A stretch of 64,000 nt of DNA from Oscillospiraceae bacterium (GTDB taxonomy: Bacteria > Bacillota > Clostridia > Oscillospirales > UBA929), in the NCBI GenBank assembly GCA_031550325.1, contig JAVBOR010000013.1:27946-91945 (forward strand). The letters are read 5' to 3'. Within the stretch, counting starts at the first letter, position 1. Each line of letters begins with the position of its first letter. This document shows, one piece after another, positions 1-64,000 of this stretch. The notes beneath the pieces were generated by a model, which did not search any database, was not told the DNA's origin, and was given only the letters and a program-made list of their open reading frames with translations. Made by a program: the position numbers and the translations under genes.

Positions 1-149
1 CTGAATTCATAGGAGAGCTCGTCGGTGCTGCTCAGCAACACCGACGAGACTTCGAGACTAAACCAGACAAACAGACTGGAGAGCGCAAGGAAAAATACAA
101 AAAGGCCGTTTGTCGCCGGTTTTCGCAGCAGCATACGCAGAGTAAACAT
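1..149 (-). CDS. membrane protein, N-terminal fragment (gene continues past the left edge); FtsX/ABC-permease-like start
   Basis: Reverse strand from ATG (comp. 147-149) reads MFTLRMLLRKPATNGLFVFFLALSSLFVWFSLEVSS... to the window edge. It is missing from the ORF track because it has no in-window stop. Basic N-terminus followed by a hydrophobic helix; the family call is weak. Confidence 0.3.
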   Translation of the reverse strand, partial: MFTLRMLLRKPATNGLFVFFLALSSLFVWFSLEVSSVLLSSTDELSYEF

Positions 150-217
150 AATGACACCTTTTTATTTGAGGCAGTTTGGTTTACAACCTTTCCCCTTGAT
201 TTTCACGTACAATACGG

Positions 218-640
218 CTAACCATTTTTTTGAACGGCGGATAAATAGATTTCATTGATGTAGTCAAAAGCAGATACATCGTTTGTGATTTCGTGATTGC
301 CAAGGCTCAATAAGCTGCCGCTTGTGACTGAGGAATTATCAATGAACCAATCTTCTATGACTGAGCCATCCTTTAAAAAATGATTTTTAAATCTTGGAAA
401 ATCCATTGGTTTCGAGGTTTCCCGGACAGATATGTCCAAAAAAGTCTCCGTTATCCTGTCAATGAGCTTTCTGTCGGTGATCAAAACATCTTCCTGCTCA
501 TACCGGCTTGAAAAAAATTCAATCGTTACCTCATCGCAATCCAAAGACGCCATAGTATCTTCCGCCTTTTTCCCGCAAGATACCAAAGATAGCATGATCA
601 CAACCACAAACAAGAGCGCCGTCGTCTTTCCGATACGCAC
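218..640 (-). CDS. putative lipoprotein, function unknown
   Basis: ORF 218..682 trimmed to GTG at comp. 640, which lies 8 nt after a GGAGG. N-terminus MRIGKTTALLFVVVIMLSLVSCGKK carries a lipobox (LVSC). Confidence 0.55.
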   Translation of the reverse strand: MRIGKTTALLFVVVIMLSLVSCGKKAEDTMASLDCDEVTIEFFSSRYEQEDVLITDRKLIDRITETFLDISVRETSKPMDFPRFKNHFLKDGSVIEDWFIDNSSVTSGSLLSLGNHEITNDVSAFDYINEIYLSAVQKNG

Positions 641-722
641 AGAAACCGCCTCCTCGAACAATAGAATGCTAATAGCCTTCACTATAATAACGATTGAACA
701 GGGGGGTTCACTACAAAATTCT

Positions 723-1430
723 TTATTCTGCTTGAACGACGGACTCTGCCACTTTTATAAGCTCATCCAAATAGACAAACGACCATAAATCAAATACATA
801 ACCGTTTGCCACCCATATGACGCCGTTTTCGAAGCCGTCGGCTATCCCTTGTATTTTGTACCCTTCAAGTCCGTTGATCAGAGTTGGCGTGATTACTCTG
901 TTTTCATTATCTGACGAAATGCTAAAGCCACCGTGTTTCGGATTATAACTAAACCGGATTTCATGACCTTCTTCGTCGAGGTAGAGCACAGCAGTCATGT
1001 TCCCGAGTTTATCAACCATGTCCTCTGAAAATCCATTTGGCAGATATTCAGGTCGCCATTCAGATGTGTTTGCTTCTGGAGCAGAATCCGAGAAGCCAAA
1101 TTTTGTGAACTTCTCATACCATTCGGCAAATACTTCCGATACAGCCGCTCTGACCTGTGGATTAAGCATCAGCAGACCAAACAGGACGGTTGCTATAACC
1201 GCTACGCAAGCGACGGCTTTCTTGGCGTATTGTATGAATGACAGCCTAAACTCGCGTCGACGCTCCCGGATAAAAAGCGCCTTCATTCTCGCGTGATGAG
1301 AGTCCGAGAACGCGTATAGCTTGGCAAGCTCCGCTTCGCTTGGCAGTGAAGCCAATTCGCGTTGATGATTTTCGATGATTGCCTGACGCAAAAGAGACTC
1401 AAAAATAAAGTTTTTTATCCTGTTATCCAT
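723..1430 (-). CDS. anti-sigma-factor-like membrane protein with DUF4367-type C-terminal domain
   Basis: 235-aa ORF whose start overlaps the upstream sigma-factor stop by 8 nt. It has a single central TM helix (VACVAVIATVLFGLLML). The C-terminal part (EYLPNGF...INGLEGY...VIWVANGYVFDL...LIKVAESV) resembles DUF4367 domains of clostridial anti-sigma partners. Confidence 0.6.
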   Translation of the reverse strand: MDNRIKNFIFESLLRQAIIENHQRELASLPSEAELAKLYAFSDSHHARMKALFIRERRREFRLSFIQYAKKAVACVAVIATVLFGLLMLNPQVRAAVSEVFAEWYEKFTKFGFSDSAPEANTSEWRPEYLPNGFSEDMVDKLGNMTAVLYLDEEGHEIRFSYNPKHGGFSISSDNENRVITPTLINGLEGYKIQGIADGFENGVIWVANGYVFDLWSFVYLDELIKVAESVVQAE

Positions 1431-1983
1431 TTGTGGTGCCCTCCCTGCTTAACATTTCGCGGAGCTTGATTTTTGCCCTGAAAATCCGCATGGCGGCATT
1501 TTTCTCTGAGATGCCAAGGTCACTGGCGATTTGACGATCACTTAAAGCGTGGAAATATTTCAATTCAAAAGCGGTTTTATAGATGTCGTCGAGCTGAGCG
1601 ATACAAAAAAGAAGGTGGTTATATCCTTCCTCGCTGAGAAGCCTCGCGTCGACGTCAGGCTCTTCTGATGCTATCTCATAATCGTGGTCATACAACGATT
1701 CGGTCGGCAGTCCGTTTTCTTTTCGGCATATGTCAATCGCTTTGTTCTTCACAATAATAACGATTCGCGACTTCAGCCTACTACCGGAAAGCTTAAAAAT
1801 CTCAGCTTTATTCTTAATGATCTCTATAAATGCGTTCTGCACGGCTTCTTCCGCCCATGCGTGATTTTTCGTTACAAGCTTGGCTACATGCAGGCATGTG
1901 TACCGGTATTTCTCATAAATGCCGGTGAACGTGTCTTTTTCCTCTTCTGTTTCCAGCATGGCTAAGTAAAAAGCAATCATCAT
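1423..1983 (-). CDS. sigma-70 family (ECF-like) RNA polymerase sigma factor
   Basis: Region-2-like (AWAEEAVQNAFIEIIKN) and region-4 HTH-like (LSDRQIASDLGISEKNAAMRIFRAKIKLREML) sequence. Start moved from 2034 to the ATG ATG at comp. 1983/1980, directly behind AGGAGG. Confidence 0.8.
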   Translation of the reverse strand: MMIAFYLAMLETEEEKDTFTGIYEKYRYTCLHVAKLVTKNHAWAEEAVQNAFIEIIKNKAEIFKLSGSRLKSRIVIIVKNKAIDICRKENGLPTESLYDHDYEIASEEPDVDARLLSEEGYNHLLFCIAQLDDIYKTAFELKYFHALSDRQIASDLGISEKNAAMRIFRAKIKLREMLSREGTTNG

Positions 1984-2288
1984 GTCGCCTCCTGTCAAGC
2001 TCATTATACAGAGAAACCGGCTGATTTCCAACACGCCTATGGATTTTCGCGACGGCAGAAGTTATGTGTAGTCAAGGTACGGGGGGTTAAGCTTTATTCA
2101 AAATCGTTTTGCGGCGCTTCCGGTTGAAAGCGCCGCAATTCAAAGACCAAACTTGGTTATTGAGCGATATATGGAACAAATCCGGGATTTTCTCGTCTAA
2201 TCATTAGATATGAAATTAAGCGGGATGGTTTGCGGCACTATTATTCGTGGCATAGGCACAAAACTTGGGTAAACGGGAGTGCGGCACA

Positions 2289-3053
2289 TTGAAAAAGCTT
2301 TTTTGTTTTATAGGTATGATGCTCCTGACTGCGGCAGGGTGTTCAACGCAAAAAACCGGCGACCCTGCAGTGACCGGCGCATCTTTTCAAACATATATAA
2401 GCGAAGCTTTCCCATCCGATCAATCCGTAAAATCTTCCGGCGAGACGGCTTCCGGCTTTGATGAATCTACTGCGGAAGAATCATCAAAGCCCGTTGATCC
2501 GCCTTTACAGCTGCACTTTACCGATTATAAGGCGGAGGTGTCCGCGCTCGCCGGTTTGTTGGATAAAGACGATGAGGTTATTGAGAATTTCCTTTTTGAG
2601 CATTCCGAATACTCGATGAACGGCCTATGCGGCAGAGAAGATATAGAGTTTCTGATGCAAACATTGGATGAGCCGGTTTATCCGGTACATGACAGCGCCG
2701 AACCGGATGAAATAACGCTGCTACGTTTCGGCGATTCCTCCGAAAATATGCAAATCTGGTTGAGATATGAGATTGACGGCGTCGTATACGGATTTACAAT
2801 CACTAAGTTCAGAATTGGTGAGATTATAACGAATAACAAGAGTAATACAACAGATTTGGAACACGTAAGCGCGCTTGAGGATGTGGATATCTACGCTGAT
2901 GCCTTCGAGAATGGTAAAGAGTCAAAAGTAATGACATTTCATCTGGGATTAAAGGGAAAATATATCAACGCAAGAGTATATGACGCAAAGGACTTACAGG
3001 CTGCGCTTGAGGGTCTGCAGGCCTTTGGGTTTAGCAGCCTGAAGATTGAATAG
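2289..3053 (+). CDS. putative lipoprotein, function unknown
   Basis: ORF 2265..3053. The TTG at 2289 (9 nt after GGGAG) gives the signal peptide MKKLFCFIGMMLLTAAGCS with a lipobox. I recognise no family. Confidence 0.5.
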   Translation: MKKLFCFIGMMLLTAAGCSTQKTGDPAVTGASFQTYISEAFPSDQSVKSSGETASGFDESTAEESSKPVDPPLQLHFTDYKAEVSALAGLLDKDDEVIENFLFEHSEYSMNGLCGREDIEFLMQTLDEPVYPVHDSAEPDEITLLRFGDSSENMQIWLRYEIDGVVYGFTITKFRIGEIITNNKSNTTDLEHVSALEDVDIYADAFENGKESKVMTFHLGLKGKYINARVYDAKDLQAALEGLQAFGFSSLKIE

Positions 3054-3110
3054 CGGCTTGCGAGTATGGACAAAGCCATCAACATTACTATGGCAAGTCT
3101 TTTCACGCCG

Positions 3111-4811
3111 TCACCTCGGCTCCAGCCAGTAATCGGCGAGCGGCGAGCGGACACTGTATTTTTCGCTGTATTCAAATTCCTCCGTCTCCGGGTCGTAGAG
3201 GTACACTTCTCTGACCGGCTGTGACGCTATAACCTTTTCGCCATTGTCTGTGTCGGCGATGCACTGGAACGCGCCCTGCAGCAGAATATCGACAGAGCCG
3301 TCGCCGTTTGCATCGTCATAGACAGGGGTCAAGTGCCCGTCTTCGTACCGGCAGCCGAAATACTCGGGGCCGTCCAGAGGGATGTTCTTGAACACAGCCG
3401 CGCCGCGCGCTTCTTCCCAGACGGTAATGTGCAGCCCCATGACATCTCCGCCAATCGGCTGCGCAAACGCTCTGCCGTCGAGCCGGTAGATACCGAAGTC
3501 GCCGTTGTCCTGGTGGGAGTAAAGAAAAATCTCGATCAGCGGAAATACCATCCTTTCCACATAAACGATCTTGAGTTCCTCCGCTTCGGGCCAGCAGGCA
3601 TTTACCATTGAATAATCCCCTCCAGGGCCTTCGCCTGGACAGGGCGACAGCTTTCCGTCGCGATAGGAAAACAGACAGCGCCGCGGCCAGTCGTATACCG
3701 TGTCACCGGATATAACCAGCCAGTCCTCCCTGTCGGGCAGCCGATAGACTTTTATGCTTGTCAAGTCTTTTGGAAGCCCCAAGACGTCGAGAAAGCCGTA
3801 CTCGTTTTCTATGTAATACTCCACAACCTGCGAGCGTATCCTGTGCAGATCACTCAGCGCCCAGGAGCAGTCCAGCAGGGAGGCCGAAGCGTCCGTATAC
3901 GACGGATAAAACTCAAGGCCTATTCTATCAAGGTCGGGGATGTTTTCCGGGGCGATCTCCCGCTCCGGCACGGGTTTTTCTTCATCCCACTGCTCTAAAA
4001 AGGCATACAGCTTTTCGAGGTCGAACTGGTCTTCGCTATCGTCTTTCATCAGCGCCCCGGTAAAGGTGAAGGGTTCTTGCATGATGACCGGTTGATAACC
4101 CGACATCACGCCGAAAAAGCGCTTCTCGATCTCGTCATGTGTCGCCGAAGTTACTGTGCCGTCATCGTTTAACAGTTCGTATTCGATATCGTCCAGCGCC
4201 GCGCCTTCGCGCACAAGCAATTCGTTGTACGAGCAAAAGGTCTGCGATTTTGGATGCTCTATGTCTGAAAAATCGAAGAACATGTGTTGGCGTATGTAAA
4301 ATCCCGGCCCGTCCCTGAACTGCCCGTGCGCCATCCACTGAAGTTTGCCCGTTTCCTTACTGCGATACAGCGCCAAGGTCTCGGGAAGACCGCCTGCTGC
4401 ATCCTCGTTGAACAATACAAATTTCACCTGATCGTCTTGAAATGTATACCCGTATACAATGACCGAGTTTACCGTCCCGAGCGTAGAGGACAGCAGCTCC
4501 GGTACACCGTCGGAATCAAGATCCATCAGGCGGAAATGGCTCATTTCTGTCGGCGGCCAGTCAATCGGGTCATCAGGAAAAGCGCCATCCAGTACAGCGT
4601 CGGCATATGCAATCATCCACGCGGGACGCGTTTCCACAGATGGCGAGGGAGAAGGCGTGTCCGCAGTTGATATGGTCGGCGGCGCGGAGACGGCTGTACT
4701 CGTCGCAGTTGGAGGGACATCGGACGGTTTACATCCGGACATCATAAGCAACCCCGCCGCAAGCGAAAGCAGAAGCAACAGCGCAACGTGCCTGTTTTGT
4801 CTCTGGTTCAA
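3111..4811 (-). CDS. large lipoprotein with FG-GAP/VCBS-like Asp-rich motifs
   Basis: 566-aa ORF starting at a TTG 7 nt after GGGGAGGG. Lipobox LLMMSGC, then a Pro/Ser/Thr-rich linker. Motifs DLDSDGVPELL and DANGDGSVDILL resemble Ca-binding FG-GAP/VCBS repeats. Confidence 0.6.
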   Translation of the reverse strand: MNQRQNRHVALLLLLSLAAGLLMMSGCKPSDVPPTATSTAVSAPPTISTADTPSPSPSVETRPAWMIAYADAVLDGAFPDDPIDWPPTEMSHFRLMDLDSDGVPELLSSTLGTVNSVIVYGYTFQDDQVKFVLFNEDAAGGLPETLALYRSKETGKLQWMAHGQFRDGPGFYIRQHMFFDFSDIEHPKSQTFCSYNELLVREGAALDDIEYELLNDDGTVTSATHDEIEKRFFGVMSGYQPVIMQEPFTFTGALMKDDSEDQFDLEKLYAFLEQWDEEKPVPEREIAPENIPDLDRIGLEFYPSYTDASASLLDCSWALSDLHRIRSQVVEYYIENEYGFLDVLGLPKDLTSIKVYRLPDREDWLVISGDTVYDWPRRCLFSYRDGKLSPCPGEGPGGDYSMVNACWPEAEELKIVYVERMVFPLIEIFLYSHQDNGDFGIYRLDGRAFAQPIGGDVMGLHITVWEEARGAAVFKNIPLDGPEYFGCRYEDGHLTPVYDDANGDGSVDILLQGAFQCIADTDNGEKVIASQPVREVYLYDPETEEFEYSEKYSVRSPLADYWLEPR

Positions 4812-4829
4812 ATTTATACCCTCCCCGCT

Positions 4830-6569
4830 TTATTCTTCCGTGCCCGTACGCAGCGTTCCGATGACCGCATATCCGGAGCCGTCAAGACTCAAGCGCGCGT
4901 AGGTAACGGTGCCTTGCGTCTCGAGCCGCAGAATGATTTCGCCGCCTGTGATTTCAAAGTTGTAATAATCATATTTTGCGTCGATTCTATACACAATGAT
5001 TCTGTTTTCGCCGTTTATGTCGGCGCTTACGATGCTCGACGAACTTCGCTCAGAATAGTAAACCCTGCCGTCGTATATTGTCGCATTGTCAATGGCGTCC
5101 GGCATTTCTTGCAGCTCGCTCAGCCAGGGCAAATCCGGGAGATTGTCCCTGCGCATCGGGGGAGGCTCGTCAAGCCGGACAGTGAACTCCAGCATTTCAC
5201 CCTCAGCGGTTACAAAACTCCGTCTGCCTTCGCCGGTTGCGTAATCGTTTTCAGTGACGCTGTTTTCTGGGGTGATCTTGTCATATGTTTCTTCGCAGGA
5301 ATAAATAAGCTTCCACTCCCCGTCCAGATAGGCGTAGCGGTACTTATTATACCAGCTTTCGCGGCTGCCGCAGTTCTCCCAAAATGAGAATGTTGTGCCG
5401 TTCGTTTCGAAGGCGTTCTGCGGTTCCGGACTGAGAGGGTCGCCCATGACGCCGCCAGCCTCGGGGCGGGGCAAAAGCCCGCTCTCGCAGAAGCTGAGCT
5501 GATAACCATCCGCAATTCCCTCCAATCCGAACAGCATGCGGGGGAAGTAGGCGTAAGGAGTGTCCGGCCGCTGGGCTGCGGCGACAATATCTTTGATGCC
5601 GTCGCTGTTGAAATCAAGCTCAAGTGAGGCAAAGATGCTCCATCCTTCGGGCAGAAAATCATCCGGCGTTTCGCCGCCGTATGGCAGCTCGGGCGCGCCG
5701 CCGTACTTGCCCAAAAACTCCGTCGGCCCGCTTGTGTCCGCATAGACAAAGCTTAAGTCAAAGCCGTCGCGCCCGATCTCAAAGAAACCGGGTAGGCTGT
5801 CTTTATATCTCGCGTCGTTGGTGTAGAGCGTGTAGCCACCGCTTCCGAGGTAAAACCCGAGACAATAGACATACTCGCCGTCCAGCTTCAAATCGGCGCC
5901 GGTCCCCGCTCCGCTGATAAAGCCGGAATAGGTCAGGTTGTCCGACTCGTACTCAAAGCCATATTCAAATACGTCAAGCAGCCGCTGATACGCCGGATAA
6001 CCCATGATACTGAGCAGCTTATCCTTTTCCGCGCCGGTGGGGAACAGTTCGTCAAACCGCCCGGCGTTGATGTAGACAGGCTCGCCGATGGTGTATTCGC
6101 CATCCATTGTGACATTGTGCCCGAAACCGAGCGCACCTGTGTCGCCGTCGGCCAGGCATACCGCCAGAACATCGCCCCGCAGCGCAAATTCCACCTTCGC
6201 AAAAAAATCGGAATCCGTATGCTCAAACACCGCTGAACTCGTGCCGGTAAAATCCGCTGTACCGCTGATGTCTCCGTTGTGTGCGCCCCACACGCCTGAA
6301 AAATGAAAATCGAAGCCGCTTTCCGTTTGGCTGGTGATTTCAATTTGTGCTCCCTCGGCTTTGTGCGTATTTGTACGCCGCCAGAGACCTTCGAAACGAC
6401 GCTCATTCACGGAAGGTTCAGTCACGGAAGGCTGAGCCGACGCCTCTGCGGAAGGTGATAATTGCGGCGGTTCTATCTGCACTGTCATCGCCGAGTTCAT
6501 ACAAGCCGAGCACAGGAGCACTATCACAAGGACGGCGGAAGTGAAGAACGTTTTTCTTTTTCTTATCAT
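4830..6569 (-). CDS. large lipoprotein, function unknown
   Basis: ORF 4830..6587 trimmed to the ATG at comp. 6569 (6 nt after GGAGAA). MIRKRKTFFTSAVLVIVLLCSACMNS has a lipobox. Contains DFNSDGIKDIV (FG-GAP-like). The C-terminal IYDGRVYYS...INGENRIIVYRID region looks beta-propeller-like. Confidence 0.6.
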   Translation of the reverse strand: MIRKRKTFFTSAVLVIVLLCSACMNSAMTVQIEPPQLSPSAEASAQPSVTEPSVNERRFEGLWRRTNTHKAEGAQIEITSQTESGFDFHFSGVWGAHNGDISGTADFTGTSSAVFEHTDSDFFAKVEFALRGDVLAVCLADGDTGALGFGHNVTMDGEYTIGEPVYINAGRFDELFPTGAEKDKLLSIMGYPAYQRLLDVFEYGFEYESDNLTYSGFISGAGTGADLKLDGEYVYCLGFYLGSGGYTLYTNDARYKDSLPGFFEIGRDGFDLSFVYADTSGPTEFLGKYGGAPELPYGGETPDDFLPEGWSIFASLELDFNSDGIKDIVAAAQRPDTPYAYFPRMLFGLEGIADGYQLSFCESGLLPRPEAGGVMGDPLSPEPQNAFETNGTTFSFWENCGSRESWYNKYRYAYLDGEWKLIYSCEETYDKITPENSVTENDYATGEGRRSFVTAEGEMLEFTVRLDEPPPMRRDNLPDLPWLSELQEMPDAIDNATIYDGRVYYSERSSSSIVSADINGENRIIVYRIDAKYDYYNFEITGGEIILRLETQGTVTYARLSLDGSGYAVIGTLRTGTEE

Positions 6570-6934
6570 ATAAGCTTCTCCGTCCAATAAAACAAGATCA
6601 TATCAATGCAGAATCACTTTGGAAACCATTATAAGCGCTAATTGCAGGCAGGTCATGCGTTTTTGATTACAAAATCTTTGAAAATCGGTAACAAAGAAAT
6701 GTCGTTACAATCTTTTCACGGGAGTTACACCCGATACGCTATATCCTCAAAAAAGAGCTGTCGATCGGCAATGCCGCCTGACAGCTCAAAGTACAACCAT
6801 AAACACTGAGTGAACTCCCACACAAGAGCGACAAATCCCAGTTCATTTGCAACATATCTGCAACAAGCAGGCCACAAATCCTCGCGGCATCATGCCTCAC
6901 GGCTTTCGTCAACACTCTCCACACGCAGGGGGTC

Positions 6935-6962
6935 AGGGGTTCGAGTCCCTTTGCCTCCACCA
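6935..6962 (+). other. orphan tRNA/tmRNA-like 3' fragment (T-arm, 3' acceptor strand, encoded CCA)
   Basis: AGGGG-TTCGAGT-CCCTT followed by TGCCTCC-A-CCA. The U70-type T implies a G3:U70 Ala/tmRNA identity pair. No complementary 5' acceptor strand (GGRGGCA) is found within 400 nt upstream. Confidence 0.45.
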
Positions 6963-6971
6963 AATGGCGAA

Positions 6972-7001
6972 ACCCCGTACCTGTTTATGGTACGGGGTTT
7001 T
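6972..7001 (+). terminator. rho-independent terminator after the tRNA-like fragment
   Basis: ACCCCGTACC (6972-6981) pairs with GGTACGGGGT (6989-6998) across a 7-nt loop, followed by a TTTT run. Confidence 0.6.
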
Positions 7002-7005
7002 CAGG

Positions 7006-7219
7006 TTGTCAAAGAACCGAAGGTTCTTTGACAAAGCGGGGACAAGATCGCGTCTTTGTGAAGACGCGTAAAGAAACGCTTCCCCGGAGTGAATCCGTGA
7101 AAGCGTTGTGGTTCTTTCTTTATCGGTTTCCAGTCCAGCAAGAACCTGCCGCCTACGGCGTCAGGCTCGACGCGAATCCAGGAAAAGGACGAAGGCGCAA
7201 AGCGTTTTTTTGACAGTCT
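7006..7219. repeat. mosaic palindromic intergenic repeat, copy A
   Basis: Modules: TTGTCAAAGAACC-GAA-GGTTCTTTGACAA (7006-7034); CGCGTCTT-TGTG-AAGACGCG (7049-7068); AACGCTT..CCGGAGTGAATCCGTG..AAGCGTT hairpin (7075-7107). The module CAGTCCAGCA..GCCGCCTACGGCGTCAGGCTC..AAAAGGACGAAGG (7131-7204) is shared with copy E. Confidence 0.85.
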
Positions 7220-7284
7220 GTGCGAGCTCATCGGACTACAAATCCAATGCGCCAGCATTCTTGCGATAATCGTTTGCTACCATT

Positions 7285-8187
7285 CTATACTTGCTCCAGT
7301 AGGCGGATGTAATGATTGGCCTCACGCAAAACGTGGTCGGCCAGTAGCGGCAGAATGATGGAACGGATCTTGCATTCAGCGATGCCCTTCGTGCCCGCGG
7401 TTTTGAAGTCGCGGTACTTTTTGGTCTCTTCAAGTGTTTCGTTGGTAACCATATTCAACATGGAATCGGTGGACGCTTTTGCTTTCTCTAAAAGCTCGGC
7501 ATAGTCCTGCGCAAAATTGTTTGATGTATTGATTAGCTCGCCCTCAGACGGATCGAGAAGTCCTCGGATAAACAGCGCGTGCTCCAGCATGATTTGATCC
7601 CAGAACAGCTCCATGTTCTTGGTGGTTTCCTCCATACCCTGACCGCTTTCCAGCGCCTGCAAATGTGACCTGTACAGCTTCGCTTCACGAAGAATATGGT
7701 CTAGCAGCAGCGGATAATTCGCTGTGAACATATTGCAGGACAACACGGCATTCAGAATTCTGGCCTTGAAATCGATTAGTCCGTCAAGAAGTGGCCTTAC
7801 GTTTGCGTTGAGGGCGCGGACACTTCGCATAAGCTCAGGCGATATATTTGGATTGGTCGACCCGTAAAGCCGCGATTCCATAGCGGTCAGACTCTCATTG
7901 ATGGGGATGCCGGTAAAATTCTCTGTTTTTTGCTCGCTGCCGCGCGTGTAATCGGTGACCAACTCTCCTGATTGCACGACCGCATTACTGACCACCCCAT
8001 TGCCGAGTTGGATGGCGTTATGTAAAATCTGTTCAAACTGGGTTTTGAAACGTTCGGCTGTTTGGGCAAAGTCTTTATTTTTCGGCGTAAAGCCCGCCTC
8101 CAGAAACAGAGCATGCTCTTTCATGATACGCCCGAAAAACAGATGCAATTCAAGAGAAGATACGACGTATTGCTGTTGGCTGATCAT
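7285..8187 (-). CDS. DUF2935 domain protein (two tandem helical repeats)
   Basis: 300-aa ORF. The motif EL.FW/LFFGRIM.EHALF.. occurs twice (LHLFFGRIMKEHALFLEAG and MELFWDQIMLEHALFIRGL), as in the DUF2935 family of Firmicutes. Confidence 0.7.
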   Translation of the reverse strand: MISQQQYVVSSLELHLFFGRIMKEHALFLEAGFTPKNKDFAQTAERFKTQFEQILHNAIQLGNGVVSNAVVQSGELVTDYTRGSEQKTENFTGIPINESLTAMESRLYGSTNPNISPELMRSVRALNANVRPLLDGLIDFKARILNAVLSCNMFTANYPLLLDHILREAKLYRSHLQALESGQGMEETTKNMELFWDQIMLEHALFIRGLLDPSEGELINTSNNFAQDYAELLEKAKASTDSMLNMVTNETLEETKKYRDFKTAGTKGIAECKIRSIILPLLADHVLREANHYIRLLEQV

Positions 8188-8203
8188 GTGTCAGTCCCTC
8201 CGC

Positions 8204-8659
8204 TTAATAATAATATCCGGGATACGGACGGTGCCCGCGCTTGTCGAAGAGCTCACGAAGCAACAGAATTCGGACGATATCCCGCAGGGAATTACGGTTG
8301 TGATGCCTCCTGCGTCGCCTTTGATAAGGATTGCCGCCAAAGCCGAACTGCACTGGTGCCGCTTCGGCCACGGTCTCATTGTCGTCGTCTTCATACCACA
8401 TGCCGCTGTTTTTGATAATTGCATCTACCGTAGAATTTATAATATCCGGGGTAGGCTGATACCCTGACGCATTCAATCTTTCCACAGCATCGGTGATCAT
8501 TGGATATATCTCATGGTAGATTTCCGGATACTCGTTTTCCATCGATTCCGAGGAGGGCGCCAAGCTCGCCTGCATGACAGGTGCGACAGGTTGTACTGTC
8601 AATCCGGTTTCATTTGAAAGTGGTATGGAAACAAAAGGTTTGCCGTTTTCTATGTCCAT
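8204..8659 (-). CDS. hypothetical protein, possibly spore-coat associated
   Basis: 151-aa ORF 16 nt upstream of the DUF2935 gene. Acidic middle, basic RRRRRHHNR stretch, Tyr/Pro/Gly C-terminal tail (RPYPGYYY). RBS AGAAAGGGA precedes the ATG. Confidence 0.5.
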   Translation of the reverse strand: MDIENGKPFVSIPLSNETGLTVQPVAPVMQASLAPSSESMENEYPEIYHEIYPMITDAVERLNASGYQPTPDIINSTVDAIIKNSGMWYEDDDNETVAEAAPVQFGFGGNPYQRRRRRHHNRNSLRDIVRILLLRELFDKRGHRPYPGYYY

Positions 8660-8703
8660 TATGATTCCCTTTCTGGTTCATTATTAAAGAGTCCCGTCTT
8701 TCA

Positions 8704-8730
8704 TAGTATATGACTGCCGAAACATTTTGT
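8704..8730 (-). promoter_or_regulatory. candidate sigma-K-type sporulation promoter
   Basis: The reverse strand reads AC-16 nt-CATATACTA (consensus AC-16/17-CATA---TA), about 45 nt upstream of the 8659 start codon. Confidence 0.25.
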
Positions 8731-8956
8731 TTCTTAAACGGAGCCGTGGCCAGTATGGATGAAATGAAACTGGTATGCGGAAATAAGCCTAGAGTACAAC
8801 ACAAAAAGGACATTCTGTGATTTATCGTGCAATACCCGGTCTAGATTTATGAACAACACTGTATAAGCATTTGGTGCTTGTGCGCTTTTTCAAGGTCACA
8901 ACGGATTATTTGCTTGAAAACGTGTGGCCTCACCCTTCTGCCCCCCCTTGTGCCCC

Positions 8957-8996
8957 TTACACAGTTTTTACATGGACCTGTCTTTAGCTTATACAT
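8957..8996 (+). promoter_or_regulatory. candidate Pho box (PhoP-type direct repeats)
   Basis: TTACAC (8957), TTACAT (8968) and TATACA (8990) sit on an 11-bp register upstream of pstS. This resembles TT(A/T/C)ACA repeats. The site expected at 8979 is poor. Confidence 0.3.
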
Positions 8997-9042
8997 TCCT
9001 GCGTTATCATCAGAGTGTAATGATGAAACGGAGGAATTATTT

Positions 9043-9915
9043 ATGAGAAAAGCAATTGGAATTTTAGTATTATTAGCGATGGCAACCTCGGTGTTTTCTG
9101 GTTGTTCGACGGGCACCGCAGCAAGCTTCGATACTGGGAAAGCCATCGCCGTCGTATCTCGCGAGGACGGCTCGGGTACACGCGGCGCATTTATTGAGCT
9201 GTTCGGTATTGAACAAAAAGACGCTGATGGAAACAGGAAAGACCTGACGACAAAGGAAGCGGTCATCGCCAAACAGACCGATGTGATGATGACAAATATC
9301 GCGGGGGACAAATACGCAATCGGCTACATATCCCTTGGCTCACTGAACGACACGGTGAAAGCGGTTCAGATTGAGGGCGTCACCGCCTCGTCCGAAAACG
9401 TGAAGAAGGGAACCTATCCGATAGCGCGCCCGTTCAACATCGCGACGAAGGGCGAACCTACGGGACTTGCGAAGGATTTCATTGACTTTATTCTATCGTC
9501 GGATGGCCAGGCGATTGTGGGAAAGAGCTACACTGCCACCCGCGACTCCGCTCCGGCCTATGCGGGTGATACGCCCTCCGGCAAGATTGTCGTGGGAGGC
9601 TCCACTTCTGTCGGCCCCGTGATGGAAAAGCTCAAGGAGGCATATCTGAAAATCAATCCAAATGCCACAATTGAAATCCAGCAGATTGATTCATCCGCGG
9701 GCATGACAGGCGCTGCCGACGGCACCTACGACATCGGCATGGCCAGCCGTGAATTAAAGGACAGCGAGAGAGCGCAGCTCACCGCCATCCAAATAGCCCT
9801 TGACGGCATCGCGGTAATCGTAAACAATGAAAATACCGCAACCAGCCTTGCAAAAGAGCAGGTCAAGGCAATCTTCACGGGCGAGACGCTCAAGTGGAGC
9901 GATTTAAGCAAATGA
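9043..9915 (+). CDS. pstS: phosphate ABC transporter substrate-binding lipoprotein PstS
   Basis: ORF 8878..9915 trimmed to the ATG at 9043 (GGAGG upstream). MRKAIGILVLLAMATSVFSGCS has a lipobox. PBP-like sequence, first gene of a pstSCAB-phoU cluster. Confidence 0.9.
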   Translation: MRKAIGILVLLAMATSVFSGCSTGTAASFDTGKAIAVVSREDGSGTRGAFIELFGIEQKDADGNRKDLTTKEAVIAKQTDVMMTNIAGDKYAIGYISLGSLNDTVKAVQIEGVTASSENVKKGTYPIARPFNIATKGEPTGLAKDFIDFILSSDGQAIVGKSYTATRDSAPAYAGDTPSGKIVVGGSTSVGPVMEKLKEAYLKINPNATIEIQQIDSSAGMTGAADGTYDIGMASRELKDSERAQLTAIQIALDGIAVIVNNENTATSLAKEQVKAIFTGETLKWSDLSK

Positions 9916-10748
9916 TGAGGCTGAAAGAAAAAGCGATGAGCGCCGTGTTTTTGACATCGGCGCTCGCCTCCATACTCGCAGTCGCCTTGATTTGCCTGTT
10001 TCTTTTGGCGAACGGCATTCCGACCATCGGGGAAATCGGTATATTCAATTTTCTCTTAGGCAAGGAATGGTCGCCATCGGACACACCTCCGCTGTTTGGC
10101 ATTCTACCGATGATTCTTGGCAGCATTTACATCACGGCAGGTGCGATTTTGATTGGCGTCCCCATTGGCGTGCTGACCGCCGTGTTTATGGCGCGAGTCT
10201 GCCCGAAAAGGTTGTACAAAGCCATTAAACCCGGCATTGATTTGCTGGCGGGTATCCCCTCGGTTGTCTACGGCTTTTTCGGCATGGCGGCCATTATTCC
10301 CCTTACGGGCAACAGCATCTTGTCGGCCTGTATCTTGCTCGGTATTATGATTCTGCCCACCATCATAGGCATTGCCGAAAGCGCCCTGCGCGCTGTGCCT
10401 GACAGCTATTACGAAGGTGCGCTGGCCCTCGGCGCGGGGCATTACCGCAGTGTGTTCCGCGTCATTCTCCCCGCCGCAAAGTCGGGCATCTTCGCCGCCG
10501 TAGTGCTCGGCATCGGCCGCGCCATCGGCGAGACCATGGCGGTCATTATGGTGGCGGGCAATCAGGCGCGAATGCCGGTCTCGCTCTTTAAGGGCATACG
10601 AACGCTGACCGCTAACATCGTCATCGAGATGGGTTACGCCGCCGACTTGCACCGTGAGGCGCTTATCGCGACTGGTGTCGTGCTGTTTGTGTTCATATTG
10701 ATGATTAATCTGAGCTTTTCGGCTCTCAAGGGGAGGGCTAATAAGTGA
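9894..10748 (+). CDS. pstC: phosphate ABC transporter permease PstC
   Basis: 284-aa polytopic ORF with a BPD-transporter EAA-type loop (YEGALALGAGHYRSVFRVILP). The start could also be the ATG at 9912/9915. Confidence 0.9.
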   Translation: MERFKQMMRLKEKAMSAVFLTSALASILAVALICLFLLANGIPTIGEIGIFNFLLGKEWSPSDTPPLFGILPMILGSIYITAGAILIGVPIGVLTAVFMARVCPKRLYKAIKPGIDLLAGIPSVVYGFFGMAAIIPLTGNSILSACILLGIMILPTIIGIAESALRAVPDSYYEGALALGAGHYRSVFRVILPAAKSGIFAAVVLGIGRAIGETMAVIMVAGNQARMPVSLFKGIRTLTANIVIEMGYAADLHREALIATGVVLFVFILMINLSFSALKGRANK

Positions 10749-11650
10749 AAAGGATGTTGAGAGCGCTAAAAAAGAGACAAGAAGCTCTGGGGGAGAAAAC
10801 CAGGCACTTTCGAAACGAGACGCTCCCCGCAGGTTTCACTTGGACAGCCGCTATATTGACGGTCGGCGTCCTCGCCTTTTTGGTGGGATTCATCCTTGTA
10901 AAAGGCGTCCCCTATTTGAAGCCATCCCTTTTCGCGCTCACCTACAACAGCGAAAACGTGTCGCTCATGCCGGCGCTGATATCGACCATCATCCTTACAC
11001 TCATGTCGCTTGTCATCGCCGTACCGCTAGGCGTGTTCGCGGCCATTTACCTTGTCGAATACGCCAGGCGCGGTAATAAGGCGGTGGCGCTCGTGCGCAT
11101 GACAACTGAAACGCTGGCGGGCATTCCGTCCATCGTCTACGGCCTTTTCGGCATGCTGTTCTTCGTCAAATATCTCGGATGGCAAAACTCCATGCTGGCG
11201 GGCGCGTTTACCCTCGCTATTATGATATTACCCCTTGTCATGCGATCAAGCGAGGAAGCATTAAAATCCGTCTCCGACACCTTCAGAGAGGGCTCCTTCG
11301 GGCTGGGCGCAGGCAAGCTGCGTACCGTATTCAAGATTGTGCTGCCTTCCGCTATGCCCGGCATACTCGCGGGCGTTATTCTTTCCATCGGTCGAATCGT
11401 CGGTGAGACGGCGGCGCTCATCTACACATCGGGTACGGTGGCGCAGATACCAAAGCTATATAACGCTGAAACACATCAGTTTTTCTGGCAGCAGAGCGCG
11501 CGAACCCTCTCCGTCCATCTGTACGCGCTCTCAAGCGAAGGACTTCACACAGGCGAGGGCTACGCTACAGCGGTCGTGCTGCTCCTTGTGGTGATCATCA
11601 TCAACACTCTCTCGGCTAAGATCGCTAAACGCATAGGAGGCAAAACATGA
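10745..11650 (+). CDS. pstA: phosphate ABC transporter permease PstA
   Basis: 301-aa polytopic ORF overlapping pstC by 4 nt. Contains [27 protein letters not shown]. Confidence 0.9.
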
Positions 11651-12396
11651 ATTGTTTTGAGATACATAACCTGAACCTATTTTACGGCGATTTTCAGGCG
11701 CTTAAGAGCATCAATATGGGTATTGTTAAGGGAGACATCACCGCCTTTATCGGTCCCTCCGGCTGCGGAAAATCGACGCTCCTAAAATCATTAAACCGCA
11801 TGAATGACTTGGTTGAGGGCTGCAAAATTACGGGCGAAATCACGCTTTCTGGCAAGGATGTGTACAAAGGCATGGATGTAAACTTGCTGCGTAAGCGCGT
11901 CGGTATGGTGTTTCAAAAGCCCAATCCCTTTCCCATGAGCGTATATGACAACATCGCCTTCGGCCCGAGGACGCACGGCATCAAGTCAAAGTATGAGCTT
12001 GACAACATCGTTGAGGCCTCACTAAAAGATACTGCTATTTGGGACGAGGTCAAAGACAGACTAAAAAAATCAGCTCTTGGGCTATCCGGCGGGCAGCAGC
12101 AGCGGCTTTGCATTGCGCGGGCATTGGCCGTTTCGCCGGAGGTTCTCTTAATGGATGAGCCGACCAGCGCGCTCGACCCGATATCCACGGGAAAAATTGA
12201 GGAACTTTTGCTGACTTTGCGTAAAAAATACAGTATAATAATCGTGACGCACAATATGCAGCAGGCCACCCGAATCAGCGACAAGACTGCGTTTTTTTTG
12301 CTCGGAGAAGTGATTGAATATAGCGAGACGGAGAAAATATTCTCGATGCCCAAAGATAGACGCACGGAGGATTATATTACGGGGAGGTTTGGATGA
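11647..12396 (+). CDS. pstB: phosphate ABC transporter ATP-binding protein PstB
   Basis: Walker [10 protein letters not shown], signature LSGGQQQRL, Walker [12 protein letters not shown]. 4-nt overlap with pstA. Confidence 0.95.
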
Positions 12397-13052
12397 TGCG
12401 CAGCCGGTTTGATGAACAATTGGTGATTCTGAATAACCGTTTGATTGAAATGGGCGCCCTTATCGAGTACGCCATTGCAAAGGCGACAAAGGCGCTTCTG
12501 GAGCAGGATGCGGTCGCAGCGCGAGAAATTGCCGAGGGTGACCAAATTATCGACGATAAGGAGAAAGAAATCGAAAGCCTTTGCCTAAAACTTCTGCTAA
12601 ATCAGCAGCCCGTTGCAAAGGACTTGCGGCAAATCTCCACAGCGCTCAAAATGATAACCGACATGGAGCGCATCGGCGACCAGGCCGCAGACATTTCCGA
12701 GCTTTGTCTGTATTTATCAAATCAGGAGTATATTAATAAGCTTGAGTACATCCCGCAGATGGCGCGAGCGACGATTAAAATGGTCAATGAGAGCATTGAC
12801 GCCTTTGTAAAAAAAGATTTGTCTCTTGCCCAGTCGGTTATCAAATATGATGACGTCGTTGATGATTTATATGTTTTTGTTAAGAAAGATTTGATAGAAC
12901 TTATACACGATGATGTTAAGAACGGAGAGCAGGCCTTTGACCTGCTGCAAATCGCAAAGTATTATGAACGCATCGGTGACCACGCGATGAACATCGCCGA
13001 ATGGGTCATATTCTCGATAACAGGTATGCACAAGGACAAGCAAGTTTTGTAG
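12393..13052 (+). CDS. phoU: phosphate signalling regulator PhoU
   Basis: 219 aa, two PhoU repeats ([12 protein letters not shown] and [15 protein letters not shown]). 4-nt overlap with pstB. Confidence 0.9.
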
Positions 13053-13065
13053 GAGGGCTTTGCAT

Positions 13066-13743
13066 TTGCATAGAATATATATTGTTGAGGACGACGACAA
13101 TATCCGCGATATGGTGGCTTACGCGCTCGCTCAAGCGGGCTTCGAGGCGTTGGGCTTTCCGCAGAGTACGCCCTTTTGGGGAGAGATGAAGGATCACATC
13201 CCCGCGCTCATTCTGCTTGATATCATGCTGCCCAAAGAGGATGGCATTTCCATATTAAAGCGGCTTAAAGGGTCGGGGTCTTTTAAAAAGATACCGGTCA
13301 TCATGCTCACCGCCAAAGGCGCGGAGTACGACCGTATCAAGGGACTTGATATGGGTGCTGACGACTACATCACGAAGCCCTTTTCGGTGATGGAGGTCAT
13401 TTCGCGCATTCGCGCCGTTTTGCGCCGCTGCGAAGAGGAGACGGTTCGTTCATCAAGGTTGAGCATTGGCGCAGTTACGCTCTGCAGCGACAAGCGGACC
13501 GTTTTGTCGGATGGTGCCGAAATCAGCCTTACATACAAGGAGTTTGAACTCCTGCACTACATGATGCTCAATGAGGGCTTCGTGCTCACAAGGGATAAAA
13601 TACTGGAGCAGGTCTGGGGCTTTGACTACAACGGCGAGAGCCGCACGGTGGATATGCACATCAAGTCGCTCCGCCAAAAGCTGGGAATAGGCGGCAATCT
13701 GATTTCGACCATTCGGAATGTCGGCTACAAGATGGGAGGATAG
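13066..13743 (+). CDS. phoP: OmpR-family response regulator (PhoP/PhoB type)
   Basis: Receiver domain (IYIVEDDD...LILLDIMLP) plus winged-helix output (LTYKEFELLHYM...TVDMHIKSLRQKL). Start set to the TTG at 13066, 9 nt after AGGAGG. Confidence 0.8.
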   Translation: MHRIYIVEDDDNIRDMVAYALAQAGFEALGFPQSTPFWGEMKDHIPALILLDIMLPKEDGISILKRLKGSGSFKKIPVIMLTAKGAEYDRIKGLDMGADDYITKPFSVMEVISRIRAVLRRCEEETVRSSRLSIGAVTLCSDKRTVLSDGAEISLTYKEFELLHYMMLNEGFVLTRDKILEQVWGFDYNGESRTVDMHIKSLRQKLGIGGNLISTIRNVGYKMGG

Positions 13744-13746
13744 CGG

Positions 13747-15402
13747 ATGAAGCGGCGTATCTTTTCGAGCATCCTTCTGCTCATCGTTTTGAGCCTTGTT
13801 TTATCGACAACTGCCGTATGCGTTGTCTTTTATAATCAGCTGTCCGCCGCTGTTCAAAGTGATGTGCGGGAGCGGACGCATATGCTGGCCCTCGCCATAA
13901 AAGCCGGTGAATACAATGGCCTTTTCATTTCCGATATGCGTCTGACGGTCATATCGGGCGATGGAACGGTGCTGCACGATGATTATCAAGATGCGGCGAC
14001 CCTGCCCAATCACGCCGACCGCGAAGAGGTTAGGGAGGCGATGCTTTCGGGCGAGGGCGAAAGCAAGCGCTTTTCCGACACGTTCAGGCAGGAGACATAT
14101 TATTATGCCGTAAAGCTCGGGGATGGCTCCATTCTGCGCGTTGCGAAGACGATAAGCAGCATATTCGGAATCTTTGGCGGGGCGCTTCCCGTTGTGGCAG
14201 GCGTGCTATTTGTTTTTATTCTGGTGGGGTATGTTCTGTCTGGAAGACTTACAAAGCGGATTATTGGGCCATTAAACAAGGTGGATTTGGGCGGCGAACT
14301 GTCCGCTCCGTATGACGAGCTTGCTCCCTTTGTTAAGACAATCGGCGAACAGAGAATGAAAATCGCGTCACAGCTGGATGACCTGCGCGAGCGCGGCGAC
14401 ACTATGCAGGCTATTCTGGAGAGTATGGGCGAAGGCATCATCATTTTGAATGAGACGGGTATCATTCTGTCATCAAACCAGAGTGCATCGGTTTTTTTTG
14501 CGCTACCCCAGTCCATAATTGGCAAAAATATACTTGAGCTTTTCCGCGATGTGGAGTTTTCCGAAAGGGTACGCGGTGCCCTGTTTGGCAAGCGCGGGGA
14601 ACAGGCTCTTGAGCACGGAAGCAGAATATTTCGAGCATACTTCAGCCCTGTGACGGGTATCGGCGCGATGATTCTGTTTATGGACATCACCGAAAAGGCG
14701 AGAGCGGAAACGCTCAGACGTGAGTTCTCCGCCAATGTATCCCACGAATTAAAAACGCCCCTGACAACAATATATGGCAATGCCGAGATGCTGACAGGGG
14801 GCATAGTAAGGGACGCCGACAAGCCTGTGTTCTATGCCAAAATCAAGGATGAGGCGCGCCGGATGATTGCGCTCATCGAGGACATTATCCTCATATCCAA
14901 GCTTGACGAGGGCATGGAACATGAGGAACTTGAGGAAATGGAACTCTCCGCTGTCGCGAATGATGCGGCTTTAGCTCTTTCCGACAGTGCTGCGGGAAGC
15001 AATATATCCATTGAAGTGTTGGCAGAGCGGGTCAACATGACCGCCAACCGTTCGCAGATGTATGAGCTGTTTTATAATCTTATCGACAACGCCGTAAAAT
15101 ATAACAGGCCAAGCGGCAGCGTGAAGGTTGAACTAAAAGAGTCAAACGGGCAAATCAGGTTCACTGTGTCCGATACGGGCATCGGTATCCCAAAGGAGGC
15201 GCAAGATCGTGTTTTTGAGCGGTTTTACCGTGTGGACAAATCCCGCTCGAAGTTGACGGGCGGCACAGGGTTAGGGCTCGCGATTGTGAAGCATATTGTG
15301 ATGGCGTACAATGGGATCATTGAGCTAAACAGTGATTTTGGGACAGGAACGACCATCTCAGTTTTATTCTCAGAAAATCCTCTTTCCGATGCAGATAATT
15401 AG
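13747..15402 (+). CDS. phoR: phosphate-sensing histidine kinase (PhoR type)
   Basis: Two TM helices, a PAS-like segment, H-box FSANVSHELKTPLT, and HATPase motifs (DNAVKYN, DTGIGI, GGTGLGLAIV). Lies directly after the response regulator. Confidence 0.8.
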   Translation: MKRRIFSSILLLIVLSLVLSTTAVCVVFYNQLSAAVQSDVRERTHMLALAIKAGEYNGLFISDMRLTVISGDGTVLHDDYQDAATLPNHADREEVREAMLSGEGESKRFSDTFRQETYYYAVKLGDGSILRVAKTISSIFGIFGGALPVVAGVLFVFILVGYVLSGRLTKRIIGPLNKVDLGGELSAPYDELAPFVKTIGEQRMKIASQLDDLRERGDTMQAILESMGEGIIILNETGIILSSNQSASVFFALPQSIIGKNILELFRDVEFSERVRGALFGKRGEQALEHGSRIFRAYFSPVTGIGAMILFMDITEKARAETLRREFSANVSHELKTPLTTIYGNAEMLTGGIVRDADKPVFYAKIKDEARRMIALIEDIILISKLDEGMEHEELEEMELSAVANDAALALSDSAAGSNISIEVLAERVNMTANRSQMYELFYNLIDNAVKYNRPSGSVKVELKESNGQIRFTVSDTGIGIPKEAQDRVFERFYRVDKSRSKLTGGTGLGLAIVKHIVMAYNGIIELNSDFGTGTTISVLFSENPLSDADN

Positions 15403-15510
15403 GTTTATAACGTCAGAGATGCTGTCTTGAGCACCAAACTGTCGAGTTGAGCGTCCGGCAAATGGCGAAACCTGCCGCATAAGCTGGAATTGCTCGAGGA
15501 GGGCTTTACC

Positions 15511-15687
15511 ATGGAGCAAATGAGCGGCATGAGGGATGTTACCGAGCTGAAAAATGAGGATGGGACCGTTACTTCCTGTTTTAGGGACGGCAATTTACTG
15601 ACAGCCGTGGGTTCGGATTTTATAAGTTTTGGCATTGAGTTCGGAAAAATGCTCAATTTGAAGTTTGAGCCTGAATGGTACCGATGA
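15511..15687 (+). CDS. small hypothetical protein (58 aa)
   Basis: The ATG at 15511 lies 7 nt after GAGGAGGG, inside track ORF 15490..15687. Sequence MEQMSGMRDVTELKNEDGTVTSCFRDGNLL... I recognise no family; it could be a gene remnant. Confidence 0.3.
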   Translation: MEQMSGMRDVTELKNEDGTVTSCFRDGNLLTAVGSDFISFGIEFGKMLNLKFEPEWYR

Positions 15688-15752
15688 GGTACCCCGCATA
15701 AGAAACCTGTGTAAGGACGGGGAGCCGGGCTGCATTCTCCATTTTTTGGTTC

Positions 15753-15781
15753 TTGACAAGCCGGGCAAAGTAAGCTATACT
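15753..15781 (+). promoter_or_regulatory. near-consensus sigma-A promoter
   Basis: TTGACA (15753-15758), 17-nt spacer, TATACT (15776-15781). Confidence 0.5.
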
Positions 15782-15819
15782 CGTAAAAACTTGGAGCGCG
15801 GGAGGGACAGTTTTTGAAA

Positions 15820-15921
15820 ATGAGTTCGATTCCTTTTGAACTGCGAATTTTTGTGGAGCATTTTATCGGCTCCATTCTTATTCGTGCGTTCAAGAATCGG
15901 ATTGTTGTAGATAAACTGTAA
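15820..15921 (+). CDS. 33-aa leader ORF candidate
   Basis: ATG..TAA reads MSSIPFELRIFVEHFIGSILIRAFKNRIVVDKL. GGGAGGGA lies 12 nt upstream. It is below the apparent ~60-aa floor of the ORF track. Its 3' end overlaps a sequence able to pair with the terminator left arm. Confidence 0.25.
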   Translation: MSSIPFELRIFVEHFIGSILIRAFKNRIVVDKL

Positions 15922-15945
15922 CGGGCAGCGGCCTTTACTGTTGAG

Positions 15946-15985
15946 AGTATCTATTGCAATGACGATTGCGATAGATACTTTTTTA
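15946..15985 (+). terminator. rho-independent terminator / attenuator 40 nt before the transporter start codon
   Basis: AGTATCTATTGCAAT (15946-15960) pairs with ATTGCGATAGATACT (15965-15979). One mismatch, 4-nt loop, followed by a T6 run. Confidence 0.65.
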
Positions 15986-16024
15986 CATATCAACCTCAAA
16001 ATAGGATGTAAGGGAGCGACAAAA

Positions 16025-16615
16025 ATGGAGAAACAGGAATCGAAGACTTCTCCCGGATGGTCAAATCCAACACCGGCGGGGCTGGTGGCGCTGGCGGTGG
16101 CGTGCGCGTGCTTTTTTGCCCTGCTGACAGACAAAATAGACAGTTCGGCCATGCCCCTCATGGGGTGCTGGCTCCTGGGCGGCTTTGTCATTCAGCTGGT
16201 TGTCGGACTGCTGGATCTAAAGGGCGGAAACTACGCTGGCGGAAATACGTTCCTCTTTTTCAGCGCGTTTTTCATGCTGGTCGGCGGCATTGAGATGATG
16301 CTGAAATATAACGCCATCAAAGCCGGGGCGCCTCTCGACGGCAGAGTTGACGGGTTTGCCTGGAGTGTTTTGGCGCTGGTTGTGCTGCTGTGGACGCCCG
16401 CGTTCTGCAAGAAGTTCGGGCTGCTCTCCATTATCGTCCTGCTTCTGGATGTGGCGCTGCCCTTTATTGCTCTGTTGGATTTGAAGCTGATTTCCAAAAC
16501 GCTGGCGGTTGTCCCGGCCTGGTGTCTTCTTGCCGCGGCCGTCGTCGCCGTGTACTTAAGCGCAGCCATGGTCGTGAACACCACCTTTGGAAAAAAGCTT
16601 TACCCCATGCCGTAA
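16025..16615 (+). CDS. GPR1/FUN34/YaaH-family (acetate/succinate uptake, SatP-like) membrane protein
   Basis: ORF 15941..16615 trimmed to the ATG at 16025 (AAGGGAG upstream). N-terminal signature WSNPTPAGLVALAV (NPxxxGL) and six hydrophobic helices. Confidence 0.7.
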   Translation: MEKQESKTSPGWSNPTPAGLVALAVACACFFALLTDKIDSSAMPLMGCWLLGGFVIQLVVGLLDLKGGNYAGGNTFLFFSAFFMLVGGIEMMLKYNAIKAGAPLDGRVDGFAWSVLALVVLLWTPAFCKKFGLLSIIVLLLDVALPFIALLDLKLISKTLAVVPAWCLLAAAVVAVYLSAAMVVNTTFGKKLYPMP

Positions 16616-16678
16616 CCCGCTGCCTGCGGGTGCCTGTGCGCCTGACGCCTTATGCGGCGCTCACGCAGCGGGCAGCAG

Positions 16679-16753
16679 AAACGCCCCGCCGAAATCCCCT
16701 GGCTCCTGCCCGCTTTTCGGGCCGGCGCGGAGAGGGGTTCGGCGGGGCGTTTT
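16679..16753. terminator. long GC-rich hairpin between convergent genes (bidirectional terminator candidate)
   Basis: AAACGCCCCGCCGAA (16679-16693) pairs with TTCGGCGGGGCGTTT (16738-16752). Inner CCCCT/AGGGG pairing, flanked by A and T runs. Confidence 0.45.
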
Positions 16754-16797
16754 GATATCGGCGAGCAGCGCAGAGGGCCTCAGGCGTACAGGCGCGT

Positions 16798-18384
16798 TCA
16801 GCGGGGAGCATCACTGCCGGCGAAATTCATATTGGGATAGATCTCCTGCATGTAGTCGTTGGGATAGGTGTCGTCCAGCCACCGCGCAACGGGATCCTGT
16901 CCGGAGACGTTTTGCACGCGCGAGTTCCACCGCGCGACGGCCATGGCCGACAACAGCATGTTCACGCAAAGAAGGATGGTCATCATCCAGGTCAAAAAAT
17001 ATCCCGGGCGGTTGGGAATGCGCTCAATCATCCGGGACATCGGCGGATATACGACGCGAATGAAAAACAGGCCGAGCAAGCCCCAGAAAACCATAAACAG
17101 GATGCGTGTGCGCCCGCCGATCGAAAACGGCACCATCGAATAGTCCCAGGAATATGTACCGAAGACCATCTCCTGCACCCAGCTGCACACCCACTCGAAC
17201 GCGCCGCCGATCAGTGCGCTGCCCAGGAACAGCCAAAGGCCCTTATACTTGGCCAAGCGGTGCAGCGCCAGCACCAGCAGCATGGCGCCGAACCCGTAAA
17301 TCTGGGAAAACGGGCCGTAGAGCATCCCCTGACGGCTTTCCATATGGCCTCTGGTGACAAAGCAATACAGCATCTCTACCACATAGCCGATGACACAGGC
17401 GATCACAAAGACCCAGCACAGCTTGTAAAAGTTTACGCCAGCGGCAAAGGAGCGCTCTCCGACGGCGGTCTCCCGAGCGGCTGCGCCGGGGATTTCTTCG
17501 GCCGACGCGCACTGCTCCGGCGTAACGCGCAGCTGCTTTTGCAGCCAGTGCCTGAGGGAGAAGCTCCGCCCGCGGCTTTGCTCTTTGGACGCGTTATTCC
17601 GGGCCTCCATCAGCGAGAGAAGGGCCTCGGCGCTTCCGTCGGGGCTTTTCATGGTGGGAAAAGCCCAAGCGATGCGGCTCACGCCGCCGCCCGGGTGGGC
17701 AAGCGCCAGGATTTTGCCGACCGTGGCCGGAGGAATCGGATCGCTGCCATCCTCTTGGCGGCGGATGTTCAGGTGCTCGATGCCGTCCGCCACATCGCGC
17801 ATGTCAAGCCGGGAGCGGTCGTACTCGTCGAGTTCACCGAGCTCATGGCGCAGGCTGTGCAGCCTTGCCTTGAAGTTTACCAGGCTGTTCAGCGTCAAAA
17901 CCAGATCAACCAAAAACACGACGATAATCAGCGAGCTGATCAGATGCGCGGTTTCTCTGGAAAGCTGGTCAACCAGGCGGGCAACCGGCGGCTGAACCGC
18001 ATAGACCACGGCGAGGCCGAGTGCGCCGAGCAGCAGGGAGTTAAGCAGACAAACGCGCCCGTTCAGGTTGAGTTTTTTCCCCGAGTAGTCCCACCAGCGC
18101 AAACCGAACAGTTTCTCCATCAGCCAGCTTGCAAAGTACTCCAGCAGGGCAACGCAGAGCAGAACCGCCGGGAACAAAAGCGCGGGGTGAAGGCCGAGAG
18201 GAACAATGCCAAACAAAACGATCAGCGCGCCAAAGCCGTATACGGTGCAGTAAGGGCCATGCAGGAAACCGCGCATTACCCATCTTTGAGATGTAATCGC
18301 GCAGAAAAGCTCATCGCAAACCCAACCAAGAACACTGTAAAAGGCAAAGAGCATCACAACAGTGCTAAATCCAACTGTATTCAT
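16798..18384 (-). CDS. polytopic membrane protein with two PF06541-like (putative ABC-transporter type IV / CmpB) modules
   Basis: 528 aa. The module motif occurs twice: FYSVLGWVCDELF...MRGFLHGPYCTVYGFGALIV and VIGYVVEMLY...RQGMLYGPFSQIYGFGAMLL. The two are separated by a ~150-aa soluble linker. Confidence 0.5.
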   Translation of the reverse strand: MNTVGFSTVVMLFAFYSVLGWVCDELFCAITSQRWVMRGFLHGPYCTVYGFGALIVLFGIVPLGLHPALLFPAVLLCVALLEYFASWLMEKLFGLRWWDYSGKKLNLNGRVCLLNSLLLGALGLAVVYAVQPPVARLVDQLSRETAHLISSLIIVVFLVDLVLTLNSLVNFKARLHSLRHELGELDEYDRSRLDMRDVADGIEHLNIRRQEDGSDPIPPATVGKILALAHPGGGVSRIAWAFPTMKSPDGSAEALLSLMEARNNASKEQSRGRSFSLRHWLQKQLRVTPEQCASAEEIPGAAARETAVGERSFAAGVNFYKLCWVFVIACVIGYVVEMLYCFVTRGHMESRQGMLYGPFSQIYGFGAMLLVLALHRLAKYKGLWLFLGSALIGGAFEWVCSWVQEMVFGTYSWDYSMVPFSIGGRTRILFMVFWGLLGLFFIRVVYPPMSRMIERIPNRPGYFLTWMMTILLCVNMLLSAMAVARWNSRVQNVSGQDPVARWLDDTYPNDYMQEIYPNMNFAGSDAPR

Positions 18385-19114
18385 ACCAGCTTCCCCTCTG
18401 TGGCTGAACAGGGGTAACCGCAGTTCAGCCTATATGTCTTGCCGTCCAAAAAGCCGGGCTTCCCGAAAGCGGTTCGGGGTTCGGTTTTTGGTCGGAAAGG
18501 ATTCAATCAAAACACCGCGCAACACGCCGGAGACCGGACGCGGCAAGTGTTGAAACCCTCTTTCGTAAACGACTCCGCGCGGAACCGGAGTCGTTTACAT
18601 GATCATTCTTATGTTGGAAAGACTAGATCATTCTAACTGATTTTTCGTGCGTTGGCAAGCGCCAGTTGCCCCAAAAGCCTCTGTCCCGATCCGTCAAGGC
18701 ACAGAGAGTCAAGCGCCTCGAGCGGGATGCCGCTCGAACAGCGGCGGCACTATGCTCTTTCGCTCCGTTTGATCGCTCGGATTGCCCGCACGGCGGCCTT
18801 GACGCTGCAGTTTAAACATGGTACAGTGAATATGTGAATATTTTCCAAAGGTTCCGGCGGATCTATAATTTTGTGCGAAGGGGCCAGTTTCAAGAATAAA
18901 GAGATGCGCATCATGAAAAAAAACCGTGACCTCCCAGTCGTATCCCGCGCTGCTTCCCAAATTCCCCAACGGCTACACCGAGCACACCATCGCCAAATTT
19001 GATCCCACGGGGATCTTGTCCGTCGAAGAGAACGACGGGGAGTAACCTTTTGAGACAAGCGGCGGCGTTCCCGCCGCTTGTCTCGCCCGATTCCACCGAC
19101 AGGAGGACATTGAC

Positions 19115-19708
19115 GTGACGAAATCCGACAAAGCCGCCCGAGAGCGCCACCCACTCTTCTGGCTCAACGTGCTGATTCTGATGGTTATAAACGAGATCCT
19201 TGGCTGGACGCACTTTATCAGTATGCTGACTCAAGTTGTTATACCGACTTTTGGGGGATCCATACTGTATGCCATGGCCGTTTTTCTGGTGTACTATTTC
19301 CTCAACATAGAAGACATGGACGATATTAAATTTTTCCCATTGAGCCATGTTCTTTGTTTCGCGGTCAACTGCGTTTTCTTTTATTTAACGGGCATGTCGG
19401 CTAAAAAAAGCGGAGATTTTGGTTTTAGTCAGATATACACTGTACCATATCTGGCTGTTCTGCTCCTCTTCTGGTTAATCCCCGCGCTGATCGCCGCCGC
19501 GGTCTACCGGCGCAGGATCGCCGCCAAGCGCGCCAAAATGTTCGCTTCCCCCATAAAACAACACTTTGAGGAACCTGTATCCGGGCCGAGCGTGACAAAC
19601 AGCGACGAGGCCGGGGCCCCTGCGGCCGGCGACGATAGTGAAGCACCGAAGCCCGACCGGCTGCCGCCTGAAGAGGGTCAGCGTCCTCCCGATCCCCCGA
19701 TCCACTGA
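19115..19708 (+). CDS. hypothetical membrane protein with Pro/Ala-rich C-terminal tail
   Basis: GTG start 8 nt after AGGAGG. Four to five hydrophobic helices. I recognise no family. Confidence 0.5.
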   Translation: MTKSDKAARERHPLFWLNVLILMVINEILGWTHFISMLTQVVIPTFGGSILYAMAVFLVYYFLNIEDMDDIKFFPLSHVLCFAVNCVFFYLTGMSAKKSGDFGFSQIYTVPYLAVLLLFWLIPALIAAAVYRRRIAAKRAKMFASPIKQHFEEPVSGPSVTNSDEAGAPAAGDDSEAPKPDRLPPEEGQRPPDPPIH

Positions 19709-19764
19709 GCACCTGCCATAAGGCCGCAAACCGCTTGGCAGCGTTCCGCCTGCCAAACGCATGC

Positions 19765-19803
19765 AAAAATCCTTGAAACGGCGCGTCGTTTCAAGGATTT
19801 TTT
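19765..19803. terminator. bidirectional rho-independent terminator
   Basis: ATCCTTGAAACG (19769-19780) pairs with CGTTTCAAGGAT (19787-19798). An A5 run lies on one side and a T6 run on the other. It serves the 19115 gene (+) and tRNA-Thr (-). Confidence 0.75.
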
Positions 19804-19877
19804 GGAGCTACTGGTCAGAATCGAACTGACAACCTGCTCATTACGAGTGAGCTGCTCTGCCATTGAGCCACAGTAGC
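19803..19877 (-). tRNA. tRNA-Thr (anticodon CGT)
   Basis: Hand-folded cloverleaf: acceptor GCTACTG/CAGTAGC, D arm GCTC..GAGC, anticodon stem GCTCA/TGAGC with loop CTCGTAA, T arm GTCAG-TTCGATT-CTGAC, encoded CCA. 75 nt. Confidence 0.9.
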
Positions 19878-20036
19878 CTATGGCCGAGGGCGGGGTCGCC
19901 GCCCTCGGTTAGTTTGTCACGGATCGGCTTCGGTTATGTTCGGGATCCGGCGGGTTGAGCCGCAATCAAATCGATATGCCGCTTCGCCAAAACTCCGCCC
20001 GGAGTGGAAAAAGCGGAAGCCGCGCCAAAAAGCGGT

Positions 20037-21215
20037 TTACTCGCTTGCGTAATTGTCAAAGTATCCCTTGATCAAAACGACCGGTGTTCCCTTGTCGCCG
20101 CTGCCGCTGGTTAAGTCGCACAGGCTGCCGATCAGATCGGCCAACTGGCGGGGGGTGGTGCCCTCGGTCTCCTCGCGGCCCTTCAGCTGATCGTCCTTTT
20201 GCCGAATACGCTGCACCACGGCAGCGCGCGCCTCTTCCCCGCGCTTTTCGGAGAACTCGTTGTCGGCGATATACTTCAGCTTCAGCTCATTGGGCAGGCC
20301 GCGCAGGCCGTCTGTGTAGGCGGGAGAGACAACGGGGTCGGCCAGCTCCCAGATTTTCCCCACGGGATCCTTAAAAGCGCCGTCTCCGTAGACCAAAACC
20401 TCAATCGACGCGCCTGTCTTTTCCAGAACAAGGCGCCGAACGCACTCGACAAACTCCTCGCAGGAGTGGGGAAACAGCTTGACGCTGCTTTCGGTGGCCT
20501 TGTTGGAACCAAGCAGGCCGTAGTCCGGGTTGTATCCGCTGCCCCCAACGCTTTCGCGCAGAAGATCGTCGAGCCCGATGACCTTTTGTGCGCCAGCCTC
20601 CAACAACTGCCGCTTGGTACGGTGACGGGTATGGATGTCGGCGGCGATCACCTGCTTGGTGTGTTTGAGGATTTCCCGGGGATCGTTGGCCAAAATAATC
20701 TCGGCATTGCCTCCAAACTCGCGGTAGAGATGGAGGTAATCAATGCCGGTAAACTCATGGTTGACGGCGCCAAAACGCGCCCGAAACTCAGACTCTGTGA
20801 AGACGTCGCGCATGATGTTGGTGTCGGAATCGTACACCTTATCGACGGCGATCAGATGGTTTCCCACCTCGTCGGCCGGATAACTCAGGAGAACAACCAG
20901 CTTATCTGCGCCGGCGGCAATGCCCTTGAGCAGGAGAGAAAACCGGTTGCGGCTAAGTATGGGAAACACAACGCCAACAGCGCCCGAAGGGAACTGCCTT
21001 CTGACGTCGGCGGCGATTTGCTCAACAGTGGCGTAGTTGCCTTGCGCGCGGGCGACAACCGCTTCCGTTACGCCAATGATGTCCCGGTCGCACAGTTGCG
21101 ACCCCGACTCTTCCCCATACGCCAAAACGGCATCCACGACAATCTCGGGAAGAGAGTTGCCCTCGTGGATGATGGGGGTGCGAATACCGATGACCTGCGT
21201 ACCTGTAGTTCTCAT
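20037..21215 (-). CDS. CofE-like (F420-0:gamma-glutamyl ligase family) domain protein
   Basis: 392 aa. The N-terminal pattern VIGIRTPIIHEGNSLPEIVVDAV...DRDIIGVTEAVVARAQGNY matches the CofE-family fold signature from memory. It is longer than canonical CofE. Confidence 0.5.
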   Translation of the reverse strand: MRTTGTQVIGIRTPIIHEGNSLPEIVVDAVLAYGEESGSQLCDRDIIGVTEAVVARAQGNYATVEQIAADVRRQFPSGAVGVVFPILSRNRFSLLLKGIAAGADKLVVLLSYPADEVGNHLIAVDKVYDSDTNIMRDVFTESEFRARFGAVNHEFTGIDYLHLYREFGGNAEIILANDPREILKHTKQVIAADIHTRHRTKRQLLEAGAQKVIGLDDLLRESVGGSGYNPDYGLLGSNKATESSVKLFPHSCEEFVECVRRLVLEKTGASIEVLVYGDGAFKDPVGKIWELADPVVSPAYTDGLRGLPNELKLKYIADNEFSEKRGEEARAAVVQRIRQKDDQLKGREETEGTTPRQLADLIGSLCDLTSGSGDKGTPVVLIKGYFDNYASE

Positions 21216-21274
21216 ATGCCTCCCTGTCTCCGTTCTGTTTTTACCCGACGCGAATCAGTCTTATCGCTTGCGTT

Positions 21275-21351
21275 TGGTCGGGGCGACAGGATTTGAACCT
21301 GCGGCCTCTGGCTCCCAAAGCAAGCGCTCTGCCAAACTGAGCTACGCCCCG
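21275..21351 (-). tRNA. tRNA-Pro (anticodon TGG)
   Basis: Hand-folded: acceptor CGGGGCG/CGCCCCG, D arm GCTC..GAGC, anticodon stem CTTGC/GCCAG (one mismatch) with loop TTTGGGA, T arm GCAGG-TTCAAAT-CCTGT, encoded CCA. 77 nt. Confidence 0.85.
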
Positions 21352-21568
21352 ACAACAAGCTGCCTGTCGGCAGCGCCTTCTCAAAGACAACACATTATAC
21401 CAAACGCTTTCGCTTTTGTAAAGCATCAAGTGCGCGGGTAAAAAAATTGCTGTGTACGCAAAACCCAGGCGACCGTTTTGCCGCCCGGGAGGGCAAAAAG
21501 CCGCCGCAGCGGTTTGATCCAACCCCCGCTGCCAAAGAACCGGAGGCTCTTCGGCAGAGTTGAATCGT

Positions 21569-22723
21569 TTATTCCCCGTCTTCCGGCCCGGACGGCAGCT
21601 CGACGTCGCGCAGCTTGCGGAGGATCTGCTTTGTGCGCGTACCCGAGAGCGCGTCCAGATCCTTGCCCGCGGCCTCCAGCTTTTTTTGCGCGGCGCTCAG
21701 AAGCTCAGAGAACTTCATAAACTCCGATTTGACCTCGCCAAGAACCGCCCAGACCTCGCCGGTGCGTTTTTGGATGGACAGTGTGCGAAAGCCCATCTGC
21801 AGCGCGTTGAGCAGAGCGGCCATCGTCGTCGGCCCGGCGATATTGATTTTGTAGTCGCGCTGGAGCTGCTCGATCAGGCCCCGGCGCACCACCTCGGCGT
21901 AAAGGCCCTCAAACGGCAAAAAGAGTATGCCGAAGTCGGTGGTGTAGGGCGGCTCGATGTATTTGTCGCGAATCTCCCTGGCAGAGGCCTTCAGCGCGGC
22001 GACGAGCTCGCGCGCGCAGGCGTCGACCAGCGCCCCGTCCCCCGACGCATAGGCGTCGCACAGCGCGCCGTAACGGTCGGAGGGAAACTTGCTGTCGATG
22101 GGCAGCCAAACAGTGCCCGAACCGTCGCCGGGCAGCTTTACGGCGAACTCCACATGGGTGCCGCGCCCCGGGATGACGCCGACATTGACCGCATACTGCT
22201 CGGGCGTGAGCACCTGCTCCAAAATCGCGCCGAGCTGGTACTCCCCCAGAATGCCGCGCGTCTTGACCCCGGAGAGCACCTTTTTCAGGTCGCCCACGCC
22301 GGTGGCCAGCGTCTGCATCTCCCCAAGGCCCTTATAAACCTGCTCAAGGCGCTCGCTGACCAGTTTAAACGAGTTGCCGATGCGCTCATCGAGCGTCTTC
22401 TGCAGCTTGTCCTCCACGGTCAGCCGGATGGCGTCGAGCTTAAGCTGGTTGTCCTGCTGCATCAGCGCAAGGCGTCCGGCCATCATCTCGCGGATTTGGT
22501 CGAGCTTTTGCTCGTTTTGAAGCGAAAACTGCGCCAGCCGCTCGGACAGCTCGCGCAGGCGCTTATCCTGCGCGTCGGCCGACTGGCGCATCGCAGCCAT
22601 TAGCATGTCGGCGGCGGCGCTCTGCGCGGTCCGCGCGCTTTGGTGGGATTGCGCGACAAACACAATGACGCCGATAGAGCACAGGAGCGTCACAACCGAG
22701 ACCGTCAGCACCGCAAGTTCCAT
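21569..22723 (-). CDS. rmuC: DNA recombination protein RmuC
   Basis: 384 aa with an N-terminal TM helix, a long coiled-coil and a C-terminal nuclease-like core (GILGEYQL...VEFAVKLPG...LPIDSKFP...FLPFEGLY), typical of RmuC. Confidence 0.85.
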   Translation of the reverse strand: MELAVLTVSVVTLLCSIGVIVFVAQSHQSARTAQSAAADMLMAAMRQSADAQDKRLRELSERLAQFSLQNEQKLDQIREMMAGRLALMQQDNQLKLDAIRLTVEDKLQKTLDERIGNSFKLVSERLEQVYKGLGEMQTLATGVGDLKKVLSGVKTRGILGEYQLGAILEQVLTPEQYAVNVGVIPGRGTHVEFAVKLPGDGSGTVWLPIDSKFPSDRYGALCDAYASGDGALVDACARELVAALKASAREIRDKYIEPPYTTDFGILFLPFEGLYAEVVRRGLIEQLQRDYKINIAGPTTMAALLNALQMGFRTLSIQKRTGEVWAVLGEVKSEFMKFSELLSAAQKKLEAAGKDLDALSGTRTKQILRKLRDVELPSGPEDGE

Positions 22724-22732
22724 AGACGTCCT

Positions 22733-24430
22733 CTATGCGCTCTGCGGCGCAGCCGGGCCTGCCTGCTCAATCAGCGCCGCCACGTCTGACGACAACGCCT
22801 CCAGCCGCTCGGCAGACGCCTCGGCAGACGTTTCCCGCACACCGGCATACAGCTTCAGCTTGGGCTCCGTGCCCGACGGACGCACGCACACCCAGGCGTC
22901 CCGCTCAAGCTCAAAGAGCAGAACGTCCGAGATAGGCAAGTCTCCGCCCTGTAAATAGTCTGTTTCGCGCACGACAAGGAGCCCGCCGAGGGTCTCGGGC
23001 GGCTGGGCGCGCAGACGCGCCATCAGCGCGTCCAGCCGGGCCAGCCCCGAAACGCCGGGAAGCGTAAGTGTCTGCAGGCATTCCTTGTAGTAGCCATACT
23101 TTCGATACAGCGCGGCCAGCGCGTCGAGCAGCGTCTGACCGCGCGCGCGGTAATGCGCCGCCATCTCGGCGGTCAGCAGCGCCGCGCCGACGGCGTCCTT
23201 GTCGCGCACGGCGTCGCCTGTGAGATAGCCGAAGCTCTCCTCAAAGCCGAAGACAAACTTGCACTCGGGATGCCGCTCGGCGGCGTCGCCGATGTACTTA
23301 AAGCCCGTGAGCACATCGAGAAGCTTCACGCCGTGGTCGGCGCAAATCGCGCGCGCCATACCCGTGGAGACAATGGTTTTGACCACGAGCGGCCGCGTCC
23401 CCCACTTGCCGTTTTCCAGCAGATAGCTGAGCATCAGGCAGCCGAGCTGATTGCCGCTCAGCGACGCGAAGCGATCCTCCATGCGCACAAACACGCCCAG
23501 CCGGTCGGCGTCGGGGTCGGTGCCCAAAATAAGCTCCGAGCCCAGCTGCTTGGCCTGTTGAAGCGCCAGCGAAAACGCGGCGGGATCCTCGGGATTGGGC
23601 AGAGCCACGGTGGGGAAGTCGCCGTCCGGGGAAACCTGCTCCGGGACGACCTGGACGTTTGTAAAGCCCGCCCCGGCAAGGGTGCGGCGCACCATTGGCT
23701 CCCCCGCGCCATGAAGCGGCGTGTACAGGATGGGCATGTCGGCCTGCGACGCGATGTCCTCCGGGTTGAGAACCTGCGCGAGAAGCGCCGAGACATAGGC
23801 GCTGTCAAGCGCCTCGCCCAGCAAAAGGGCTTCCCCGGTCTCAGGAAGGCGCGCGACGGCGCGCATGTCCGAAAACCCGCCGATTTCACGGGCAATGGCG
23901 GCTGCTGCCTCGGGCAGGATCTGCACGCCGTTGGAGCTGTAAATCTTATACCCGTTGTATGCGCTGGGGTTGTGGCTGGCCGTGATGACAATGCCCGCCG
24001 CCGCGCCCAGCTCGCGCACGGCAAAGCTGAGCTCGGGCGTGGGCCGCAGGGAGGGGAAAACATAGGCCTTAATGCCCTGCGACAAAAGCGTTCCGGCGGC
24101 CTCCCGGGCAAACTTGCCCGAGTGATGCCGCGAGTCGTGGGCGATGACCACGCCGGCGCGCGCCGCTTCGGGGTCAACCTGAAGCAGATATCTGGCAAGG
24201 CCGAAGGTTGCCTTGCGCACGGTATAGAGGTTCATGCGGTTCGGCCCAACGCCCATGATACCGCGCAGGCCCCCCGTGCCGAAGCTCAAATCGCGGTAAA
24301 AGCAGTCGTAAAGCTCGTCCGGACGATCCTCCAGCGCGTCGATTTCCGCCGCGGTGTCCGCATCAAGGCAGCGCCACAGCGGCGGGAGCTCCCGAACGCG
24401 CGCGTCCTGCTGCGTCAGTTTATCATCCAT
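22733..24430 (-). CDS. alpha-D-phosphohexomutase (phosphoglucomutase/phosphomannomutase)
   Basis: 565 aa. Active-site loop [13 protein letters not shown], metal-binding [10 protein letters not shown], sugar loop GFEESFGY. The start overlaps the upstream gene's stop by 8 nt. Confidence 0.9.
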
Positions 24431-26786
24431 GGTTGATCCATTTCCCTGCGGGAGGTTTTTGCAGCAGTTCGGCGTTTTGGGCGATCAGGCCAATGCGCTG
24501 CCTCACGCAGTTCACGGTGTCGAAGGGATCCTCGGGCGTGTTGAAAATATAGTCCTCCAGCCGCGCCAGCGTCGTGCGGGCGACATGCATGCGCGTGTCT
24601 GAGGCGGCGTAATAGATATAGATTTCGTCGTTGTCGGTGCGCACCCAGCCATTGGAAAACACCACGTTGGACACGTCGCCCACGCGTTCGCCGGCCAGCG
24701 GCGTCAGGAACGCGCCCGAGGGCTTGTGCGTGACCACCCAGGGCTTTTCGAGGTCGGCGGCGAAGCAGTACAGCACATAGCGCAGTCCGGCCGCCGTGTT
24801 GCGCACGCCGTGGGCGAGGTGCAAAAAGCCGCGCGCCGTGCGGATGGGCGGCGGGCCGAGGCCGTTTTTGACCTCATAGACCGTATGGTAGCGCTTTTCG
24901 TCCATGAGCCGCTCGTCCGACACCACGGCGTGCGTGATGTCCTCGCAGGTGCCGAAAGAGATGCCGCCGCCCGACCCGGTGTCGATGAAGCCGTCCTGCG
25001 GGCGGGTGTAAAACGCGTACCGTCCGTCGATAAACTCGGGATGCAGCACCACGTTGCGCTGCTGAGACGATTTGGAGCGAAGGTTTTCCAGCCGCTCCCA
25101 GCGCACAAGGTCGCGCGTCCGGATGATGCCCGCGTAGGCCAGCGCGCTGGAGGTGTCGCCCTTCGGCGCGGAGTTGTCATGATGCTCGCTGCAGAATACG
25201 CCGTAGATATAGCCATCCTCGTGGGCGGTCAGACGCAGGTCGTATACATTGACCTCGCCGGGGCAGGGTGCGCCGTCCCAGGTCACCGGATCAAGCAAAA
25301 ACCGGAAGCCGTGCGTGGGGTGCTCGCTCTCGGCCAGCGCAAAGAACGACTTGCGGTCGGCGCCCTCGACGCGCACCGACAGATAGTATTTCCCGTTCCA
25401 GTAAATGGCGCCCGCGTTCAGCGTGGCGTTGACACCCAGACGTTCCATGAAAAACGGATTGCTCTCGGCAGAAAGGTCAAAGCGCCAGTGCAGCGGCATA
25501 TGCGCGCGCGTGCACACAGGGTGCTGATAGCGGTCGTACACGCCGTTATAGAAGTGCGGGTTGACCGCGTTCGGGCGCGACAGCAGGGTCTCCTGCTCGC
25601 GCAGCGCCTCAAAATACACAGGGTGCGCGCCGCCGAGCCGGTCCAGAATCTCCATGCACATGCGCGCGTTGTGATAGGGCGTTTTCCACGGCCCGCCGAC
25701 AGACCGGCGAATCGGCACCCAGTTTGCGTCAAGCGACCAGAACCATTCGCCGTTGGGGCGGGGATCGATCACGTGGTTCTGGATGCCCGCGTAGACGGCC
25801 TTGGCGGCCGCCATATACCGGCCGTCAAAGGTCAGCGAGTAGGCGTTGACAAAGCCGATCACCGCCTCAGCCTGAATCCACCAGACCTTGGTCTCGTCGA
25901 ACACGCCGCCCTCCTCCTCGTTGGCCAGAGAGCCGTCCGGCAAAACAGCCGTGTTGAGCACGCTGCGCGCGACGCCCAGAACCATGTCCCGGTAATACCG
26001 CACGTCGGCGCAGCCGAGCGCCTTCAGCGCATCCCAGATCAGCCAGGTCGCCTCGATGTCGTGGCCAAAGGATTTCAGGGAGGAACAGGGCTTCCAGTGG
26101 GCGTCAAAAAATACATCGAAGCAGCCGCGGTCGGGGTTATAGATTTTTTTGTGGAAGAGCTCTGCCAGGTGGGCCAGACGGTCGCCGACGGCGACGTCGC
26201 CGCAGGCTGCATAGAGGCTGGTATATGCCTCAAGGAGGTGCAGATGCGTGTTGGTCGTGGTCTCGGCCTGCAGCTCTTCGCCGATGAGTTCGTTGGACAG
26301 CGGCGACCAGGTGCGGTCAAACTCCTCCAAATAGCGGTCGTCCTCGGCGCTGTACCCCACGCGCTCGATCAGCAAGAAAATGTCTCTGGCCTGACGCAGC
26401 GCGTCGTCCGAGCCCGTGAGCAGAGCGTACTCGCTAAACGCATAAACGGCAAAGGCCTGCGCGTACACATGCTTGCGTGTGTCGGACGGCGTGCCGTCGC
26501 GGTGCGCCGTCCAATAGATGCCGCCGTACTCCGGGTCGATGAGCCTGACCAGAAAGGCGTACGCGTGGTCTGCCATATCGCGGTAGACGGGATTCATAAA
26601 CCGCCGGGCCGCCGCCGACCACGTCCACAAATGGCGCGCAGCCGCAATGCCGCCCTTGTCGGCGTCCTTGTGTACGACAAGGTCAAAGTCCACCTCGCCG
26701 TAAAAACCGCCGTGCTCGCGGTCGGCGGTCTCCATCCAAAAGGGAAGGATATGCCCCTTTAATTCGCGTTCAACTTCGGTCATCAT
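24423..26786 (-). CDS. fusion protein: N-acylglucosamine/cellobiose 2-epimerase (AGE family) + GH130 beta-mannoside phosphorylase
   Basis: Track ORF 24423..26984 trimmed to ATG ATG at comp. 26786. The N-terminal half ([10 protein letters not shown]...[17 protein letters not shown]...[15 protein letters not shown]) is AGE-like. The C-terminal half ([12 protein letters not shown]...[34 protein letters not shown]...[12 protein letters not shown]...[12 protein letters not shown]) is GH130 subfamily-1-like. One uninterrupted frame. Confidence 0.75.
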
Positions 26787-26844
26787 ATTCAAAAAAATCC
26801 ACCTCACATCCAAAAATTGCCTGAGAGAATGTGGCCCCCGCCGC

Positions 26845-28686
26845 TCAAAGCGCGCCGGACTCGCGAAGAGGAATGCGCACGTCCACGCAGAGGCCGCCGT
26901 TTTGCGCGGGGTAGATACGCAGTCCGCAGTCTGCGCCGTAAAAAAGCCGGATGCGGTCGTTGACATTTTCCACACCAATGCCATGGTCGCTGCCGCCGGC
27001 CGCCGCCGGAGCGGTCAGCCGCGCCGACAGAGCCTCCAGTTCCGAGGCGGACATGCCCACGCCATTGTCCCGGAGCGTGAGCACCAACAGACTGTTTTCC
27101 ACGCTGCTGGACAGTTCAATCGTGCAGTTGTCCTTTTTTTGCGGAAACCCATGGTAGATGCTGTTTTCCACCAGCGGCTGAAGCGTCATGCGCAGAATCT
27201 GCAGCTCCATATGTTCGGGCGGAATGCTGACCAGTATGTGGATTTTATCGTCAAAGCGGAGATTTTGCAAGCCCACATAGGAAAAAAGATGCTCAACCTC
27301 GCGCGCGACGGTCACAAACTCGCCCTCTGAGCTGATGCTGTAGCGCATCAGTTTGCCCAGCTGAAGAACCATTTTAGAGGTCACGCGGTCGCCGTTAATC
27401 AGCGAGGTCATGCGGATGGCCTCGAGGGTGTTGTAGAGGAAATGCGGGTTGATCTGCGCCTGCAGCGCGTTGAGCTCTGCCTCCTTCTTGCGCAGCACGG
27501 CCACGTGGTTTTCGTTGACGAGCGTGTCGATGCGCCCCATCATGCGGTTGAATACCTGCCCGAGTTTGCCGATCTCGTCATGGTGACGCACAGGCAGGCG
27601 GACGGTCAGATCCCCCTCCCCAATGTGTCCCATCTGAACGATCATCTGCTTGAGGGGCCGCGTGATGCCATAGGAAACGGCGATGGAGATGATCAGGGAC
27701 AGCAGCACAAAGACAAGAGAGAGCAGGGCAAAGGTGCGCCAGAGCTGATCCATGTCGGCGTAGTAGTTTGCCTCGGGGACAAGCATCACCAGATACAGGT
27801 CCGCCCGGCTGAGCGTGGCGACAGTCACATGCACGCGCGCGCCGCGTCCGCCGCTTTGCGCGAGCTCGGTCACCTGACCGCTATCCAGGGTGAAATAGGC
27901 CGTCAGATCGGTCGCGGAATATTGCAGGCCAACGTTCTTCTCTTCGGTGTCGTAGGAGATAACCCCGTTCCGGTCCAGCAGCAGGGCGCGCTCGTTGTCA
28001 TTGCGCTTGAGGCTGGAAACGCTCTCGCGCAGAAACTTCACGTCGGCGTAGATGCGCATGACGCCCACCAGGTCGACGCTGGAGGGGTCGATGATGGCGC
28101 GCGCGACGGAAAAGACATAGAAGTTGTCTTTTTCGGGAAACGCAAGCGGGGGGTACTTTTCGCTGGGAAAATACAGCGCTTCTCCCGAGGAGGAAAGGCA
28201 GAGCTGAAACCATGGCTCGCCGACGGGATTGTAGGGGAAGAGCAGCTGATTGTTGCGCATGCGGTTGAGGCCGACGCCGACGGTGTTGAACAGGAAGACG
28301 CTGTGGATGCTGCTGTTGAGCATGCGGATATTGGTCAGCAGCTGGCCGATGATGGTCTCCTCCTCAAAAGAGAAGCCCGGGTCGGCGCCACGGTCGATGC
28401 GGAGCCTGTTCTCCTTCAGCAGCGAAATGACGCGCTGGTCGTACAGGGGCTGCGTGGTCAGCGCCTCCAGGGAGGCCACGGTGTTGTCGATGCTGCCGGC
28501 CGCCTGAAGCGACATTTGAAGGCGCAGGTTTTTTTCCTTGGCGGTTTCCAGCTCGGTGAAGACGCCAAACAGAATATAGAAGACCAGCGAGATGGGAATG
28601 ATGAGCAGCAGCACATGATTGAGGATCATCTTCATCTGCAGAGAGCTTTCCCAATACGGATGGCGTCCGCGCCGCCTACTGAACAA
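26845..28686 (-). CDS. YesM-type sensor histidine kinase
   Basis: 613 aa. TTG start 7 nt after AAGGAGGG. N-terminal TM, extracytoplasmic domain, second TM, HAMP ([12 protein letters not shown]), His_kinase ([13 protein letters not shown]) and HATPase (GHGIGVENV). Confidence 0.85.
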
Positions 28687-28709
28687 ATAAAGCCCTCCTT
28701 CTCAAAGCG

Positions 28710-29972
28710 TCAGGACCGCGCCGCCTTCCAGCGCGCGTTGAGGTCATCAAAGATGCCCTCGGGGCTCTTGCCGCTGACAATTTCCTGCGCAATCTCCAGA
28801 TAATCCAGCTCAGTGCGCGTGATGATCTCCTGCAGCTCGGCCGTATCTCCGATCTCCTCCAGATAGTTGGGCCGGAAGCTGTTGAACTCCCTGACATAGG
28901 AGAGGTCAACCTTGACGCTTCTGCGCGCGGAGAGAAGGCCGCAGCGCTGCGCAAAGTCCAGGTATTTGTCCTCCATCAGAAAGTTGAAAAACGCCATGGC
29001 GGCCTCGGGGCAGCGTGTGTTTTTGGCCACGGCCATGGCGATGTCCGGCCCGGCGGTCACATTGCGCTGTCCGTCAGTGTCGTCGTACGGAAACGGAAAG
29101 AAGCCGACGTCCTCGAGCGTGAGGGCATCGCCGATGGCCTGCGGGACATACCAGCTGCCCAGCAGCATCATGCCGATCTCACCCCGCCGGAAGGCAGCGC
29201 CCGTGGGCTCCCAGTCGCAGTCAACCGAAAGGGGTTCGTCCTCGACAATGCCGGAATCCACGAAGCGCTTGAGCAGGCCGTAGCTCCGCACCACCGCGCT
29301 GTCGGGCGTGAAGGGCTCATCCTCCAGCGCGAGCTTGTTGCGCAGTTCCGGATCGCCCGAAATCATTTTACATACATCCTGCCAATAATACTGCAGCGGC
29401 CACTTGGCCTTTGCGACCGTAGCCAGACCAACGCGGCCCGAGGCCTTTATGGCGCGGGCGCACTCCAGAAACTGCGTCAGCGTGTTGGGTACGGTCAAAT
29501 CGAGCTCGGTAAAGATCTTCTTGTTGTACACAATGCCGACGGCCACGAGCCCCGTGGGCATGGCGTAGAGCCTGCCGTCGTTTCCCGTAAACTGGTCGAT
29601 GCCCGTGAAATCGTCCGCGTAGGGCAGGTCATCGAGCGGACGGTTGTACTGCTGGAGCTGCGCCCTGGTGTATGTGGTCGGGTGGACCGACCAGATGTCA
29701 GGCAGGTCATTTGTGGCCATTTTGATCTTCATTGTGTCAAAATAGTCCTTGACCGTGTCAATTTCAATGATGACGTTCGGGTATTTTTGATTAAACTCGG
29801 CCACATACTGCGGCAGAACCGAGTTTTGAAAATCTGTTCGATGGGAACTGTAGACAATGGTCCCACTGAGCTCTTCGGGCGCAGAGGGCGAAAAGCTCGC
29901 GGGCGTGGGCGCGCAGGCGCACAGGCCCGCGCACAGCAGCGCGCACCACAGGATGGCAAAGAGTCTGTTCAC
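28710..29972 (-). CDS. ABC-type sugar-binding lipoprotein (family 1 SBP), no cognate permeases adjacent
   Basis: 420 aa with signal/lipobox LCAGLCACAP. SBP_bac_1-like sequence. It lies between the response regulator and the kinase. Confidence 0.8.
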   Translation of the reverse strand: MNRLFAILWCALLCAGLCACAPTPASFSPSAPEELSGTIVYSSHRTDFQNSVLPQYVAEFNQKYPNVIIEIDTVKDYFDTMKIKMATNDLPDIWSVHPTTYTRAQLQQYNRPLDDLPYADDFTGIDQFTGNDGRLYAMPTGLVAVGIVYNKKIFTELDLTVPNTLTQFLECARAIKASGRVGLATVAKAKWPLQYYWQDVCKMISGDPELRNKLALEDEPFTPDSAVVRSYGLLKRFVDSGIVEDEPLSVDCDWEPTGAAFRRGEIGMMLLGSWYVPQAIGDALTLEDVGFFPFPYDDTDGQRNVTAGPDIAMAVAKNTRCPEAAMAFFNFLMEDKYLDFAQRCGLLSARRSVKVDLSYVREFNSFRPNYLEEIGDTAELQEIITRTELDYLEIAQEIVSGKSPEGIFDDLNARWKAARS

Positions 29973-30001
29973 GCCCGGTCTCCTTCCCGATTGGCAGCCG
30001 A

Positions 30002-31618
30002 TCAGATGGCGAGATTGCGGTAGGCGTTTGGCGGCACGCCCACGAGCTTTTTGAAGACCTTGCTGAAGTACGTCGGATCGTCGTACCCCACCAGGGTTCC
30101 CACCTGGTAGGCTTTCATCCCCTTGTCGCGCAGCAGCGCCTTGGCGCGTTCGATGCGGATACGCGTCAAATAGTCCAAAAAGTGCTCCCCGGTCTGTTCA
30201 TGAAACAGCTCACAGATGTAGTTGGGCGAGACATGGGCGATCTCAGAGATGCGTCCGAGCGTAATCTGCTCGCTGTAGTTGTCGTCGACATACGTCTTGA
30301 TCATGTCGACCAGCCGGTTTCCCTTGCCCGCCGATCGGTGCATCCCGCTCATCATCTCGACGCAGACCGTCGTTGTGTAGTCTAGGATCGCCTCGCAGGT
30401 TTCGAGAAGCTCAATCTGCTGTATGTAGGAGTATTCCTCGCCGTGCAGTCTGGTCAGCGTCGAGGCGAGCCTTTGGTATTCCTGCAAAATGCGGGAGAAG
30501 GCGTCGCTGAAGATCCGGCGCGCGAGCGTGCCTGGCGCGCCACAGTGGCGCAGCGCCAGGCCAAATGACTCCCAGGCGCGTCTCAGGCCAAGGGCGTCGT
30601 TTCGGTTGATGTGGGCCAGGATGGACTCCTGGGCCCTGTCCAGCGCCTTTTGCGCCGGCAGGGAGAGGGTGAGCTCCGCCTCGGAGTGCGCCCTGACGGA
30701 CTCGGGCGTCACGTCGATGCGCGTCACGCCCGTGCGGTAAAACGCGTTGGCCAGCGACTGCGCCACGCGGTCCATATTCTGTCCGGCCTGGCTGAGGTGT
30801 TCAAATGGCTCGGACACCACCAGCGTGACCGCCACCTTTTGCTGATGTCTGAGGTCACCGTACAGTGCCTCCAGAGCGCGATCCGTGGGCCGGCTGTCGT
30901 CCGCGCCCAAAAGCGCGACCACGCCCGACCGGTCAAGGTGCGGCAGAAACAGCGGCAGCTCCGCCATAGCGGAGCCCATCATCTTGCGAAAGGAGTTTTG
31001 CTCATAGTGATGCTCGCGCCTGTTCCTGTGCAGTTGAAGGCCGGTGTCTATGTGGATGGCGGCGATGCGAAAGCAGCCGAGCTCACCCGGAAGGCCAAGG
31101 AGCGCCAGCTGCGCGCGCGCCTGTCCGGGCTGGGCATACAGACCTGTGCGGGTGATGTCCCGCGAAAGCTGCTCAGTGAGGTGTGCAAGGCTCTCTTTGA
31201 TCAATAGCTGCTGTTCACGCTCGACGCGCGCCGCGGCGTCGGCCTTTTCCACCGCGCAAAGGGCGTTGTCCAGCGCACTGCGCAACTGATCCTCATCAAT
31301 GGGCTTGAGGATATAATCCAAGACGCCGCCGCAAATGGCCTTACGAGCGTATGTAAACTCGGCGTGTCCGCTTAAAATGATCTTATGAACATGGGGGTCA
31401 ATCTGGTTGAGCCGCTCGATAAACTGCAGCCCGTTGACCTTGGGCATCATCATGTCGACAATGGCCACATGCGGCCGGCAGCGCTCAACAAGCTCCAGCG
31501 CCTCTTCCCCGTCGGCCGCCTCGCCAACGACCTCGAAGCCCGCGTCAAAGTCTTCGATGATGCGCGCAAGGCCCTTGCGGATAATGGTCTCGTCATCAAC
31601 CAGCAGTATCTTTAGCAT
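30002..31618 (-). CDS. YesN-type response regulator with AraC-family DNA-binding domain
   Basis: 538 aa. Receiver (MLKILLVDDE...VAIVDMMMP) and C-terminal AraC HTH pair (ITLGRISEIAHVSPNYICELF...VGTLVGYDDPTYFSKVFKK). Confidence 0.9.
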   Translation of the reverse strand: MLKILLVDDETIIRKGLARIIEDFDAGFEVVGEAADGEEALELVERCRPHVAIVDMMMPKVNGLQFIERLNQIDPHVHKIILSGHAEFTYARKAICGGVLDYILKPIDEDQLRSALDNALCAVEKADAAARVEREQQLLIKESLAHLTEQLSRDITRTGLYAQPGQARAQLALLGLPGELGCFRIAAIHIDTGLQLHRNRREHHYEQNSFRKMMGSAMAELPLFLPHLDRSGVVALLGADDSRPTDRALEALYGDLRHQQKVAVTLVVSEPFEHLSQAGQNMDRVAQSLANAFYRTGVTRIDVTPESVRAHSEAELTLSLPAQKALDRAQESILAHINRNDALGLRRAWESFGLALRHCGAPGTLARRIFSDAFSRILQEYQRLASTLTRLHGEEYSYIQQIELLETCEAILDYTTTVCVEMMSGMHRSAGKGNRLVDMIKTYVDDNYSEQITLGRISEIAHVSPNYICELFHEQTGEHFLDYLTRIRIERAKALLRDKGMKAYQVGTLVGYDDPTYFSKVFKKLVGVPPNAYRNLAI

Positions 31619-31922
31619 GGTATTCCTCCTGGACAGAAATACGTTTATGCGGGGAAACCCCGAAAGGCGCCGCTTCAGGGCATTTATTGAGGGTGGCCGC
31701 GCGGGAGCGGGGGTTTTGAATCAAAAAACGCGTCCCGCCGAAAAAAGTGGCGCACCGTAAACGATTAAGTTCTCGGAGCTACCGGCACGCCAGGCACGCA
31801 AAGAGGTGGGCTCCAGTTTTTAGGAGAAGAGGGGCAGGGCAACGTGTTCAAAAAAACTTTGAATATATTATTCAGAATACCACAAGTTGCTTAAAGTGTC
31901 AATCTGTGGGGCTTACGCGCAC

Positions 31923-31952
31923 TTGACTGCCAATCGGCGGGTATGGTATAGT
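31923..31952 (+). promoter_or_regulatory. candidate ileS promoter
   Basis: TTGACT (31923-31928), 18-nt spacer, TATAGT (31947-31952). This leaves a ~260-nt leader before the ileS start. Confidence 0.35.
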
Positions 31953-32215
31953 AGTGGGGCTGATGAAAAAAGCCCTTTTCCGCTCGAAGCCGCACGGCGA
32001 TGAGTTGCCGATTTCGGAGGATTGGAGCCGCATCCACATCTTAATGCGGTGAAATGTTCCGAAATTGGTCAATGGAAAGACTTTGGAGTCGCGACTGTGG
32101 GGTTTACCTGCAGCCTGTAGTGGTGTGACTCATTCAAAAACGCCTCAAACGGCCTTGGATGCGGACTTTCCCGGTCCGTCCGGCCGCGCGGGAGCCAATG
32201 ACTGAAAAAGGTTTG

Positions 32216-34954
32216 ATGGATATGGAGTACTCAAAAACACTGATGCTGCCCGCCACCGAGTTCCCGATGCGCGCAGGTCTGCCCAAACGCGAGCCGGAGA
32301 TGCTGGAGCGCTGGCGTCAGGACAGGCTGTATGAGCTCGTGCAGGAGGAAAACCGCGACAAGCCGCTTTTCATTCTGCATGACGGCCCGCCGTTTTCCAA
32401 TGGCGATCTTCACATGGGCCACGCGCTGAACAAGGTGCTTAAGGACTTTGTCCTGCGCTATAAGAGCATGGCCGGTTTCCGTACGCCCTATGTTCCGGGC
32501 TGGGACAACCACGGTATGCCGATTGAGAGCGCGATCATCAAAAAGCAGAAGCTCGACCGAAACAAGATGTCGATTCCCGAGTTCAGGGACGCCTGCAGGG
32601 ATTTTGCCCAAGGATACGTCGACCGGCAGAGCGGGCAGTTTCAGCGCCTGGGTATTTTGGGCGACTGGGAGCACCCCTATCTGACCATGGACAGGTCGTT
32701 TGAGGCCGAGGAGATCAAGATCTTCGGCGAAATGGCCGAAAAGGGATACATCTATAAAGGGCTGAAGCCCGTGTACTGGTGCGCCCACGACGCCACTGCG
32801 CTGGCCGAGGCCGAGGTGGAGTACGTTGACGACGCCTGCGATTCAGTGTACGTCAGGTTCGCGCTTCACGACGACAAGGGAAGGCTCTCGCCGTACGGCG
32901 ATGTGTCGCAGATGTCCTTTGTCATCTGGACGACGACGACCTGGACGCTGCCCGGAAACCTGGCCATCTGTCTGCACCCCGATTTTGACTATGCCTTGTG
33001 CCAAACCGGCGACGGCATTCTGATCATGGCTGAATCGCTGCGCGAGCGCGTGGCCGCGGCGGCCGGACTGGGCGAGGTGCGCGTGTTGGGCACGCTCAAG
33101 GGCAAAGAGCTTGAGTATATGACCGCCAGGCATCCGTTTTTGGATCGGGACAGCCTGATTATTGTCGGCGACCACGTTACGAGCGAGGCCGGAACGGGCT
33201 GCGTCCACACGGCGCCCGGACACGGCGCCGAGGACTGGCTGGTCGCGCAGAAATACGATCTGCCGGTCATTGTGCCGGTGGACGACAAGGGCCGCATGAC
33301 GGCCGAGGCCGGGCCATTTGCCGGGCTGACGACCGACGAGGCAAACCGCGCCATTGCCGATGAGCTCAAGCGTTCGGGCGCCATGCTGGCCTCCGAGCGG
33401 ATTGAGCACCCCTATCCCCATTGCTGGCGCTGTAAGCACCCAGTCCTGTTCCGGGCCACCGAGCAGTGGTTTGCGTCCGTGGACGCCATCAAGGAGGCAG
33501 CCTGCGCCGAGGCCGACAAGGTGACGTGGTACCCCGAGTGGGGGCACGACCGTATGATCGCGATGATCCAGGAGCGCTCGGACTGGTGCATTTCCCGCCA
33601 GCGCAACTGGGGTCTGCCGATTCCCGTGTTTTACTGCGAAAGCTGTCAAAAGCCGATCATCACGCGCGCCACGATTGACAAAGTCAGCGAGGTATTTCGC
33701 GCGGAGGGCTCCAACGCCTGGTATGTCCGTCCGGCCGAGGAGCTTGTTCCCGAGGGCCTGCGCTGCCCCGACTGCGGCCACACCCGCTTTGTCAAGGAGA
33801 AGAGCACGCTGGACGGCTGGTTTGACTCCGGCTCGACGCATGCCGCCGTGCTGCGCACGCGCCCCGGGCTGCGCTGGCCTGCCGACCTGTACCTCGAGGG
33901 CGGCGACCAGTACCGTGGCTGGTTCCAAAGCTCGCTGCTGACCGCCGTCGCCACGAAGGACTGCGCCTCCCCTTTCAAAAGCGCCATCACGAACGGCTGG
34001 GTGTTTGCCTCCGACGGGCGCAAGATGAGCAAGTCCGAGGGCAACGGTATGGACCCCATGCAGGTCTGCCAGCAGTACGGCGCTGACATCCTGCGCCTGT
34101 GGGTGTCCTCGACCGACTACCGCACCGACATGCGCATCGGCCCGGAGATCTTCAAGCAGCAATCCGAGGTTTATCTAAAAATCCGCAACACCTGCCGGTT
34201 TCTGCTGGGGAACTTGGCCGACTTTGACGCCGACCTGCCCGAGAGCGAGCTGACCGAACTGGACCGCTGGGCCCTGTGGCAGCTGGATGAGCTTGTGGGG
34301 AAGGTGCGCGAGAGCTATGACGCGTATGAATACCACCGGGTTTTCCACGCCGTGCACAATTTCTGCGTCGTCGAGATGAGCAATTTTTATCTGGACGTGC
34401 TCAAGGATCGCCTGTACTGTGAAAAAGCCGATGGTCACGAGCGCCGCAGCGCGCAGACGGCCATTTACCGCATTTTGGACGCGCTGGTGCGTCTGGTCGC
34501 GCCCATTTTGGCCTATACGTCCGAGGAGCTTTGGCAGTTTATGCCGCACCACAAAGGCGCGGACACGCGCAGCGTGCTGCTCAACGACATGCCGTCGGCG
34601 CAGGCTGCCTTGTTTGCCGAGGCGGGCAAGTGGGAGAAACTCATCGCCCTGCGCGAAGAGGTCAACAAGGTGCTGGAGAACGCCCGCGCTTCCAAGACGA
34701 TCGGCAAGTCGCTGGAGGCCGAGGTGACGCTGACCGCCAAGGGCGAGGAATACGCCTTCTTAAGAGAAAACGCGCCCCTGCTGCCGAGCATCCTGATCGT
34801 GTCGTCAGTCAGGCTGGAAGAAGGGCCGCGCGGCGTCGCGTGCGCCGTGGCTCCGGGCGAAAAGTGCGAACGCTGCTGGACAGTTGTGACCGACCGCGGC
34901 GCAAACCCCGCCCATCCCACGCTTTGTCCGCGATGCGCAGGCGTTGTTTCGTGA
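32216..34954 (+). CDS. ileS: isoleucyl-tRNA synthetase
   Basis: HIGH motif (GDLHMGH), KMSKS present, C-terminal Zn finger (CERCW...CPRC). Start placed at ATG 32216/32222 (MDMEYSKTLMLPATEFPMRAGL) rather than the track start at 32159. Confidence 0.95.
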   Translation: MDMEYSKTLMLPATEFPMRAGLPKREPEMLERWRQDRLYELVQEENRDKPLFILHDGPPFSNGDLHMGHALNKVLKDFVLRYKSMAGFRTPYVPGWDNHGMPIESAIIKKQKLDRNKMSIPEFRDACRDFAQGYVDRQSGQFQRLGILGDWEHPYLTMDRSFEAEEIKIFGEMAEKGYIYKGLKPVYWCAHDATALAEAEVEYVDDACDSVYVRFALHDDKGRLSPYGDVSQMSFVIWTTTTWTLPGNLAICLHPDFDYALCQTGDGILIMAESLRERVAAAAGLGEVRVLGTLKGKELEYMTARHPFLDRDSLIIVGDHVTSEAGTGCVHTAPGHGAEDWLVAQKYDLPVIVPVDDKGRMTAEAGPFAGLTTDEANRAIADELKRSGAMLASERIEHPYPHCWRCKHPVLFRATEQWFASVDAIKEAACAEADKVTWYPEWGHDRMIAMIQERSDWCISRQRNWGLPIPVFYCESCQKPIITRATIDKVSEVFRAEGSNAWYVRPAEELVPEGLRCPDCGHTRFVKEKSTLDGWFDSGSTHAAVLRTRPGLRWPADLYLEGGDQYRGWFQSSLLTAVATKDCASPFKSAITNGWVFASDGRKMSKSEGNGMDPMQVCQQYGADILRLWVSSTDYRTDMRIGPEIFKQQSEVYLKIRNTCRFLLGNLADFDADLPESELTELDRWALWQLDELVGKVRESYDAYEYHRVFHAVHNFCVVEMSNFYLDVLKDRLYCEKADGHERRSAQTAIYRILDALVRLVAPILAYTSEELWQFMPHHKGADTRSVLLNDMPSAQAALFAEAGKWEKLIALREEVNKVLENARASKTIGKSLEAEVTLTAKGEEYAFLRENAPLLPSILIVSSVRLEEGPRGVACAVAPGEKCERCWTVVTDRGANPAHPTLCPRCAGVVS

Positions 34955-35436
34955 TCGGAAAAAGACGCCTGCTGTGGGCGCTGCTGACCGTGGCCTGCGG
35001 CATAGCCGCCGACCAGCTCTGCAAGTTCTGGGCGGCGGAGACGCTGAAGGGCAAGGGCGTTGTCGACCTCATTCCGGGCGTTCTGCATCTGGTTTATGTG
35101 GAGAACACCGGCGCAGCGTTTGGCCTTTTTGACAACAGCATGTGGATTCTCACGGTTATTTCGGCGATGGCGGCGCTGTTCATTGTCGTCGTGCTGTTGC
35201 GCGGCTGGATTCGCCACCCGCTGGGGTGGTGGAGTCTTGTGTTTGTGCTGAGCGGGGCGCTGGGTAACCTTCTGGACCGCGCTGCGCGCGGCTTTGTGGT
35301 GGATATGTTTGAGTTTTCCTTTGTGCGCTTTGCCGTGTTCAACGTGGCCGACATCTTTGTCACGGTGGGCGGCGCGCTGGTCTGCGTGTACTTGTTGTTT
35401 ATGCATGACAAGACCGTCGGCGCCGACAAAACCTGA
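34933..35436 (+). CDS. lspA: lipoprotein signal peptidase II
   Basis: In frame 34531..35436. From ATG 34933 (or GTG 34951): GVLHLVYVENTGAAFG, LGNLLDR and FAVFNVAD motifs. Confidence 0.85.
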   Translation: MRRRCFVIGKRRLLWALLTVACGIAADQLCKFWAAETLKGKGVVDLIPGVLHLVYVENTGAAFGLFDNSMWILTVISAMAALFIVVVLLRGWIRHPLGWWSLVFVLSGALGNLLDRAARGFVVDMFEFSFVRFAVFNVADIFVTVGGALVCVYLLFMHDKTVGADKT

Positions 35437-36350
35437 TGGAGCTTTGGACCATCGAATGCCGGGAGTATCCGGGTGAGCGCATTGACGTCTGGCTCGCGCG
35501 ATACGGGAGCCTGTCCCGCAACGCGCTGCAAAGGCTCATTATCCAGGATGCAGTCACCGTGGACGGGCGCGTGGCGCGCAAGAATCACCGCGTCTCGCCG
35601 GGCGAAACCATAGTTGTGGCGCTGCCCGATCCGGTTGCGGCAAAGGCGCTGGCCGAGGATATTCCCCTAAATGTTGTGTATGAAGACCGCGACCTCATCG
35701 TAATTGACAAGCCGCGCGGGCTGGCCGTGCATCCCTCGCCCGGACACGAGAGCGCCACGCTTGTCAACGCCTTGCTGCACCACTGCGGCTGTGAGCTTTC
35801 GGGCATTGGCGGCGTGACCCGGCCGGGCATTGTGCACCGCCTGGATATGGACACGTCGGGGCTATTGGTGTGCGCCAAAAACGACCTTGCGCACGTGGCC
35901 CTGTCCGAGGCGCTTAAGGCGCGTGAGATCGCTCGTATATACGAATGTGTCGTGCGGGGCGGCTTCAAGGACGAGGCGTTTACACTCAATTATCCGCTGG
36001 GGAGGCATCCCGCGCACCGAAAGAAGCAGGCGGTTCTGCCCCAGGGCGGGCGCGACGCCGTGACCCATGTGCGCGTTTTGGAGCGCTTTGCCGGATTCAG
36101 CTATGTGCAGTGTGAGCTGGAGACGGGGCGGACGCATCAGATCCGCGTGCACCTGGCGCATGTCGGGCATCCCGTCGCGGGAGACCGGCTGTACGGCGAC
36201 GGCAGGGATCCTCTGGCGCTGGACGGGCAGTGCCTGCACGCGCGCTTTCTGCGGTTTGCCCATCCGCGCACCGGGGAGCCCATGGCGTTTGAGGCGCCGC
36301 TGCCGCCTTATTTTGAGCGCACACTCGCCACGTTGCGCGCGCGGGCGTAG
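35436..36350 (+). CDS. rluD: RluA-family 23S rRNA pseudouridine synthase (RluD type)
   Basis: 304 aa. S4 domain at the N-terminus, catalytic HRLDMDTSGLL motif. TGATG overlap with lspA. Confidence 0.9.
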   Translation: MELWTIECREYPGERIDVWLARYGSLSRNALQRLIIQDAVTVDGRVARKNHRVSPGETIVVALPDPVAAKALAEDIPLNVVYEDRDLIVIDKPRGLAVHPSPGHESATLVNALLHHCGCELSGIGGVTRPGIVHRLDMDTSGLLVCAKNDLAHVALSEALKAREIARIYECVVRGGFKDEAFTLNYPLGRHPAHRKKQAVLPQGGRDAVTHVRVLERFAGFSYVQCELETGRTHQIRVHLAHVGHPVAGDRLYGDGRDPLALDGQCLHARFLRFAHPRTGEPMAFEAPLPPYFERTLATLRARA

Positions 36351-36401
36351 GCCCCGATCGGGCCGGGCTGACGATCTTTGCGGCATCATCAAACGATCAA
36401 G

Positions 36402-36443
36402 CGGCCGCCTTCTTCTCGGCTTTGTGAAGAGGGCGGCCGTTTT
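36402..36443 (+). terminator. rho-independent terminator after rluD
   Basis: CGGCCGCCTTCTTC (36402-36415) pairs with GAAGAGGGCGGCCG (36426-36439), including one G:T pair, followed by TTTT. Confidence 0.65.
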
Positions 36444-36484
36444 GGCGATATTGTTTTGTCTTTGCTGTGAGAGGGGCTAAAGGG

Positions 36485-37726
36485 ATGAACAAGCTAGAGC
36501 TGTTTAGGGCATCGGTGCGGTTTTCGCGCGAGGCCGTGGACGACATTGCCGGAACCGTTTTGGAGCGGCTGCGCGGCGCGGAAATTCCCATTCCGGTCGG
36601 AGGGGAGGTCGCCGTTGCCGTGGGCAGCCGGGGCATCGCTAACCTGCGGGTCATCGTTGGCGCGGTGTGCGCCTTTGTGCGCGAAAAGGGCGCGCGCCCG
36701 TTCATCGTTCCGGCGATGGGCAGCCATGGCGGCGCGACTGCCCAGGGGCAGGAGGCCGTGCTCGCCGGATACGGGATAACGCAAGAGGACGTGGGCGCGC
36801 CCATCCGCTCAAGCATGCAGACCGTCGAGCTGGACAGGGGCGCGCTGGAACACCGACTGTTTATGGACAAAGAGGCGTACAACGCCGACGGCGTGATCGT
36901 GATTGGCCGCGTCAAGCCCCATACGGACTTTTCAGCCGAGCTCGAGAGCGGACTGGCCAAGATGTGCGTCATCGGCCTGGGTAAGCACAAACAGGCGCTG
37001 GAGTGCCACAGTCTGGGCGCTCAGGGGCTGAGCCGGTGCATCGGCCCGGCGGCCGGGCGTATTCTGGCCACGGGAAAAATCCTGTGCGGGCTGGCCGTCG
37101 TCGAAAACGCCTATGACGAGACGGCGGCGCTTTGCGCGCTGCGCCCCGAGGATATACTCCGGAAGGAAAAAGAGCTGCTGGTCAAGGCGCGCGCGCTGAT
37201 GGGCGCGCTGCCCGCCGGGGCGCTTTCCCTGCTGATCGTGGACACGATCGGCAAGGACATTTCGGGAACAGGCATGGACACGAACGTCATCGGGCGGCGG
37301 CGCGTCGAGGGGATGGCCGAGCCGGCAAGCCCGCGCATCACGCACATCGTCGCCGATGACCTGACTCCGGCCTCCCACGGAAACGCACTGGGCGTGGGGC
37401 TTGCGGACTTCATCACGCGCAGGCTGTATGACAAGATCGACTTCCCCGCCACCTATGAGAACACGCTGACCTCGACCTTTATCGACAGGGCGAGGATTCC
37501 GCTCGTGGCGCAGTCGCCGCGCCAGGCCGTTCAGTGGGCCCTGCGCGTGCAGGGCGGGCTGGAGCCCTTAAAGGCAAGGATCATCCGCATCCGCAGCACG
37601 CGGGCGCTGGACGAAATCCTTGTTTCTTCCGCGCTTGTTCCCGAGCTGAGCGCGCGCGGGGACGTAACGCTCTCCGACCGGCCGGAGGCGCTGTTCACTG
37701 AGGCTGGTGAGCTAAAGCCGTTTTAG
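36485..37726 (+). CDS. LarA-like (DUF2088 / nickel-pincer-cofactor-dependent racemase/epimerase family) protein
   Basis: 413 aa from ATG 36485. Hand alignment to L. plantarum LarA: AMGSHG ~ ATGFHR (His108), VKPH ~ IESH (His174), SGLAK ~ GGRK (Lys184). A His lies exactly 16 residues after that Lys (ECH ~ ANH, His200). Confidence 0.5.
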   Translation: MNKLELFRASVRFSREAVDDIAGTVLERLRGAEIPIPVGGEVAVAVGSRGIANLRVIVGAVCAFVREKGARPFIVPAMGSHGGATAQGQEAVLAGYGITQEDVGAPIRSSMQTVELDRGALEHRLFMDKEAYNADGVIVIGRVKPHTDFSAELESGLAKMCVIGLGKHKQALECHSLGAQGLSRCIGPAAGRILATGKILCGLAVVENAYDETAALCALRPEDILRKEKELLVKARALMGALPAGALSLLIVDTIGKDISGTGMDTNVIGRRRVEGMAEPASPRITHIVADDLTPASHGNALGVGLADFITRRLYDKIDFPATYENTLTSTFIDRARIPLVAQSPRQAVQWALRVQGGLEPLKARIIRIRSTRALDEILVSSALVPELSARGDVTLSDRPEALFTEAGELKPF

Positions 37727-37739
37727 GCGCGGCGGGGCG

Positions 37740-38951
37740 CTAAAAGGGGTTTTCGGGCGGCGCTGCCGTCGCGGGCGCAGCGTCGCCCGCGTCCTTCGGC
37801 GGAGCAGTTTTGGAAAACTTTCCAATGAGCCATCCCGAGACCAGCGCCGTGGCCGGAACCGCGAGAATCAGGCCCAGACTTCCGGCGACCGCGCGCACGA
37901 CCTCAGTGCTGATGAGCTCCCAGCTGATCACATATGAAAGCTGCGAGCCGTTGACGGCGATGAGCAGAATCAGGTGCAGCGCGCCGCCCACATACGCCAA
38001 GATGAGCGTGTTGGCCATCGTGCCCATGATGTCGCGGCCGATCTTCAGCCCTGAGCGTGTGAGCTCCATGGGCTTTAACGATGTTTTGGCCGAAAGCTCC
38101 TCAATGGAGGACGCCACCGAGATCGCGACGTCCATGGCGGCGCCCATCGCGCCGATGATAACGGCTGCAAAGACAAGGCCGTTCATGTTCAGCCCGCTGG
38201 AGGTGGAGTACGCGAGCATGACCGAGTGGTCGTCGACGAGGCCCGTGAGCTTCATCAGCGTCTGGGATAAGGACGCGAACAGCCCGGCCAGCAGCAGGCC
38301 CGAAAGACAGCCCAGCGTGGCCGAGAGCGCTTTGATGGTAAAGCCGGCGACAATCAGGTTGGTGGCCAGCGTAACCAGGACGCACACGGCGATGCTCGAC
38401 CAGATAGGGCTGCCGCCGTTTGCGACGTAGGGCAGGAAAAACAGGAAGATGCCGGCGCAGGTGACGACGAGCGCGACCAGCGCGCGCAGACCCTTGGTGC
38501 GCCCAATGATCAGCAGCGCCGCCGCAAACGCGCCCACGAGCCATAAAATGGCCGGAATGCGGTTATACTCGGTGAAATCGGCGTGAACTGCTCCGTCGGC
38601 GTCCTCGGACAGGTACAGGAAGATGCCGTCGCCCTCCGAAACCGGGCGCGGCGCGTAGCCGGTCATCGAGTCGATGGTTTGCCGGCCCTCAAGGCTGTAG
38701 CCTTTATACTCCCCCGCCTGAATGGTCGCGCCGAAGAGGACCGTGCGCACCGTGCGCTCAGCCCCTTCCATAGCGGTCTCTTCCGTGCTGTCGGACAGCA
38801 CCTGCGTCACGCGGGCGCGCAGTAGTTCGTCGCGCCCCGCCAGAATTTTCTGCATGACATCCGTGAGTGGCTTGTCCTCCTTTGACGCGCAGGAGGACAG
38901 CAACGCCAGGAGGATCAGGGCCAGCACGGCCAGTATTACGGTCTTTTTCAA
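37740..38951 (-). CDS. YibE/F-family membrane protein (lipoprotein-type signal)
   Basis: ORF 37740..39032 trimmed to the TTG at comp. 38951 (10 nt after AAGGAG). MKKTVILAVLALILLALLSSCAS. The C-terminal two thirds form a polytopic YibE/F-like core. Confidence 0.6.
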   Translation of the reverse strand: MKKTVILAVLALILLALLSSCASKEDKPLTDVMQKILAGRDELLRARVTQVLSDSTEETAMEGAERTVRTVLFGATIQAGEYKGYSLEGRQTIDSMTGYAPRPVSEGDGIFLYLSEDADGAVHADFTEYNRIPAILWLVGAFAAALLIIGRTKGLRALVALVVTCAGIFLFFLPYVANGGSPIWSSIAVCVLVTLATNLIVAGFTIKALSATLGCLSGLLLAGLFASLSQTLMKLTGLVDDHSVMLAYSTSSGLNMNGLVFAAVIIGAMGAAMDVAISVASSIEELSAKTSLKPMELTRSGLKIGRDIMGTMANTLILAYVGGALHLILLIAVNGSQLSYVISWELISTEVVRAVAGSLGLILAVPATALVSGWLIGKFSKTAPPKDAGDAAPATAAPPENPF

Positions 38952-39107
38952 AGTTTGGCAGCTCCTTTGACAAAACGCCGGCTTTGCGGAAAGCCCGCCG
39001 CGCGTGATCGGATTCCGGCCAATCATGTTCAAAAGTCCGACAGCCCCGGAGCGCCGGAATCATGGGGGTTCAGTGCATATGTCGGCGGCGGGGTGCTCCA
39101 AAGGACA

Positions 39108-39135
39108 CTTGTCTTTGCGTGCCGGAGTGATATAC
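39108..39135 (+). promoter_or_regulatory. candidate promoter of the ACT-buk operon
   Basis: TTGTCT (39108-39113), 16-nt spacer, TG-a-TATACT extended -10 (39130-39135). Confidence 0.4.
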
Positions 39136-39184
39136 TGAAGGGGAGACGAACCTGATCTTTAGCCTTTGAAAGGAGGCGAATCCT

Positions 39185-39451
39185 TTGCGCGAGGCCAGAG
39201 AATACGCTTTGGATATGCTTGTTGAAAACAAAATCGGGGTGCTCACACGCCTTACGACGCAGATCCGCCGTGAGGGGCTGAACATCCGCAGCTTGCATGT
39301 GGACGTGACGGATAACCCGTTGATCTCGCGTGTGACCATGCGGTTTCCCTGCATGTCGGGATTCTACCGGGACGTTTTGGAACGGTTTTCCCGGATGAAT
39401 TGCGTTCTGGAGATCCATGAGCGCACGCAGACGGAGGATAGGGATGGATAA
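39185..39451 (+). CDS. ACT domain protein (IlvN/IlvH-like small regulatory subunit fold)
   Basis: 88 aa. TTG start 7 nt after AAAGGAGG. LVENKIGVLTRLTTQIRREGLNIRSLHVDVTDNPLISRVTM resembles acetolactate-synthase small-subunit ACT domains. Confidence 0.6.
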   Translation: MREAREYALDMLVENKIGVLTRLTTQIRREGLNIRSLHVDVTDNPLISRVTMRFPCMSGFYRDVLERFSRMNCVLEIHERTQTEDRDG

Positions 39452-40514
39452 GCATTTTAGCGTGCTGGCGATCAACCCCGGATCGACCTCGACAAAAATA
39501 GCCGTATATCAGAATGAGACGCCGCTTGTGGAGGAAACCATCCGCCACAAGCGCTACGAGCTTGGCGACATGGACGCGCAGCTGCGCATGCGCCGCGACG
39601 TGGTGCAGTCCGTGCTCACGCAAACGGGTCTGAAGCTTTCCGATATGGACGCGGTTGTCGGCAGGGGCGGTCTCATTCGCCCGATCGAGAGCGGCATTTA
39701 CACCATCGACGAGCGCATGCTCGCCGACCTGTCGGCGGACGCCGGCCTGACCCACGCCTCATCGCTCGGCGCGCCGATCGCCTATGATCTGGCAAAGGAG
39801 GTTGGACTTCCCTGCTATATTGTCGATCCGATCGTGGTCGACGAATGCGAGCATACGGCTAAGCTCACCGGACTGCCGGGCCTCGAGCGCCACAGCATTT
39901 TTCACGCGCTCAACCAAAAGGCAGTGGCGCGCCACTGCGCGAAGGACATGGGCATGGTGTATGAAAACGGACGCTTCGTCGTGGCGCACATGGGCGGCGG
40001 CATTTCGGTCGGCGCGCACCGCTACGGACGCGTCATTGACGTAAACGACGCGCTGGCCGGAGAAGGGCCGTTCTCGCCCGAGCGCACCGGAAGCCTTCCG
40101 GCATCGTCGCTGATTAAGCTCTGTTTTTCGGGGGATTACACCGAGGAAGAGCTTCTGGACATGGTTTCGCACGGCGGAGGGATGCTGGCCTATCTGGGAA
40201 CCGACGACCTGCGCATATGCGAGAAAATGATCATGGAGGGCGACGAGTACGCCGTGCTGGTGCTGGAGTCCATGGCCTACCAGGTGTCCAAGGAGATCGG
40301 CGCGATGGTTGCGGCGCTCGAGGGCCGCGTCGACGCCATTGTCCTCACGGGGGGCCTGGCGTGGTCAAACCGGTTCACCGGCAGCATTAAGCAGCATGTC
40401 AGCTTGATCGCGCCCGTGAAAACCTATCCGGGTGAGGAGGAGATGCGCTCCATGGTCGACGGCGTGCTGCGCGTCCTGCGCGGGCAGGAAAGGGCCAAGA
40501 CCTACGAGCCCTGA
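39444..40514 (+). CDS. buk: butyrate kinase
   Basis: ORF 39417..40514 trimmed to ATG 39444 (GGAGG upstream). VLAINPGSTSTKIAVY, HASSLGA, VAHMGGGISVGA and LTGGLA motifs of the ASKHA acetate/butyrate kinases. Overlaps the ACT gene by 8 nt. Confidence 0.9.
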   Translation: MDKHFSVLAINPGSTSTKIAVYQNETPLVEETIRHKRYELGDMDAQLRMRRDVVQSVLTQTGLKLSDMDAVVGRGGLIRPIESGIYTIDERMLADLSADAGLTHASSLGAPIAYDLAKEVGLPCYIVDPIVVDECEHTAKLTGLPGLERHSIFHALNQKAVARHCAKDMGMVYENGRFVVAHMGGGISVGAHRYGRVIDVNDALAGEGPFSPERTGSLPASSLIKLCFSGDYTEEELLDMVSHGGGMLAYLGTDDLRICEKMIMEGDEYAVLVLESMAYQVSKEIGAMVAALEGRVDAIVLTGGLAWSNRFTGSIKQHVSLIAPVKTYPGEEEMRSMVDGVLRVLRGQERAKTYEP

Positions 40515-40527
40515 CGCCAATTGAGCC

Positions 40528-40959
40528 TTACGCTTGAGGTGCCGGGGACGGGCTGACCTCATGCGCGATTTGCCCGGCCATTTCATCCAGCTTCTGCCCC
40601 AGCGTCAGGTCGGCAAGCCCCACGACCCGGAGGCTGCACTTGTTCAGCGGCAGCAAAATTTTCAGCCCTTTGGCCGAGGAGACGGCGCCGGCCATGGCCG
40701 GGGAGATCTCCCCCATCATCGCGTTGGCCGAGATGATGCCGATGCCGCCGGCAATGACGTCGGCATCGGCCGCGTGATACAAAATGGCGTTTTCCCCCGT
40801 GGCCGCCTCGTCGGCGCCCGCGCGGAGCATGACGCCCGTGGCCGTGGAGTTGGTCCCGACCGCCAAAATGCGTACGGGAAGGCCCTGTTTTTTCAGGCGC
40901 TCGATGATGGCTTTACCCAGGCCGCCGCCCTGACCGTCGATGACCAGCACGGTTTTCAT
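40528..40959 (-). CDS. DUF3842 family protein
   Basis: Track ORF 40528..41136 trimmed to the ATG at comp. 40959, which forms an ATGA overlap with the larC stop. MKTVLVIDGQGGGLGKAIIERLKK...LAVGTNSTATGVMLRAGA, 143 aa. Matches my recollection of DUF3842. Confidence 0.5.
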   Translation of the reverse strand: MKTVLVIDGQGGGLGKAIIERLKKQGLPVRILAVGTNSTATGVMLRAGADEAATGENAILYHAADADVIAGGIGIISANAMMGEISPAMAGAVSSAKGLKILLPLNKCSLRVVGLADLTLGQKLDEMAGQIAHEVSPSPAPQA

Positions 40960-42203
40960 GGCGTCGCCTTCCCGCAGGCCTCGTAAACGTCGCGCAGCGC
41001 GACGCCGTGAAGCCGGGCCAGACGCGCCGCGTCCTCGTATTCGGGCGTGACGCGCACGAGTTCTCCGAAGACCGCCCGCTTGACCTTGAGCCGCCCGTAG
41101 ACCGTGTCCACGGACGACTCCGAGCGGGGAAGGCACAGGCGGCTTTCCTCGCGCAGACGCAGCCCCAGCGTTGCCGTCTCGGCAAACAGGATGTCAGCCA
41201 TCGCCCGCGTTAGCTCACTGCGGCAAATCACGGTGAGCTTGACCGCCGGGCGGTTTTTTTTCATGTGTATGGGCGTAAAGAAGACGTCGAGCGCCCCTCC
41301 GGCAAACAGCCGGTCCATCGTATGGCCGAGAAGTTCGGGGGAGCAGTCGTCCAGGTTTGACTCAATGATCGTGACGGGCTCGTCGCCGAGCGTCTCGTCT
41401 GACTCGTACAGCATCACACGCAGCACGTTGGGGATGTTCAGCTCGCGCTCGCCCGCGCCGAGGCCGACACGCTCCAGGCTGCCCTGCGGCATCGTCCCGA
41501 AATGCGTGCAGAGCTCGCAGACGATCGCAGCGCCCGTCGGCGTGCAGAGCTCGCTTTCGATGTCGAGCTGCCTGTACGTCACGCGCGCCTCGGCAAACAG
41601 CGCAGCCACCGCTGGAACGGGGATGGGAATGCGGCCGTGCTGGCTCATCGTAAAGCCGCGGCCGTCGGGGACGACCGAGCAGGTAAAGCGCGCCGCGCCG
41701 AGCATGTCGACCAGTATGGCGACGCCCGCGATGTCGATGATCGAGTCGACCGCGCCGACCTCGTGGAACGTGACGTCCTCGGGGGAGTGGCCGTGAACCC
41801 TGCCCTCGGCGCACGCGAGCCTGTAAAAAATGCGCATGGCCAGATCCTTGGCCCCGGCGGTCAGCCCGCTGTGCTCAAGAAGAGCGGCGATGTCCCTGAA
41901 CGTGCGGTGGTGGTGCTCATGGCCGGCATGATCGTCATGATGGTGGTCATGGTCATGGTGGTCGTGGTGGTCATGGTGGTCGTGATCGTGATCGTGGTGA
42001 TCGTGATCTTCCAGGACGACCTTCACGGCGTTTGCCTCTATTCCGTTTTTAACGCGCCGCCCGATCCTGAGAGACCATCCGTCGACGTCAATCGTGCGAA
42101 GCTGCGCCTCCAGCGCGCGCGCGTCCAGTCCAAGGTCGAGCAGCGCGGCGAGCGTCATGTCGCCGCTGATGCCCGAAACGCAGTCAAAATGCAGGGCTTT
42201 CAT
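40956..42203 (-). CDS. larC: nickel-pincer cofactor biosynthesis protein LarC (nickel insertion)
   Basis: Trimmed to the ATG at comp. 42203 (GGAGGAA upstream). MKALHFDCVSGISGDM start and His/Asp-rich tract (DHDHHDHDHDHHDHHDHHDHDHHHDDHAGHEHHH), typical of the DUF111/LarC family. Confidence 0.85.
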   Translation of the reverse strand: MKALHFDCVSGISGDMTLAALLDLGLDARALEAQLRTIDVDGWSLRIGRRVKNGIEANAVKVVLEDHDHHDHDHDHHDHHDHHDHDHHHDDHAGHEHHHRTFRDIAALLEHSGLTAGAKDLAMRIFYRLACAEGRVHGHSPEDVTFHEVGAVDSIIDIAGVAILVDMLGAARFTCSVVPDGRGFTMSQHGRIPIPVPAVAALFAEARVTYRQLDIESELCTPTGAAIVCELCTHFGTMPQGSLERVGLGAGERELNIPNVLRVMLYESDETLGDEPVTIIESNLDDCSPELLGHTMDRLFAGGALDVFFTPIHMKKNRPAVKLTVICRSELTRAMADILFAETATLGLRLREESRLCLPRSESSVDTVYGRLKVKRAVFGELVRVTPEYEDAARLARLHGVALRDVYEACGKATP

Positions 42204-42207
42204 GAGC

Positions 42208-42972
42208 TTATTCCTCCAAGCTTTGTTTTCCGCTGAGTTTGTTGATGTTATTGGCCAGATAGCCCGCGCCGAAACCATTGTCGATGTTGACGACGCCCAC
42301 GCCGCTGGCGCAGGAGTTGAGCATGCTGAGAAGCGCCGAGATGCCGCCCAGGTTGGCGCCGTAGCCGACGCTGGTGGGCACGGCGACGACCGGCTTGTCG
42401 GTCAGGCCGCCGATCACGCTGGCCAGCGCGCCCTCCATGCCGGCCACCACGATCAGCACATTGGCGTTTTGAATCACGTCCAGCCGGGACAGCAGCCGGT
42501 GAAGCCCCGCCACGCCGACGTCATACAGCCGCCTGACCGGGTTGCCCAGAAATTCGGCGGTCACGGCGGCCTCCTCGGCCACGGGGATGTCCGAAGTGCC
42601 ACCGGTGGCGACGAGGATCACGCCCCGGTTTTGCGCCGACGGCTCGCGCTGAATCGTGATCAGCCGCGCGGCGGCGTGGTACACGGCCCAGGGGCTGAGC
42701 GGGCGGATCAGCTCGATCATGTCCGGGCCGACGCGCGTGAGCAAAATGTTTCCGGCCCCTCTTTGGAGCATGTTTTCGACGATGCCGGTGATCTGCTCGG
42801 GCGTCTTGCCCGCGCCGTAGATCACCTCGGGGCAGCCGACGCGCAGCTCGCGGTGGTGGTCCAGCACCGCGTACCCCAGATCCTCAAACGGCAGATATTG
42901 AATGCGGCCCGCGGCCTGCTCCACCGTGAGCGCGCCGTCCTTTACGCCCTGTAAAATCTCCTGAATATCCAT
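42208..42972 (-). CDS. larB: nickel-pincer cofactor biosynthesis protein LarB (PurE-like NaAD carboxylase/hydrolase)
   Basis: 254 aa. PurE/AIR-carboxylase-like core (VILVATGGTSDIPVAEEA...VVAGMEGALASVIGG). Its stop lies 4 nt before the larC start. Confidence 0.85.
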   Translation of the reverse strand: MDIQEILQGVKDGALTVEQAAGRIQYLPFEDLGYAVLDHHRELRVGCPEVIYGAGKTPEQITGIVENMLQRGAGNILLTRVGPDMIELIRPLSPWAVYHAAARLITIQREPSAQNRGVILVATGGTSDIPVAEEAAVTAEFLGNPVRRLYDVGVAGLHRLLSRLDVIQNANVLIVVAGMEGALASVIGGLTDKPVVAVPTSVGYGANLGGISALLSMLNSCASGVGVVNIDNGFGAGYLANNINKLSGKQSLEE

Positions 42973-43002
42973 ATCTTTCTCCTTAACTGCAGTTCGCCAG
43001 AT

Positions 43003-45027
43003 TCAGTCGCGGCCCGTCTGCGAGATCAGCCGGTCGGCCAGGGCCGAAAGCGCCGCGTGTTCGGGCAGCGCCAGCGCGGGATCCCGCGCCAAAATGGCTC
43101 TGGCAGCTTGAGCGGTCTCCTCAAGCAGCTTGGCGTCGCTGGACAAATCGGCAAGCTTGAAGACCGGAAGGCCGTGCTGCCGGTCGCCAAAGACGTCCCC
43201 GGGGCCGCGCATTTCAAGGTCGGCTTCGGCGATCTCAAAGCCGTCGTTGCAGCGCCGCATGACGTCCAGACGCTTGCGCGCCGTGTCCGACACGCTCTGC
43301 AGAAACAAGACGCAGTGGGACTCCCAGTCACCTCGCCCTACGCGCCCGCGCAGCTGATGCAGCTGGGACAGGCCGAACAGCTCGGCGTTTTCAACAATCA
43401 TCAGCGCCGCGTTGGGGACGTTGACGCCGACCTCGATGACGGTCGTGGCCACGAGGATGTCGCTTTCGTGCGCGGCGAACGCGCGCATGGCCTCCTCCTT
43501 GGCGCGGGGCTTGAGTCTGCCGTGAATGACGCCGACGCGCAGATCGGGGAACACGTCCTCGCGCAGGCGCTTTGCGTAGCTCTCCACCGAGGCCGGGCCG
43601 GCGCCCTCGTCCTCGATCAGCGGGCAGACAATGTATACCTGACGCCCGTCCTCGACGAGCTTGCGCACAAAGGCCTCGATGCGCGCGCGCATGTCCTCGG
43701 TGACCACATAGGTCTTAACCGGCTTGCGCCCGGGCGGAAGGCCTCGCATGACCGTCACGTCCAGATCCCCGTAGAGAATCATCGACAGCGTGCGCGGAAT
43801 GGGCGTGGCCGACATGACAAGCCTGTGGGGCGGCTGAGAGCCCTTCTCGGTGAGTTCTTTTCTCTGACGCACGCCAAAGCGGTGCTGCTCGTCTGTGATG
43901 ACCAGCCCAAGCTCGGCAAAGGACACCGTGTCGGACACAAGCGCGTGGGTGCCCAGACAAAAGTCAATCTCGCCGGCTGCCAGCGCCGCGTGCAGCGCTC
44001 TTTTTTTGGCGGGCGTGAGGCTGCCCGTCAGACAGGCCGTGCGCACGCCGAGGGGCTCCAAAAGCGGCGCGAGCGTAACAAAGTGCTGCTCGGCCAGAAT
44101 TTCGGTCGGGGCCATCATGGCGGCCTGAACCCCGTTGCGCACGGCCGCCAGGGCGCAGGCCGCCGCCACGGCGGTCTTGCCGGAGCCGACGTCGCCCTGA
44201 ATAAGCCTGGCCATGAGCCGCCCTTCCTGCATGTCGCCGAGTGCGTCGGAAAGCGCGCGCTCCTGCCCCTCGGTCAGCGAAAAGCCGAGCCTTGCGCGAA
44301 AGTCCTCCAAAGAGACGGGAGTAAAGCGCCTGCCCTTCTCGGCCTGACCCTTGAGGCGGAGCAAACCGAGCTGCAGGACAAGCAGCTCCTCGAACACGAG
44401 CCGGCGGCGCGCCTGCAAAAGACCGGACTCCGTCTGGGGAAAATGGATGTTCTGCACGGCAAAGCGCATGTGGCACAGCTGATATTCGGCGCGCAGCGCG
44501 TCGGGAAGCGCGTCTGGGAGCGTGTCCAGGTCGCGGTCAAGCGCCTGCGCCGCCGCGCTGCGCAAAAGCGCCTGCGGGCAACCCGCCGTCGAGCGGTACA
44601 GCGGCATGATGCGGCCCGTGATCCTGCCCTGGGCGCTCAGGGGCTCGAAGACGGGGTTGACCAGCTCGACGCCGCGCGCCGAGGCGCTGACCTTGCCGTA
44701 AAACGCATAGCCCTCGCCCTGCTTGAGCGAGTTTCTCACATAGGGCGCGTTGAAAAAGGTCAGGGGAATCTGGCCGCTGTCGTCGAAAACAGTGGTGCGG
44801 AAAAGATCCATGCCCTTGCGCACAAACGAGTGCTGCACGGGCGAGGAGACCGTGGCGCGCACGCAGACGCTCTCACCGGGCAGCAGCTCGCACAGCCGCT
44901 TAAACTCGGTGCGGTCCTCGTAGTCCCGAGGATAGTACGTCAACAGATCCTCCGAGGAGAAAAGACCGAGCTTGTGCAGCAGCTGGACGCGCTTTTCGCC
45001 CACGCCCTTCAAATATTGAATATCCAT
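43003..45027 (-). CDS. recG: ATP-dependent DNA helicase RecG
   Basis: 674 aa. Wedge/OB N-terminus, Walker A GDVGSGKT, DEQHRFG box, QLHQLRGRVGRG motif VI. Confidence 0.95.
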   Translation of the reverse strand: MDIQYLKGVGEKRVQLLHKLGLFSSEDLLTYYPRDYEDRTEFKRLCELLPGESVCVRATVSSPVQHSFVRKGMDLFRTTVFDDSGQIPLTFFNAPYVRNSLKQGEGYAFYGKVSASARGVELVNPVFEPLSAQGRITGRIMPLYRSTAGCPQALLRSAAAQALDRDLDTLPDALPDALRAEYQLCHMRFAVQNIHFPQTESGLLQARRRLVFEELLVLQLGLLRLKGQAEKGRRFTPVSLEDFRARLGFSLTEGQERALSDALGDMQEGRLMARLIQGDVGSGKTAVAAACALAAVRNGVQAAMMAPTEILAEQHFVTLAPLLEPLGVRTACLTGSLTPAKKRALHAALAAGEIDFCLGTHALVSDTVSFAELGLVITDEQHRFGVRQRKELTEKGSQPPHRLVMSATPIPRTLSMILYGDLDVTVMRGLPPGRKPVKTYVVTEDMRARIEAFVRKLVEDGRQVYIVCPLIEDEGAGPASVESYAKRLREDVFPDLRVGVIHGRLKPRAKEEAMRAFAAHESDILVATTVIEVGVNVPNAALMIVENAELFGLSQLHQLRGRVGRGDWESHCVLFLQSVSDTARKRLDVMRRCNDGFEIAEADLEMRGPGDVFGDRQHGLPVFKLADLSSDAKLLEETAQAARAILARDPALALPEHAALSALADRLISQTGRD

Positions 45028-45170
45028 AAAAGCGCTCCAAATCCCGATATCTTCCCCGGTCGCTCATAAGGGGAATCCGTCAACACCTTACACCAAAACG
45101 GGGAAAAAAACAAGGCCTTGCCGCGCCAGCCCTCGTCCGGGAGGCGCGCGTCACAAGGCCCCAAACATAG

Positions 45171-45271
45171 TGCTTTCACGGGTTCACTCCGGGAAAGCGT
45201 TTCTTTGCACGTCTTCGCAAAGACGCGAGCCAGACCCCCGCTTTGTCAAAGAACCCTTGGTTCTTTGACAA
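45171..45271. repeat. mosaic palindromic intergenic repeat, copy B (inverted relative to copy A)
   Basis: Reverse complement of the copy A module order: GCTTTCACGGGTTCACTCCGGGAAAGCG, CGTCTTCGCAAAGACG, then TTGTCAAAGAACC-CTT-GGTTCTTTGACAA (45243-45271). It abuts the stop codon of the 45281 gene. Confidence 0.85.
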
Positions 45272-45280
45272 AGCGTAAGT

Positions 45281-46453
45281 TTACCCCGCCCGCGCGGCGA
45301 GCAGCTGCGCGAAGCGCTCCATGATGCCGGGAATGTCTATGTCCTGCGGGCAGAGCGTGGTGCAGACGCCACAGGCGATACAGGCGGCGGGCAGCTCGGC
45401 TGCCTCCATGGCGTCGAGGGTGAAATTCAGCGTGAAGGGGCGGTCAAACTTCATCTCGTTATACATGGAGATGAGCTTGGGGATGTCCAGCCTCTGCGGG
45501 CAGCCGTCGCAGCAGTAGCGGCAGGCCGTGCACGGGATGAGCTCGGCAAGCTCCTCCACCATGCCCATCAGCAGCGCGTTCTCCTCGGGCGTAGTGGGGT
45601 CGGGGCGGGAGAACAGCTCAATGTTCTCCTGGAGCTGCTCCATGGTGCTCATGCCGCTGAGCACAACCTGAATGTTGGGCAGGCTCTGCAAGAAGCGAAA
45701 GGCCCAGGAGGCGAGGGAGTCGCCAGGGCGTGCGCTCTTCAAAGGGGCGCTTGACGGCTCGTCCAGTTCGGCGAGTTTGCCGCCGCGAACCGGCTCCATG
45801 ACGATCACGGGCAGTCCGTGCGCCCCGATGACCTCGGCCTTTTTGCGTCCGTCCTGCAGCACCCAGTCCACATAGTTGAGCTGGATCTGCACAAACTCAA
45901 AACAGTCGTAGGTGTCCAGGAAGCGGTCAATGGTCTCGGCGCGGCCATGGGCCGAAAAACCCAGATGGCGGATGCGCCCTAACCGTTTTTGCTCCGCAAA
46001 GTATTCCACCATGCGCAGATCGGGGTCGGTGTAAATGCCGTAGGAGGTTTCGCACACGTTGTGCAAAAGGTAAAAGTCGAAATAGTCCACGCCGCACCGC
46101 TTCAGCTGGGTCTCAAAGATTTCCTCGGGGCTGACGGGGGGAAGCCCGCTCATCAGTCCGACAAATTCCAGCTTGCCGTCGGCGTAGCGCATGCTGTGGC
46201 CCGGCATTTTGGAGGCCAGATACCAGCTGTCGCGCGGGTACTGGCGCAGCACGTCTCCGACAAAGCCCTCCGAGTTGCCTCCGTGGTACATGTAGGCAGT
46301 ATCAAAGTAGTTGATGCCGTTCTGGTAGGCATACTCGATCAGCTGCCGCGCCTTTATGGGGTCAATCGCGCTGCGGTCGCCGGTTGTGGGCAGGCGCATA
46401 TTTCCCAAACCAAGCGTGGAGAGCTGCAAGTCCTTAAATGGCTTGTAGATCAT
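45281..46453 (-). CDS. aldo/keto reductase with C-terminal 4Fe-4S ferredoxin-type domain
   Basis: 390 aa. AKR core (LGLGNMRLP...NYFDTAYMYHGGNSE...HLGFSAHG) plus C-terminal Cys clusters (CTACRYCCDGCP and CIACGVCTTLCP). Confidence 0.8.
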   Translation of the reverse strand: MIYKPFKDLQLSTLGLGNMRLPTTGDRSAIDPIKARQLIEYAYQNGINYFDTAYMYHGGNSEGFVGDVLRQYPRDSWYLASKMPGHSMRYADGKLEFVGLMSGLPPVSPEEIFETQLKRCGVDYFDFYLLHNVCETSYGIYTDPDLRMVEYFAEQKRLGRIRHLGFSAHGRAETIDRFLDTYDCFEFVQIQLNYVDWVLQDGRKKAEVIGAHGLPVIVMEPVRGGKLAELDEPSSAPLKSARPGDSLASWAFRFLQSLPNIQVVLSGMSTMEQLQENIELFSRPDPTTPEENALLMGMVEELAELIPCTACRYCCDGCPQRLDIPKLISMYNEMKFDRPFTLNFTLDAMEAAELPAACIACGVCTTLCPQDIDIPGIMERFAQLLAARAG

Positions 46454-46551
46454 TCTGGGTCATCCTCTCTGTGTTGTTGATGGCAGGGCGGCGTTTTGCA
46501 CAGTGTATCACCTGAAGTTGGCTTTAAGTCAATCCCTATTTTCAAAAGAAG

Positions 46552-46622
46552 CCCCCGCTTTGCATAACAGTCTGAAAGCCTCACCCTTGGCGAGGCTTTC
46601 AGACTGTTATGCAAAGCGGGGG
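46552..46622. repeat. 31-bp perfect inverted repeat (hairpin) with 9-nt loop
   Basis: CCCCCGCTTTGCATAACAGTCTGAAAGCCTC (46552-46582) is exactly complementary to 46592-46622. It lies between a ger gene stop (46630) and the AKR start (46453). Confidence 0.9.
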
Positions 46623-46629
46623 AGTTTCC

Positions 46630-47727
46630 CTACGGCGCGTTGATCTGCCTGGACTTCTTCATATGCAGGGCGATGGCCGAGCAGATGAACAGCGCGATGG
46701 GGAACAGCACCTGAAACGGAAGGGCAACCGCCTGTATCAGCTGCAGGCCCGTCTGCAGCTCGGAGATCTGGCCGTAGATAAACAGGGAGAAGACAGAGCA
46801 CATCAGCGCCGCCGGGGCGAAGAACACCTGCCCGTCCGGCATATTGACGAGCTTTGCAAGGCCCTGGCAGCCCGCAAAGACGCACAGCGTGAACTTAAGG
46901 ATGCTTGAGATGAGAACGAACCCCAGCGTGAGCGCTTCAAGGCGCTGGATAAATTGTCCAATCTTGGTAAAGTTTGCCGACTCAAAGGAGGGGAAGTAGA
47001 AGGAGCTGAATGCGTTGCCCCCCAAAACCAGGATGTCGCGAAGCGCGATGACCAGAATAATCAGGTATGCCGCCGCAAAGCCCCCGAAGAACGCCTTGTT
47101 TGTGTTGGGATTTGTCTTTGCAAACGGCAAAACGGCCAGCAGGATCACAGCCTCGCTGAAGGGGAAGGAAAAAATGGCGCTGACCTCCTCGGCCATCTTG
47201 TGAAAGGGCGTGGCGAGCATGGGATACAGGTAGTCCGTGTTAAGGCTGGGAACGGCCGTAATCAGCGTAAAAATCAAAACTGCCGTGGTCACCAAAAAGA
47301 AGAGTGCGCTGAACCGGCCAATGGCGCGCAGGCCCTTTTTCAGCAAATAGATGCCGGAGACGCAGCACATGAGGCTGACCATCAGCTGGGGCGTTTCGGG
47401 CAGAGCGATAATGGTCACAGCCTGCGTATAGTTGCGAATGAAGAGCGCGCCGAAGATAAAGATATACAGCGTATACAGGGCGACCACGATCTTCCCGAAC
47501 AGCGCCCCGAACCGCTCGGTGATGATGTCAAACAGGGTTTTCCCCGGATTCATCTTCAGCAGGCGCATAAATACGAGCAGGAGCGGGAGGAAAATCACGC
47601 CCGCCATCAGCAGGGCCAGCCAGTGATCCTGCTTGGTGGCGTGCCGTATGGACACAAGCGAGCTGCCCTCCCAAAACAAAACGGAGATGCAGAAGATCTG
47701 AAACGTTGTGAGCCGGACCTTGCTCAT
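46630..47727 (-). CDS. germinant receptor B subunit (GerAB/GerKB, APC-superfamily permease-like)
   Basis: Trimmed to the second ATG (comp. 47727): MSKVRLTTFQIFCISVLFWEGSSLV. Ten hydrophobic helices, typical Spore_permease sequence. Confidence 0.8.
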   Translation of the reverse strand: MSKVRLTTFQIFCISVLFWEGSSLVSIRHATKQDHWLALLMAGVIFLPLLLVFMRLLKMNPGKTLFDIITERFGALFGKIVVALYTLYIFIFGALFIRNYTQAVTIIALPETPQLMVSLMCCVSGIYLLKKGLRAIGRFSALFFLVTTAVLIFTLITAVPSLNTDYLYPMLATPFHKMAEEVSAIFSFPFSEAVILLAVLPFAKTNPNTNKAFFGGFAAAYLIILVIALRDILVLGGNAFSSFYFPSFESANFTKIGQFIQRLEALTLGFVLISSILKFTLCVFAGCQGLAKLVNMPDGQVFFAPAALMCSVFSLFIYGQISELQTGLQLIQAVALPFQVLFPIALFICSAIALHMKKSRQINAP

Positions 47728-47751
47728 GGGTGCGCCCCCCTTATAAGATAC

Positions 47752-47797
47752 TGTCAAAGAACATTTTTCCTTTGACAAAGACCGTAGACAAACCCCG
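47752..47797. repeat. degenerate member of the palindromic repeat family, copy C
   Basis: TGTCAAAG-N10-CTTTGACA (47752-47777) followed by GTAGACAAACC, a module also present in copy E. It lies between two genes of the ger operon. Confidence 0.55.
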
Positions 47798-47808
47798 CAG
47801 TCGCACGG

Positions 47809-48018
47809 TCAGGAGGAGAACAGGGCGGGAAAGGCCTGATACAGCAGGTCGAAGATCGAAACGGCGGGCGTGCTGAGAAAGAGCAGCCCGGCAATGCCAA
47901 GCGTCAACAGGGACAGCACGAGGTAGACCACGGCCTCCTTGCGGGGCCAGGGGAGCATCTTCAGGTCCGCCGCAAAGCAGACGGCGAGCACAAGGGCTAC
48001 GGCGAGAAACAGAAGCAT
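47809..48018 (-). CDS. small two-TM membrane protein inside the ger operon (D-subunit-like)
   Basis: 69 aa, two hydrophobic helices (LLFLAVALVLAVCFAA and VVYLVLSLLTLGIAGLLFL). Its start lies 17 nt downstream of the GerC-type gene's stop (48036), and it is followed by the B-subunit gene. Confidence 0.5.
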   Translation of the reverse strand: MLLFLAVALVLAVCFAADLKMLPWPRKEAVVYLVLSLLTLGIAGLLFLSTPAVSIFDLLYQAFPALFSS

Positions 48019-48035
48019 ACGCGTTCAACCCCCTG

Positions 48036-49178
48036 TCAATTCGAGGCGATGCTGTTGTTCTTGAGGTCGAGCACAACATGGACCGAAACCGGGATTTCTG
48101 TGAAAAAGCTTTGCCAGTTGTCCTCGCCGACGCTTTTCCAGAGCTCGCGCTGCGTTGTCTGCACCCTCGCGCCCATTCCAAAGACGTCCGTGCCGAACTG
48201 CGTCTGTATCTTTTTCACGACGGTCAGGATTTTTTCCGAGATGTCGTCCTGCATCTCCGTCATAAGCGTATCACGGTCGGCCGAGGGGATGGTCAGTGCG
48301 GTGCCGTTGACGTCGATGACGTATCCGGTCAGATGCACGTCCAGGTTCATGCGCAGCTGACCGTTCTCCAAGACGGGACTGGCGTCCGACTGGATGTCGC
48401 TGTATCTGAGGGTGATCCTCCCAAGGTCCTCACTCTCGTGCACCAGCGAGCCGCCTTTCCCGTTTTCTGTGGCGATCGTGCAGAATTGAGCCTCGTCGGG
48501 CGACAGATACCCGCGCAGAAAGGACTCTTGAAGGACGGCGATGCCGTCCAGATCGGCCTTGCTGCTCTCTTTGTCCTCAATAACCGTGATGGCCGGCAGC
48601 AGCATGCAGCCCCCGCCGATGGCCTCGTTGTAAAGCGGGCAAAGCTTCGCCTGCACAGATTTTCCCCAATAGGAGTGCTGTTGGTCGATGGCTCTGGACA
48701 GGTTTCGGGAGATCAGAACCTCCTGCTGGCTTTTTTGGTGCAGGATGTCCTGTGCGCTGCAGTTCTTGCTGACTGCGACCATGGTGGTGGCATGAAGGTC
48801 GGACGTGTGCATGCAGACCTTCAAAAGCGGCGCGATGCTCTCGGTTTTGGCGATCTCCTCGCTGATGATCATGATGCTGGCGTGGCGGAGATATATGCGA
48901 CCGCCGACGAAGTTGACCAGCCCGCCGACCGCTTCAGCAAGCGTCCTGCCCTCGAAATCATAGACGACCGACTCGGTCGTCCCGGATTTGATGTCCGCTG
49001 CGGGCTTTGCGATTTCGGCCGTAATGTGATAGCCCCCGTCATTACCTGGGTCTACGCCCAGTCCGGCAACGACGATGAGATCCTCAATATTGGTGTAGTC
49101 GCAGGCGCACAGTCCGGCGCATAAAAAAGCCGCCAGAATGACACACGCTGCCCGGCGTCCCATGCTGAGTCGGAGCAT
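48036..49178 (-). CDS. germinant receptor C subunit lipoprotein (GerAC family)
   Basis: Track ORF trimmed to the ATG at comp. 49178, 8 nt after GGAGGG. MLRLSMGRRAACVILAAFLCAGLCACDY has a lipobox. Ger(x)C-like body. Confidence 0.8.
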   Translation of the reverse strand: MLRLSMGRRAACVILAAFLCAGLCACDYTNIEDLIVVAGLGVDPGNDGGYHITAEIAKPAADIKSGTTESVVYDFEGRTLAEAVGGLVNFVGGRIYLRHASIMIISEEIAKTESIAPLLKVCMHTSDLHATTMVAVSKNCSAQDILHQKSQQEVLISRNLSRAIDQQHSYWGKSVQAKLCPLYNEAIGGGCMLLPAITVIEDKESSKADLDGIAVLQESFLRGYLSPDEAQFCTIATENGKGGSLVHESEDLGRITLRYSDIQSDASPVLENGQLRMNLDVHLTGYVIDVNGTALTIPSADRDTLMTEMQDDISEKILTVVKKIQTQFGTDVFGMGARVQTTQRELWKSVGEDNWQSFFTEIPVSVHVVLDLKNNSIASN

Positions 49179-49225
49179 AAGCGTCTCCCTCCTCTCCCAA
49201 TTGTTCGCGCGGCGGCTCGCCCGAC

Positions 49226-50734
49226 TCACTTCTGCCGTCTGGTGTTCCTGGCGAACTGTGGCCGCGTCTTCATATTCCAGATCGGGGCGCGGAAGAGGAC
49301 GTCCTGCGCCATGTTGGATTTGAGCGTGGTAAGTCCGCTCATATAGTCGCAGCCGAAGGACTGCAGGGAAAGCAGGTGGATGCTGACCATGACCATGACG
49401 AAAAAGTATCCGAACAGCCCGACGAACGCCGACATCAGCAGAGCTCCGGTTCTGATGAGCAGCCCCGCGCTGCTGAGCTTGGAAACCAGCATGCCGGTGA
49501 TTCCGGTCAGGGCCACCACGATGAGGGTGGGCGCGCCGATGATCTTGGCCTCGATGGCGGCCTGACCCACCACAAGGCCGCCGACGATGCTGAGGGCCTG
49601 ACCGATTTTGTTGGAGGAGCGGATGCCGGCCTCCCGCAGGACGTCAAAGACGACGAGCAGGCCGAGGCACTCCAGAATGACGGGAAACGGCGTGTGGGAC
49701 GAGGCCGCGGACAGCACGGCGATCAGCGAGTCCGGGATCATTTCCTGGTGGAACCCGACCAGCGAGACGTAAACGGCGGGAACGCTGATGGTAAGGAAAA
49801 ACGCCAGAAACCGAACGAGTCTTCCCGCGCTGGAGTAATAAAAGTTGACATAGTAGTCGTCGGGCGCCTGAAAGTTCTCAATCAGCAGATACGGAACCGT
49901 CATCACCAGCGGACTGCCATCCACCACAACGCCCACACGGCCCTCCAGCAGCCGCGCGGCGACAATGTCGGGCTTTTCGGACGAGCCGGTTGTTTTAAAC
50001 GGGGACAGGCGGCTGTCCTTCACAAACTCCTCGAGGTAGTTTGTGCAAAGAACGCTGTCCGTTGAAATCTGGGACAGCCTGTTTCGGAGCTCCTTGAGTA
50101 CGCTCTTGTCCACCAGAGAGTCCAGGTAGCACAGGCACACCCTGGTCTCGGTGCGCGTTCCCAGCCGGAGAAAGCTGAGCTTCAGATCGCTCGTCTGGAG
50201 CCTGCGCCGGATCAGGCTGAGGTTGACCATGAACGACTCGGTAAAGCCCTCGCGCGGGCCGCGCAGGCTTTTTTCGTTGTCGGGCTCTATGACGGCCCGG
50301 GTGGCATAGCCCTTAGAGCCGACAAGCAGCGCCTCCTGCGAGCCGTCGGTGAGGACGAGCGTGTCGCCGCACAAGACCGTGCTGACACAGGTTTTGATAT
50401 CCTGAGAGCGCTTGACCTCGTTTCCGCTGACCAGTTTGGACTGAATATCGTCCAGCGTGGTTCCGGTGATATCCAGACGCTTGCGCTCAAACGAACAGAT
50501 GGGACGGATGACGGACAGCACAACCATCTGCGTGTTAATCATCCCGTCCACATAGACGGCGGCGCAGCGAATCTTTCCGTCCCGGCTTTCAAACTCCCGG
50601 ATGATGACGGCGTCGTCGCCGGTAAAAATCGTGCGGATCATGCTCAGATTCTCCGCGAGGCTCTCCGACATGCGGAATGCGCTGTAGTCAACCATGCCTT
50701 CCAGGTTGGTCTGCGGCTGTTTTGAACCGGCCAC
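49226..50734 (-). CDS. germinant receptor A subunit (GerAA family)
   Basis: 502 aa. GTG start 8 nt after GGGGG. Soluble N-terminal domain plus C-terminal TM bundle (GerA Pfam-like: ...LIENFQAPDDYY...PFPVILE...). Confidence 0.85.
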   Translation of the reverse strand: MAGSKQPQTNLEGMVDYSAFRMSESLAENLSMIRTIFTGDDAVIIREFESRDGKIRCAAVYVDGMINTQMVVLSVIRPICSFERKRLDITGTTLDDIQSKLVSGNEVKRSQDIKTCVSTVLCGDTLVLTDGSQEALLVGSKGYATRAVIEPDNEKSLRGPREGFTESFMVNLSLIRRRLQTSDLKLSFLRLGTRTETRVCLCYLDSLVDKSVLKELRNRLSQISTDSVLCTNYLEEFVKDSRLSPFKTTGSSEKPDIVAARLLEGRVGVVVDGSPLVMTVPYLLIENFQAPDDYYVNFYYSSAGRLVRFLAFFLTISVPAVYVSLVGFHQEMIPDSLIAVLSAASSHTPFPVILECLGLLVVFDVLREAGIRSSNKIGQALSIVGGLVVGQAAIEAKIIGAPTLIVVALTGITGMLVSKLSSAGLLIRTGALLMSAFVGLFGYFFVMVMVSIHLLSLQSFGCDYMSGLTTLKSNMAQDVLFRAPIWNMKTRPQFARNTRRQK

Positions 50735-50885
50735 TTGATGCGCCCCCTTATCAATGCATGCCGATAGTATGCAGAAAACACGCGGAATTATACGAAAGAC
50801 ATCGAATCGGGCCGCTGTTCAGGAGCCTACGGCGCATAAGCAAAACGGGAGAGGTGTCGCGTTTTTGCAAATGAGCGCAAAGAAA

Positions 50886-50950
50886 GGCTTTCCCGGAATG
50901 AATCCGGGAAAGCCTCATAGACTGTCTAAGAACCTTTGGTTCTTTGACAA
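50886..50950. repeat. mosaic palindromic intergenic repeat, copy D
   Basis: Perfect hairpin GGCTTTCCCGG-AATGAAT-CCGGGAAAGCC (50886-50914), then TGTCTAAGAACC-TTT-GGTTCTTTGACAA (50923-50950). It lies between the copA stop and the gerA start. Confidence 0.85.
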
Positions 50951-50986
50951 AGCGCGAAGGGTTACTGGGGCGGGACACGTTCTTGT

Positions 50987-53473
50987 TCAGCCGACAACCT
51001 CGTATCCCGCGTCCTGGACGGCCTTGCGCAGAAGCGCGTCGTCCACGGAAGCCGAGGTCTCCACAGAGGTCGGCCCATCCAGACTGACGTCGGCGCGCGT
51101 GACGCCCGGAACATCCTCCAGGGCCTTTTTGACGGCATTTACGCAGTGCATGCAGTTCATGCCTTCGATGTGCAGCGTTTTGGTCATGGGGAGCATCTCC
51201 TTTGATTTATGCCGCGGCTTTGGCGCAAAAAAGCGCAGACGCAGCGCATTGAGGACTACGGTGACCGAACTGAGACTCATGGCGGCGGCGGCGACCATGG
51301 GATTGAGCAAAATGCCGCCCGACAGGTAAAACACCCCGGCCGCCACCGGAATGCAGACGATATTGTAAAAAAACGCCCAGAACAGGTTTTGCTTGATGTT
51401 GCGCATGACCGCGCGGCTGAGCTCAATGGCCGTGGCCACGTCGGCAAGGTCGCTCTTGATCAGCACGATATCGGCGGCCTCTATGGCGATGTCGGTTCCG
51501 GCGCCGATGGCGATGCCGACATCGGCGCGCGTCAGCGCGGGCGCGTCGTTGATGCCGTCCCCTACCATGGCCACCTTTTTATGGACCTGCTGCAGCGCGC
51601 GCACCTGCCGCTCCTTATCCTGGGGCAGCACATCGGCCACAAACGCATCGATCCCCACCTGCGCCGCAATAGCCTTGGCGGTCACGGCGTTGTCCCCGGT
51701 CAGCATGACAACGTCGAGGCCCATTTGGAAAAGGCGCGCGACGGCCGCCTTGCTTGAGTTTTTTGGCGCGTCGGCCACGGCGATGACGCCCAGAAGCGTG
51801 TCGCCGCGCGCGACAAACAGCGGCGTTTTGCCCCCCGCAGCCAGCTCGGCAGCCCGCGCGTCAAAGCCGTCAAGAGAGAGGCCGGAGAGCAGCTTTTTGT
51901 TGCCCGTGCGGCAAAGCTGGCCGTCCAAAACTCCCTGAATGCCCTGGCCGGGGATCTGGCGGTAGTCAGCCACGGCGCTCAGCGTTAGGCCCTCGGCATC
52001 GGCCATCGCGAGGATGGGGCCGCCGAGCGGATGGCCGGACAGCTTTTCAAGCGACGCGGCGACCAACAGCAGCGCCGAGGCCGGTACGCCGTGGGGAAGC
52101 AGATCGGTCACAGCGGGCTTCCCCTCGGTGACGGTGCCGGTCTTGTCCAGTACCACGGTGTCCACGCCGCCCGCGACCTCGAGCGACTCGGCTGACTTGA
52201 TCAAAATGCCGTTGGCTGCCCCGCGGCCCGTACCCACCATAATGGCCGTGGGCGTCGCCAGCCCAAGCGCGCAGGGGCAGGAAATGACAAGCACCGAAAT
52301 GGCCACAGAGAGCGAAAACGCCAGCCCGTAGCCCAAAAGCATCCACACGGCAAACGTGGTCAGCGCAATCAGGATAACCGTCGGGACAAAAATGCCGCTG
52401 ATTTTATCGGCGAGTCTGGCAATCGGCGCCTTGGAGGACGTGGCGTCCTCGACCAGCCTGATGATGCCCGAGAGCGTGGTGTTCTCCCCAACGGCCGTGG
52501 CCTTAAAGACCAGGTAGCCCGATGAGACAGCGGTGCCTGCGATGACGCGGTCGCCCGGGTTCTTGTCCACAGGCAGGCTCTCGCCCGAGATGGCTGCCTC
52601 GTCAATCGAGGCGTACCCCTCCAAAACAAGACCGTCGACCGGGACGGCGCCTCCGGCGCGGACAACCAGCGCTTCGCCCAGCTGCACGTCGTCAACGGGT
52701 ATTTCGGCTTCGGCACCGCCGCGCAGGACAAAGGCAGTCTTCGGCGCGAGATCCATGAGCTTTGATAGCGCGTCCGAGGTGCGGCTCTTGGCGCGCGTTT
52801 CAAAGTATTTTCCCAGGGTGATCAGCGTGAGGATCATAGCAGCCGACTCAAAGTAAAGGTTCATCGAATACTCGTGGACGAGCGCCATGTCGCCGTGGCC
52901 GAGGCCGTAAGCCATGCAAATAAGCGCGAAAACGCCGTAAAGTGTCGCGGCCGAGCTTCCCATGGCGATCAGGGCGTCCATGTTTGGCGCAAGTTTTACA
53001 AGGCCGCGAAAGCCATGCCGAAAGTACGCTTGATTGGCAAACAGTACGGGAAGCAGCAGCAAAAACTGCGTCAGCGCCGCGATCACCGCGTTGTCCATGC
53101 CGGTAAGCAGACCGGGAAGCGGCCAGGAGAACATCCCGCCCATCGCTAAATAAAACAGCGGCACCGTAAATAGGGCCGAAACAATCAGCCGCGTCCGAAA
53201 CCCTTTCAGGGCCTGCCGGGCGGGGTTTGCGGACTCGGTCAAAACGGCCTTTTCCGCGCCGCCTTTTAAAGAGGCACCGTAGCCAAGCGCTTCGACGGCG
53301 CGGATGATTTCGCCGCGCTTAAGCGCCTGACCGTCAAAGCTGACGGTCATGAGACCGGTCAGCAGGTTGACGCTGACGGCACTGACTCCCGGGAGCCGGG
53401 AAACGCCCTTTTCAACGCGCGCCGAACAGGCCGAGCACGTCATCCCCGTGACGGCAAAACTCGCCTTTTCCAT
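50987..53473 (-). CDS. copA: copper-translocating P1B-type ATPase with N-terminal and C-terminal HMA domains
   Basis: 828 aa. N-terminal GMTCSACSARV, CPC motif SCPCALGLATP, DKTGT phosphorylation site, GDGINDAP. An extra C-terminal HMA domain is present (MTKTLHIEGMNCMHCVNAV...). Confidence 0.95.
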   Translation of the reverse strand: MEKASFAVTGMTCSACSARVEKGVSRLPGVSAVSVNLLTGLMTVSFDGQALKRGEIIRAVEALGYGASLKGGAEKAVLTESANPARQALKGFRTRLIVSALFTVPLFYLAMGGMFSWPLPGLLTGMDNAVIAALTQFLLLLPVLFANQAYFRHGFRGLVKLAPNMDALIAMGSSAATLYGVFALICMAYGLGHGDMALVHEYSMNLYFESAAMILTLITLGKYFETRAKSRTSDALSKLMDLAPKTAFVLRGGAEAEIPVDDVQLGEALVVRAGGAVPVDGLVLEGYASIDEAAISGESLPVDKNPGDRVIAGTAVSSGYLVFKATAVGENTTLSGIIRLVEDATSSKAPIARLADKISGIFVPTVILIALTTFAVWMLLGYGLAFSLSVAISVLVISCPCALGLATPTAIMVGTGRGAANGILIKSAESLEVAGGVDTVVLDKTGTVTEGKPAVTDLLPHGVPASALLLVAASLEKLSGHPLGGPILAMADAEGLTLSAVADYRQIPGQGIQGVLDGQLCRTGNKKLLSGLSLDGFDARAAELAAGGKTPLFVARGDTLLGVIAVADAPKNSSKAAVARLFQMGLDVVMLTGDNAVTAKAIAAQVGIDAFVADVLPQDKERQVRALQQVHKKVAMVGDGINDAPALTRADVGIAIGAGTDIAIEAADIVLIKSDLADVATAIELSRAVMRNIKQNLFWAFFYNIVCIPVAAGVFYLSGGILLNPMVAAAAMSLSSVTVVLNALRLRFFAPKPRHKSKEMLPMTKTLHIEGMNCMHCVNAVKKALEDVPGVTRADVSLDGPTSVETSASVDDALLRKAVQDAGYEVVG

Positions 53474-53594
53474 GAGCGCTCCCCCTCCTTCCGCGCCGGC
53501 GGCCTTCGGCCGCCTGACCCCATTATATCCACATCGCGAGTTTTTTCAAGTCCTTCCGGGCGTGGCGCGTCCGGCTTTTCCGCGCCATGTCCGC

Positions 53595-53622
53595 TTGACT
53601 TTTTCAAATATATTGATATAAT
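53595..53622 (+). promoter_or_regulatory. promoter of the DUF2087 gene
   Basis: TTGACT (53595-53600), 16-nt spacer, TG-a-TATAAT (53617-53622), within a very AT-rich divergent intergenic region shared with copA. Confidence 0.5.
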
Positions 53623-53657
53623 GTTTATAATATTGTTTTATTTCAGGAGGATTGTTT

Positions 53658-54404
53658 ATGAATAAAGAAATTCAGAGCCTGACGGTCGAGGAACTAAAAA
53701 ACGGCTTTGTGTTTGAGGAAAAGCGCTGTGCGTATGTCTGTTTGTTCTGCGGCACCGTGTTTGAACGCGGCGTGGTGTTCAAGCAGGGCGGGCGTCTGGT
53801 GGACGCGCAAAAGGCAGCCTGCTTGCATATCCGTGAGGCGCACGACTCGGTTTTTGCCGCACTGCTGCGCGAGGGCAAAAAAAATACCGGATTGACCGAG
53901 GTGCAATCCGACATGCTGTTGGGCTTCTTTGGCGGCGTGTCCGACGGGGAGCTCGCCAGAGGAGCTGGAATCTCGCCGTCAACCGTCCGGTTTCAGCGGT
54001 TCAGCTTTCGTGAAAAGGCCAGGCAGGCCAGGGTGATTCTTGCCCTGGAGGGACTCCTGGAGCACAGACTGGCGTGCGACGAGGCGCCCGAGGTTCACCC
54101 GAACGCGACCATGGTGGATGAGCGCTATATGACCACGGGCACCGAATCGGAAAGGATCGCGGGGAACTTCTTTGTGTCGCTCGATCCTCCGGTACTCAAG
54201 ACGCTCTCTTCCAAGGAAAAAAACAAACTCGTGATCCTGAAGATCATCGCCGGGCAGTTTGAGCCGGGAAAGCACTACACGGAGAAGCAGGTCAACGACA
54301 TCCTCAGGCCAATTTACGGGGACTACGTCTCCATCCGCCGGTATCTGATCGAATACGGGTTCATGGACAGGACGGCCGACGGGCAGGCATACTGGCTGAA
54401 GTAA
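53658..54404 (+). CDS. DUF2087 domain protein with N-terminal Cys/His cluster and HTH (putative regulator)
   Basis: ATG 53658, 7 nt after AGGAGG. N-terminal CAYVCLFCG...HIREAH, HTH-like SDGELARGAGISPSTVRFQRF. The C-terminal KHYTEKQVNDILRPIYGDYVSIRRYLIEYGF segment is DUF2087-like. Confidence 0.6.
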   Translation: MNKEIQSLTVEELKNGFVFEEKRCAYVCLFCGTVFERGVVFKQGGRLVDAQKAACLHIREAHDSVFAALLREGKKNTGLTEVQSDMLLGFFGGVSDGELARGAGISPSTVRFQRFSFREKARQARVILALEGLLEHRLACDEAPEVHPNATMVDERYMTTGTESERIAGNFFVSLDPPVLKTLSSKEKNKLVILKIIAGQFEPGKHYTEKQVNDILRPIYGDYVSIRRYLIEYGFMDRTADGQAYWLK

Positions 54405-54413
54405 GCGCCTTGG

Positions 54414-54659
54414 CTAACGCCGCGTCCGCACCGCGGTGATTTTGTCGGCGGCAACGCACAGGAAGGCCGGCGACCGGCTTCTTGAGCCGTTGGGGCAGAC
54501 AAGCGTGAGCGCCTGCGGGTCGGCCCTCAGCAAAACTCCGCAAAACGGCGGCGCACCTGACGCCGTGTACACGCTTATCATTTGTCCGACCTTGTCGGCA
54601 AATGGCGACGCCCTGCCGCGGCCGCTGAGCGGATCCGCGTAGTTTTGAACCATCAGCAC
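54414..54659 (-). CDS. small protein (81 aa), paralogue of the N- and C-terminal parts of the Cys/Gly-repeat protein
   Basis: GTG at comp. 54659, 8 nt after AAAGGAGG. MLMVQNYADPLSGRGRASPFADKVGQMISVYTASGAPPFCGVLLRADPQALTLVCP...AADKITAVRTRR. This is the 3' part of track ORF 54414..55289. Confidence 0.45.
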   Translation of the reverse strand: MLMVQNYADPLSGRGRASPFADKVGQMISVYTASGAPPFCGVLLRADPQALTLVCPNGSRSRSPAFLCVAADKITAVRTRR

Positions 54660-54770
54660 CGCGCGCGCCTCCTTTTTTTCAAATCGGGCCACTGGCAACG
54701 CTCTCTGTTCAGCATATGATGAGAGTGTGGCGTTCGTTACGCCCTTTAGAGTTGAAAGGAGACAGAATAC

Positions 54771-55244
54771 ATGGCAGATTGGTACGATTGCCGCGAGGAA
54801 AACTCGGTCAGGCGTACGCTGCGCAGGAATGTTGGCAGAGTCTGTACGGTGTTTACCACGGCTGGCGGCTGCGCCGGCGGGGGGTTTACCGGCCTCGTGG
54901 CCAACGTGAATGACGACAGCTGTAAAGTAATCACCGCGCTCCCGGCCGCAGATGAGCTCCGGCCGTTCGGCCCCGTGAACGGCTGCGGCTGCGGACGCGG
55001 AGACGGAGGCTGCGGCTGCGGACGCGGAGACGGAGGCTGCGGTTGCGGGCGCGGCGACAGAGGCTGCGGAGGCAGAAGCTGTGGCTGCGGAAACGGAAAC
55101 AGAGGCTGCGGGCGCGGAAGCAGGGGCTGCGGCTGCGGAAACAGAGGCAGCGACTGCGGCGGCAGAAGCCGCGGGGATGTGCTGGGCACCTCCTGCACCA
55201 TTCCGATCGATCAGATCACTTGTGTGGCGACCCCTGAGATATAA
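54771..55244 (+). CDS. Cys/Gly-rich repeat protein (157 aa), function unknown
   Basis: ATG 8 nt after AAAGGAGA. The N-terminal VGRVCTVFTTAGG..GFTGLVANVNDDSCKVIT and C-terminal TIPIDQITCVATPEI segments flank GCGCGRGDG x3 plus degenerate G-x repeats (about 20 Cys). Confidence 0.6.
   Translation: MADWYDCREENSVRRTLRRNVGRVCTVFTTAGGCAGGGFTGLVANVNDDSCKVITALPAADELRPFGPVNGCGCGRGDGGCGCGRGDGGCGCGRGDRGCGGRSCGCGNGNRGCGRGSRGCGCGNRGSDCGGRSRGDVLGTSCTIPIDQITCVATPEI
54981..55061 (+). repeat. 27-bp tandem repeat x3 inside the Cys/Gly-rich gene
   Basis: GGCTGCGGCTGCGGACGCGGAGACGGA occurs at 54981-55007 and 55008-55034 (identical). A diverged third unit lies at 55035-55061. Degenerate units continue to about 55175. 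Confidence 0.9.
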
Positions 55245-55282
55245 CGCGCGAGCTCTGCCCAAAGCCGTCGCTGCTCTTCGTT

Positions 55283-55690
55283 TTGTCAAAGAACCAATGG
55301 TTCTTTGACAGTCTCAGGGCGTTCCCGGAGTAAATCCGGGAACGCCCTGAGACTGTAGACAAACCTTCGATTTGTCTGCAAACGGGAGCAGGAACGCGTC
55401 TTTGTGAAGACGCGCATTGGGTGGCTTTCCCGGAGTGAATCCGTGAAAGCGTAGTGGTTCTAATATTTTTCGCCTGTCAAGCCTCATTCGTCCTCGCGGG
55501 CGGTCGTCCTTCGCCTTGCGGCTTTTGAACCGGTCGCCCCTTTGGGGCGCGTGCGCTTCAAAACGCCTCCAGGCTCCAGGCCTACCTGCTCGGGCGCTCG
55601 GCTCTTCTTATTTCAGTCCAGCAGGGACCCGCCGCCTTCGGCGTCAGGCTCAATGGGAAAGCCGAAAAAGGACGAGGACACCTGCGCGCT
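55283..55690. repeat. mosaic palindromic intergenic repeat, copy E (largest composite copy)
   Basis: Modules: TTGTCAAAGAACC-AAT-GGTTCTTTGACA (55283-55310); 18-bp perfect hairpin (55311-55353); GTAGACAAA..TTTGTCTGC (55354-55380); CGCGTCTT-TGTG-AAGACGCG (55395-55414); GCTTTCCCGGAGTGAATCCGTGAAAGC (55424-55450). The distal module (55614-55680) matches 7131-7204. Confidence 0.85.
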
Positions 55691-55814
55691 GTAACGTCAG
55701 GGCCTGCAAGGCGGCGCTTTGATTCGGATTATATCATCTTATCATTTGTCCGGCCCGAAGACAAGCAGCGCCACGCGTCGGAAGCAAACTGTCGGCGTTT
55801 CACCCAAAAAACGC

Positions 55815-55872
55815 TTGACAAAATTCGGATCGGTTGTATACTATACTTATAAGAATTAATTAACTTAATTAA
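55815..55872 (+). promoter_or_regulatory. sigma-A promoter plus AT-rich palindromic operator in front of the ROK operon
   Basis: TTGACA (55815-55820), 16-nt spacer, TATACT (55837-55842), then TTAATTAA-C-TTAATTAA (55856-55872). Confidence 0.55.
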
Positions 55873-55895
55873 ATATTTTGAGGGAGGCCGTCACC

Positions 55896-57050
55896 ATGGC
55901 TGCCTACATCTCGTCTCACCTGAAGGATATGAACAGGAAAAAGGTTTTTGAAATCTTTCTCCGCGAAAAAGTGATTTCCCGCACCCAAGTTGGCCAGCTG
56001 ACCGGAATCAGCATGCCCACGGTGCTGAAAATATTCAGTTATTTTGAGGAAAAGGGCCTGATTGCCTGCGCCGGGGAGAGTCCGTCGGCCCTGGGACGAA
56101 AGGCCCAGCTGTACCGCCTTAACGCCGAATCGTGTCTGGCGGTCGGCGTGGAGATTGAGGGGGACTATGTCAACGTCGGCATCGTCGACCTTGACGGCAA
56201 GACGATCGCCCTGCGCCAGGAGCGTGCGGCGGACGCCTTCCCCGAGCTGCTGACCGGGCAGGTCCGCCGCATGATTCACGATGTGCGCGAGAGCTGCAGC
56301 GCAAAAAACTGTATCGGCGTCGGCATCGCGCTGCCGGGCATTGTCAATGCCGGCGCGCGGATTATCTCCGACGCGCCCCATATCGGCGTTTTTGAGCCGA
56401 CGCCCTTCGGCCCGGCAGTTCAGGCGCTGCGCTGCGCCATCAACCTGCCGGTTGACGTGGACAACGACGTCAACGCCGCGGCCTACGCCGAATACACGCT
56501 GCGCCGCGAGCAGATTGACAACCTGGTCTACATCTCCTATGGCAGTGGCCTGGGCGCCGGCCTTGTGCTGGACGGCAGGGTCCGCAAAGGCCCGCGATAC
56601 TCCGCCGGAGAGATCGGACAAATGATTTTTGACGAAACGTACACGGCGCACGCGCGGTCGCAGGGCTGGCTGGAGAGCAAGATCTGCTTAAGCGCGCTGG
56701 CGCGCGACTGGGGCTTTGCCGCCGATGACGCCGCGCGCCTGAGCATCGCCGCCACATCGCCGATGCTGCAGTACGCCGCCAATTTGCTGGCCATGTGCAT
56801 GGTGAACATTGTGGTTCAGCTCGACATCCCAACGGTCATTCTGGGAGGGATCGCCTCCCGGCTGCTCGGGCCGGAGTTTGTCGGGGCCGTGCGCGCCTGC
56901 TTTGCGCGCATGCATGAATTTCCCGTGGAGATCTTTCCCCAGACGCTGGAAAACCCCTCTGTCGTTGGGATGGCGCTCCAGGTGTTTCAAAGCCGCGCTC
57001 TGGATATGCTGTCGGAGGACGAGGGCTTGGAGGAAGTTTTGGAAAGCTGA
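55896..57050 (+). CDS. ROK-family transcriptional repressor
   Basis: Trimmed to ATG 55896 (8 nt after GAGGGAGG). N-terminal winged HTH (ISRTQVGQLTGISMPTVLKIFSYFEEKGLI) and ROK sugar-kinase-like body (GVEIEGDYV...GIALPGIV...GSGLGAGLVLDG). Confidence 0.8.
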   Translation: MAAYISSHLKDMNRKKVFEIFLREKVISRTQVGQLTGISMPTVLKIFSYFEEKGLIACAGESPSALGRKAQLYRLNAESCLAVGVEIEGDYVNVGIVDLDGKTIALRQERAADAFPELLTGQVRRMIHDVRESCSAKNCIGVGIALPGIVNAGARIISDAPHIGVFEPTPFGPAVQALRCAINLPVDVDNDVNAAAYAEYTLRREQIDNLVYISYGSGLGAGLVLDGRVRKGPRYSAGEIGQMIFDETYTAHARSQGWLESKICLSALARDWGFAADDAARLSIAATSPMLQYAANLLAMCMVNIVVQLDIPTVILGGIASRLLGPEFVGAVRACFARMHEFPVEIFPQTLENPSVVGMALQVFQSRALDMLSEDEGLEEVLES

Positions 57051-57081
57051 CGGTACGGCAATGCTATTTGAGGAGGAAATT

Positions 57082-58368
57082 ATGGAAAAACAGCTCAAAC
57101 TCACCGTGATTGGCGCGGGCAGCACCTACACGCCCGAAATCATTGAGGGCGTATTGGCCCGTCAGGAGACTCTGCCGATCAAAACAATCTGCTTCATGGA
57201 CATTGACGAGAAAAAAATGGAGATTACCGGCGGGCTGACAAAGCGTATGCTGGCAGCAGCGGGGTACACGGGCAGCTTTTGCACCACGACAAGCATGGAG
57301 CAGGCGGTGGACGGCGCGGACTATGTCATCGCACAAATCCGCGTCGGAGGACTGGCGGCTCGCATCCGGGACGAGAAGATTCCGCTGAAGTATGACCTTA
57401 TCGGCCAGGAGACCACAGGCATCGGCGGCTTTATGAAAGCCATGCGCACGATCGGCCCGATCATGAACCTCGCGCGCGAAATCGAGAAGCGCTGCCCCGA
57501 AGCGTGGTTTATCAACTTTACCAACCCCTCGGGGCTCATTGCCGAGGCGGTTCTCGGGCACACAAAGGCGCGTCTGCTCGGCCTGTGCAACTGCCCGATC
57601 AACATGCTGGCCGACATTGAAAAAACCATGACGCAGGGAAGCCCCTATGAGTACACCTACGTCGGGCTCAATCACCTGAGTTGGATTACCTCTGTCATCG
57701 TCGGCGGAAAGGAACTGATCAGGCCCGGCGCGTTCACGGCCGGAACGGGCATGCGCAACATTCCCGACATCAAGCTGGACCCGGAGCTGCTGCGCGCGGT
57801 CAACGCCATCCCGTCGAGCTACCTGGGCTACTTTTATATGCGGGACGAGCATCTGAAAAAGTGTCAGCGCGCCGAGAAGAGCCGCGGCGAGGAATGTGTG
57901 GAGGTGGAAAAAGCGCTGCTGGAAAGCTACCAAAACCCCAATCTCTCCCAAAAGCCCGAGGAACTGGCCATGCGCGGCGGGGCGCTTTACTCCACGGCGG
58001 CTGTCAGCCTGATCCACTCCATCGAGAACGACACGGGAGACGTTCAGGTGGTCAACACGCGCAACAACGGCGCGCTGCCCTTTATGGACGACAGCGATGT
58101 GGTTGAGGTCAAGGCGGTCATCAACAGCGCAGGCGCAGCGCCTGTGCCGGTGGGGTCGTTTGACAACACCCATATTGTCGGACTCATGCGCGCTGTCAAG
58201 GCGTATGAAAAGTTGGCCGTAGAGGCAGGGCTTGAGGGCGACGCCGACAAGGCGCTCTGCGCGCTGCTGACACACCCCCTGATCGGCGACTTTGAAAAGG
58301 CCAAACCGGCTTTGAAGGAAATGCTTGAGGCCAACAGGGCCTATGTGGGACAGTTTTTTGGGGAGTAG
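57082..58368 (+). CDS. GH4 family NAD/Mn-dependent 6-phospho-glycosidase (CelF/ChbF/LicH-like)
   Basis: Trimmed to ATG 57082 (AGGAGG upstream). LTVIGAGSTYTPE Rossmann start and the GLCNCPINM (C-N-x-P) motif of phospho-sugar-specific GH4 enzymes. 428 aa. Confidence 0.8.
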   Translation: MEKQLKLTVIGAGSTYTPEIIEGVLARQETLPIKTICFMDIDEKKMEITGGLTKRMLAAAGYTGSFCTTTSMEQAVDGADYVIAQIRVGGLAARIRDEKIPLKYDLIGQETTGIGGFMKAMRTIGPIMNLAREIEKRCPEAWFINFTNPSGLIAEAVLGHTKARLLGLCNCPINMLADIEKTMTQGSPYEYTYVGLNHLSWITSVIVGGKELIRPGAFTAGTGMRNIPDIKLDPELLRAVNAIPSSYLGYFYMRDEHLKKCQRAEKSRGEECVEVEKALLESYQNPNLSQKPEELAMRGGALYSTAAVSLIHSIENDTGDVQVVNTRNNGALPFMDDSDVVEVKAVINSAGAAPVPVGSFDNTHIVGLMRAVKAYEKLAVEAGLEGDADKALCALLTHPLIGDFEKAKPALKEMLEANRAYVGQFFGE

Positions 58369-58470
58369 AGGTGAACCCTGAAAAAGCACGCGAATACGAG
58401 GGACGTTTATACGCTGAGGCGGGCGCGGGCGGCTTATCGCCGCCCGCCGCACAGAGAAGGCGGGGAGAGT

Positions 58471-59457
58471 ATGAAACGGTTTGTCATCGGGCTTGACGCA
58501 GGGGGAACCAAGAGCCACCTTGCGCTGTTTGACTTGGAAGGGCGAATCATTGACTTTTTAACCTGGGGCCCATTAAACCACGAGTCGTTGGAGGGTTCTT
58601 TCAGGCAGCTGGAGGAGGAGCTCGGCACGCTGTTGGCGTCAGCGCTCTCCCAAAACGGGCTGCGGATGGAGGAGCTCTTTCGCGGCGTCTTTGGCATGGC
58701 GGGCGCCGATACGGCCAAGCAGCATGAATTAATTTCCGCCATTTTGCGCCGGTGCGGCGTCGCCGAGCCGCTTGTGCTCAACGACGCGTTTTTGCCGATC
58801 AAGGCGGCGTGCCGGAACGGATACGGCGTATGCTCCATCAACGGCACAGGCTGCACGGCGGCCGGCGTTGACGCCAAGGGCAGAATGCTGCAGGTGGGCG
58901 GCTGCGGGGCGCTGACATCCGATATCGGCGGCGGGGGCCAGATCGGTATGTCAATGATCGGCGTCGTGTACAGCTCGCTGTACAAAGGAGGGCCGCAGAC
59001 CGAGATGACGCGGCTTTTGTTCGATTTGCTCGGCGTGTCCCGCGAGGACGAATTTCTGGATACACTGACCGAGGCGATTGAGAACGGCTCGGCCGACGTG
59101 CGCGAGTTCAACAGGCTGGTTTTTCAGGCGGCAAAGATGCAGGACGCGCTTGCGATCGAAATGCTCACCACGATCGGCAGGGACAGCGGGGCAGCGGTGT
59201 GCGGCATCGCCAGCCGGCTGGACTATCCCCTCGATCAGCCGCTGGACGTCGCGATGGCGGGCTCGGTGTTTGTCAAAGGGGATCATCCGGCGCTGACCGA
59301 CGGATTTAAACAGATGATCTCCGAGCGCCTGGCCGGACGGGAGGTTCGCTACACGGTGCTGGACAAGCCTCCGGTCGCTGGGGCCGTCATTTGGGCGCTG
59401 GAGGACGTGCTTGGCCATCGCGCCGCGATGGAGCGCGTTTGCCTCCAATGGGACTGA
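58471..59457 (+). CDS. BadF/BadG/BcrA/BcrD-type ATPase (N-acetylglucosamine-kinase-like sugar kinase)
   Basis: 328 aa. MKRFVIGLDAGGTKSHLALFD phosphate-1 motif and GMAGAD. ASKHA fold family. Confidence 0.7.
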   Translation: MKRFVIGLDAGGTKSHLALFDLEGRIIDFLTWGPLNHESLEGSFRQLEEELGTLLASALSQNGLRMEELFRGVFGMAGADTAKQHELISAILRRCGVAEPLVLNDAFLPIKAACRNGYGVCSINGTGCTAAGVDAKGRMLQVGGCGALTSDIGGGGQIGMSMIGVVYSSLYKGGPQTEMTRLLFDLLGVSREDEFLDTLTEAIENGSADVREFNRLVFQAAKMQDALAIEMLTTIGRDSGAAVCGIASRLDYPLDQPLDVAMAGSVFVKGDHPALTDGFKQMISERLAGREVRYTVLDKPPVAGAVIWALEDVLGHRAAMERVCLQWD

Positions 59458-59536
59458 GCCAGGCTCCGGCGCGCCGCGGGCCCGGGATGCGCGCGGGCCC
59501 GCGTGAACGGCGGGCGCTGGGTCTTCATTGTTGAGG

Positions 59537-59622
59537 TTGACAAATATTCGAGAGTAGGGTATACTATTATTGTACAAAAGGCATGGACTTGTGCGTATGC
59601 AATAATTAATTAGGTTAATTAA
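59537..59622 (+). promoter_or_regulatory. sigma-A promoter plus second copy of the AT-rich operator, in front of the giant gene
   Basis: TTGACA (59537-59542), 17-nt spacer, TATACT (59560-59565), then TTAATTA-GG-TTAATTAA (59606-59622). The operator is 15/17 identical to 55856-55872. Confidence 0.55.
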
Positions 59623-59712
59623 TATTAATGACCTTACATCAGCTGGCTTTACGCTGCATGACACAAGCGCCATTACCAATAAAGAGGATAAACAAGAAAG
59701 GGAGAGTCAAAC

Positions 59713-62700
59713 ATGAAACAAAAGCTCAGCGCCATCCTGTCTCTCGCGCTTGTGCTGACCATGCTCTGCGGGATGATCCCCATGAGCGCGGCAGCCCTGC
59801 CCGCCAACGCGAACTCCGCCGAAACCAAAGGCGGCGAGGCGTTCAACACACCCGAGGAAATTGAGGACATGACTCCGGTCGAACTGGCCATTTCCAAGCT
59901 CAGCGTCGCCTCGCTTGCCGACCGTGAGCCTGTGGTGTACGCGCGCAGACTGTACACCAAGCTGTCCGCCGCGGACAAGGAAAATGTACGCAACTACGCG
60001 CAGTTGCTGGCCGCCGAAGCACAGATTCTGAGGCTGTGGATTCTTGACCTCAACGAAGGCACCGCCGAGGCCCCCGAGATCAGCTTTGGCACCTCCTTTG
60101 GCCTTTGGGTCCTCTTTGAGGAACTGGACGGCATGAACGACACGCAGAAAGCCATTGTCGGCGAGGACGCGATCGAGATCCTCGAGGGGATGCAGGCGTA
60201 CGAGAGCGACGTGCTGTTGCCTGCCTTCAAGGCGGACTACGACCTGGCCAAGGCCGTGGACAAGGCGATCATGGAGATGGATCCGGCCAACACCGATGAG
60301 GTCGCAGCAACCAGAGCCGCCTATGATGGCCTGACAAGCTTTCAGAAGACCATTGTCGTTTACTACGATGTGCTGAAAAAAGCAGAAGGCATTGACGGAG
60401 TTATCCCCGAAAACATCAAGTATGTCGGCACGCGCGCCTCGGGCTACGGCCTGAGCTACTCCAAGGAAGACTGGCAGAGCATTGACGACCAGCTGCAGGG
60501 TTACTTCCCCGATGCGGAGTCTACTTATGTTTGGATTGTGGCGCTGCTCGGCGGCAACAACGGCCCGGCCGGCGGCTGCAACGTCGATGTTGACTTCACC
60601 ACCATCCAGGACGAAGACGGCAAGTACATGGGCAAGACGCAGGCCGAGTGGCTCAGTGAGAACATCGCGTTCCGCGCGCCGAACGCCTCGCAGACTTCCC
60701 AAATTGACTTTTTGAATTATTTTGATGAAAACAACATCAACGTGTATCTGCAGGTCGAATCGGGTTATGCGGACATGAAGACGCTGATGGACATCCTGTA
60801 CGACGTGTACGACATCACCAGTCACAAGAGCGTCAAGGGCTTCGCCATCGACGTCGAGTGGTATTATGGCGTCACCGAGGACTCGGGCATTCCCGTGACA
60901 GACGCGATGGCGCAGAGCTGGAACGAATACCTGTACAGCACCTGGGGCGCCGGCTATAAACTCGTTTTAAAGCACTACGGCCTGACCTGGCTGCCACCCG
61001 CGTACCGCGGCGGCGAGACCGGCGAGGGCTATCTGCCCAGCGAGAAGATTATCTTCTGTGACGACAGCCAGAGCTTCGGCTCGATGGACGGTCTTGTCGG
61101 CGGCGTGTACGACGAAAACGACGTCCGCGACGGCTACCGCCCCGGCTTTGCTCCGGAGTTCCGCATTTTTGCCGACTACTTCCCGGAAAACGAGATCATC
61201 TATCAAATCGGCTACCAGCCCGACCGCCAGTGGTTCTATAACTTTGGCGACCCGGTCATCAAGAACTTTGCCGTGAAGATGGCCGAGGCAACCAACCCGA
61301 ACCAGAATATTGGCATCGCGTGGGTGAACTTCTCGATCAAAGATCCGCTGACCTTCCCGCAGATGCTGAAGACCGACGCCGAGAAAGCCAGCGCGGTCAA
61401 CGGCCTTTTGAACTACCTGTCGGCCACCGGCTCGAACAACCTCGTCGGCCGCCGCCTTACGGGCGACCGTCAGCCGGCGGTGCTGGGCGACGCTTTGTTT
61501 GTCACGCGTGTGCGTCAGCTTTACGACGCGCTGACCGAGGACCAGAAGGCGCGCCTCACGGCCAGCCGCGTGACCAGACTTCTGACGGTTGAGCCCGTTG
61601 CGCTCGACGTGCGCATCGACCTGCAGATTCCCGCCATTGAGGATCTGCGCAAGAAGGATACCGGCGCTGTCTCGGAAGTCTGGGCCATTTATCTGGCGCT
61701 GACTGAAGACCAGAAAGCCGCCGTCCAAAACATCGAAAAGCTTTTGGCCGCCCGTGAGCGCATTGAGCAGCTCAACAACGAGATTGACGACATGAGCGCT
61801 GTTGAGCAGGCCATCGACAACCTTTCGGTCACCTCCGTCGCCGACCGCGAGGCCGTGGTGCGCGCGCGCAGGCTGTACACCAAGCTGTCCAGCGCGGACA
61901 AGGAAAATGTGCGCAACTACAGCAAGCTTCTGACTGCCGAGGCGCGGATGCTTAAGCTGTGGATCCTCGACCTGAACGAGGGCACCATGGAGGCCCCGGC
62001 GATCTCCTTTGAAATGTCGCAGGGTCTGTGGGCGCTGGCCGACCAGCTGAGCGGCATGAGCGACACGCAGAAGGCCATTATCGGCGCCGAAAGCATCGCG
62101 CTGCTGGGCAAGCTGCAGGAACTCCGCGCCGGACACCTGCAAAACTTCAAGGCCCAGTACAATCTGGCCAAGGCCGTTGACAAGGTCATCCTGGCCATGG
62201 ACCCGGCCAATCCCGAAGAGGTCGCGGCTGCCAGAGCCGCCTATGAGGGCCTGACGAGCTTCCAGAAGACCGCCGTTCTGTACTATGAAGTGCTGAAAAA
62301 GGCCGAGGGCATCAACGATCTGATCCCGGCCAACCTCAAGTACATCGGCACGCGCGCCTCGGGCTACGGCCTGAGTTACTCCAAGGAGGACTGGCAGAGC
62401 ATTGACGACCAGCTGCAGGGCTACGCGCCCGACGCGGAGTCGGCTTATGTCTGGATTGTGGCTCTGCTCGGCGGCAACAACGGCCCTCTCGGCGGCTGCA
62501 ACATCGACGTCGACTTTGCCACCATCCAGGACGAAGACGGCAAGTACATGGGCAAGACGCAGGCCGAGTGGCTCAGCGAGAACATTTCGTTCCGCGCGCC
62601 AAACGCCTCGCAGACTTCCCAAATTGACTTTTTGAATTACTTTGACGAAAACAACATCAACGTGTATCTGCAGGTCGAATCGGGCTTCGCGGATATGAAG

Positions 62701-64000
62701 ACGCTGATGGACATCCTGTACGACGTGTACGACGTGGCTGACCATAAGTGCGTTAAGGGCTTTGCCATCGACGTCGAGTGGTATAACGGCGTGACCGAGG
62801 ACTCGGGTCTGCCCGTGACCGACGCGATTGCGCAGAGCTGGAACGAATACCTGTACAGCACCTGGGGCGCAGGCTACAAGCTGTTCCTGAAGCACTTCGG
62901 CTCGACCTGGCTGCCCAAAACCTACCGCGGCGGCGAGACCGGCGAGGGCTATCTGCCCAGCGAAAAGCTCGTGTTCTGCAACGACGCGCAGGGCTACGGC
63001 TCGATGGACGGCAGTGTCGGCGGCATTTACGACGACAGCGCCGCCCGCGACGGCGACGTGATGGGCGCCGGCTCTCAGTTCCGTCTGTTTGCCGACTTCT
63101 ATCCCGAAAACGAAATTGTTCTCCAGATCGGCTACCAGCCCGACCGCCAGTGGTTCTATAACTTTGACGATCCGATCATCAAGAGCTTCGCCGTGAAGCT
63201 GGCCGAGAATATGAACCCCAATCAGGACATCGGCATCGCGTGGGTGAACTTCTCGATCAAAGATCCGCTGACCTTCCCGCAGATGCTGAAGACCGACGCC
63301 GAGAAAGCCAGCGCGGTCAATGGCCTTTTGAACTACCTGTCGGCCACCGGCACGAACAACATCGTCGGACGCCGCCTTACGGGCGACCGTCAGCCGGCGG
63401 TGCTGGGCGACGCGCTGTATGTCACGCGGATGCGCGCGCTTTATGACGCGCTGACCGAAGACCAGAAGGCGCGTCTCACGGCCAGCCGCGTGACCAGACT
63501 CCTGGCGGTTGAGCCCGTTGCGCTCGACGTGCGCATTGACCTGCAGATTCCCGCCATTGAGGATCTGCGAGAGAAAGACGTCGCGACCATCTACACGGTT
63601 TGGGATATCTATCAGGCGCTGACCGAAGACCAGAAAGCCGCTGTCCAAAACATCGAAAAGCTTTTGGCCGCCAAGGCGTTTGCCGACGGCCTGGCCCCGG
63701 TGATCACCCAGTTTGTGGTCAACCCCGGCGCAATTGTGGGCACGCTTGCCGCCAACATCAAGGTCATTGCTGTCGGCCAGAATCTGGAGAGCGCCGTGGT
63801 GTACCTGAAGGACGGCGAGAGTAAGATCGGCTTGACCTCTATTGCCGGCGGCTCGGTGATGATCCGGGTCAACGCGGCTCCGGCTGTGACCGAGGACACG
63901 GTCTATGAAGTGGTCGCCGAGGCAAACGGCGTGGTGCTCAGCGTGGGAACCATTGTAATCAAGCCCTACAGCACCGACATCTGGACGGTCTCGGCCCTGC
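59713..64000 (+). CDS. giant secreted protein (>1429 aa, 3' end outside the window) made of two tandem ~641-aa modules; putative glycan-active enzyme of unknown family
   Basis: ATG 59713 after AGGGAGAG. I translated it codon by codon to 64000 with no stop. It is absent from the ORF track because it is open-ended. Signal peptide MKQKLSAILSLALVLTMLCGMIPMSAAA. Alternating strand/helix pattern with GFAIDVEWY, LQVESG and IGIAWVNF motifs. Confidence 0.85.
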   Translation, partial: MKQKLSAILSLALVLTMLCGMIPMSAAALPANANSAETKGGEAFNTPEEIEDMTPVELAISKLSVASLADREPVVYARRLYTKLSAADKENVRNYAQLLAAEAQILRLWILDLNEGTAEAPEISFGTSFGLWVLFEELDGMNDTQKAIVGEDAIEILEGMQAYESDVLLPAFKADYDLAKAVDKAIMEMDPANTDEVAATRAAYDGLTSFQKTIVVYYDVLKKAEGIDGVIPENIKYVGTRASGYGLSYSKEDWQSIDDQLQGYFPDAESTYVWIVALLGGNNGPAGGCNVDVDFTTIQDEDGKYMGKTQAEWLSENIAFRAPNASQTSQIDFLNYFDENNINVYLQVESGYADMKTLMDILYDVYDITSHKSVKGFAIDVEWYYGVTEDSGIPVTDAMAQSWNEYLYSTWGAGYKLVLKHYGLTWLPPAYRGGETGEGYLPSEKIIFCDDSQSFGSMDGLVGGVYDENDVRDGYRPGFAPEFRIFADYFPENEIIYQIGYQPDRQWFYNFGDPVIKNFAVKMAEATNPNQNIGIAWVNFSIKDPLTFPQMLKTDAEKASAVNGLLNYLSATGSNNLVGRRLTGDRQPAVLGDALFVTRVRQLYDALTEDQKARLTASRVTRLLTVEPVALDVRIDLQIPAIEDLRKKDTGAVSEVWAIYLALTEDQKAAVQNIEKLLAARERIEQLNNEIDDMSAVEQAIDNLSVTSVADREAVVRARRLYTKLSSADKENVRNYSKLLTAEARMLKLWILDLNEGTMEAPAISFEMSQGLWALADQLSGMSDTQKAIIGAESIALLGKLQELRAGHLQNFKAQYNLAKAVDKVILAMDPANPEEVAAARAAYEGLTSFQKTAVLYYEVLKKAEGINDLIPANLKYIGTRASGYGLSYSKEDWQSIDDQLQGYAPDAESAYVWIVALLGGNNGPLGGCNIDVDFATIQDEDGKYMGKTQAEWLSENISFRAPNASQTSQIDFLNYFDENNINVYLQVESGFADMKTLMDILYDVYDVADHKCVKGFAIDVEWYNGVTEDSGLPVTDAIAQSWNEYLYSTWGAGYKLFLKHFGSTWLPKTYRGGETGEGYLPSEKLVFCNDAQGYGSMDGSVGGIYDDSAARDGDVMGAGSQFRLFADFYPENEIVLQIGYQPDRQWFYNFDDPIIKSFAVKLAENMNPNQDIGIAWVNFSIKDPLTFPQMLKTDAEKASAVNGLLNYLSATGTNNIVGRRLTGDRQPAVLGDALYVTRMRALYDALTEDQKARLTASRVTRLLAVEPVALDVRIDLQIPAIEDLREKDVATIYTVWDIYQALTEDQKAAVQNIEKLLAAKAFADGLAPVITQFVVNPGAIVGTLAANIKVIAVGQNLESAVVYLKDGESKIGLTSIAGGSVMIRVNAAPAVTEDTVYEVVAEANGVVLSVGTIVIKPYSTDIWTVSAL
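59866..63672 (+). repeat. in-frame tandem duplication (two units, offset 1920-1923 nt) inside the giant gene
   Basis: 59866-61749 aligns with 61789-63672. This includes a perfectly identical 89-nt run (61312-61400 = 63232-63320). The protein modules are mostly identical by eye. Confidence 0.9.

Follow-up and report, generated by a model that had tools for sequence, protein, structure and literature searches.

Two small genes that diverge from a shared spacer in the window, the 64-kb (64,000-nucleotide) stretch of Oscillospiraceae DNA analysed here, encode distant paralogues within one undescribed family. We see an even chance that they are paralogous subunits of a Clostridia-restricted Sm-like family acting as late, mother-cell, sigma-K-dependent parts of the coat or exosporium of the spore. 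A role as spore coat building blocks is the most likely one because the promoters resemble the late-sporulation sigma-K type.

Gene models and family membership

The initial annotation described two RBS-supported genes diverging from a 111-bp spacer, and the ORF coordinates and RBS positions agree with that description. The features of the pair are as follows.

54771–55244, plus strand: long paralogue (P0001, 157 aa), ATG at 54771 to stop at 55244, an ORF with RBS in which a Gly/Cys-rich loop splits a predicted Sm-like core
54659–54414, minus strand: short paralogue (P0004, 81 aa), GTG at 54659 to stop at 54414, the predicted Sm-like core without the loop
54660–54770, no strand: divergent spacer of 111 bp, with both RBSs and both putative promoters inside
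54756–54761, plus strand: RBS AAGGAG of the long gene, 9 nt 5' of the ATG
54673–54668, minus strand: RBS AGGAGG of the short gene, 8 nt 5' of the GTG
54795–54938, plus strand: long-gene residues 9–56, predicted N-terminal helix and beta1–beta3, equivalent to the Sm1 half (AF2 pLDDT 75–95)
54969–55172, plus strand: long-gene residues 67–134, disordered Gly/Cys/Arg low-complexity loop with 13 Cys
54981–55061, plus strand: three in-frame 27-bp units encoding GCGCGRGDG, GCGCGRGDG and GCGCGRGDR
55188–55229, plus strand: long-gene residues 140–153, predicted beta4–beta5, equivalent to the Sm2 half, with the motif TIPIDQITCV (AF2 pLDDT about 92)

Each protein is 100% identical to the product of a called gene in NCBI-derived data. 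The long protein shares 48% identity with its homologue P0002, as does the short protein with P0006, which is itself divergently paired at locus L001, the closest relative of the window pair. Between the window and L001, the long gene has a dN/dS of 0.17 and the short gene one of 0.27; the two are genuine genes that evolve under purifying selection.

The ends of the two proteins had also been matched as paralogues. Pairwise BLASTP of the two did not sustain that match (best E 0.05 over 14 residues, not significant alone), and a family profile was used for this reason. Against a family HMM built without the window proteins and without their closest relatives, the long protein scored 60 bits and the short protein 16.3 bits (E 4e-7, single comparison). 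These independent-profile scores, a common predicted fold and the divergent pairing in a second genome (L001) establish the two as distant paralogues.

Single-sequence searches returned one close relative for each protein, and it was the profile search that opened up the family, with 189 matches. The best 120 of these 189 (E <1e-12, 81–157 aa) carry no Pfam domain, and every named one is called 'hypothetical'. An exhaustive search gave 410 family clusters at 50% identity (E ≤1e-3), and a genome scan gave 208 family loci, placing the family in at least 208 species-level genomes. All 79 of the loci listed lie in Bacillota, most of them labelled Clostridia or a Clostridia family; the scan titles name Eubacteriaceae, Oscillospiraceae, Lachnospiraceae, Defluviitaleaceae, Tissierellaceae and Clostridium. 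Carriers of the family that have been cultured include Herbinix hemicellulosilytica, Clostridium rhizosphaerae, C. prolinivorans and Clostridiales oral taxon 876. The homologue search suggested in the initial annotation thus finds both small genes conserved. A scan of viral contigs for the family gave no match.

The earlier statement that no described family has such an architecture holds across all the resources searched. Pfam and NCBIfam scans of both window proteins gave no match, and the family is without a model in either database; the family profile found nothing among PDB sequences at E ≤10; and a literature search on DUF2642, Sm-like spore proteins and the family sequence motifs returned nothing relevant.

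Up to four tandem family copies occur per genome. Divergent family pairs are found at 15 loci. In 12 of the genomes concerned, all of them further to that of the window, the pairs comprise two conserved types, and each member's nearest cross-genome relative is of the same type (24/24). The divergent arrangement first annotated in the window recurs in L001. The window pair has diverged strongly from the rest (17–23% core identity within a pair), and the ACPxGSxC motif conserved in the family is missing from it, so that what is inferred for the family may hold for it only imperfectly.

Predicted fold and variable loop

AF2 places a helix at residues 10–19 of the long protein and strands at residues 24–29, 39–46, 50–55, 140–145 and 149–153, with the same five strands in the short protein; both models, a check proposed with the initial annotation, show the N-terminal helix and five strongly bent antiparallel strands of the Sm/Hfq superfamily. 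The N-terminal half (helix and beta1–beta3) and the C-terminal 20 residues (beta4–beta5) are predicted to form one Sm/Hfq-like barrel. Foldseek matched both models to PDB structures of Hfq, Sm, LSm, Gemin6/7 and MnxE/F with probability 1.0, at TM scores of 0.55–0.77 (about 0.6) and E-values of only 2e-3 to 3e-2. A family motif, GxxxTVFTxxGGxxGxGFTGxL, covers the region of the N-terminal helix and beta1–beta3, and the C-terminal TIPIDQITCV of the long protein aligns with the family C-terminus IPxxxIAxF. The family core has a conserved FTHNAI C-terminus.

The proteins had been likened to an Sm-like or DUF2642-type small beta-barrel. The Sm-like part of that comparison is borne out by AF2 and Foldseek; membership in DUF2642 (PF10842) is rejected, neither window protein matching the DUF2642 or RimP_C Pfam models at E ≤1. 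Among the 120 relatives, RimP_C appears sub-threshold in 24 (best E 1e-3) and DUF2642 in 3 (best E 0.076).

In the AF2 model the Gly/Cys repeat sits between beta3 and beta4, where Sm proteins carry their variable loop, which is in line with its first description as an insertion; pLDDT falls below 50 at residues 67–121 and 123–134. The sequence and TRF (period 27, 3.3 copies, 93% matches) both recover the three 27-bp tandem units reported initially, of which two (54981–55007 and 55008–55034) are identical and the third (55035–55061) differs at 4 positions. Tandem repeats of periods 21, 27, 42 and 48 are present in the loop of the long gene. The original count of about 16 Cys in the insertion was too high, the actual number being 13, with 19 in the whole protein.

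Across the family, loop length ranges from 7 to 98 residues (median 26). Gly makes up 27% of loop residues, and the next commonest residue differs from member to member, being N, Y, R, F, S, C or W. The closest relative of the long protein has 43 residues fewer. Two metagenome scans aimed at repeat-number variation found no close relatives. Short-read Logan contigs that cover the locus match the window at 100% identity and break inside the repeat at 55010; such repeats fragment short-read assemblies.

Promoters, genomic context and proposed role

The host is an endospore former, since the window carries a gerAA-gerAC-gerAB operon at 46630–50734 (GerA, GerAC and spore permease; the GerA germination receptor) and spo0A lies beside the L001 pair, which is located between groEL and spo0A. 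Sigma-K promoters combine AC at −35 with a CATATAAT-like −10, while those of sigma-E have ATA at −35 (PMC3789822). Two candidate promoters were assigned within the spacer.

54740–54711, minus strand: putative promoter of sigma-K type for the short gene, with −35 GTAACG (54740–54735), 16 nt, −10 CATATGCT (54718–54711)
54692–54720, plus strand: candidate promoter of the long gene, −10 CATATGAT at 54713–54720, overlapping a CATATG palindrome; assignment uncertain

The short gene has the full motif; the 64-kb window contains just 6 AC-N16/17-CATAnnnT sites, this one included. The long gene has the −10 only, with no AC at 16–17 nt, and CTGGCA-17-TATGAT offers a second reading of its promoter as a weak sigma-A-like one (9/12 matches); the candidate promoter is conserved in L001. 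A CAGCATATG core and a GGCGTTCGTTACG block in the spacer are likewise conserved there.

Family-wide, AC-N16/17-CATAnnnT was found in 78 of 124 upstream regions as against 3.6 ± 1.8 in shuffles, a comparison of related genes that are not independent samples. It occurred in 79 of 126 family upstreams (63%) and in 7 of 357 (2%) upstreams of other ORFs at the same loci (Fisher p 1.7e-48, again with related rather than independent upstreams), and the stricter form CATAnTAT in 62 of 126 and 0 of 357, respectively. The family consensus is GTAAC-N16-CATAnTAT, and when upstreams were anchored on the −10 alone a −35 of G/T-T-A-n-C-A emerged unforced. Judged by these motifs, the family promoters look like the late-sporulation sigma-K type. 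The initial annotation had offered either metal binding or disulfide cross-linking of the kind seen in Cys-rich spore-surface proteins, and the promoter evidence favours the latter as the probable function.

All-vs-all clustering of flanking ORFs combined with a Pfam scan (145 immediate neighbours, 75 loci) revealed no conserved neighbours, the commonest neighbour family accounting for 5 of the 145. Family genes are stand-alone units, and readings as an operon, a biosynthetic cluster or a metal-resistance system are rejected for lack of conserved neighbours. No known coat gene lies beside the family loci, an Rfam scan near the locus found no RNA family, and by inspection no signal peptide is visible in the family proteins.

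We hypothesize that synthesis takes place in the cytoplasm of the mother cell, where the two types may assemble as Sm-like hetero-rings by analogy with MnxE and MnxF, the paired paralogues of the spore-associated Mnx complex. Such rings would then be deposited on the spore, with flexible loops projecting from them and cross-linking them, here through disulfides between CGCG runs and in Tyr-, Trp- or Arg-rich relatives through other contacts. Slippage of in-frame 27-bp repeats could allow rapid evolution of loop length, of which the shorter closest relative and the total loss of the loop from the short paralogue may be instances. More tentatively, such assemblies might constitute an unrecognised, Clostridia-wide spore-envelope unit of two-type Sm-like hetero-rings, with hypervariable, repeat-driven beta3–beta4 loops as display or cross-linking arms; we regard this broader proposal as possible but doubtful. 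If it is true, spore-surface chemistry differs by lineage (Cys/Gly in the window, but Tyr, Trp, Arg or Asn in other lineages) and an ancient RNA-chaperone fold has been reused as a structural lattice unit. If the proteins are coat or exosporium subunits, they add a new fold to the few self-assembling spore-envelope proteins, their loops offer a natural case of repeat-driven diversification of spore-surface chemistry, and the promoter motif with the family HMM would provide a late mother-cell marker for uncultured gut and termite Clostridia.

Alternative readings and known systems

The same promoter and phyletic evidence would fit a sporulation-linked protein outside the coat, either cytoplasmic or self-assembling, such as a mother-cell scaffold, a condensate former or a loop-based protectant. 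Gly-rich loops with R, Y, W or F resemble phase-separation-prone sequences, and the spore location of the family is itself putative. However, as general background, late sigma-K genes that are stand-alone, multicopy and non-enzymatic predominantly encode coat or exosporium proteins in the studied species (sigma-K regulon table, PMC3789822), and we consider a non-coat protein unlikely.

Hfq and Sm are the nearest solved folds, which raises the possibility that the pair is an Hfq/LSm-like, RNA-binding one, a hetero-oligomeric RNA chaperone active late in sporulation, for which the loop would serve as an accessory domain. Arg/Gly-rich (RGG-like) loops are common in RNA-binding proteins, and the paralogues are paired, like those of eukaryotic Sm rings. 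Neither the window proteins nor the 120 relatives match the LSM or Hfq Pfam models at E ≤10, however, and hhalign against B. subtilis Hfq was not significant (E 0.17, probability 0.4%). Up to four tandem copies and hypervariable Cys/Tyr/Trp loops are also atypical of a conserved RNA chaperone, which makes this role, suggested by the predicted structures, quite improbable.

Metal binding linked to copA, as first proposed, would make the long protein a metallothionein-like Cu or Zn buffer holding metal in its CxC runs. The 13 loop Cys do lie in CGCG runs, a copA with two HMA domains is 1.3 kb away, and MnxE and MnxF, which are analogous in structure, bind Cu (PMC5622069). Yet copA adjoins the pair only in the window: it is not beside the closest relative, with its groEL/spo0A context, nor among the 145 neighbours at 75 loci, and in the window a differently oriented DUF2087 gene lies between it and the pair. 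The copA proximity is coincidental, and linkage to metal-homeostasis genes is not a feature of the family. The Cys pattern is not conserved in homologues either; loop Cys averages 7% and is the top non-Gly residue in 14 of 251 loops, most members being N-, Y-, R-, F- or W-rich instead, and from the short paralogue the loop is missing altogether. The proposed metal buffer is thus very unlikely.

Small size, a hypervariable Cys/Gly-rich middle and several copies per genome would suit a RiPP or bacteriocin precursor, matured and exported, with a conserved leader and a hypervariable core. Both termini are conserved, however, and are predicted to fold jointly as one domain rather than as leader and core, and the neighbourhood has no conserved gene for a maturase, a radical-SAM enzyme or a dedicated transporter, so that we give this reading only a slight chance. 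One further frame bears on the gene models themselves.

54414–55289, minus strand: antisense Ala/Ser-rich ORF of 291 aa, the longest at the site; an artefact

That this ORF is the true gene and the 157-aa ORF spurious has next to no probability: it outranks all other ORFs at the site in length, but it is the real 81-aa gene prolonged 5' through the antisense of the repeat, it is conserved only over its last 81 codons, its L001 counterpart ends after 98 codons, and its Pfam matches do not rise above noise, whereas the plus-strand frame has homologues at 208 loci and the low dN/dS given above. Antisense frames stay open here because of the GC-rich GGN/TGC repeat composition. The same composition effect is seen in a second antisense ORF (151 aa, Pro/Gln-rich). 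For annotation, the lesson is that naive ORF tracks favour antisense ORFs over GGN/TGC repeats and hide true small genes.

The coat or exosporium reading can be set against several known systems. Clostridial spore coats are poorly understood, and Clostridia share few coat proteins with Bacillus; we know of just a handful of characterised clostridial spore-surface components (CdeC/M, CsxA/C, BclA). The Bacillus low-complexity coat proteins CotG, CotC, CotU and Gly/Tyr-rich YeeK combine in-frame repeats that evolve fast with cross-linking driven by composition and with promoters of the late mother cell; they have no folded Sm-like core and, to our knowledge, no homology to the present family. 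CdeC/CdeM of C. difficile, CsxA/CsxC of C. sporogenes and CotY/ExsY of Bacillus are also Cys-rich proteins without signal peptides, encoded by stand-alone genes in spore formers, but they are larger, their sequences and folds (e.g., the SPOCS domain) are unrelated, and the spore location of the present family is putative. Disulfide cross-linking of ordered oligomers is proposed as the general strategy of Cys-rich self-assembling spore-envelope layers (bioRxiv 10.64898/2026.09.03.749163).

As regards fold, the family shares with Sm, LSm and Hfq proteins a predicted N-terminal helix and five bent strands and, with Sm proteins, a variable segment at beta3–beta4; an Hfq with an engineered long L4 loop (PDB 6xyj) is among the family's Foldseek matches. 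It differs in having no sequence or profile similarity to them, no identifiable RNA-binding residues, a far longer loop (up to 98 residues) and sporulation-type promoters. DUF2642 (PF10842) and RimP_C (PF17384, an SH3 domain according to its Pfam description) are likewise small beta-barrels, and their matches cover the G-x-V-x-V...G-x-L...D pattern, but the family has a loop-split barrel, no RimP N-terminal domain and, in its core, the FTHNAI C-terminus.

MnxE/MnxF, which are accessory subunits in the Bacillus sp. PL-12 spore Mn oxidase (PDB 9bxa chain E), form the top or near-top structural match of both models. The Mnx proteins come from Bacillus rather than Clostridia, lack a low-complexity loop and have no sequence similarity to the family (the PDB profile search was empty), and no multicopper oxidase gene, the class to which mnxG belongs, was found among the 145 immediate neighbours of family genes. 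Both systems nonetheless comprise two small paralogues, spore-associated in the case of MnxE/MnxF and putatively so in the window pair, and MnxE and MnxF, as paralogues of a spore-associated enzyme, form an alternating E3F3 hexamer ring (PMC5622069).

The gene pair, its repeat and its closest relative

The initial annotation proposed a divergent pair of small paralogous genes, the longer one interrupted by a Gly/Cys-rich repeat, and the analysis confirmed this observation. The start codons of the two genes are 111 bp apart, and proteins 100% identical to both products (P0001 and P0004) have already been called in NCBI-derived assemblies.

54771-55244 (+): long gene, P0001, 157 aa, ATG at 54771 to stop at 55244, AAGGAG 9 nt 5' of the ATG
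54414-54659 (-): short gene, P0004, 81 aa (MLMVQNY...), GTG at 54659 to stop at 54414, AGGAGG 8 nt 5' of the GTG
54981-55007 (+): 27-bp tandem unit, in frame in the long gene, encoding GCGCGRGDG
55008-55034 (+): second in-frame unit, encoding GCGCGRGDG
55035-55061 (+): third in-frame unit, encoding GCGCGRGDR

Tandem-repeat analysis recovered the three units described at the outset, with the first two exactly identical and the third differing at 4 positions, embedded in a broader repeat region with periods of 21, 42 and 48. The earlier count of about 16 Cys in the low-complexity insertion (the loop) was slightly too high: the loop contains 13 and the whole protein 19. Two short-read Logan contigs, assembled independently (L083 from SRR23967709, L084 from SRR23967707), match the window at 100% identity, and each breaks off at 55010, within the identical units; the repeat copy number given here is as assembled. 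Of the four RGD tripeptides in the long protein, three lie in the repeats; the fourth belongs to RGDVLG, a stretch that the closest homologue, P0002, has kept. These tripeptides may be a by-product of an R/G/D-rich composition; an adhesion role would be pure speculation.

P0002 (114 aa, 48% identity, assembly GCA_031556035.1) resembles the long protein in its N- and C-terminal segments and has a loop 43 residues shorter. It is divergently paired with P0006, a protein of 85 aa without a loop that shares 48% identity with the 81-aa protein (E 4e-22). That pair lies between groES-groEL and spo0A, wholly unlike the surroundings in the window. Sample SRR23967709 also includes this relative with P0002 and P0006. 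When the codons of the two genomes were compared, dN/dS came to 0.17 in the long gene and 0.27 in the short one, synonymous sites being close to saturation.

A direct BLASTP alignment of the two window proteins gave no significant match (E 0.05 over 14 residues), so a family HMM was built from 116 relatives, with P0001, P0004 and the closest relative's P0002 and P0006 excluded. It scored the long protein at 60 bits and the short protein at 16.3 bits (E 4e-7, single comparison), the latter over the N-terminal half. Together with identical predicted topology and the pairing kept in the relative, these scores support the proposed paralogy.

An undescribed family with a predicted Sm-like fold

Profile searching returned 189 matches; the 120 listed are all 81-157 aa at E < 1e-12, none carries a precomputed Pfam domain, and all source names read 'hypothetical protein'. 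When 1.84 billion cluster representatives were searched exhaustively with an HMM, 410 clusters passed E<=1e-3 and 296 passed E<=1e-10. Scanning one genome per species gave 208 loci, and the 79 listed are all from Bacillota, most labelled Clostridia or its groups (Eubacteriaceae, Oscillospiraceae, Lachnospiraceae with Herbinix and Tyzzerella, Defluviitaleaceae, Tissierellaceae, Anaerovoracaceae and several Clostridium species). None of the viral contigs scanned carry family members. The family consensus has three parts:

N-terminal segment: M..L.ESM.RYIGQTVTIFTTSGGLSGSGFTGVL..VD...V(K/R)LITDIGAPPACP.GS.C
Middle: hypervariable linker, corresponding to the loop
C-terminal segment: N(P/W)LGSV..IP...IA.FTHNAI

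Linkers span 7-98 residues (median 26) and contain 27% Gly, with a lineage-dependent second residue (N, Y, R, F, S, C or W). Pfam, NCBIfam and PDB sequence searches gave no match for the family and a full-text literature search on its signature motifs found no paper, in agreement with the earlier statement that no such family had been described. The window pair and its single relative are a rare, divergent branch, without the ACP.GS.C motif and with RGDVLGTSCTIP where the family has NPLGSV..IP; two metagenome scans found no more members of this branch.

AlphaFold2, run for the long protein with a 120-sequence alignment, predicted a helix (residues 10-19) and five strands (24-29, 39-46, 50-55, 140-145 and 149-153), with pLDDT of 75-95 in the ordered blocks and predicted disorder at residues 67-134 (pLDDT < 50). 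The short protein model has the same five strands, uninterrupted (mean pLDDT 72). Foldseek matches in the PDB were almost only Sm-fold proteins, including Hfq from many bacteria, archaeal and spliceosomal Sm/LSm proteins, Gemin6/7, the EDC3 LSm domain and chain E of the Bacillus sp. PL-12 Mnx complex. The short model matched with probability 1.0, TM 0.55-0.77 and E-values of 2e-3 to 3e-2; the long model found the same families more weakly because its N-terminal half alone aligns. Sub-threshold Pfam matches of family members to the RimP C-terminal small-barrel domain (24/120, best E 1e-3) and to DUF2642 (3/120) point the same way, although neither model matched the two window proteins. The models thus uphold the Sm-like part of the originally suggested "Sm-like/DUF2642-type" barrel and not DUF2642 membership: the predicted fold is Sm-like, in a protein outside any described Sm, Hfq or DUF2642 family. 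The repeat is indeed an insertion, lying between predicted beta3 and beta4, where the Sm1-like half meets the Sm2-like half. Variable loops are tolerated at this position in Sm proteins, and PDB 6xyj, an Hfq whose L4 loop was lengthened by engineering, is among the Foldseek matches.

Promoters, host and paired types

A motif of the form AC-N16/17-CATAnnnT was found in 78 of 124 non-redundant family upstream regions (shuffles, 3.6 +/- 1.8), usually 30-60 nt 5' of the start codon, and in 1.9% of 9,044 background windows from the same loci. It preceded 79/126 family genes versus 7/357 other ORFs at those loci (Fisher p 1.7e-48), homologous promoters not being independent observations; the stricter CATAnTAT form gave 62/126 versus 0/357. 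Anchoring on the -10 alone recovered an unforced -35 of GTAnCA (G/T at -21, A at -19 in 67/87, C at -17 in 61/87). By its match to the published consensus (-35 AC, CATAnnnT-like -10; PMC3789822), we read this motif as sigma-K type; for sigma-E the same paper has ATA at the -35. Only six such sites occur in the 64 kb of the window, counting both strands.

54740..54711 (-): GTAACG-N16-CATATGCT, candidate promoter at the right position for the 81-aa gene, also conserved at the locus of the closest relative (L001)
46630-50734 (-): GerA-type germinant receptor operon (GerA 49226-50734, GerAC 48036-49229, spore permease 46630-47778), directly upstream of copA

The long gene shares the CATATG palindrome with the short gene, as CATATGAT(G/A). 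Its regulation is less certain because it has no AC at 16-17 nt and its conserved upstream CTGGCA-17-TATGAT may alternatively be read as a weak sigma-A-like promoter. The proposed -10 elements of both genes overlap in this one palindrome (54713-54718), placing the -35 region of each in the 5' UTR of the other; RNA polymerase binding would be mutually exclusive if both promoters were used.

Several side observations concern other promoters and nearby DNA. At Clostridium-type loci, an AGGAC-N(2-8)-GTCC palindrome directly follows the -10 in 19 family promoters (L011, L016, L020, L024, L032, L035, L045, L046, L065, L069, L072, L076 and L080) and may serve as an operator or form a hairpin at the 5' end of the mRNA; 13 other loci have a palindromic -10, CATAGTATGTACTA. 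Another of the six window sites, 8730..8705 (-), precedes a 151-aa ORF without a Pfam match (8204-8659, -) and a DUF2935 gene (7285-8187, -), which may form another late-sporulation unit. The ~620 bp of non-coding DNA 3' of the long gene (55250-55870) gave no Rfam match. Two hairpins lie in it, one perfect (13 bp, 55284-55310) and one imperfect (38 nt, 55292-55372), along with a palindromic element of 28 nt, GGCGTTCCCGGAGTAAATCCGGGAACGC, present twice (55318-55345 and 55423-55450); this DNA may act as a terminator, REP-like element or small RNA. A terminator-like hairpin with a T-run (54418-54438, +), 3' of the convergent DUF2087 gene 53652-54404, falls within the last codons of the 81-aa gene. 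The 893-aa ORF at 60967-63648 (-) has no Pfam match at E<=1e-4.

With a GerA operon in the window and spo0A beside the pair in the relative, the hosts are endospore formers. Inspection of the proteins revealed no signal peptide or hydrophobic segment, consistent with their being made in the mother-cell cytoplasm.

Family genes are stand-alone units that often cluster, with divergent pairs at 15 loci and tandem runs of 2-4 genes in several Clostridium genomes. Four-gene arrays within ~2 kb occur in Clostridiales oral taxon 876 (L045), C. rhizosphaerae (L065) and an uncultured Clostridium (L069), each gene with its own promoter motif. Members of the divergent pairs of 12 genomes sort into two orthologous types, with mean core identities of 0.82 and 0.75 inside the types and 0.65 across them, and diagnostic residues including VKLI...W-LGSVT versus VRLL...P-LGAVA. 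The nearest cross-genome relative was of the same type in 24/24 cases; pairing is therefore old and both types have been retained, which suggests non-redundant partner roles.

A proposed role in the spore envelope

In the best-supported reading, which we give about an even chance of being right, family proteins would be structural components of the spore coat or exosporium, made late in the mother cell. The analysis showed the reality of the genes, family membership, the predicted fold, the position and variability of the loop, the promoter motif, the pairing and a spore-forming host; we infer expression timing, localisation, ring formation and cross-linking. A sporulation-linked function outside the coat is the rather unlikely alternative that would keep this setting. 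An Hfq-like RNA chaperone would suit the predicted fold, yet the motifs lend it nothing, and neither the copy number nor the loops are typical, making this role improbable; an hhalign comparison with B. subtilis Hfq aligned the expected register, not significantly.

The initial annotation had weighed metal binding, with copA 1.3 kb away, against cross-linking as in Cys-rich spore-surface proteins, and we favour the latter. All-versus-all clustering of flanking ORFs from 80 loci revealed no common neighbour except further family copies and their antisense artefacts. Recurring flanking genes are generic (sensor kinases, LacI regulators, ABC transporters, chemoreceptors), the commonest Pfam family occurring 5 times among 145 immediate neighbours at 75 loci. 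The proximity of copA is thus coincidental and, as Cys content is not conserved either, a metallothionein-like buffer tied to copA is improbable. A RiPP precursor is very improbable, with no maturation genes and both termini predicted to fold together. That the antisense frame is a real gene can practically be dismissed: the 291-aa minus-strand ORF of the original track is the 81-aa gene artefactually prolonged upstream, open because no stop codon interrupts this frame across the antisense of the GGN/TGC-rich repeat; in the closest relative the minus-strand ORF ends after 98 codons. A second antisense ORF (151 aa, Pro/Gln-rich) arises likewise.

For the proposed envelope proteins, Sm-like cores would probably form rings, as this fold usually does, and the two conserved types suggest hetero-rings. 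Disordered loops would project outward and provide inter-ring contacts, which in the window lineage would be disulfides between CGCG runs. In-frame repeat slippage would account for the two identical 27-bp units, the 43-residue gap to the nearest relative and the range of loop lengths in the family. A preprint (bioRxiv 10.64898/2026.09.03.749163) proposes that spore envelopes in general rely on disulfides forming cooperatively within ordered, Cys-rich lattices.

The family is undescribed but of a broadly known kind, the low-complexity, Cys-rich spore-envelope proteins; it has an unexpected, predicted Sm-like scaffold and conserved paired types. MnxE3F3, from a spore-associated enzyme, is an alternating hexamer of two small paralogues (PMC5622069), and the Mnx complex, also a top structural match to models of this family, offers a precedent for hetero-rings.

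Follow-up and report, generated by a model that had tools for sequence, protein, structure and literature searches.

The repeated palindromes found between genes in a 64,000-nucleotide stretch of DNA (the window) probably represent a family of non-coding, non-autonomous dispersed repeats that is located downstream of genes in Oscillospiraceae and is mobile as DNA. A full element would consist of a core palindrome, a lineage-specific block of hairpins and, at the far end, an imperfect copy of one core arm; with this copy, the unit would have inverted-repeat ends and be able to fold back on itself. The underlying observation in the window, a repeated core combined with further modules, was confirmed.

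The window has a GC content of 58% and encodes GerAA/AB/AC, RecG, a copper ATPase, IleRS and a phosphate-binding protein (PBP_like_2), a gene content that indicates a spore-forming Firmicute as the source. The nearest relative of the RecG protein displays 66% identity, and several of the nearest named relatives are labelled Oscillospiraceae. The source bacterium is an uncultured, spore-forming, gut-type member of this family. Two loci (31 kb) belonging to this 66%-identical RecG were searched for the core and for synteny with the window, and neither was found. Coding strands in the window were assigned from GC content at codon positions and from ribosome-binding sites.

The core is formed by two 13-bp arms that face each other across 3 bp, giving 29 bp in total (TTGTCAAAGAACC-N3-GGTTCTTTGACAA). 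A search of the window that allowed up to three mismatches yielded four matches, each with 0-2 mismatches, while the expectation from shuffled sequence was 0.00. The 13-nt half-site was matched 14 times with at most two mismatches, compared to 1.3 matches expected. All four copies of the original prediction are therefore present, the third starting at 50922 instead of 50923 and the fourth ending at 55311, and its degenerate copy was recovered at 47751-47778. A variant core at 21529-21557, a palindrome at 46552-46622 and half-core ends of several modules are additions to that prediction. Seven palindromes were counted in the window, comprising the four core copies, two degenerate forms and one related palindrome:

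7006-7034, no strand: core copy 1, with 13-nt arms and the loop GAA
21529-21557, no strand: variant solo core CTGCCAAAGAACC-GGA-GGCTCTTCGGCAG, identified by the repeat finder and by a half-site match
45239-45275, no strand: core copy 2, a 29-bp core at 45243-45271 with arms extended to 17 nt (CGCTTTGTCAAAGAACC)
46552-46622, no strand: related palindrome with 34-nt arms, 97% complementary
47751-47808, no strand: degenerate core (47751-47778) followed by the word GTAGACAAACC (47784-47794)
50922-50950, no strand: core copy 3, left arm with two mismatches
55283-55311, no strand: core copy 4, a core match

The palindrome at 46552-46622 is built from the family flank words CCCCGCTTTG, ACAGTCT and GAAAGCCTC. 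The word GTAGACAAACC is shared by the degenerate site at 47751 and copy 4, and the arm TTGCCGAAGAACC of the variant core at 21529 also heads a full element in a related genome (locus L002). The element regions folded far better than shuffled sequences, with z-scores of -8.2, -5.8, -4.8 and -4.1.

Three further modules, the hairpins hp2 and hp3 and a distal module, accompany the core copies together with two further features at copy 4:

7035-7125, plus strand: hp2-hp3 unit of copy 1 (hp2 at 7049-7068, hp3 at 7078-7104)
7128-7219, plus strand: distal module of copy 1, with the terminal half-core TTTTTTTGACAGTCT at 7205-7219
45163-45238, minus strand: hp2-hp3 unit of copy 2, matching that of copy 1 as its reverse complement (83%)
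50843-50921, plus strand: hp2-hp3 unit of copy 3, located on the opposite side of its core and inverted with respect to the upstream gene
55311-55379, plus strand: 18-bp perfect hairpin with an hp3-type centre, and a small hairpin
55380-55461, plus strand: hp2-hp3 unit of copy 4, 83% identical to that of copy 1, with the half-core end GTGGTTCT
55462-55610, plus strand: insert of about 150 nt that is not present in copy 1 and splits copy 4
55611-55690, plus strand: distal module of copy 4, 82% identical to 7128-7192

The repeat finder identified the hp2-hp3 unit at 7034-7115, 50843-50924 and 55380-55461 and, inverted, at 45163-45238. The module hp2 (CGCGTCTT-TGTG-AAGACGCG) occurs where it had been predicted, at 7049 and 55395 and as a variant at 45208, and an additional, weaker one is located at 50857. 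Similarly, hp3 was observed at 7078, 45172 (inverted), 50887 and 55424, and a further hp3-like centre inside the 18-bp hairpin brings the hp3-type hairpins in the window to five. The predicted 18-bp perfect hairpin was located at 55311-55353, followed by a small degenerate core-like hairpin at 55356-55378, and the distal module proved to be common to 7128-7192 and 55611-55675 (82% identity). The hp2-hp3 unit of copy 1 terminates in the degenerate half-core GTGGTTCTTTCTTTA, and that of copy 2 is followed by a canonical stem and U7 terminator at approximately 45100-45160 on the minus strand. The insert in copy 4 is a nested imperfect palindrome itself, with GGCTTTTGAAC...GTTCAAAA-like arms. Taken as a whole, the window displays a BIME-like mosaic in which the core and private modules (hp2, hp3, distal) are combined in variable order and orientation. 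In a metagenome scan, a degenerate hp3 pattern gave only two matches, approximately the chance expectation; one was located in coding DNA and the other was a lone terminator-like hairpin in a contig of 70% GC. The modules hp2 and hp3 remain private to the source organism.

As the original prediction had stated, all copies are intergenic. The seven palindromes all follow a stop codon or an RNA 3' end at a distance of 4-43 nt, while the distance from the core to the next start codon varies from about 23 to 600 nt. Copy 1 begins 4 nt past the U-tract of the terminator hairpin (6970-7001) behind a fragment of a tmRNA 3' end. Copy 2 is located 5 nt past the stop of an aldo-keto reductase/4Fe-4S gene (45281-46453, minus strand), and recG starts 212 nt downstream of it. 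Copy 3 lies 36 nt past the stop of the copper P-type ATPase gene copA (50987-53473, minus strand), and copy 4 lies 38 nt past the stop of an ORF encoding a Cys/Gly-rich repeat protein (54771-55244, plus strand, ribosome-binding site AAAGGAGA). The variant core at 21529 follows an rmuC-like gene (21569-22723, minus strand) by 11 nt, and the palindrome at 46552 follows a spore-germination permease gene by 7 nt. A 69-aa membrane ORF (47809-48018, minus strand) has its stop 30 nt ahead of the degenerate core at 47751, and the likely ATG of the permease gene follows this core after about 23 nt. The adjoining genes, among them recG, the gerA operon, copA, a ROK gene, rmuC and an ssrA remnant, are functionally unrelated. 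The predicted spurious ORFs were also encountered, as the ORFs 46630-47778 and 54414-55289 both have a TTG within a core as their start codon.

Outside the window, the core was searched for with the pattern AAGAACC-N3-GGTTCTTTGACA in one genome per species, and 24 stretches matched. Six of these, four from Aenigmatarchaeota (archaea) and two low-GC stretches from Ruminiclostridium, matched on one strand and lacked the second arm, and they were not counted as family members. The remaining 18 stretches contain 19 core copies and originate from seven Oscillospiraceae/Clostridiales assemblies, one of them labelled Bacteroidaceae, with 1-6 copies per assembly. These copies are frequently located at contig ends. 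Fourteen of the copies are full ones, in which the core stands at the head of a conserved element of about 190 nt and is followed by a GCCTCGC/GCGAGGC stem closing three A/T-flanked hairpins, a T-run and GACAG(N)CTGA. The left end of these elements is TCAG(N)CTGTCAAAGAACC and the right end is GGCTTTTTGACAG(N)CTGA. The latter is an imperfect inverted copy of the former, and the unit is thus an element with inverted repeats of about 18 nt. Copy 1 of the window has a right end like that of the relatives' elements.

Short forms that consist of the core and only the last 20 nt of the element occur in the relatives as well. One of them (L016) is located at a site whose orthologue in another assembly (L019) holds a full copy, indicating an internal deletion at the microhomology CAAAAAA. 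Comparison of the hp2, hp3 and distal modules of the window with the hairpin domain of the relatives by nhmmer detected no homology; what the two have in common is limited to the core and the half-core end. As the modules of the window have no detectable sequence in common with that of the relatives, the core is likely the conserved, recognised part. An all-against-all BLAST of the ORFs near the relatives' cores yielded no recurring protein family; apart from orthologous neighbours, the matches were confined to two sporulation sigma factors that are paralogous to each other.

Structural analysis of the relatives' element by RNAalifold gave 50 pairs. Compensatory double changes occur in 11 of these, and the core arms also change in a compensated manner. 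Among the stem cells, 661 were Watson-Crick, 22 G-U and 11 A-C, so that the stems are about 95% Watson-Crick and about 3% G-U. Half of the G-U cells come from a single pair at a stem end, without which G-U and A-C occur 11 times each. Such near-pure Watson-Crick stems with no strand asymmetry in wobble pairs argue for a palindrome at the DNA level rather than for RNA, and the comparison points to a family of DNA-level palindromes more than to a selected RNA.

Cis-acting RNA elements or sRNA genes, in which the hairpins work in RNA and spread is secondary, are accordingly an unlikely explanation, even though several observations fit it. The folding is very stable, 11 of the 50 pairs bear compensatory changes, and the GCCTCGC/GCGAGGC closing stem followed by T5 resembles a terminator. 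Copy 2, being positioned between a stop codon and the stem and U7 terminator, must be transcribed with its upstream gene, and its hp2 variant retains a G-U pair on the sense strand. Furthermore, two orthologous pairs, taken from different species-level assemblies, display 98-99% identity in the element compared to 91-96% in the flanks; this better conservation could reflect a cellular function instead of selfish spread. However, a G-U proportion of about 3% without asymmetry against A-C would be unusual for a selected RNA. The orientation relative to the upstream gene is also variable: the hp2-hp3 unit has the orientation of that gene in copies 1, 2 and 4 of the window and the opposite one in copy 3, and the element of the relatives differs likewise between L010 and L013. 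No promoter-like site heads the units, copy 4 is split by its insert, and the modules are wholly different between lineages that retain the palindromic core. At the gathering score of Rfam 15, the window and 16 loci of the relatives gave only tRNAs, a purine riboswitch and pemK, and no match to the element; at a relaxed threshold, the elements matched only generic hairpin (miRNA) models.

Mobility as DNA, the preferred explanation, was addressed through a more diverged form of the element. When the relatives' element was compared with plasmid records by BLAST, a single record was matched, the 861-kb replicon of Vescimonas fastidiosa MM35, in 20 places. The 140 kb of MM35 sequence examined contain at least nine full and at least four short copies. 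Their core arms vary by copy yet stay complementary (GAAAAACCC/GGGTTTTTC, AAAAATTCC/GGAATTTTT and GAAAAAAC/GTTTTTTC). Most copies are located just past a terminator, and two lie in divergent promoter regions and not at 3' ends.

At all three MM35 sites that were compared with close strains or a sister species, the element was present in MM35 and absent from relatives. The first site, between a cyclase gene and the GATase/MurT genes, holds 270 nt in MM35, composed of a hairpin, the element and the same hairpin again. It is empty in nine contigs whose cyclase is 98% identical, and also in the examined contig of 85% identity; in these, the spacer measures 45-49 nt and contains one simple terminator that differs from the MM35 hairpin; the remaining 85%-identity contigs that reach the next gene share the 49-nt spacer. 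The second site, between a response regulator and a transporter gene, is filled in MM35 and empty in relatives of 97% and 91% identity. The former (L051) carries a palindrome with arms equal to the right end of the element (TTTTGACGCGCT), the latter a plain terminator, and the terminators at this site differ among all four relatives. At the third site, between the genes for a DUF1667 protein and glpP, the syntenic sister species keeps the upstream hairpin without the element. Conversely, a partial copy is located between groES and groEL in the sister species, and none was detected in the MM35 stretch that carries these two genes. The presence and absence at the three sites indicate that gain or loss of the related elements occurs on a strain-level time scale. 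Strain-level gain and loss is thus demonstrated for the Vescimonas elements that were compared.

The immediate surroundings of the copies are unusual. The same terminator hairpin of 24-30 nt is present on both sides of three of the nine full Vescimonas copies and of one copy in a MAG. A comparison of the flanks of 17 full copies revealed no target-site duplication of fixed length: 14 had no duplication, and three displayed the repeated 24-30-nt hairpin, which is variable in length. As the bracketing hairpins are palindromic, direct and inverted repeats look the same here; in L021, the inverted similarity of the flanks runs over about 60 nt. Such hairpin bracketing is unlike the outcome of classical DDE transposition. 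Because the MM35 hairpin at the first site is not the terminator of the empty strains, simple insertion with target duplication is not proven by this comparison. Possibly, the resident terminator was replaced earlier in the MM35 lineage and was then duplicated; it is also possible that the bracketing hairpins came along with the element.

A descent from insertion sequences, with the core representing two abutted terminal inverted repeats (as in a circle or a tandem IS junction) and the modules representing subterminal IS DNA left after loss of the transposase, is quite unlikely. The design of the core would suit it, as the arms face each other via their GGTTC ends across 3 bp and a third, imperfect arm copy is found at the end of full elements. 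The arm GGTTCTTTGACAAAG presumably resembles the IS6-family end GGTTCTGTTGCAAAG, and the palindrome in L051, at a site filled in MM35, is made of two element-end sequences. However, no transposase adjoins any of the approximately 45 copies seen, no transposase or Y1/RAYT domain was detected among about 40 window proteins scanned, and no 8-bp duplication was observed. The core pattern is absent from 2.9 million viral contigs and the window element had no BLAST match in the plasmid collection. Finally, the co-variation of the core arms in Vescimonas is unexpected for a fixed transposase site within one genome.

Operators of one palindrome-binding transcription factor or nucleoid protein, acting as regulon or chromosome-organisation sites, are a highly improbable explanation. 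The perfect 13-bp arms, identical in sequence across several species as in sites recognised by proteins, and the location of three window copies upstream of recG, gerAA and the germination permease gene on the same strand would be in line with such a role, but the copies always lie 4-43 nt from the preceding stop, with a variable distance to the next start, additional hairpin modules accompany them, and related elements are present or absent between strains. The operator of a single regulon, which the original prediction had named as the competing possibility, does not fit, since the copies follow stops, their neighbours are unrelated and the arms change in a compensatory manner. The second possibility named there, a lack of copies beyond the listed loci, was addressed outside the source genome, where the core recurs in seven assemblies and a related element in V. 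fastidiosa.

It is likewise very doubtful that the copies are ordinary intrinsic terminators that are alike by chance or through local duplication: despite their position directly after genes, the spacing of 4-10 nt between the relatives' core and a canonical terminator and the fast turnover of terminators between strains at these sites, the core has no U-tract on either side and no T-run on either strand, copy 1 comes after a complete terminator and copy 2 before one, canonical cores are not flagged by the terminator scan, and the occurrence of the same 29 bp in seven other assemblies excludes convergence. Several known sites were also considered and rejected. The LexA (Cheo) box does not fit because of the wrong spacing (GAAC-N5-GTTC), nor does the R' motif of integron attC sites (GTTRRRY); the Spo0A box, parS, the Noc site and dif were dismissed from the sequence as well. 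Invertons were discarded because the orientation of the core to the module is constant within the relatives' elements.

The dispersed family of mosaic, nested palindromes that had been predicted is thus upheld, and its resemblance to REP/BIME, BOX and Correia elements is upheld as well; specific membership in one of these classes is not, as GTAG at the core foot and a fixed duplication are lacking. Like REP/BIME, the family consists of short extragenic palindromes after genes that form mosaics with other motifs in variable order and orientation, as seen for the seven intergenic palindromes that cluster within 64 kb together with hp2, hp3 and distal modules. Further similarities are compensated stem changes, many copies per genome in relatives and possible effects on mRNA 3' ends. 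The density of seven per 64 kb, known from these 64 kb alone, is compatible with the hundreds of REP/BIME copies per genome. In contrast to REP/BIME, the foot of the core is flanked by CAGG, CGCT, AGAC or CGTT and not by GTAG/CTAC; GTAG occurs in the family only within the accessory word GTAGACAAACC at two sites. A RAYT (Y1 transposase) was seen neither among the approximately 40 window proteins scanned nor next to any copy. REPs are usually species-specific and imperfect, whereas the core of the window family is a perfect palindrome with 13-bp arms that is identical across species, and full elements are about 190 nt long and end in inverted repeats.

MITEs such as Correia of Neisseria, RUP of S. 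pneumoniae and bcr1 of the Bacillus cereus group are non-coding elements of 100-200 nt with terminal inverted repeats of about 15-20 nt and a fold-back structure, are intergenic, are present or absent between strains and occur in full and internally deleted forms. Correspondingly, the 14 full copies of the relatives and copy 1 of the window are non-coding, shorter than about 300 bp and bounded by terminal inverted repeats, and presence/absence was found at all three V. fastidiosa MM35 sites that were compared. The differences are the lack of a fixed short target duplication (TA, TTTAT), the doubling of one end into a hairpin (the core), the bracketing of some copies by a whole terminator hairpin, and the lack of a known parent IS, none being found in the window or in the loci of the relatives examined. 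With the BOX elements of Streptococcus pneumoniae the family shares a Firmicute host, an intergenic position, stable structure and a modular organization (boxA-boxB-boxC in BOX) with variable module content. It displays no sequence similarity to BOX, however, and its modules are palindromic and occur in both orientations, one of them being common across genera and the others private to lineages. The best reading is a family that acts like REP/BIME or MITE but lacks defining features of either class. Its distinctive traits are a core that is identical across genera while the modules are replaced, near-pure Watson-Crick palindromes and hairpin-bracketed copies.

For a family that is mobile as DNA, spread and turnover would occur at the DNA level, with elements that insert next to terminator hairpins or replace them, lose internal parts, become inverted or have their palindromes extended. 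The most likely route may involve hairpin or cruciform intermediates that are read by a putative trans-acting protein recognising the core arm. The location of the copies between a stop codon and the promoter that follows makes it probable that they are partly co-transcribed, and co-transcribed copies may act as 3' stem-loops that stabilise transcripts or dampen read-through; this would be a secondary effect. More tentatively, and with a chance that we regard as small, the core would be the handle of a hairpin- or cruciform-directed DNA process new to Firmicutes, in which a putative protein recognises the core arm and moves cassettes, or copies them by fold-back synthesis, onto intrinsic terminators. 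The whole terminator hairpin would thereby be replaced or duplicated, and the element would end up between two copies of one hairpin. If true, this would account for the nested palindromes, for arms that are variable yet complementary and for the high speed at which terminators turn over among close strains.

Oscillospiraceae rank with the most abundant gut bacteria and also with the least cultured ones, and their repeat content is essentially undescribed. A search of the literature, aimed at the 13-mer and at repeat elements of these taxa, returned nothing relevant, and the family has apparently not been described so far. A structured repeat that occurs in multiple copies at gene ends breaks metagenome assemblies, as reflected by the many copies at contig ends, and it creates false ORFs and false start codons, of which the window provides two examples. 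It also marks the exchange of intergenic DNA between strains in which the flanking proteins are 97-98% identical. As V. fastidiosa MM35 is cultured, the related element is amenable to laboratory testing. The identity of the core across genera, with the attached parts replaced, points to a sequence-specific partner, and the copies bracketed by hairpins are a hint that the chemistry of insertion differs from that of ordinary transposition.

Two of the core palindromes of the window family lie beside unusual sequence features:
6928-6962, tmRNA 3'-end fragment (T-arm, acceptor 3' strand and CCA; context 6590-7001), upstream of core copy 1
54771-55244, plus strand, small Cys/Gly-rich ORF with a strong RBS, upstream of core copy 4

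Only the terminal ~35 nt of the tmRNA are present at 6928-6962, and a good terminator then follows. Neither ARAGORN nor Rfam detected a complete tmRNA, and the 5' acceptor strand that would pair with the fragment is missing upstream. The fragment looks like a displaced 3' end (att remnant) that an element left behind on integrating into ssrA. Positions 1-6600 contain no integrase gene. The ORF upstream of core copy 4 contains tandem 21/27-nt repeats at 54960-55194 that encode GCGCGRGDG... Its product had no match in Pfam or NCBIfam and may be a spore-coat-type protein.

Repeats were also observed inside other genes of the window. A large internal duplication at 59700-64000, with a period of 1920-1923 nt and copies 74-91% identical, sits within a long plus-strand reading frame that continues past the window end. 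The minus-strand ORFs listed for this region are artefacts of the antisense strand; their GC content peaks at codon position 1. A short repeat at 41941-41997 on the minus strand (9-nt period, TGGTCATGG/TGGTGGTCG) lies within a nickel-insertion (LarC-like) gene and probably encodes a His-rich tract.

Look-alike palindromes occurred in other organisms. In stretches from Aenigmatarchaeota and other archaeal MAGs (L006, L011, L014 and L015), the core was matched on one strand only, and these matches fall within arrays of palindromes of the form CAAAGAAnn...nnTTCTTTG, similar yet distinct. The arrays appear to constitute, in DPANN archaea, a palindromic repeat family in its own right. The metagenome contig L026 (70% GC) carries at 974-1004 a solitary hairpin downstream of a stop codon, GCGCTTTCCCGGAGTGAATCCGGGAAAGCGC, whose stem and loop are identical to those of the accessory hairpin hp3 of the window; because the hit count was at chance level, this likeness is probably a coincidence.

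The intergenic DNA of Vescimonas contains a second repeat family, distinct from the element, of GC-rich hairpins ending in CCCCTAC(A/G):
L029 (Vescimonas stretch), 18900-19230
L031, L036, L042 and L043 (Vescimonas stretches), upstream of the cyclase gene

On the opposite strand this end reads GTAGGGG, a REP/RAYT-type signature that the window family does not have.

Beside the cyclase gene, a MurT/GATase gene pair stands in opposite orientation in two groups of Vescimonas strains (L031-L040 versus L041-L050 and L029), with cyclases in both groups 97-98% identical to that of V. fastidiosa MM35. On the cyclase side, the junction of the inverted segment in MM35 holds one copy of the related, diverged element; a further copy is found past the flippase gene that adjoins the segment's other end.

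Intrinsic terminators at orthologous sites were compared downstream of the response-regulator gene (L051, L060, L068 and L029) and of the cyclase gene (L041, L062, L068 and L029). Their sequences were wholly different between strains with 85-98% identical flanking proteins, and terminator hairpins appear to be exchanged wholesale in the Vescimonas clade.
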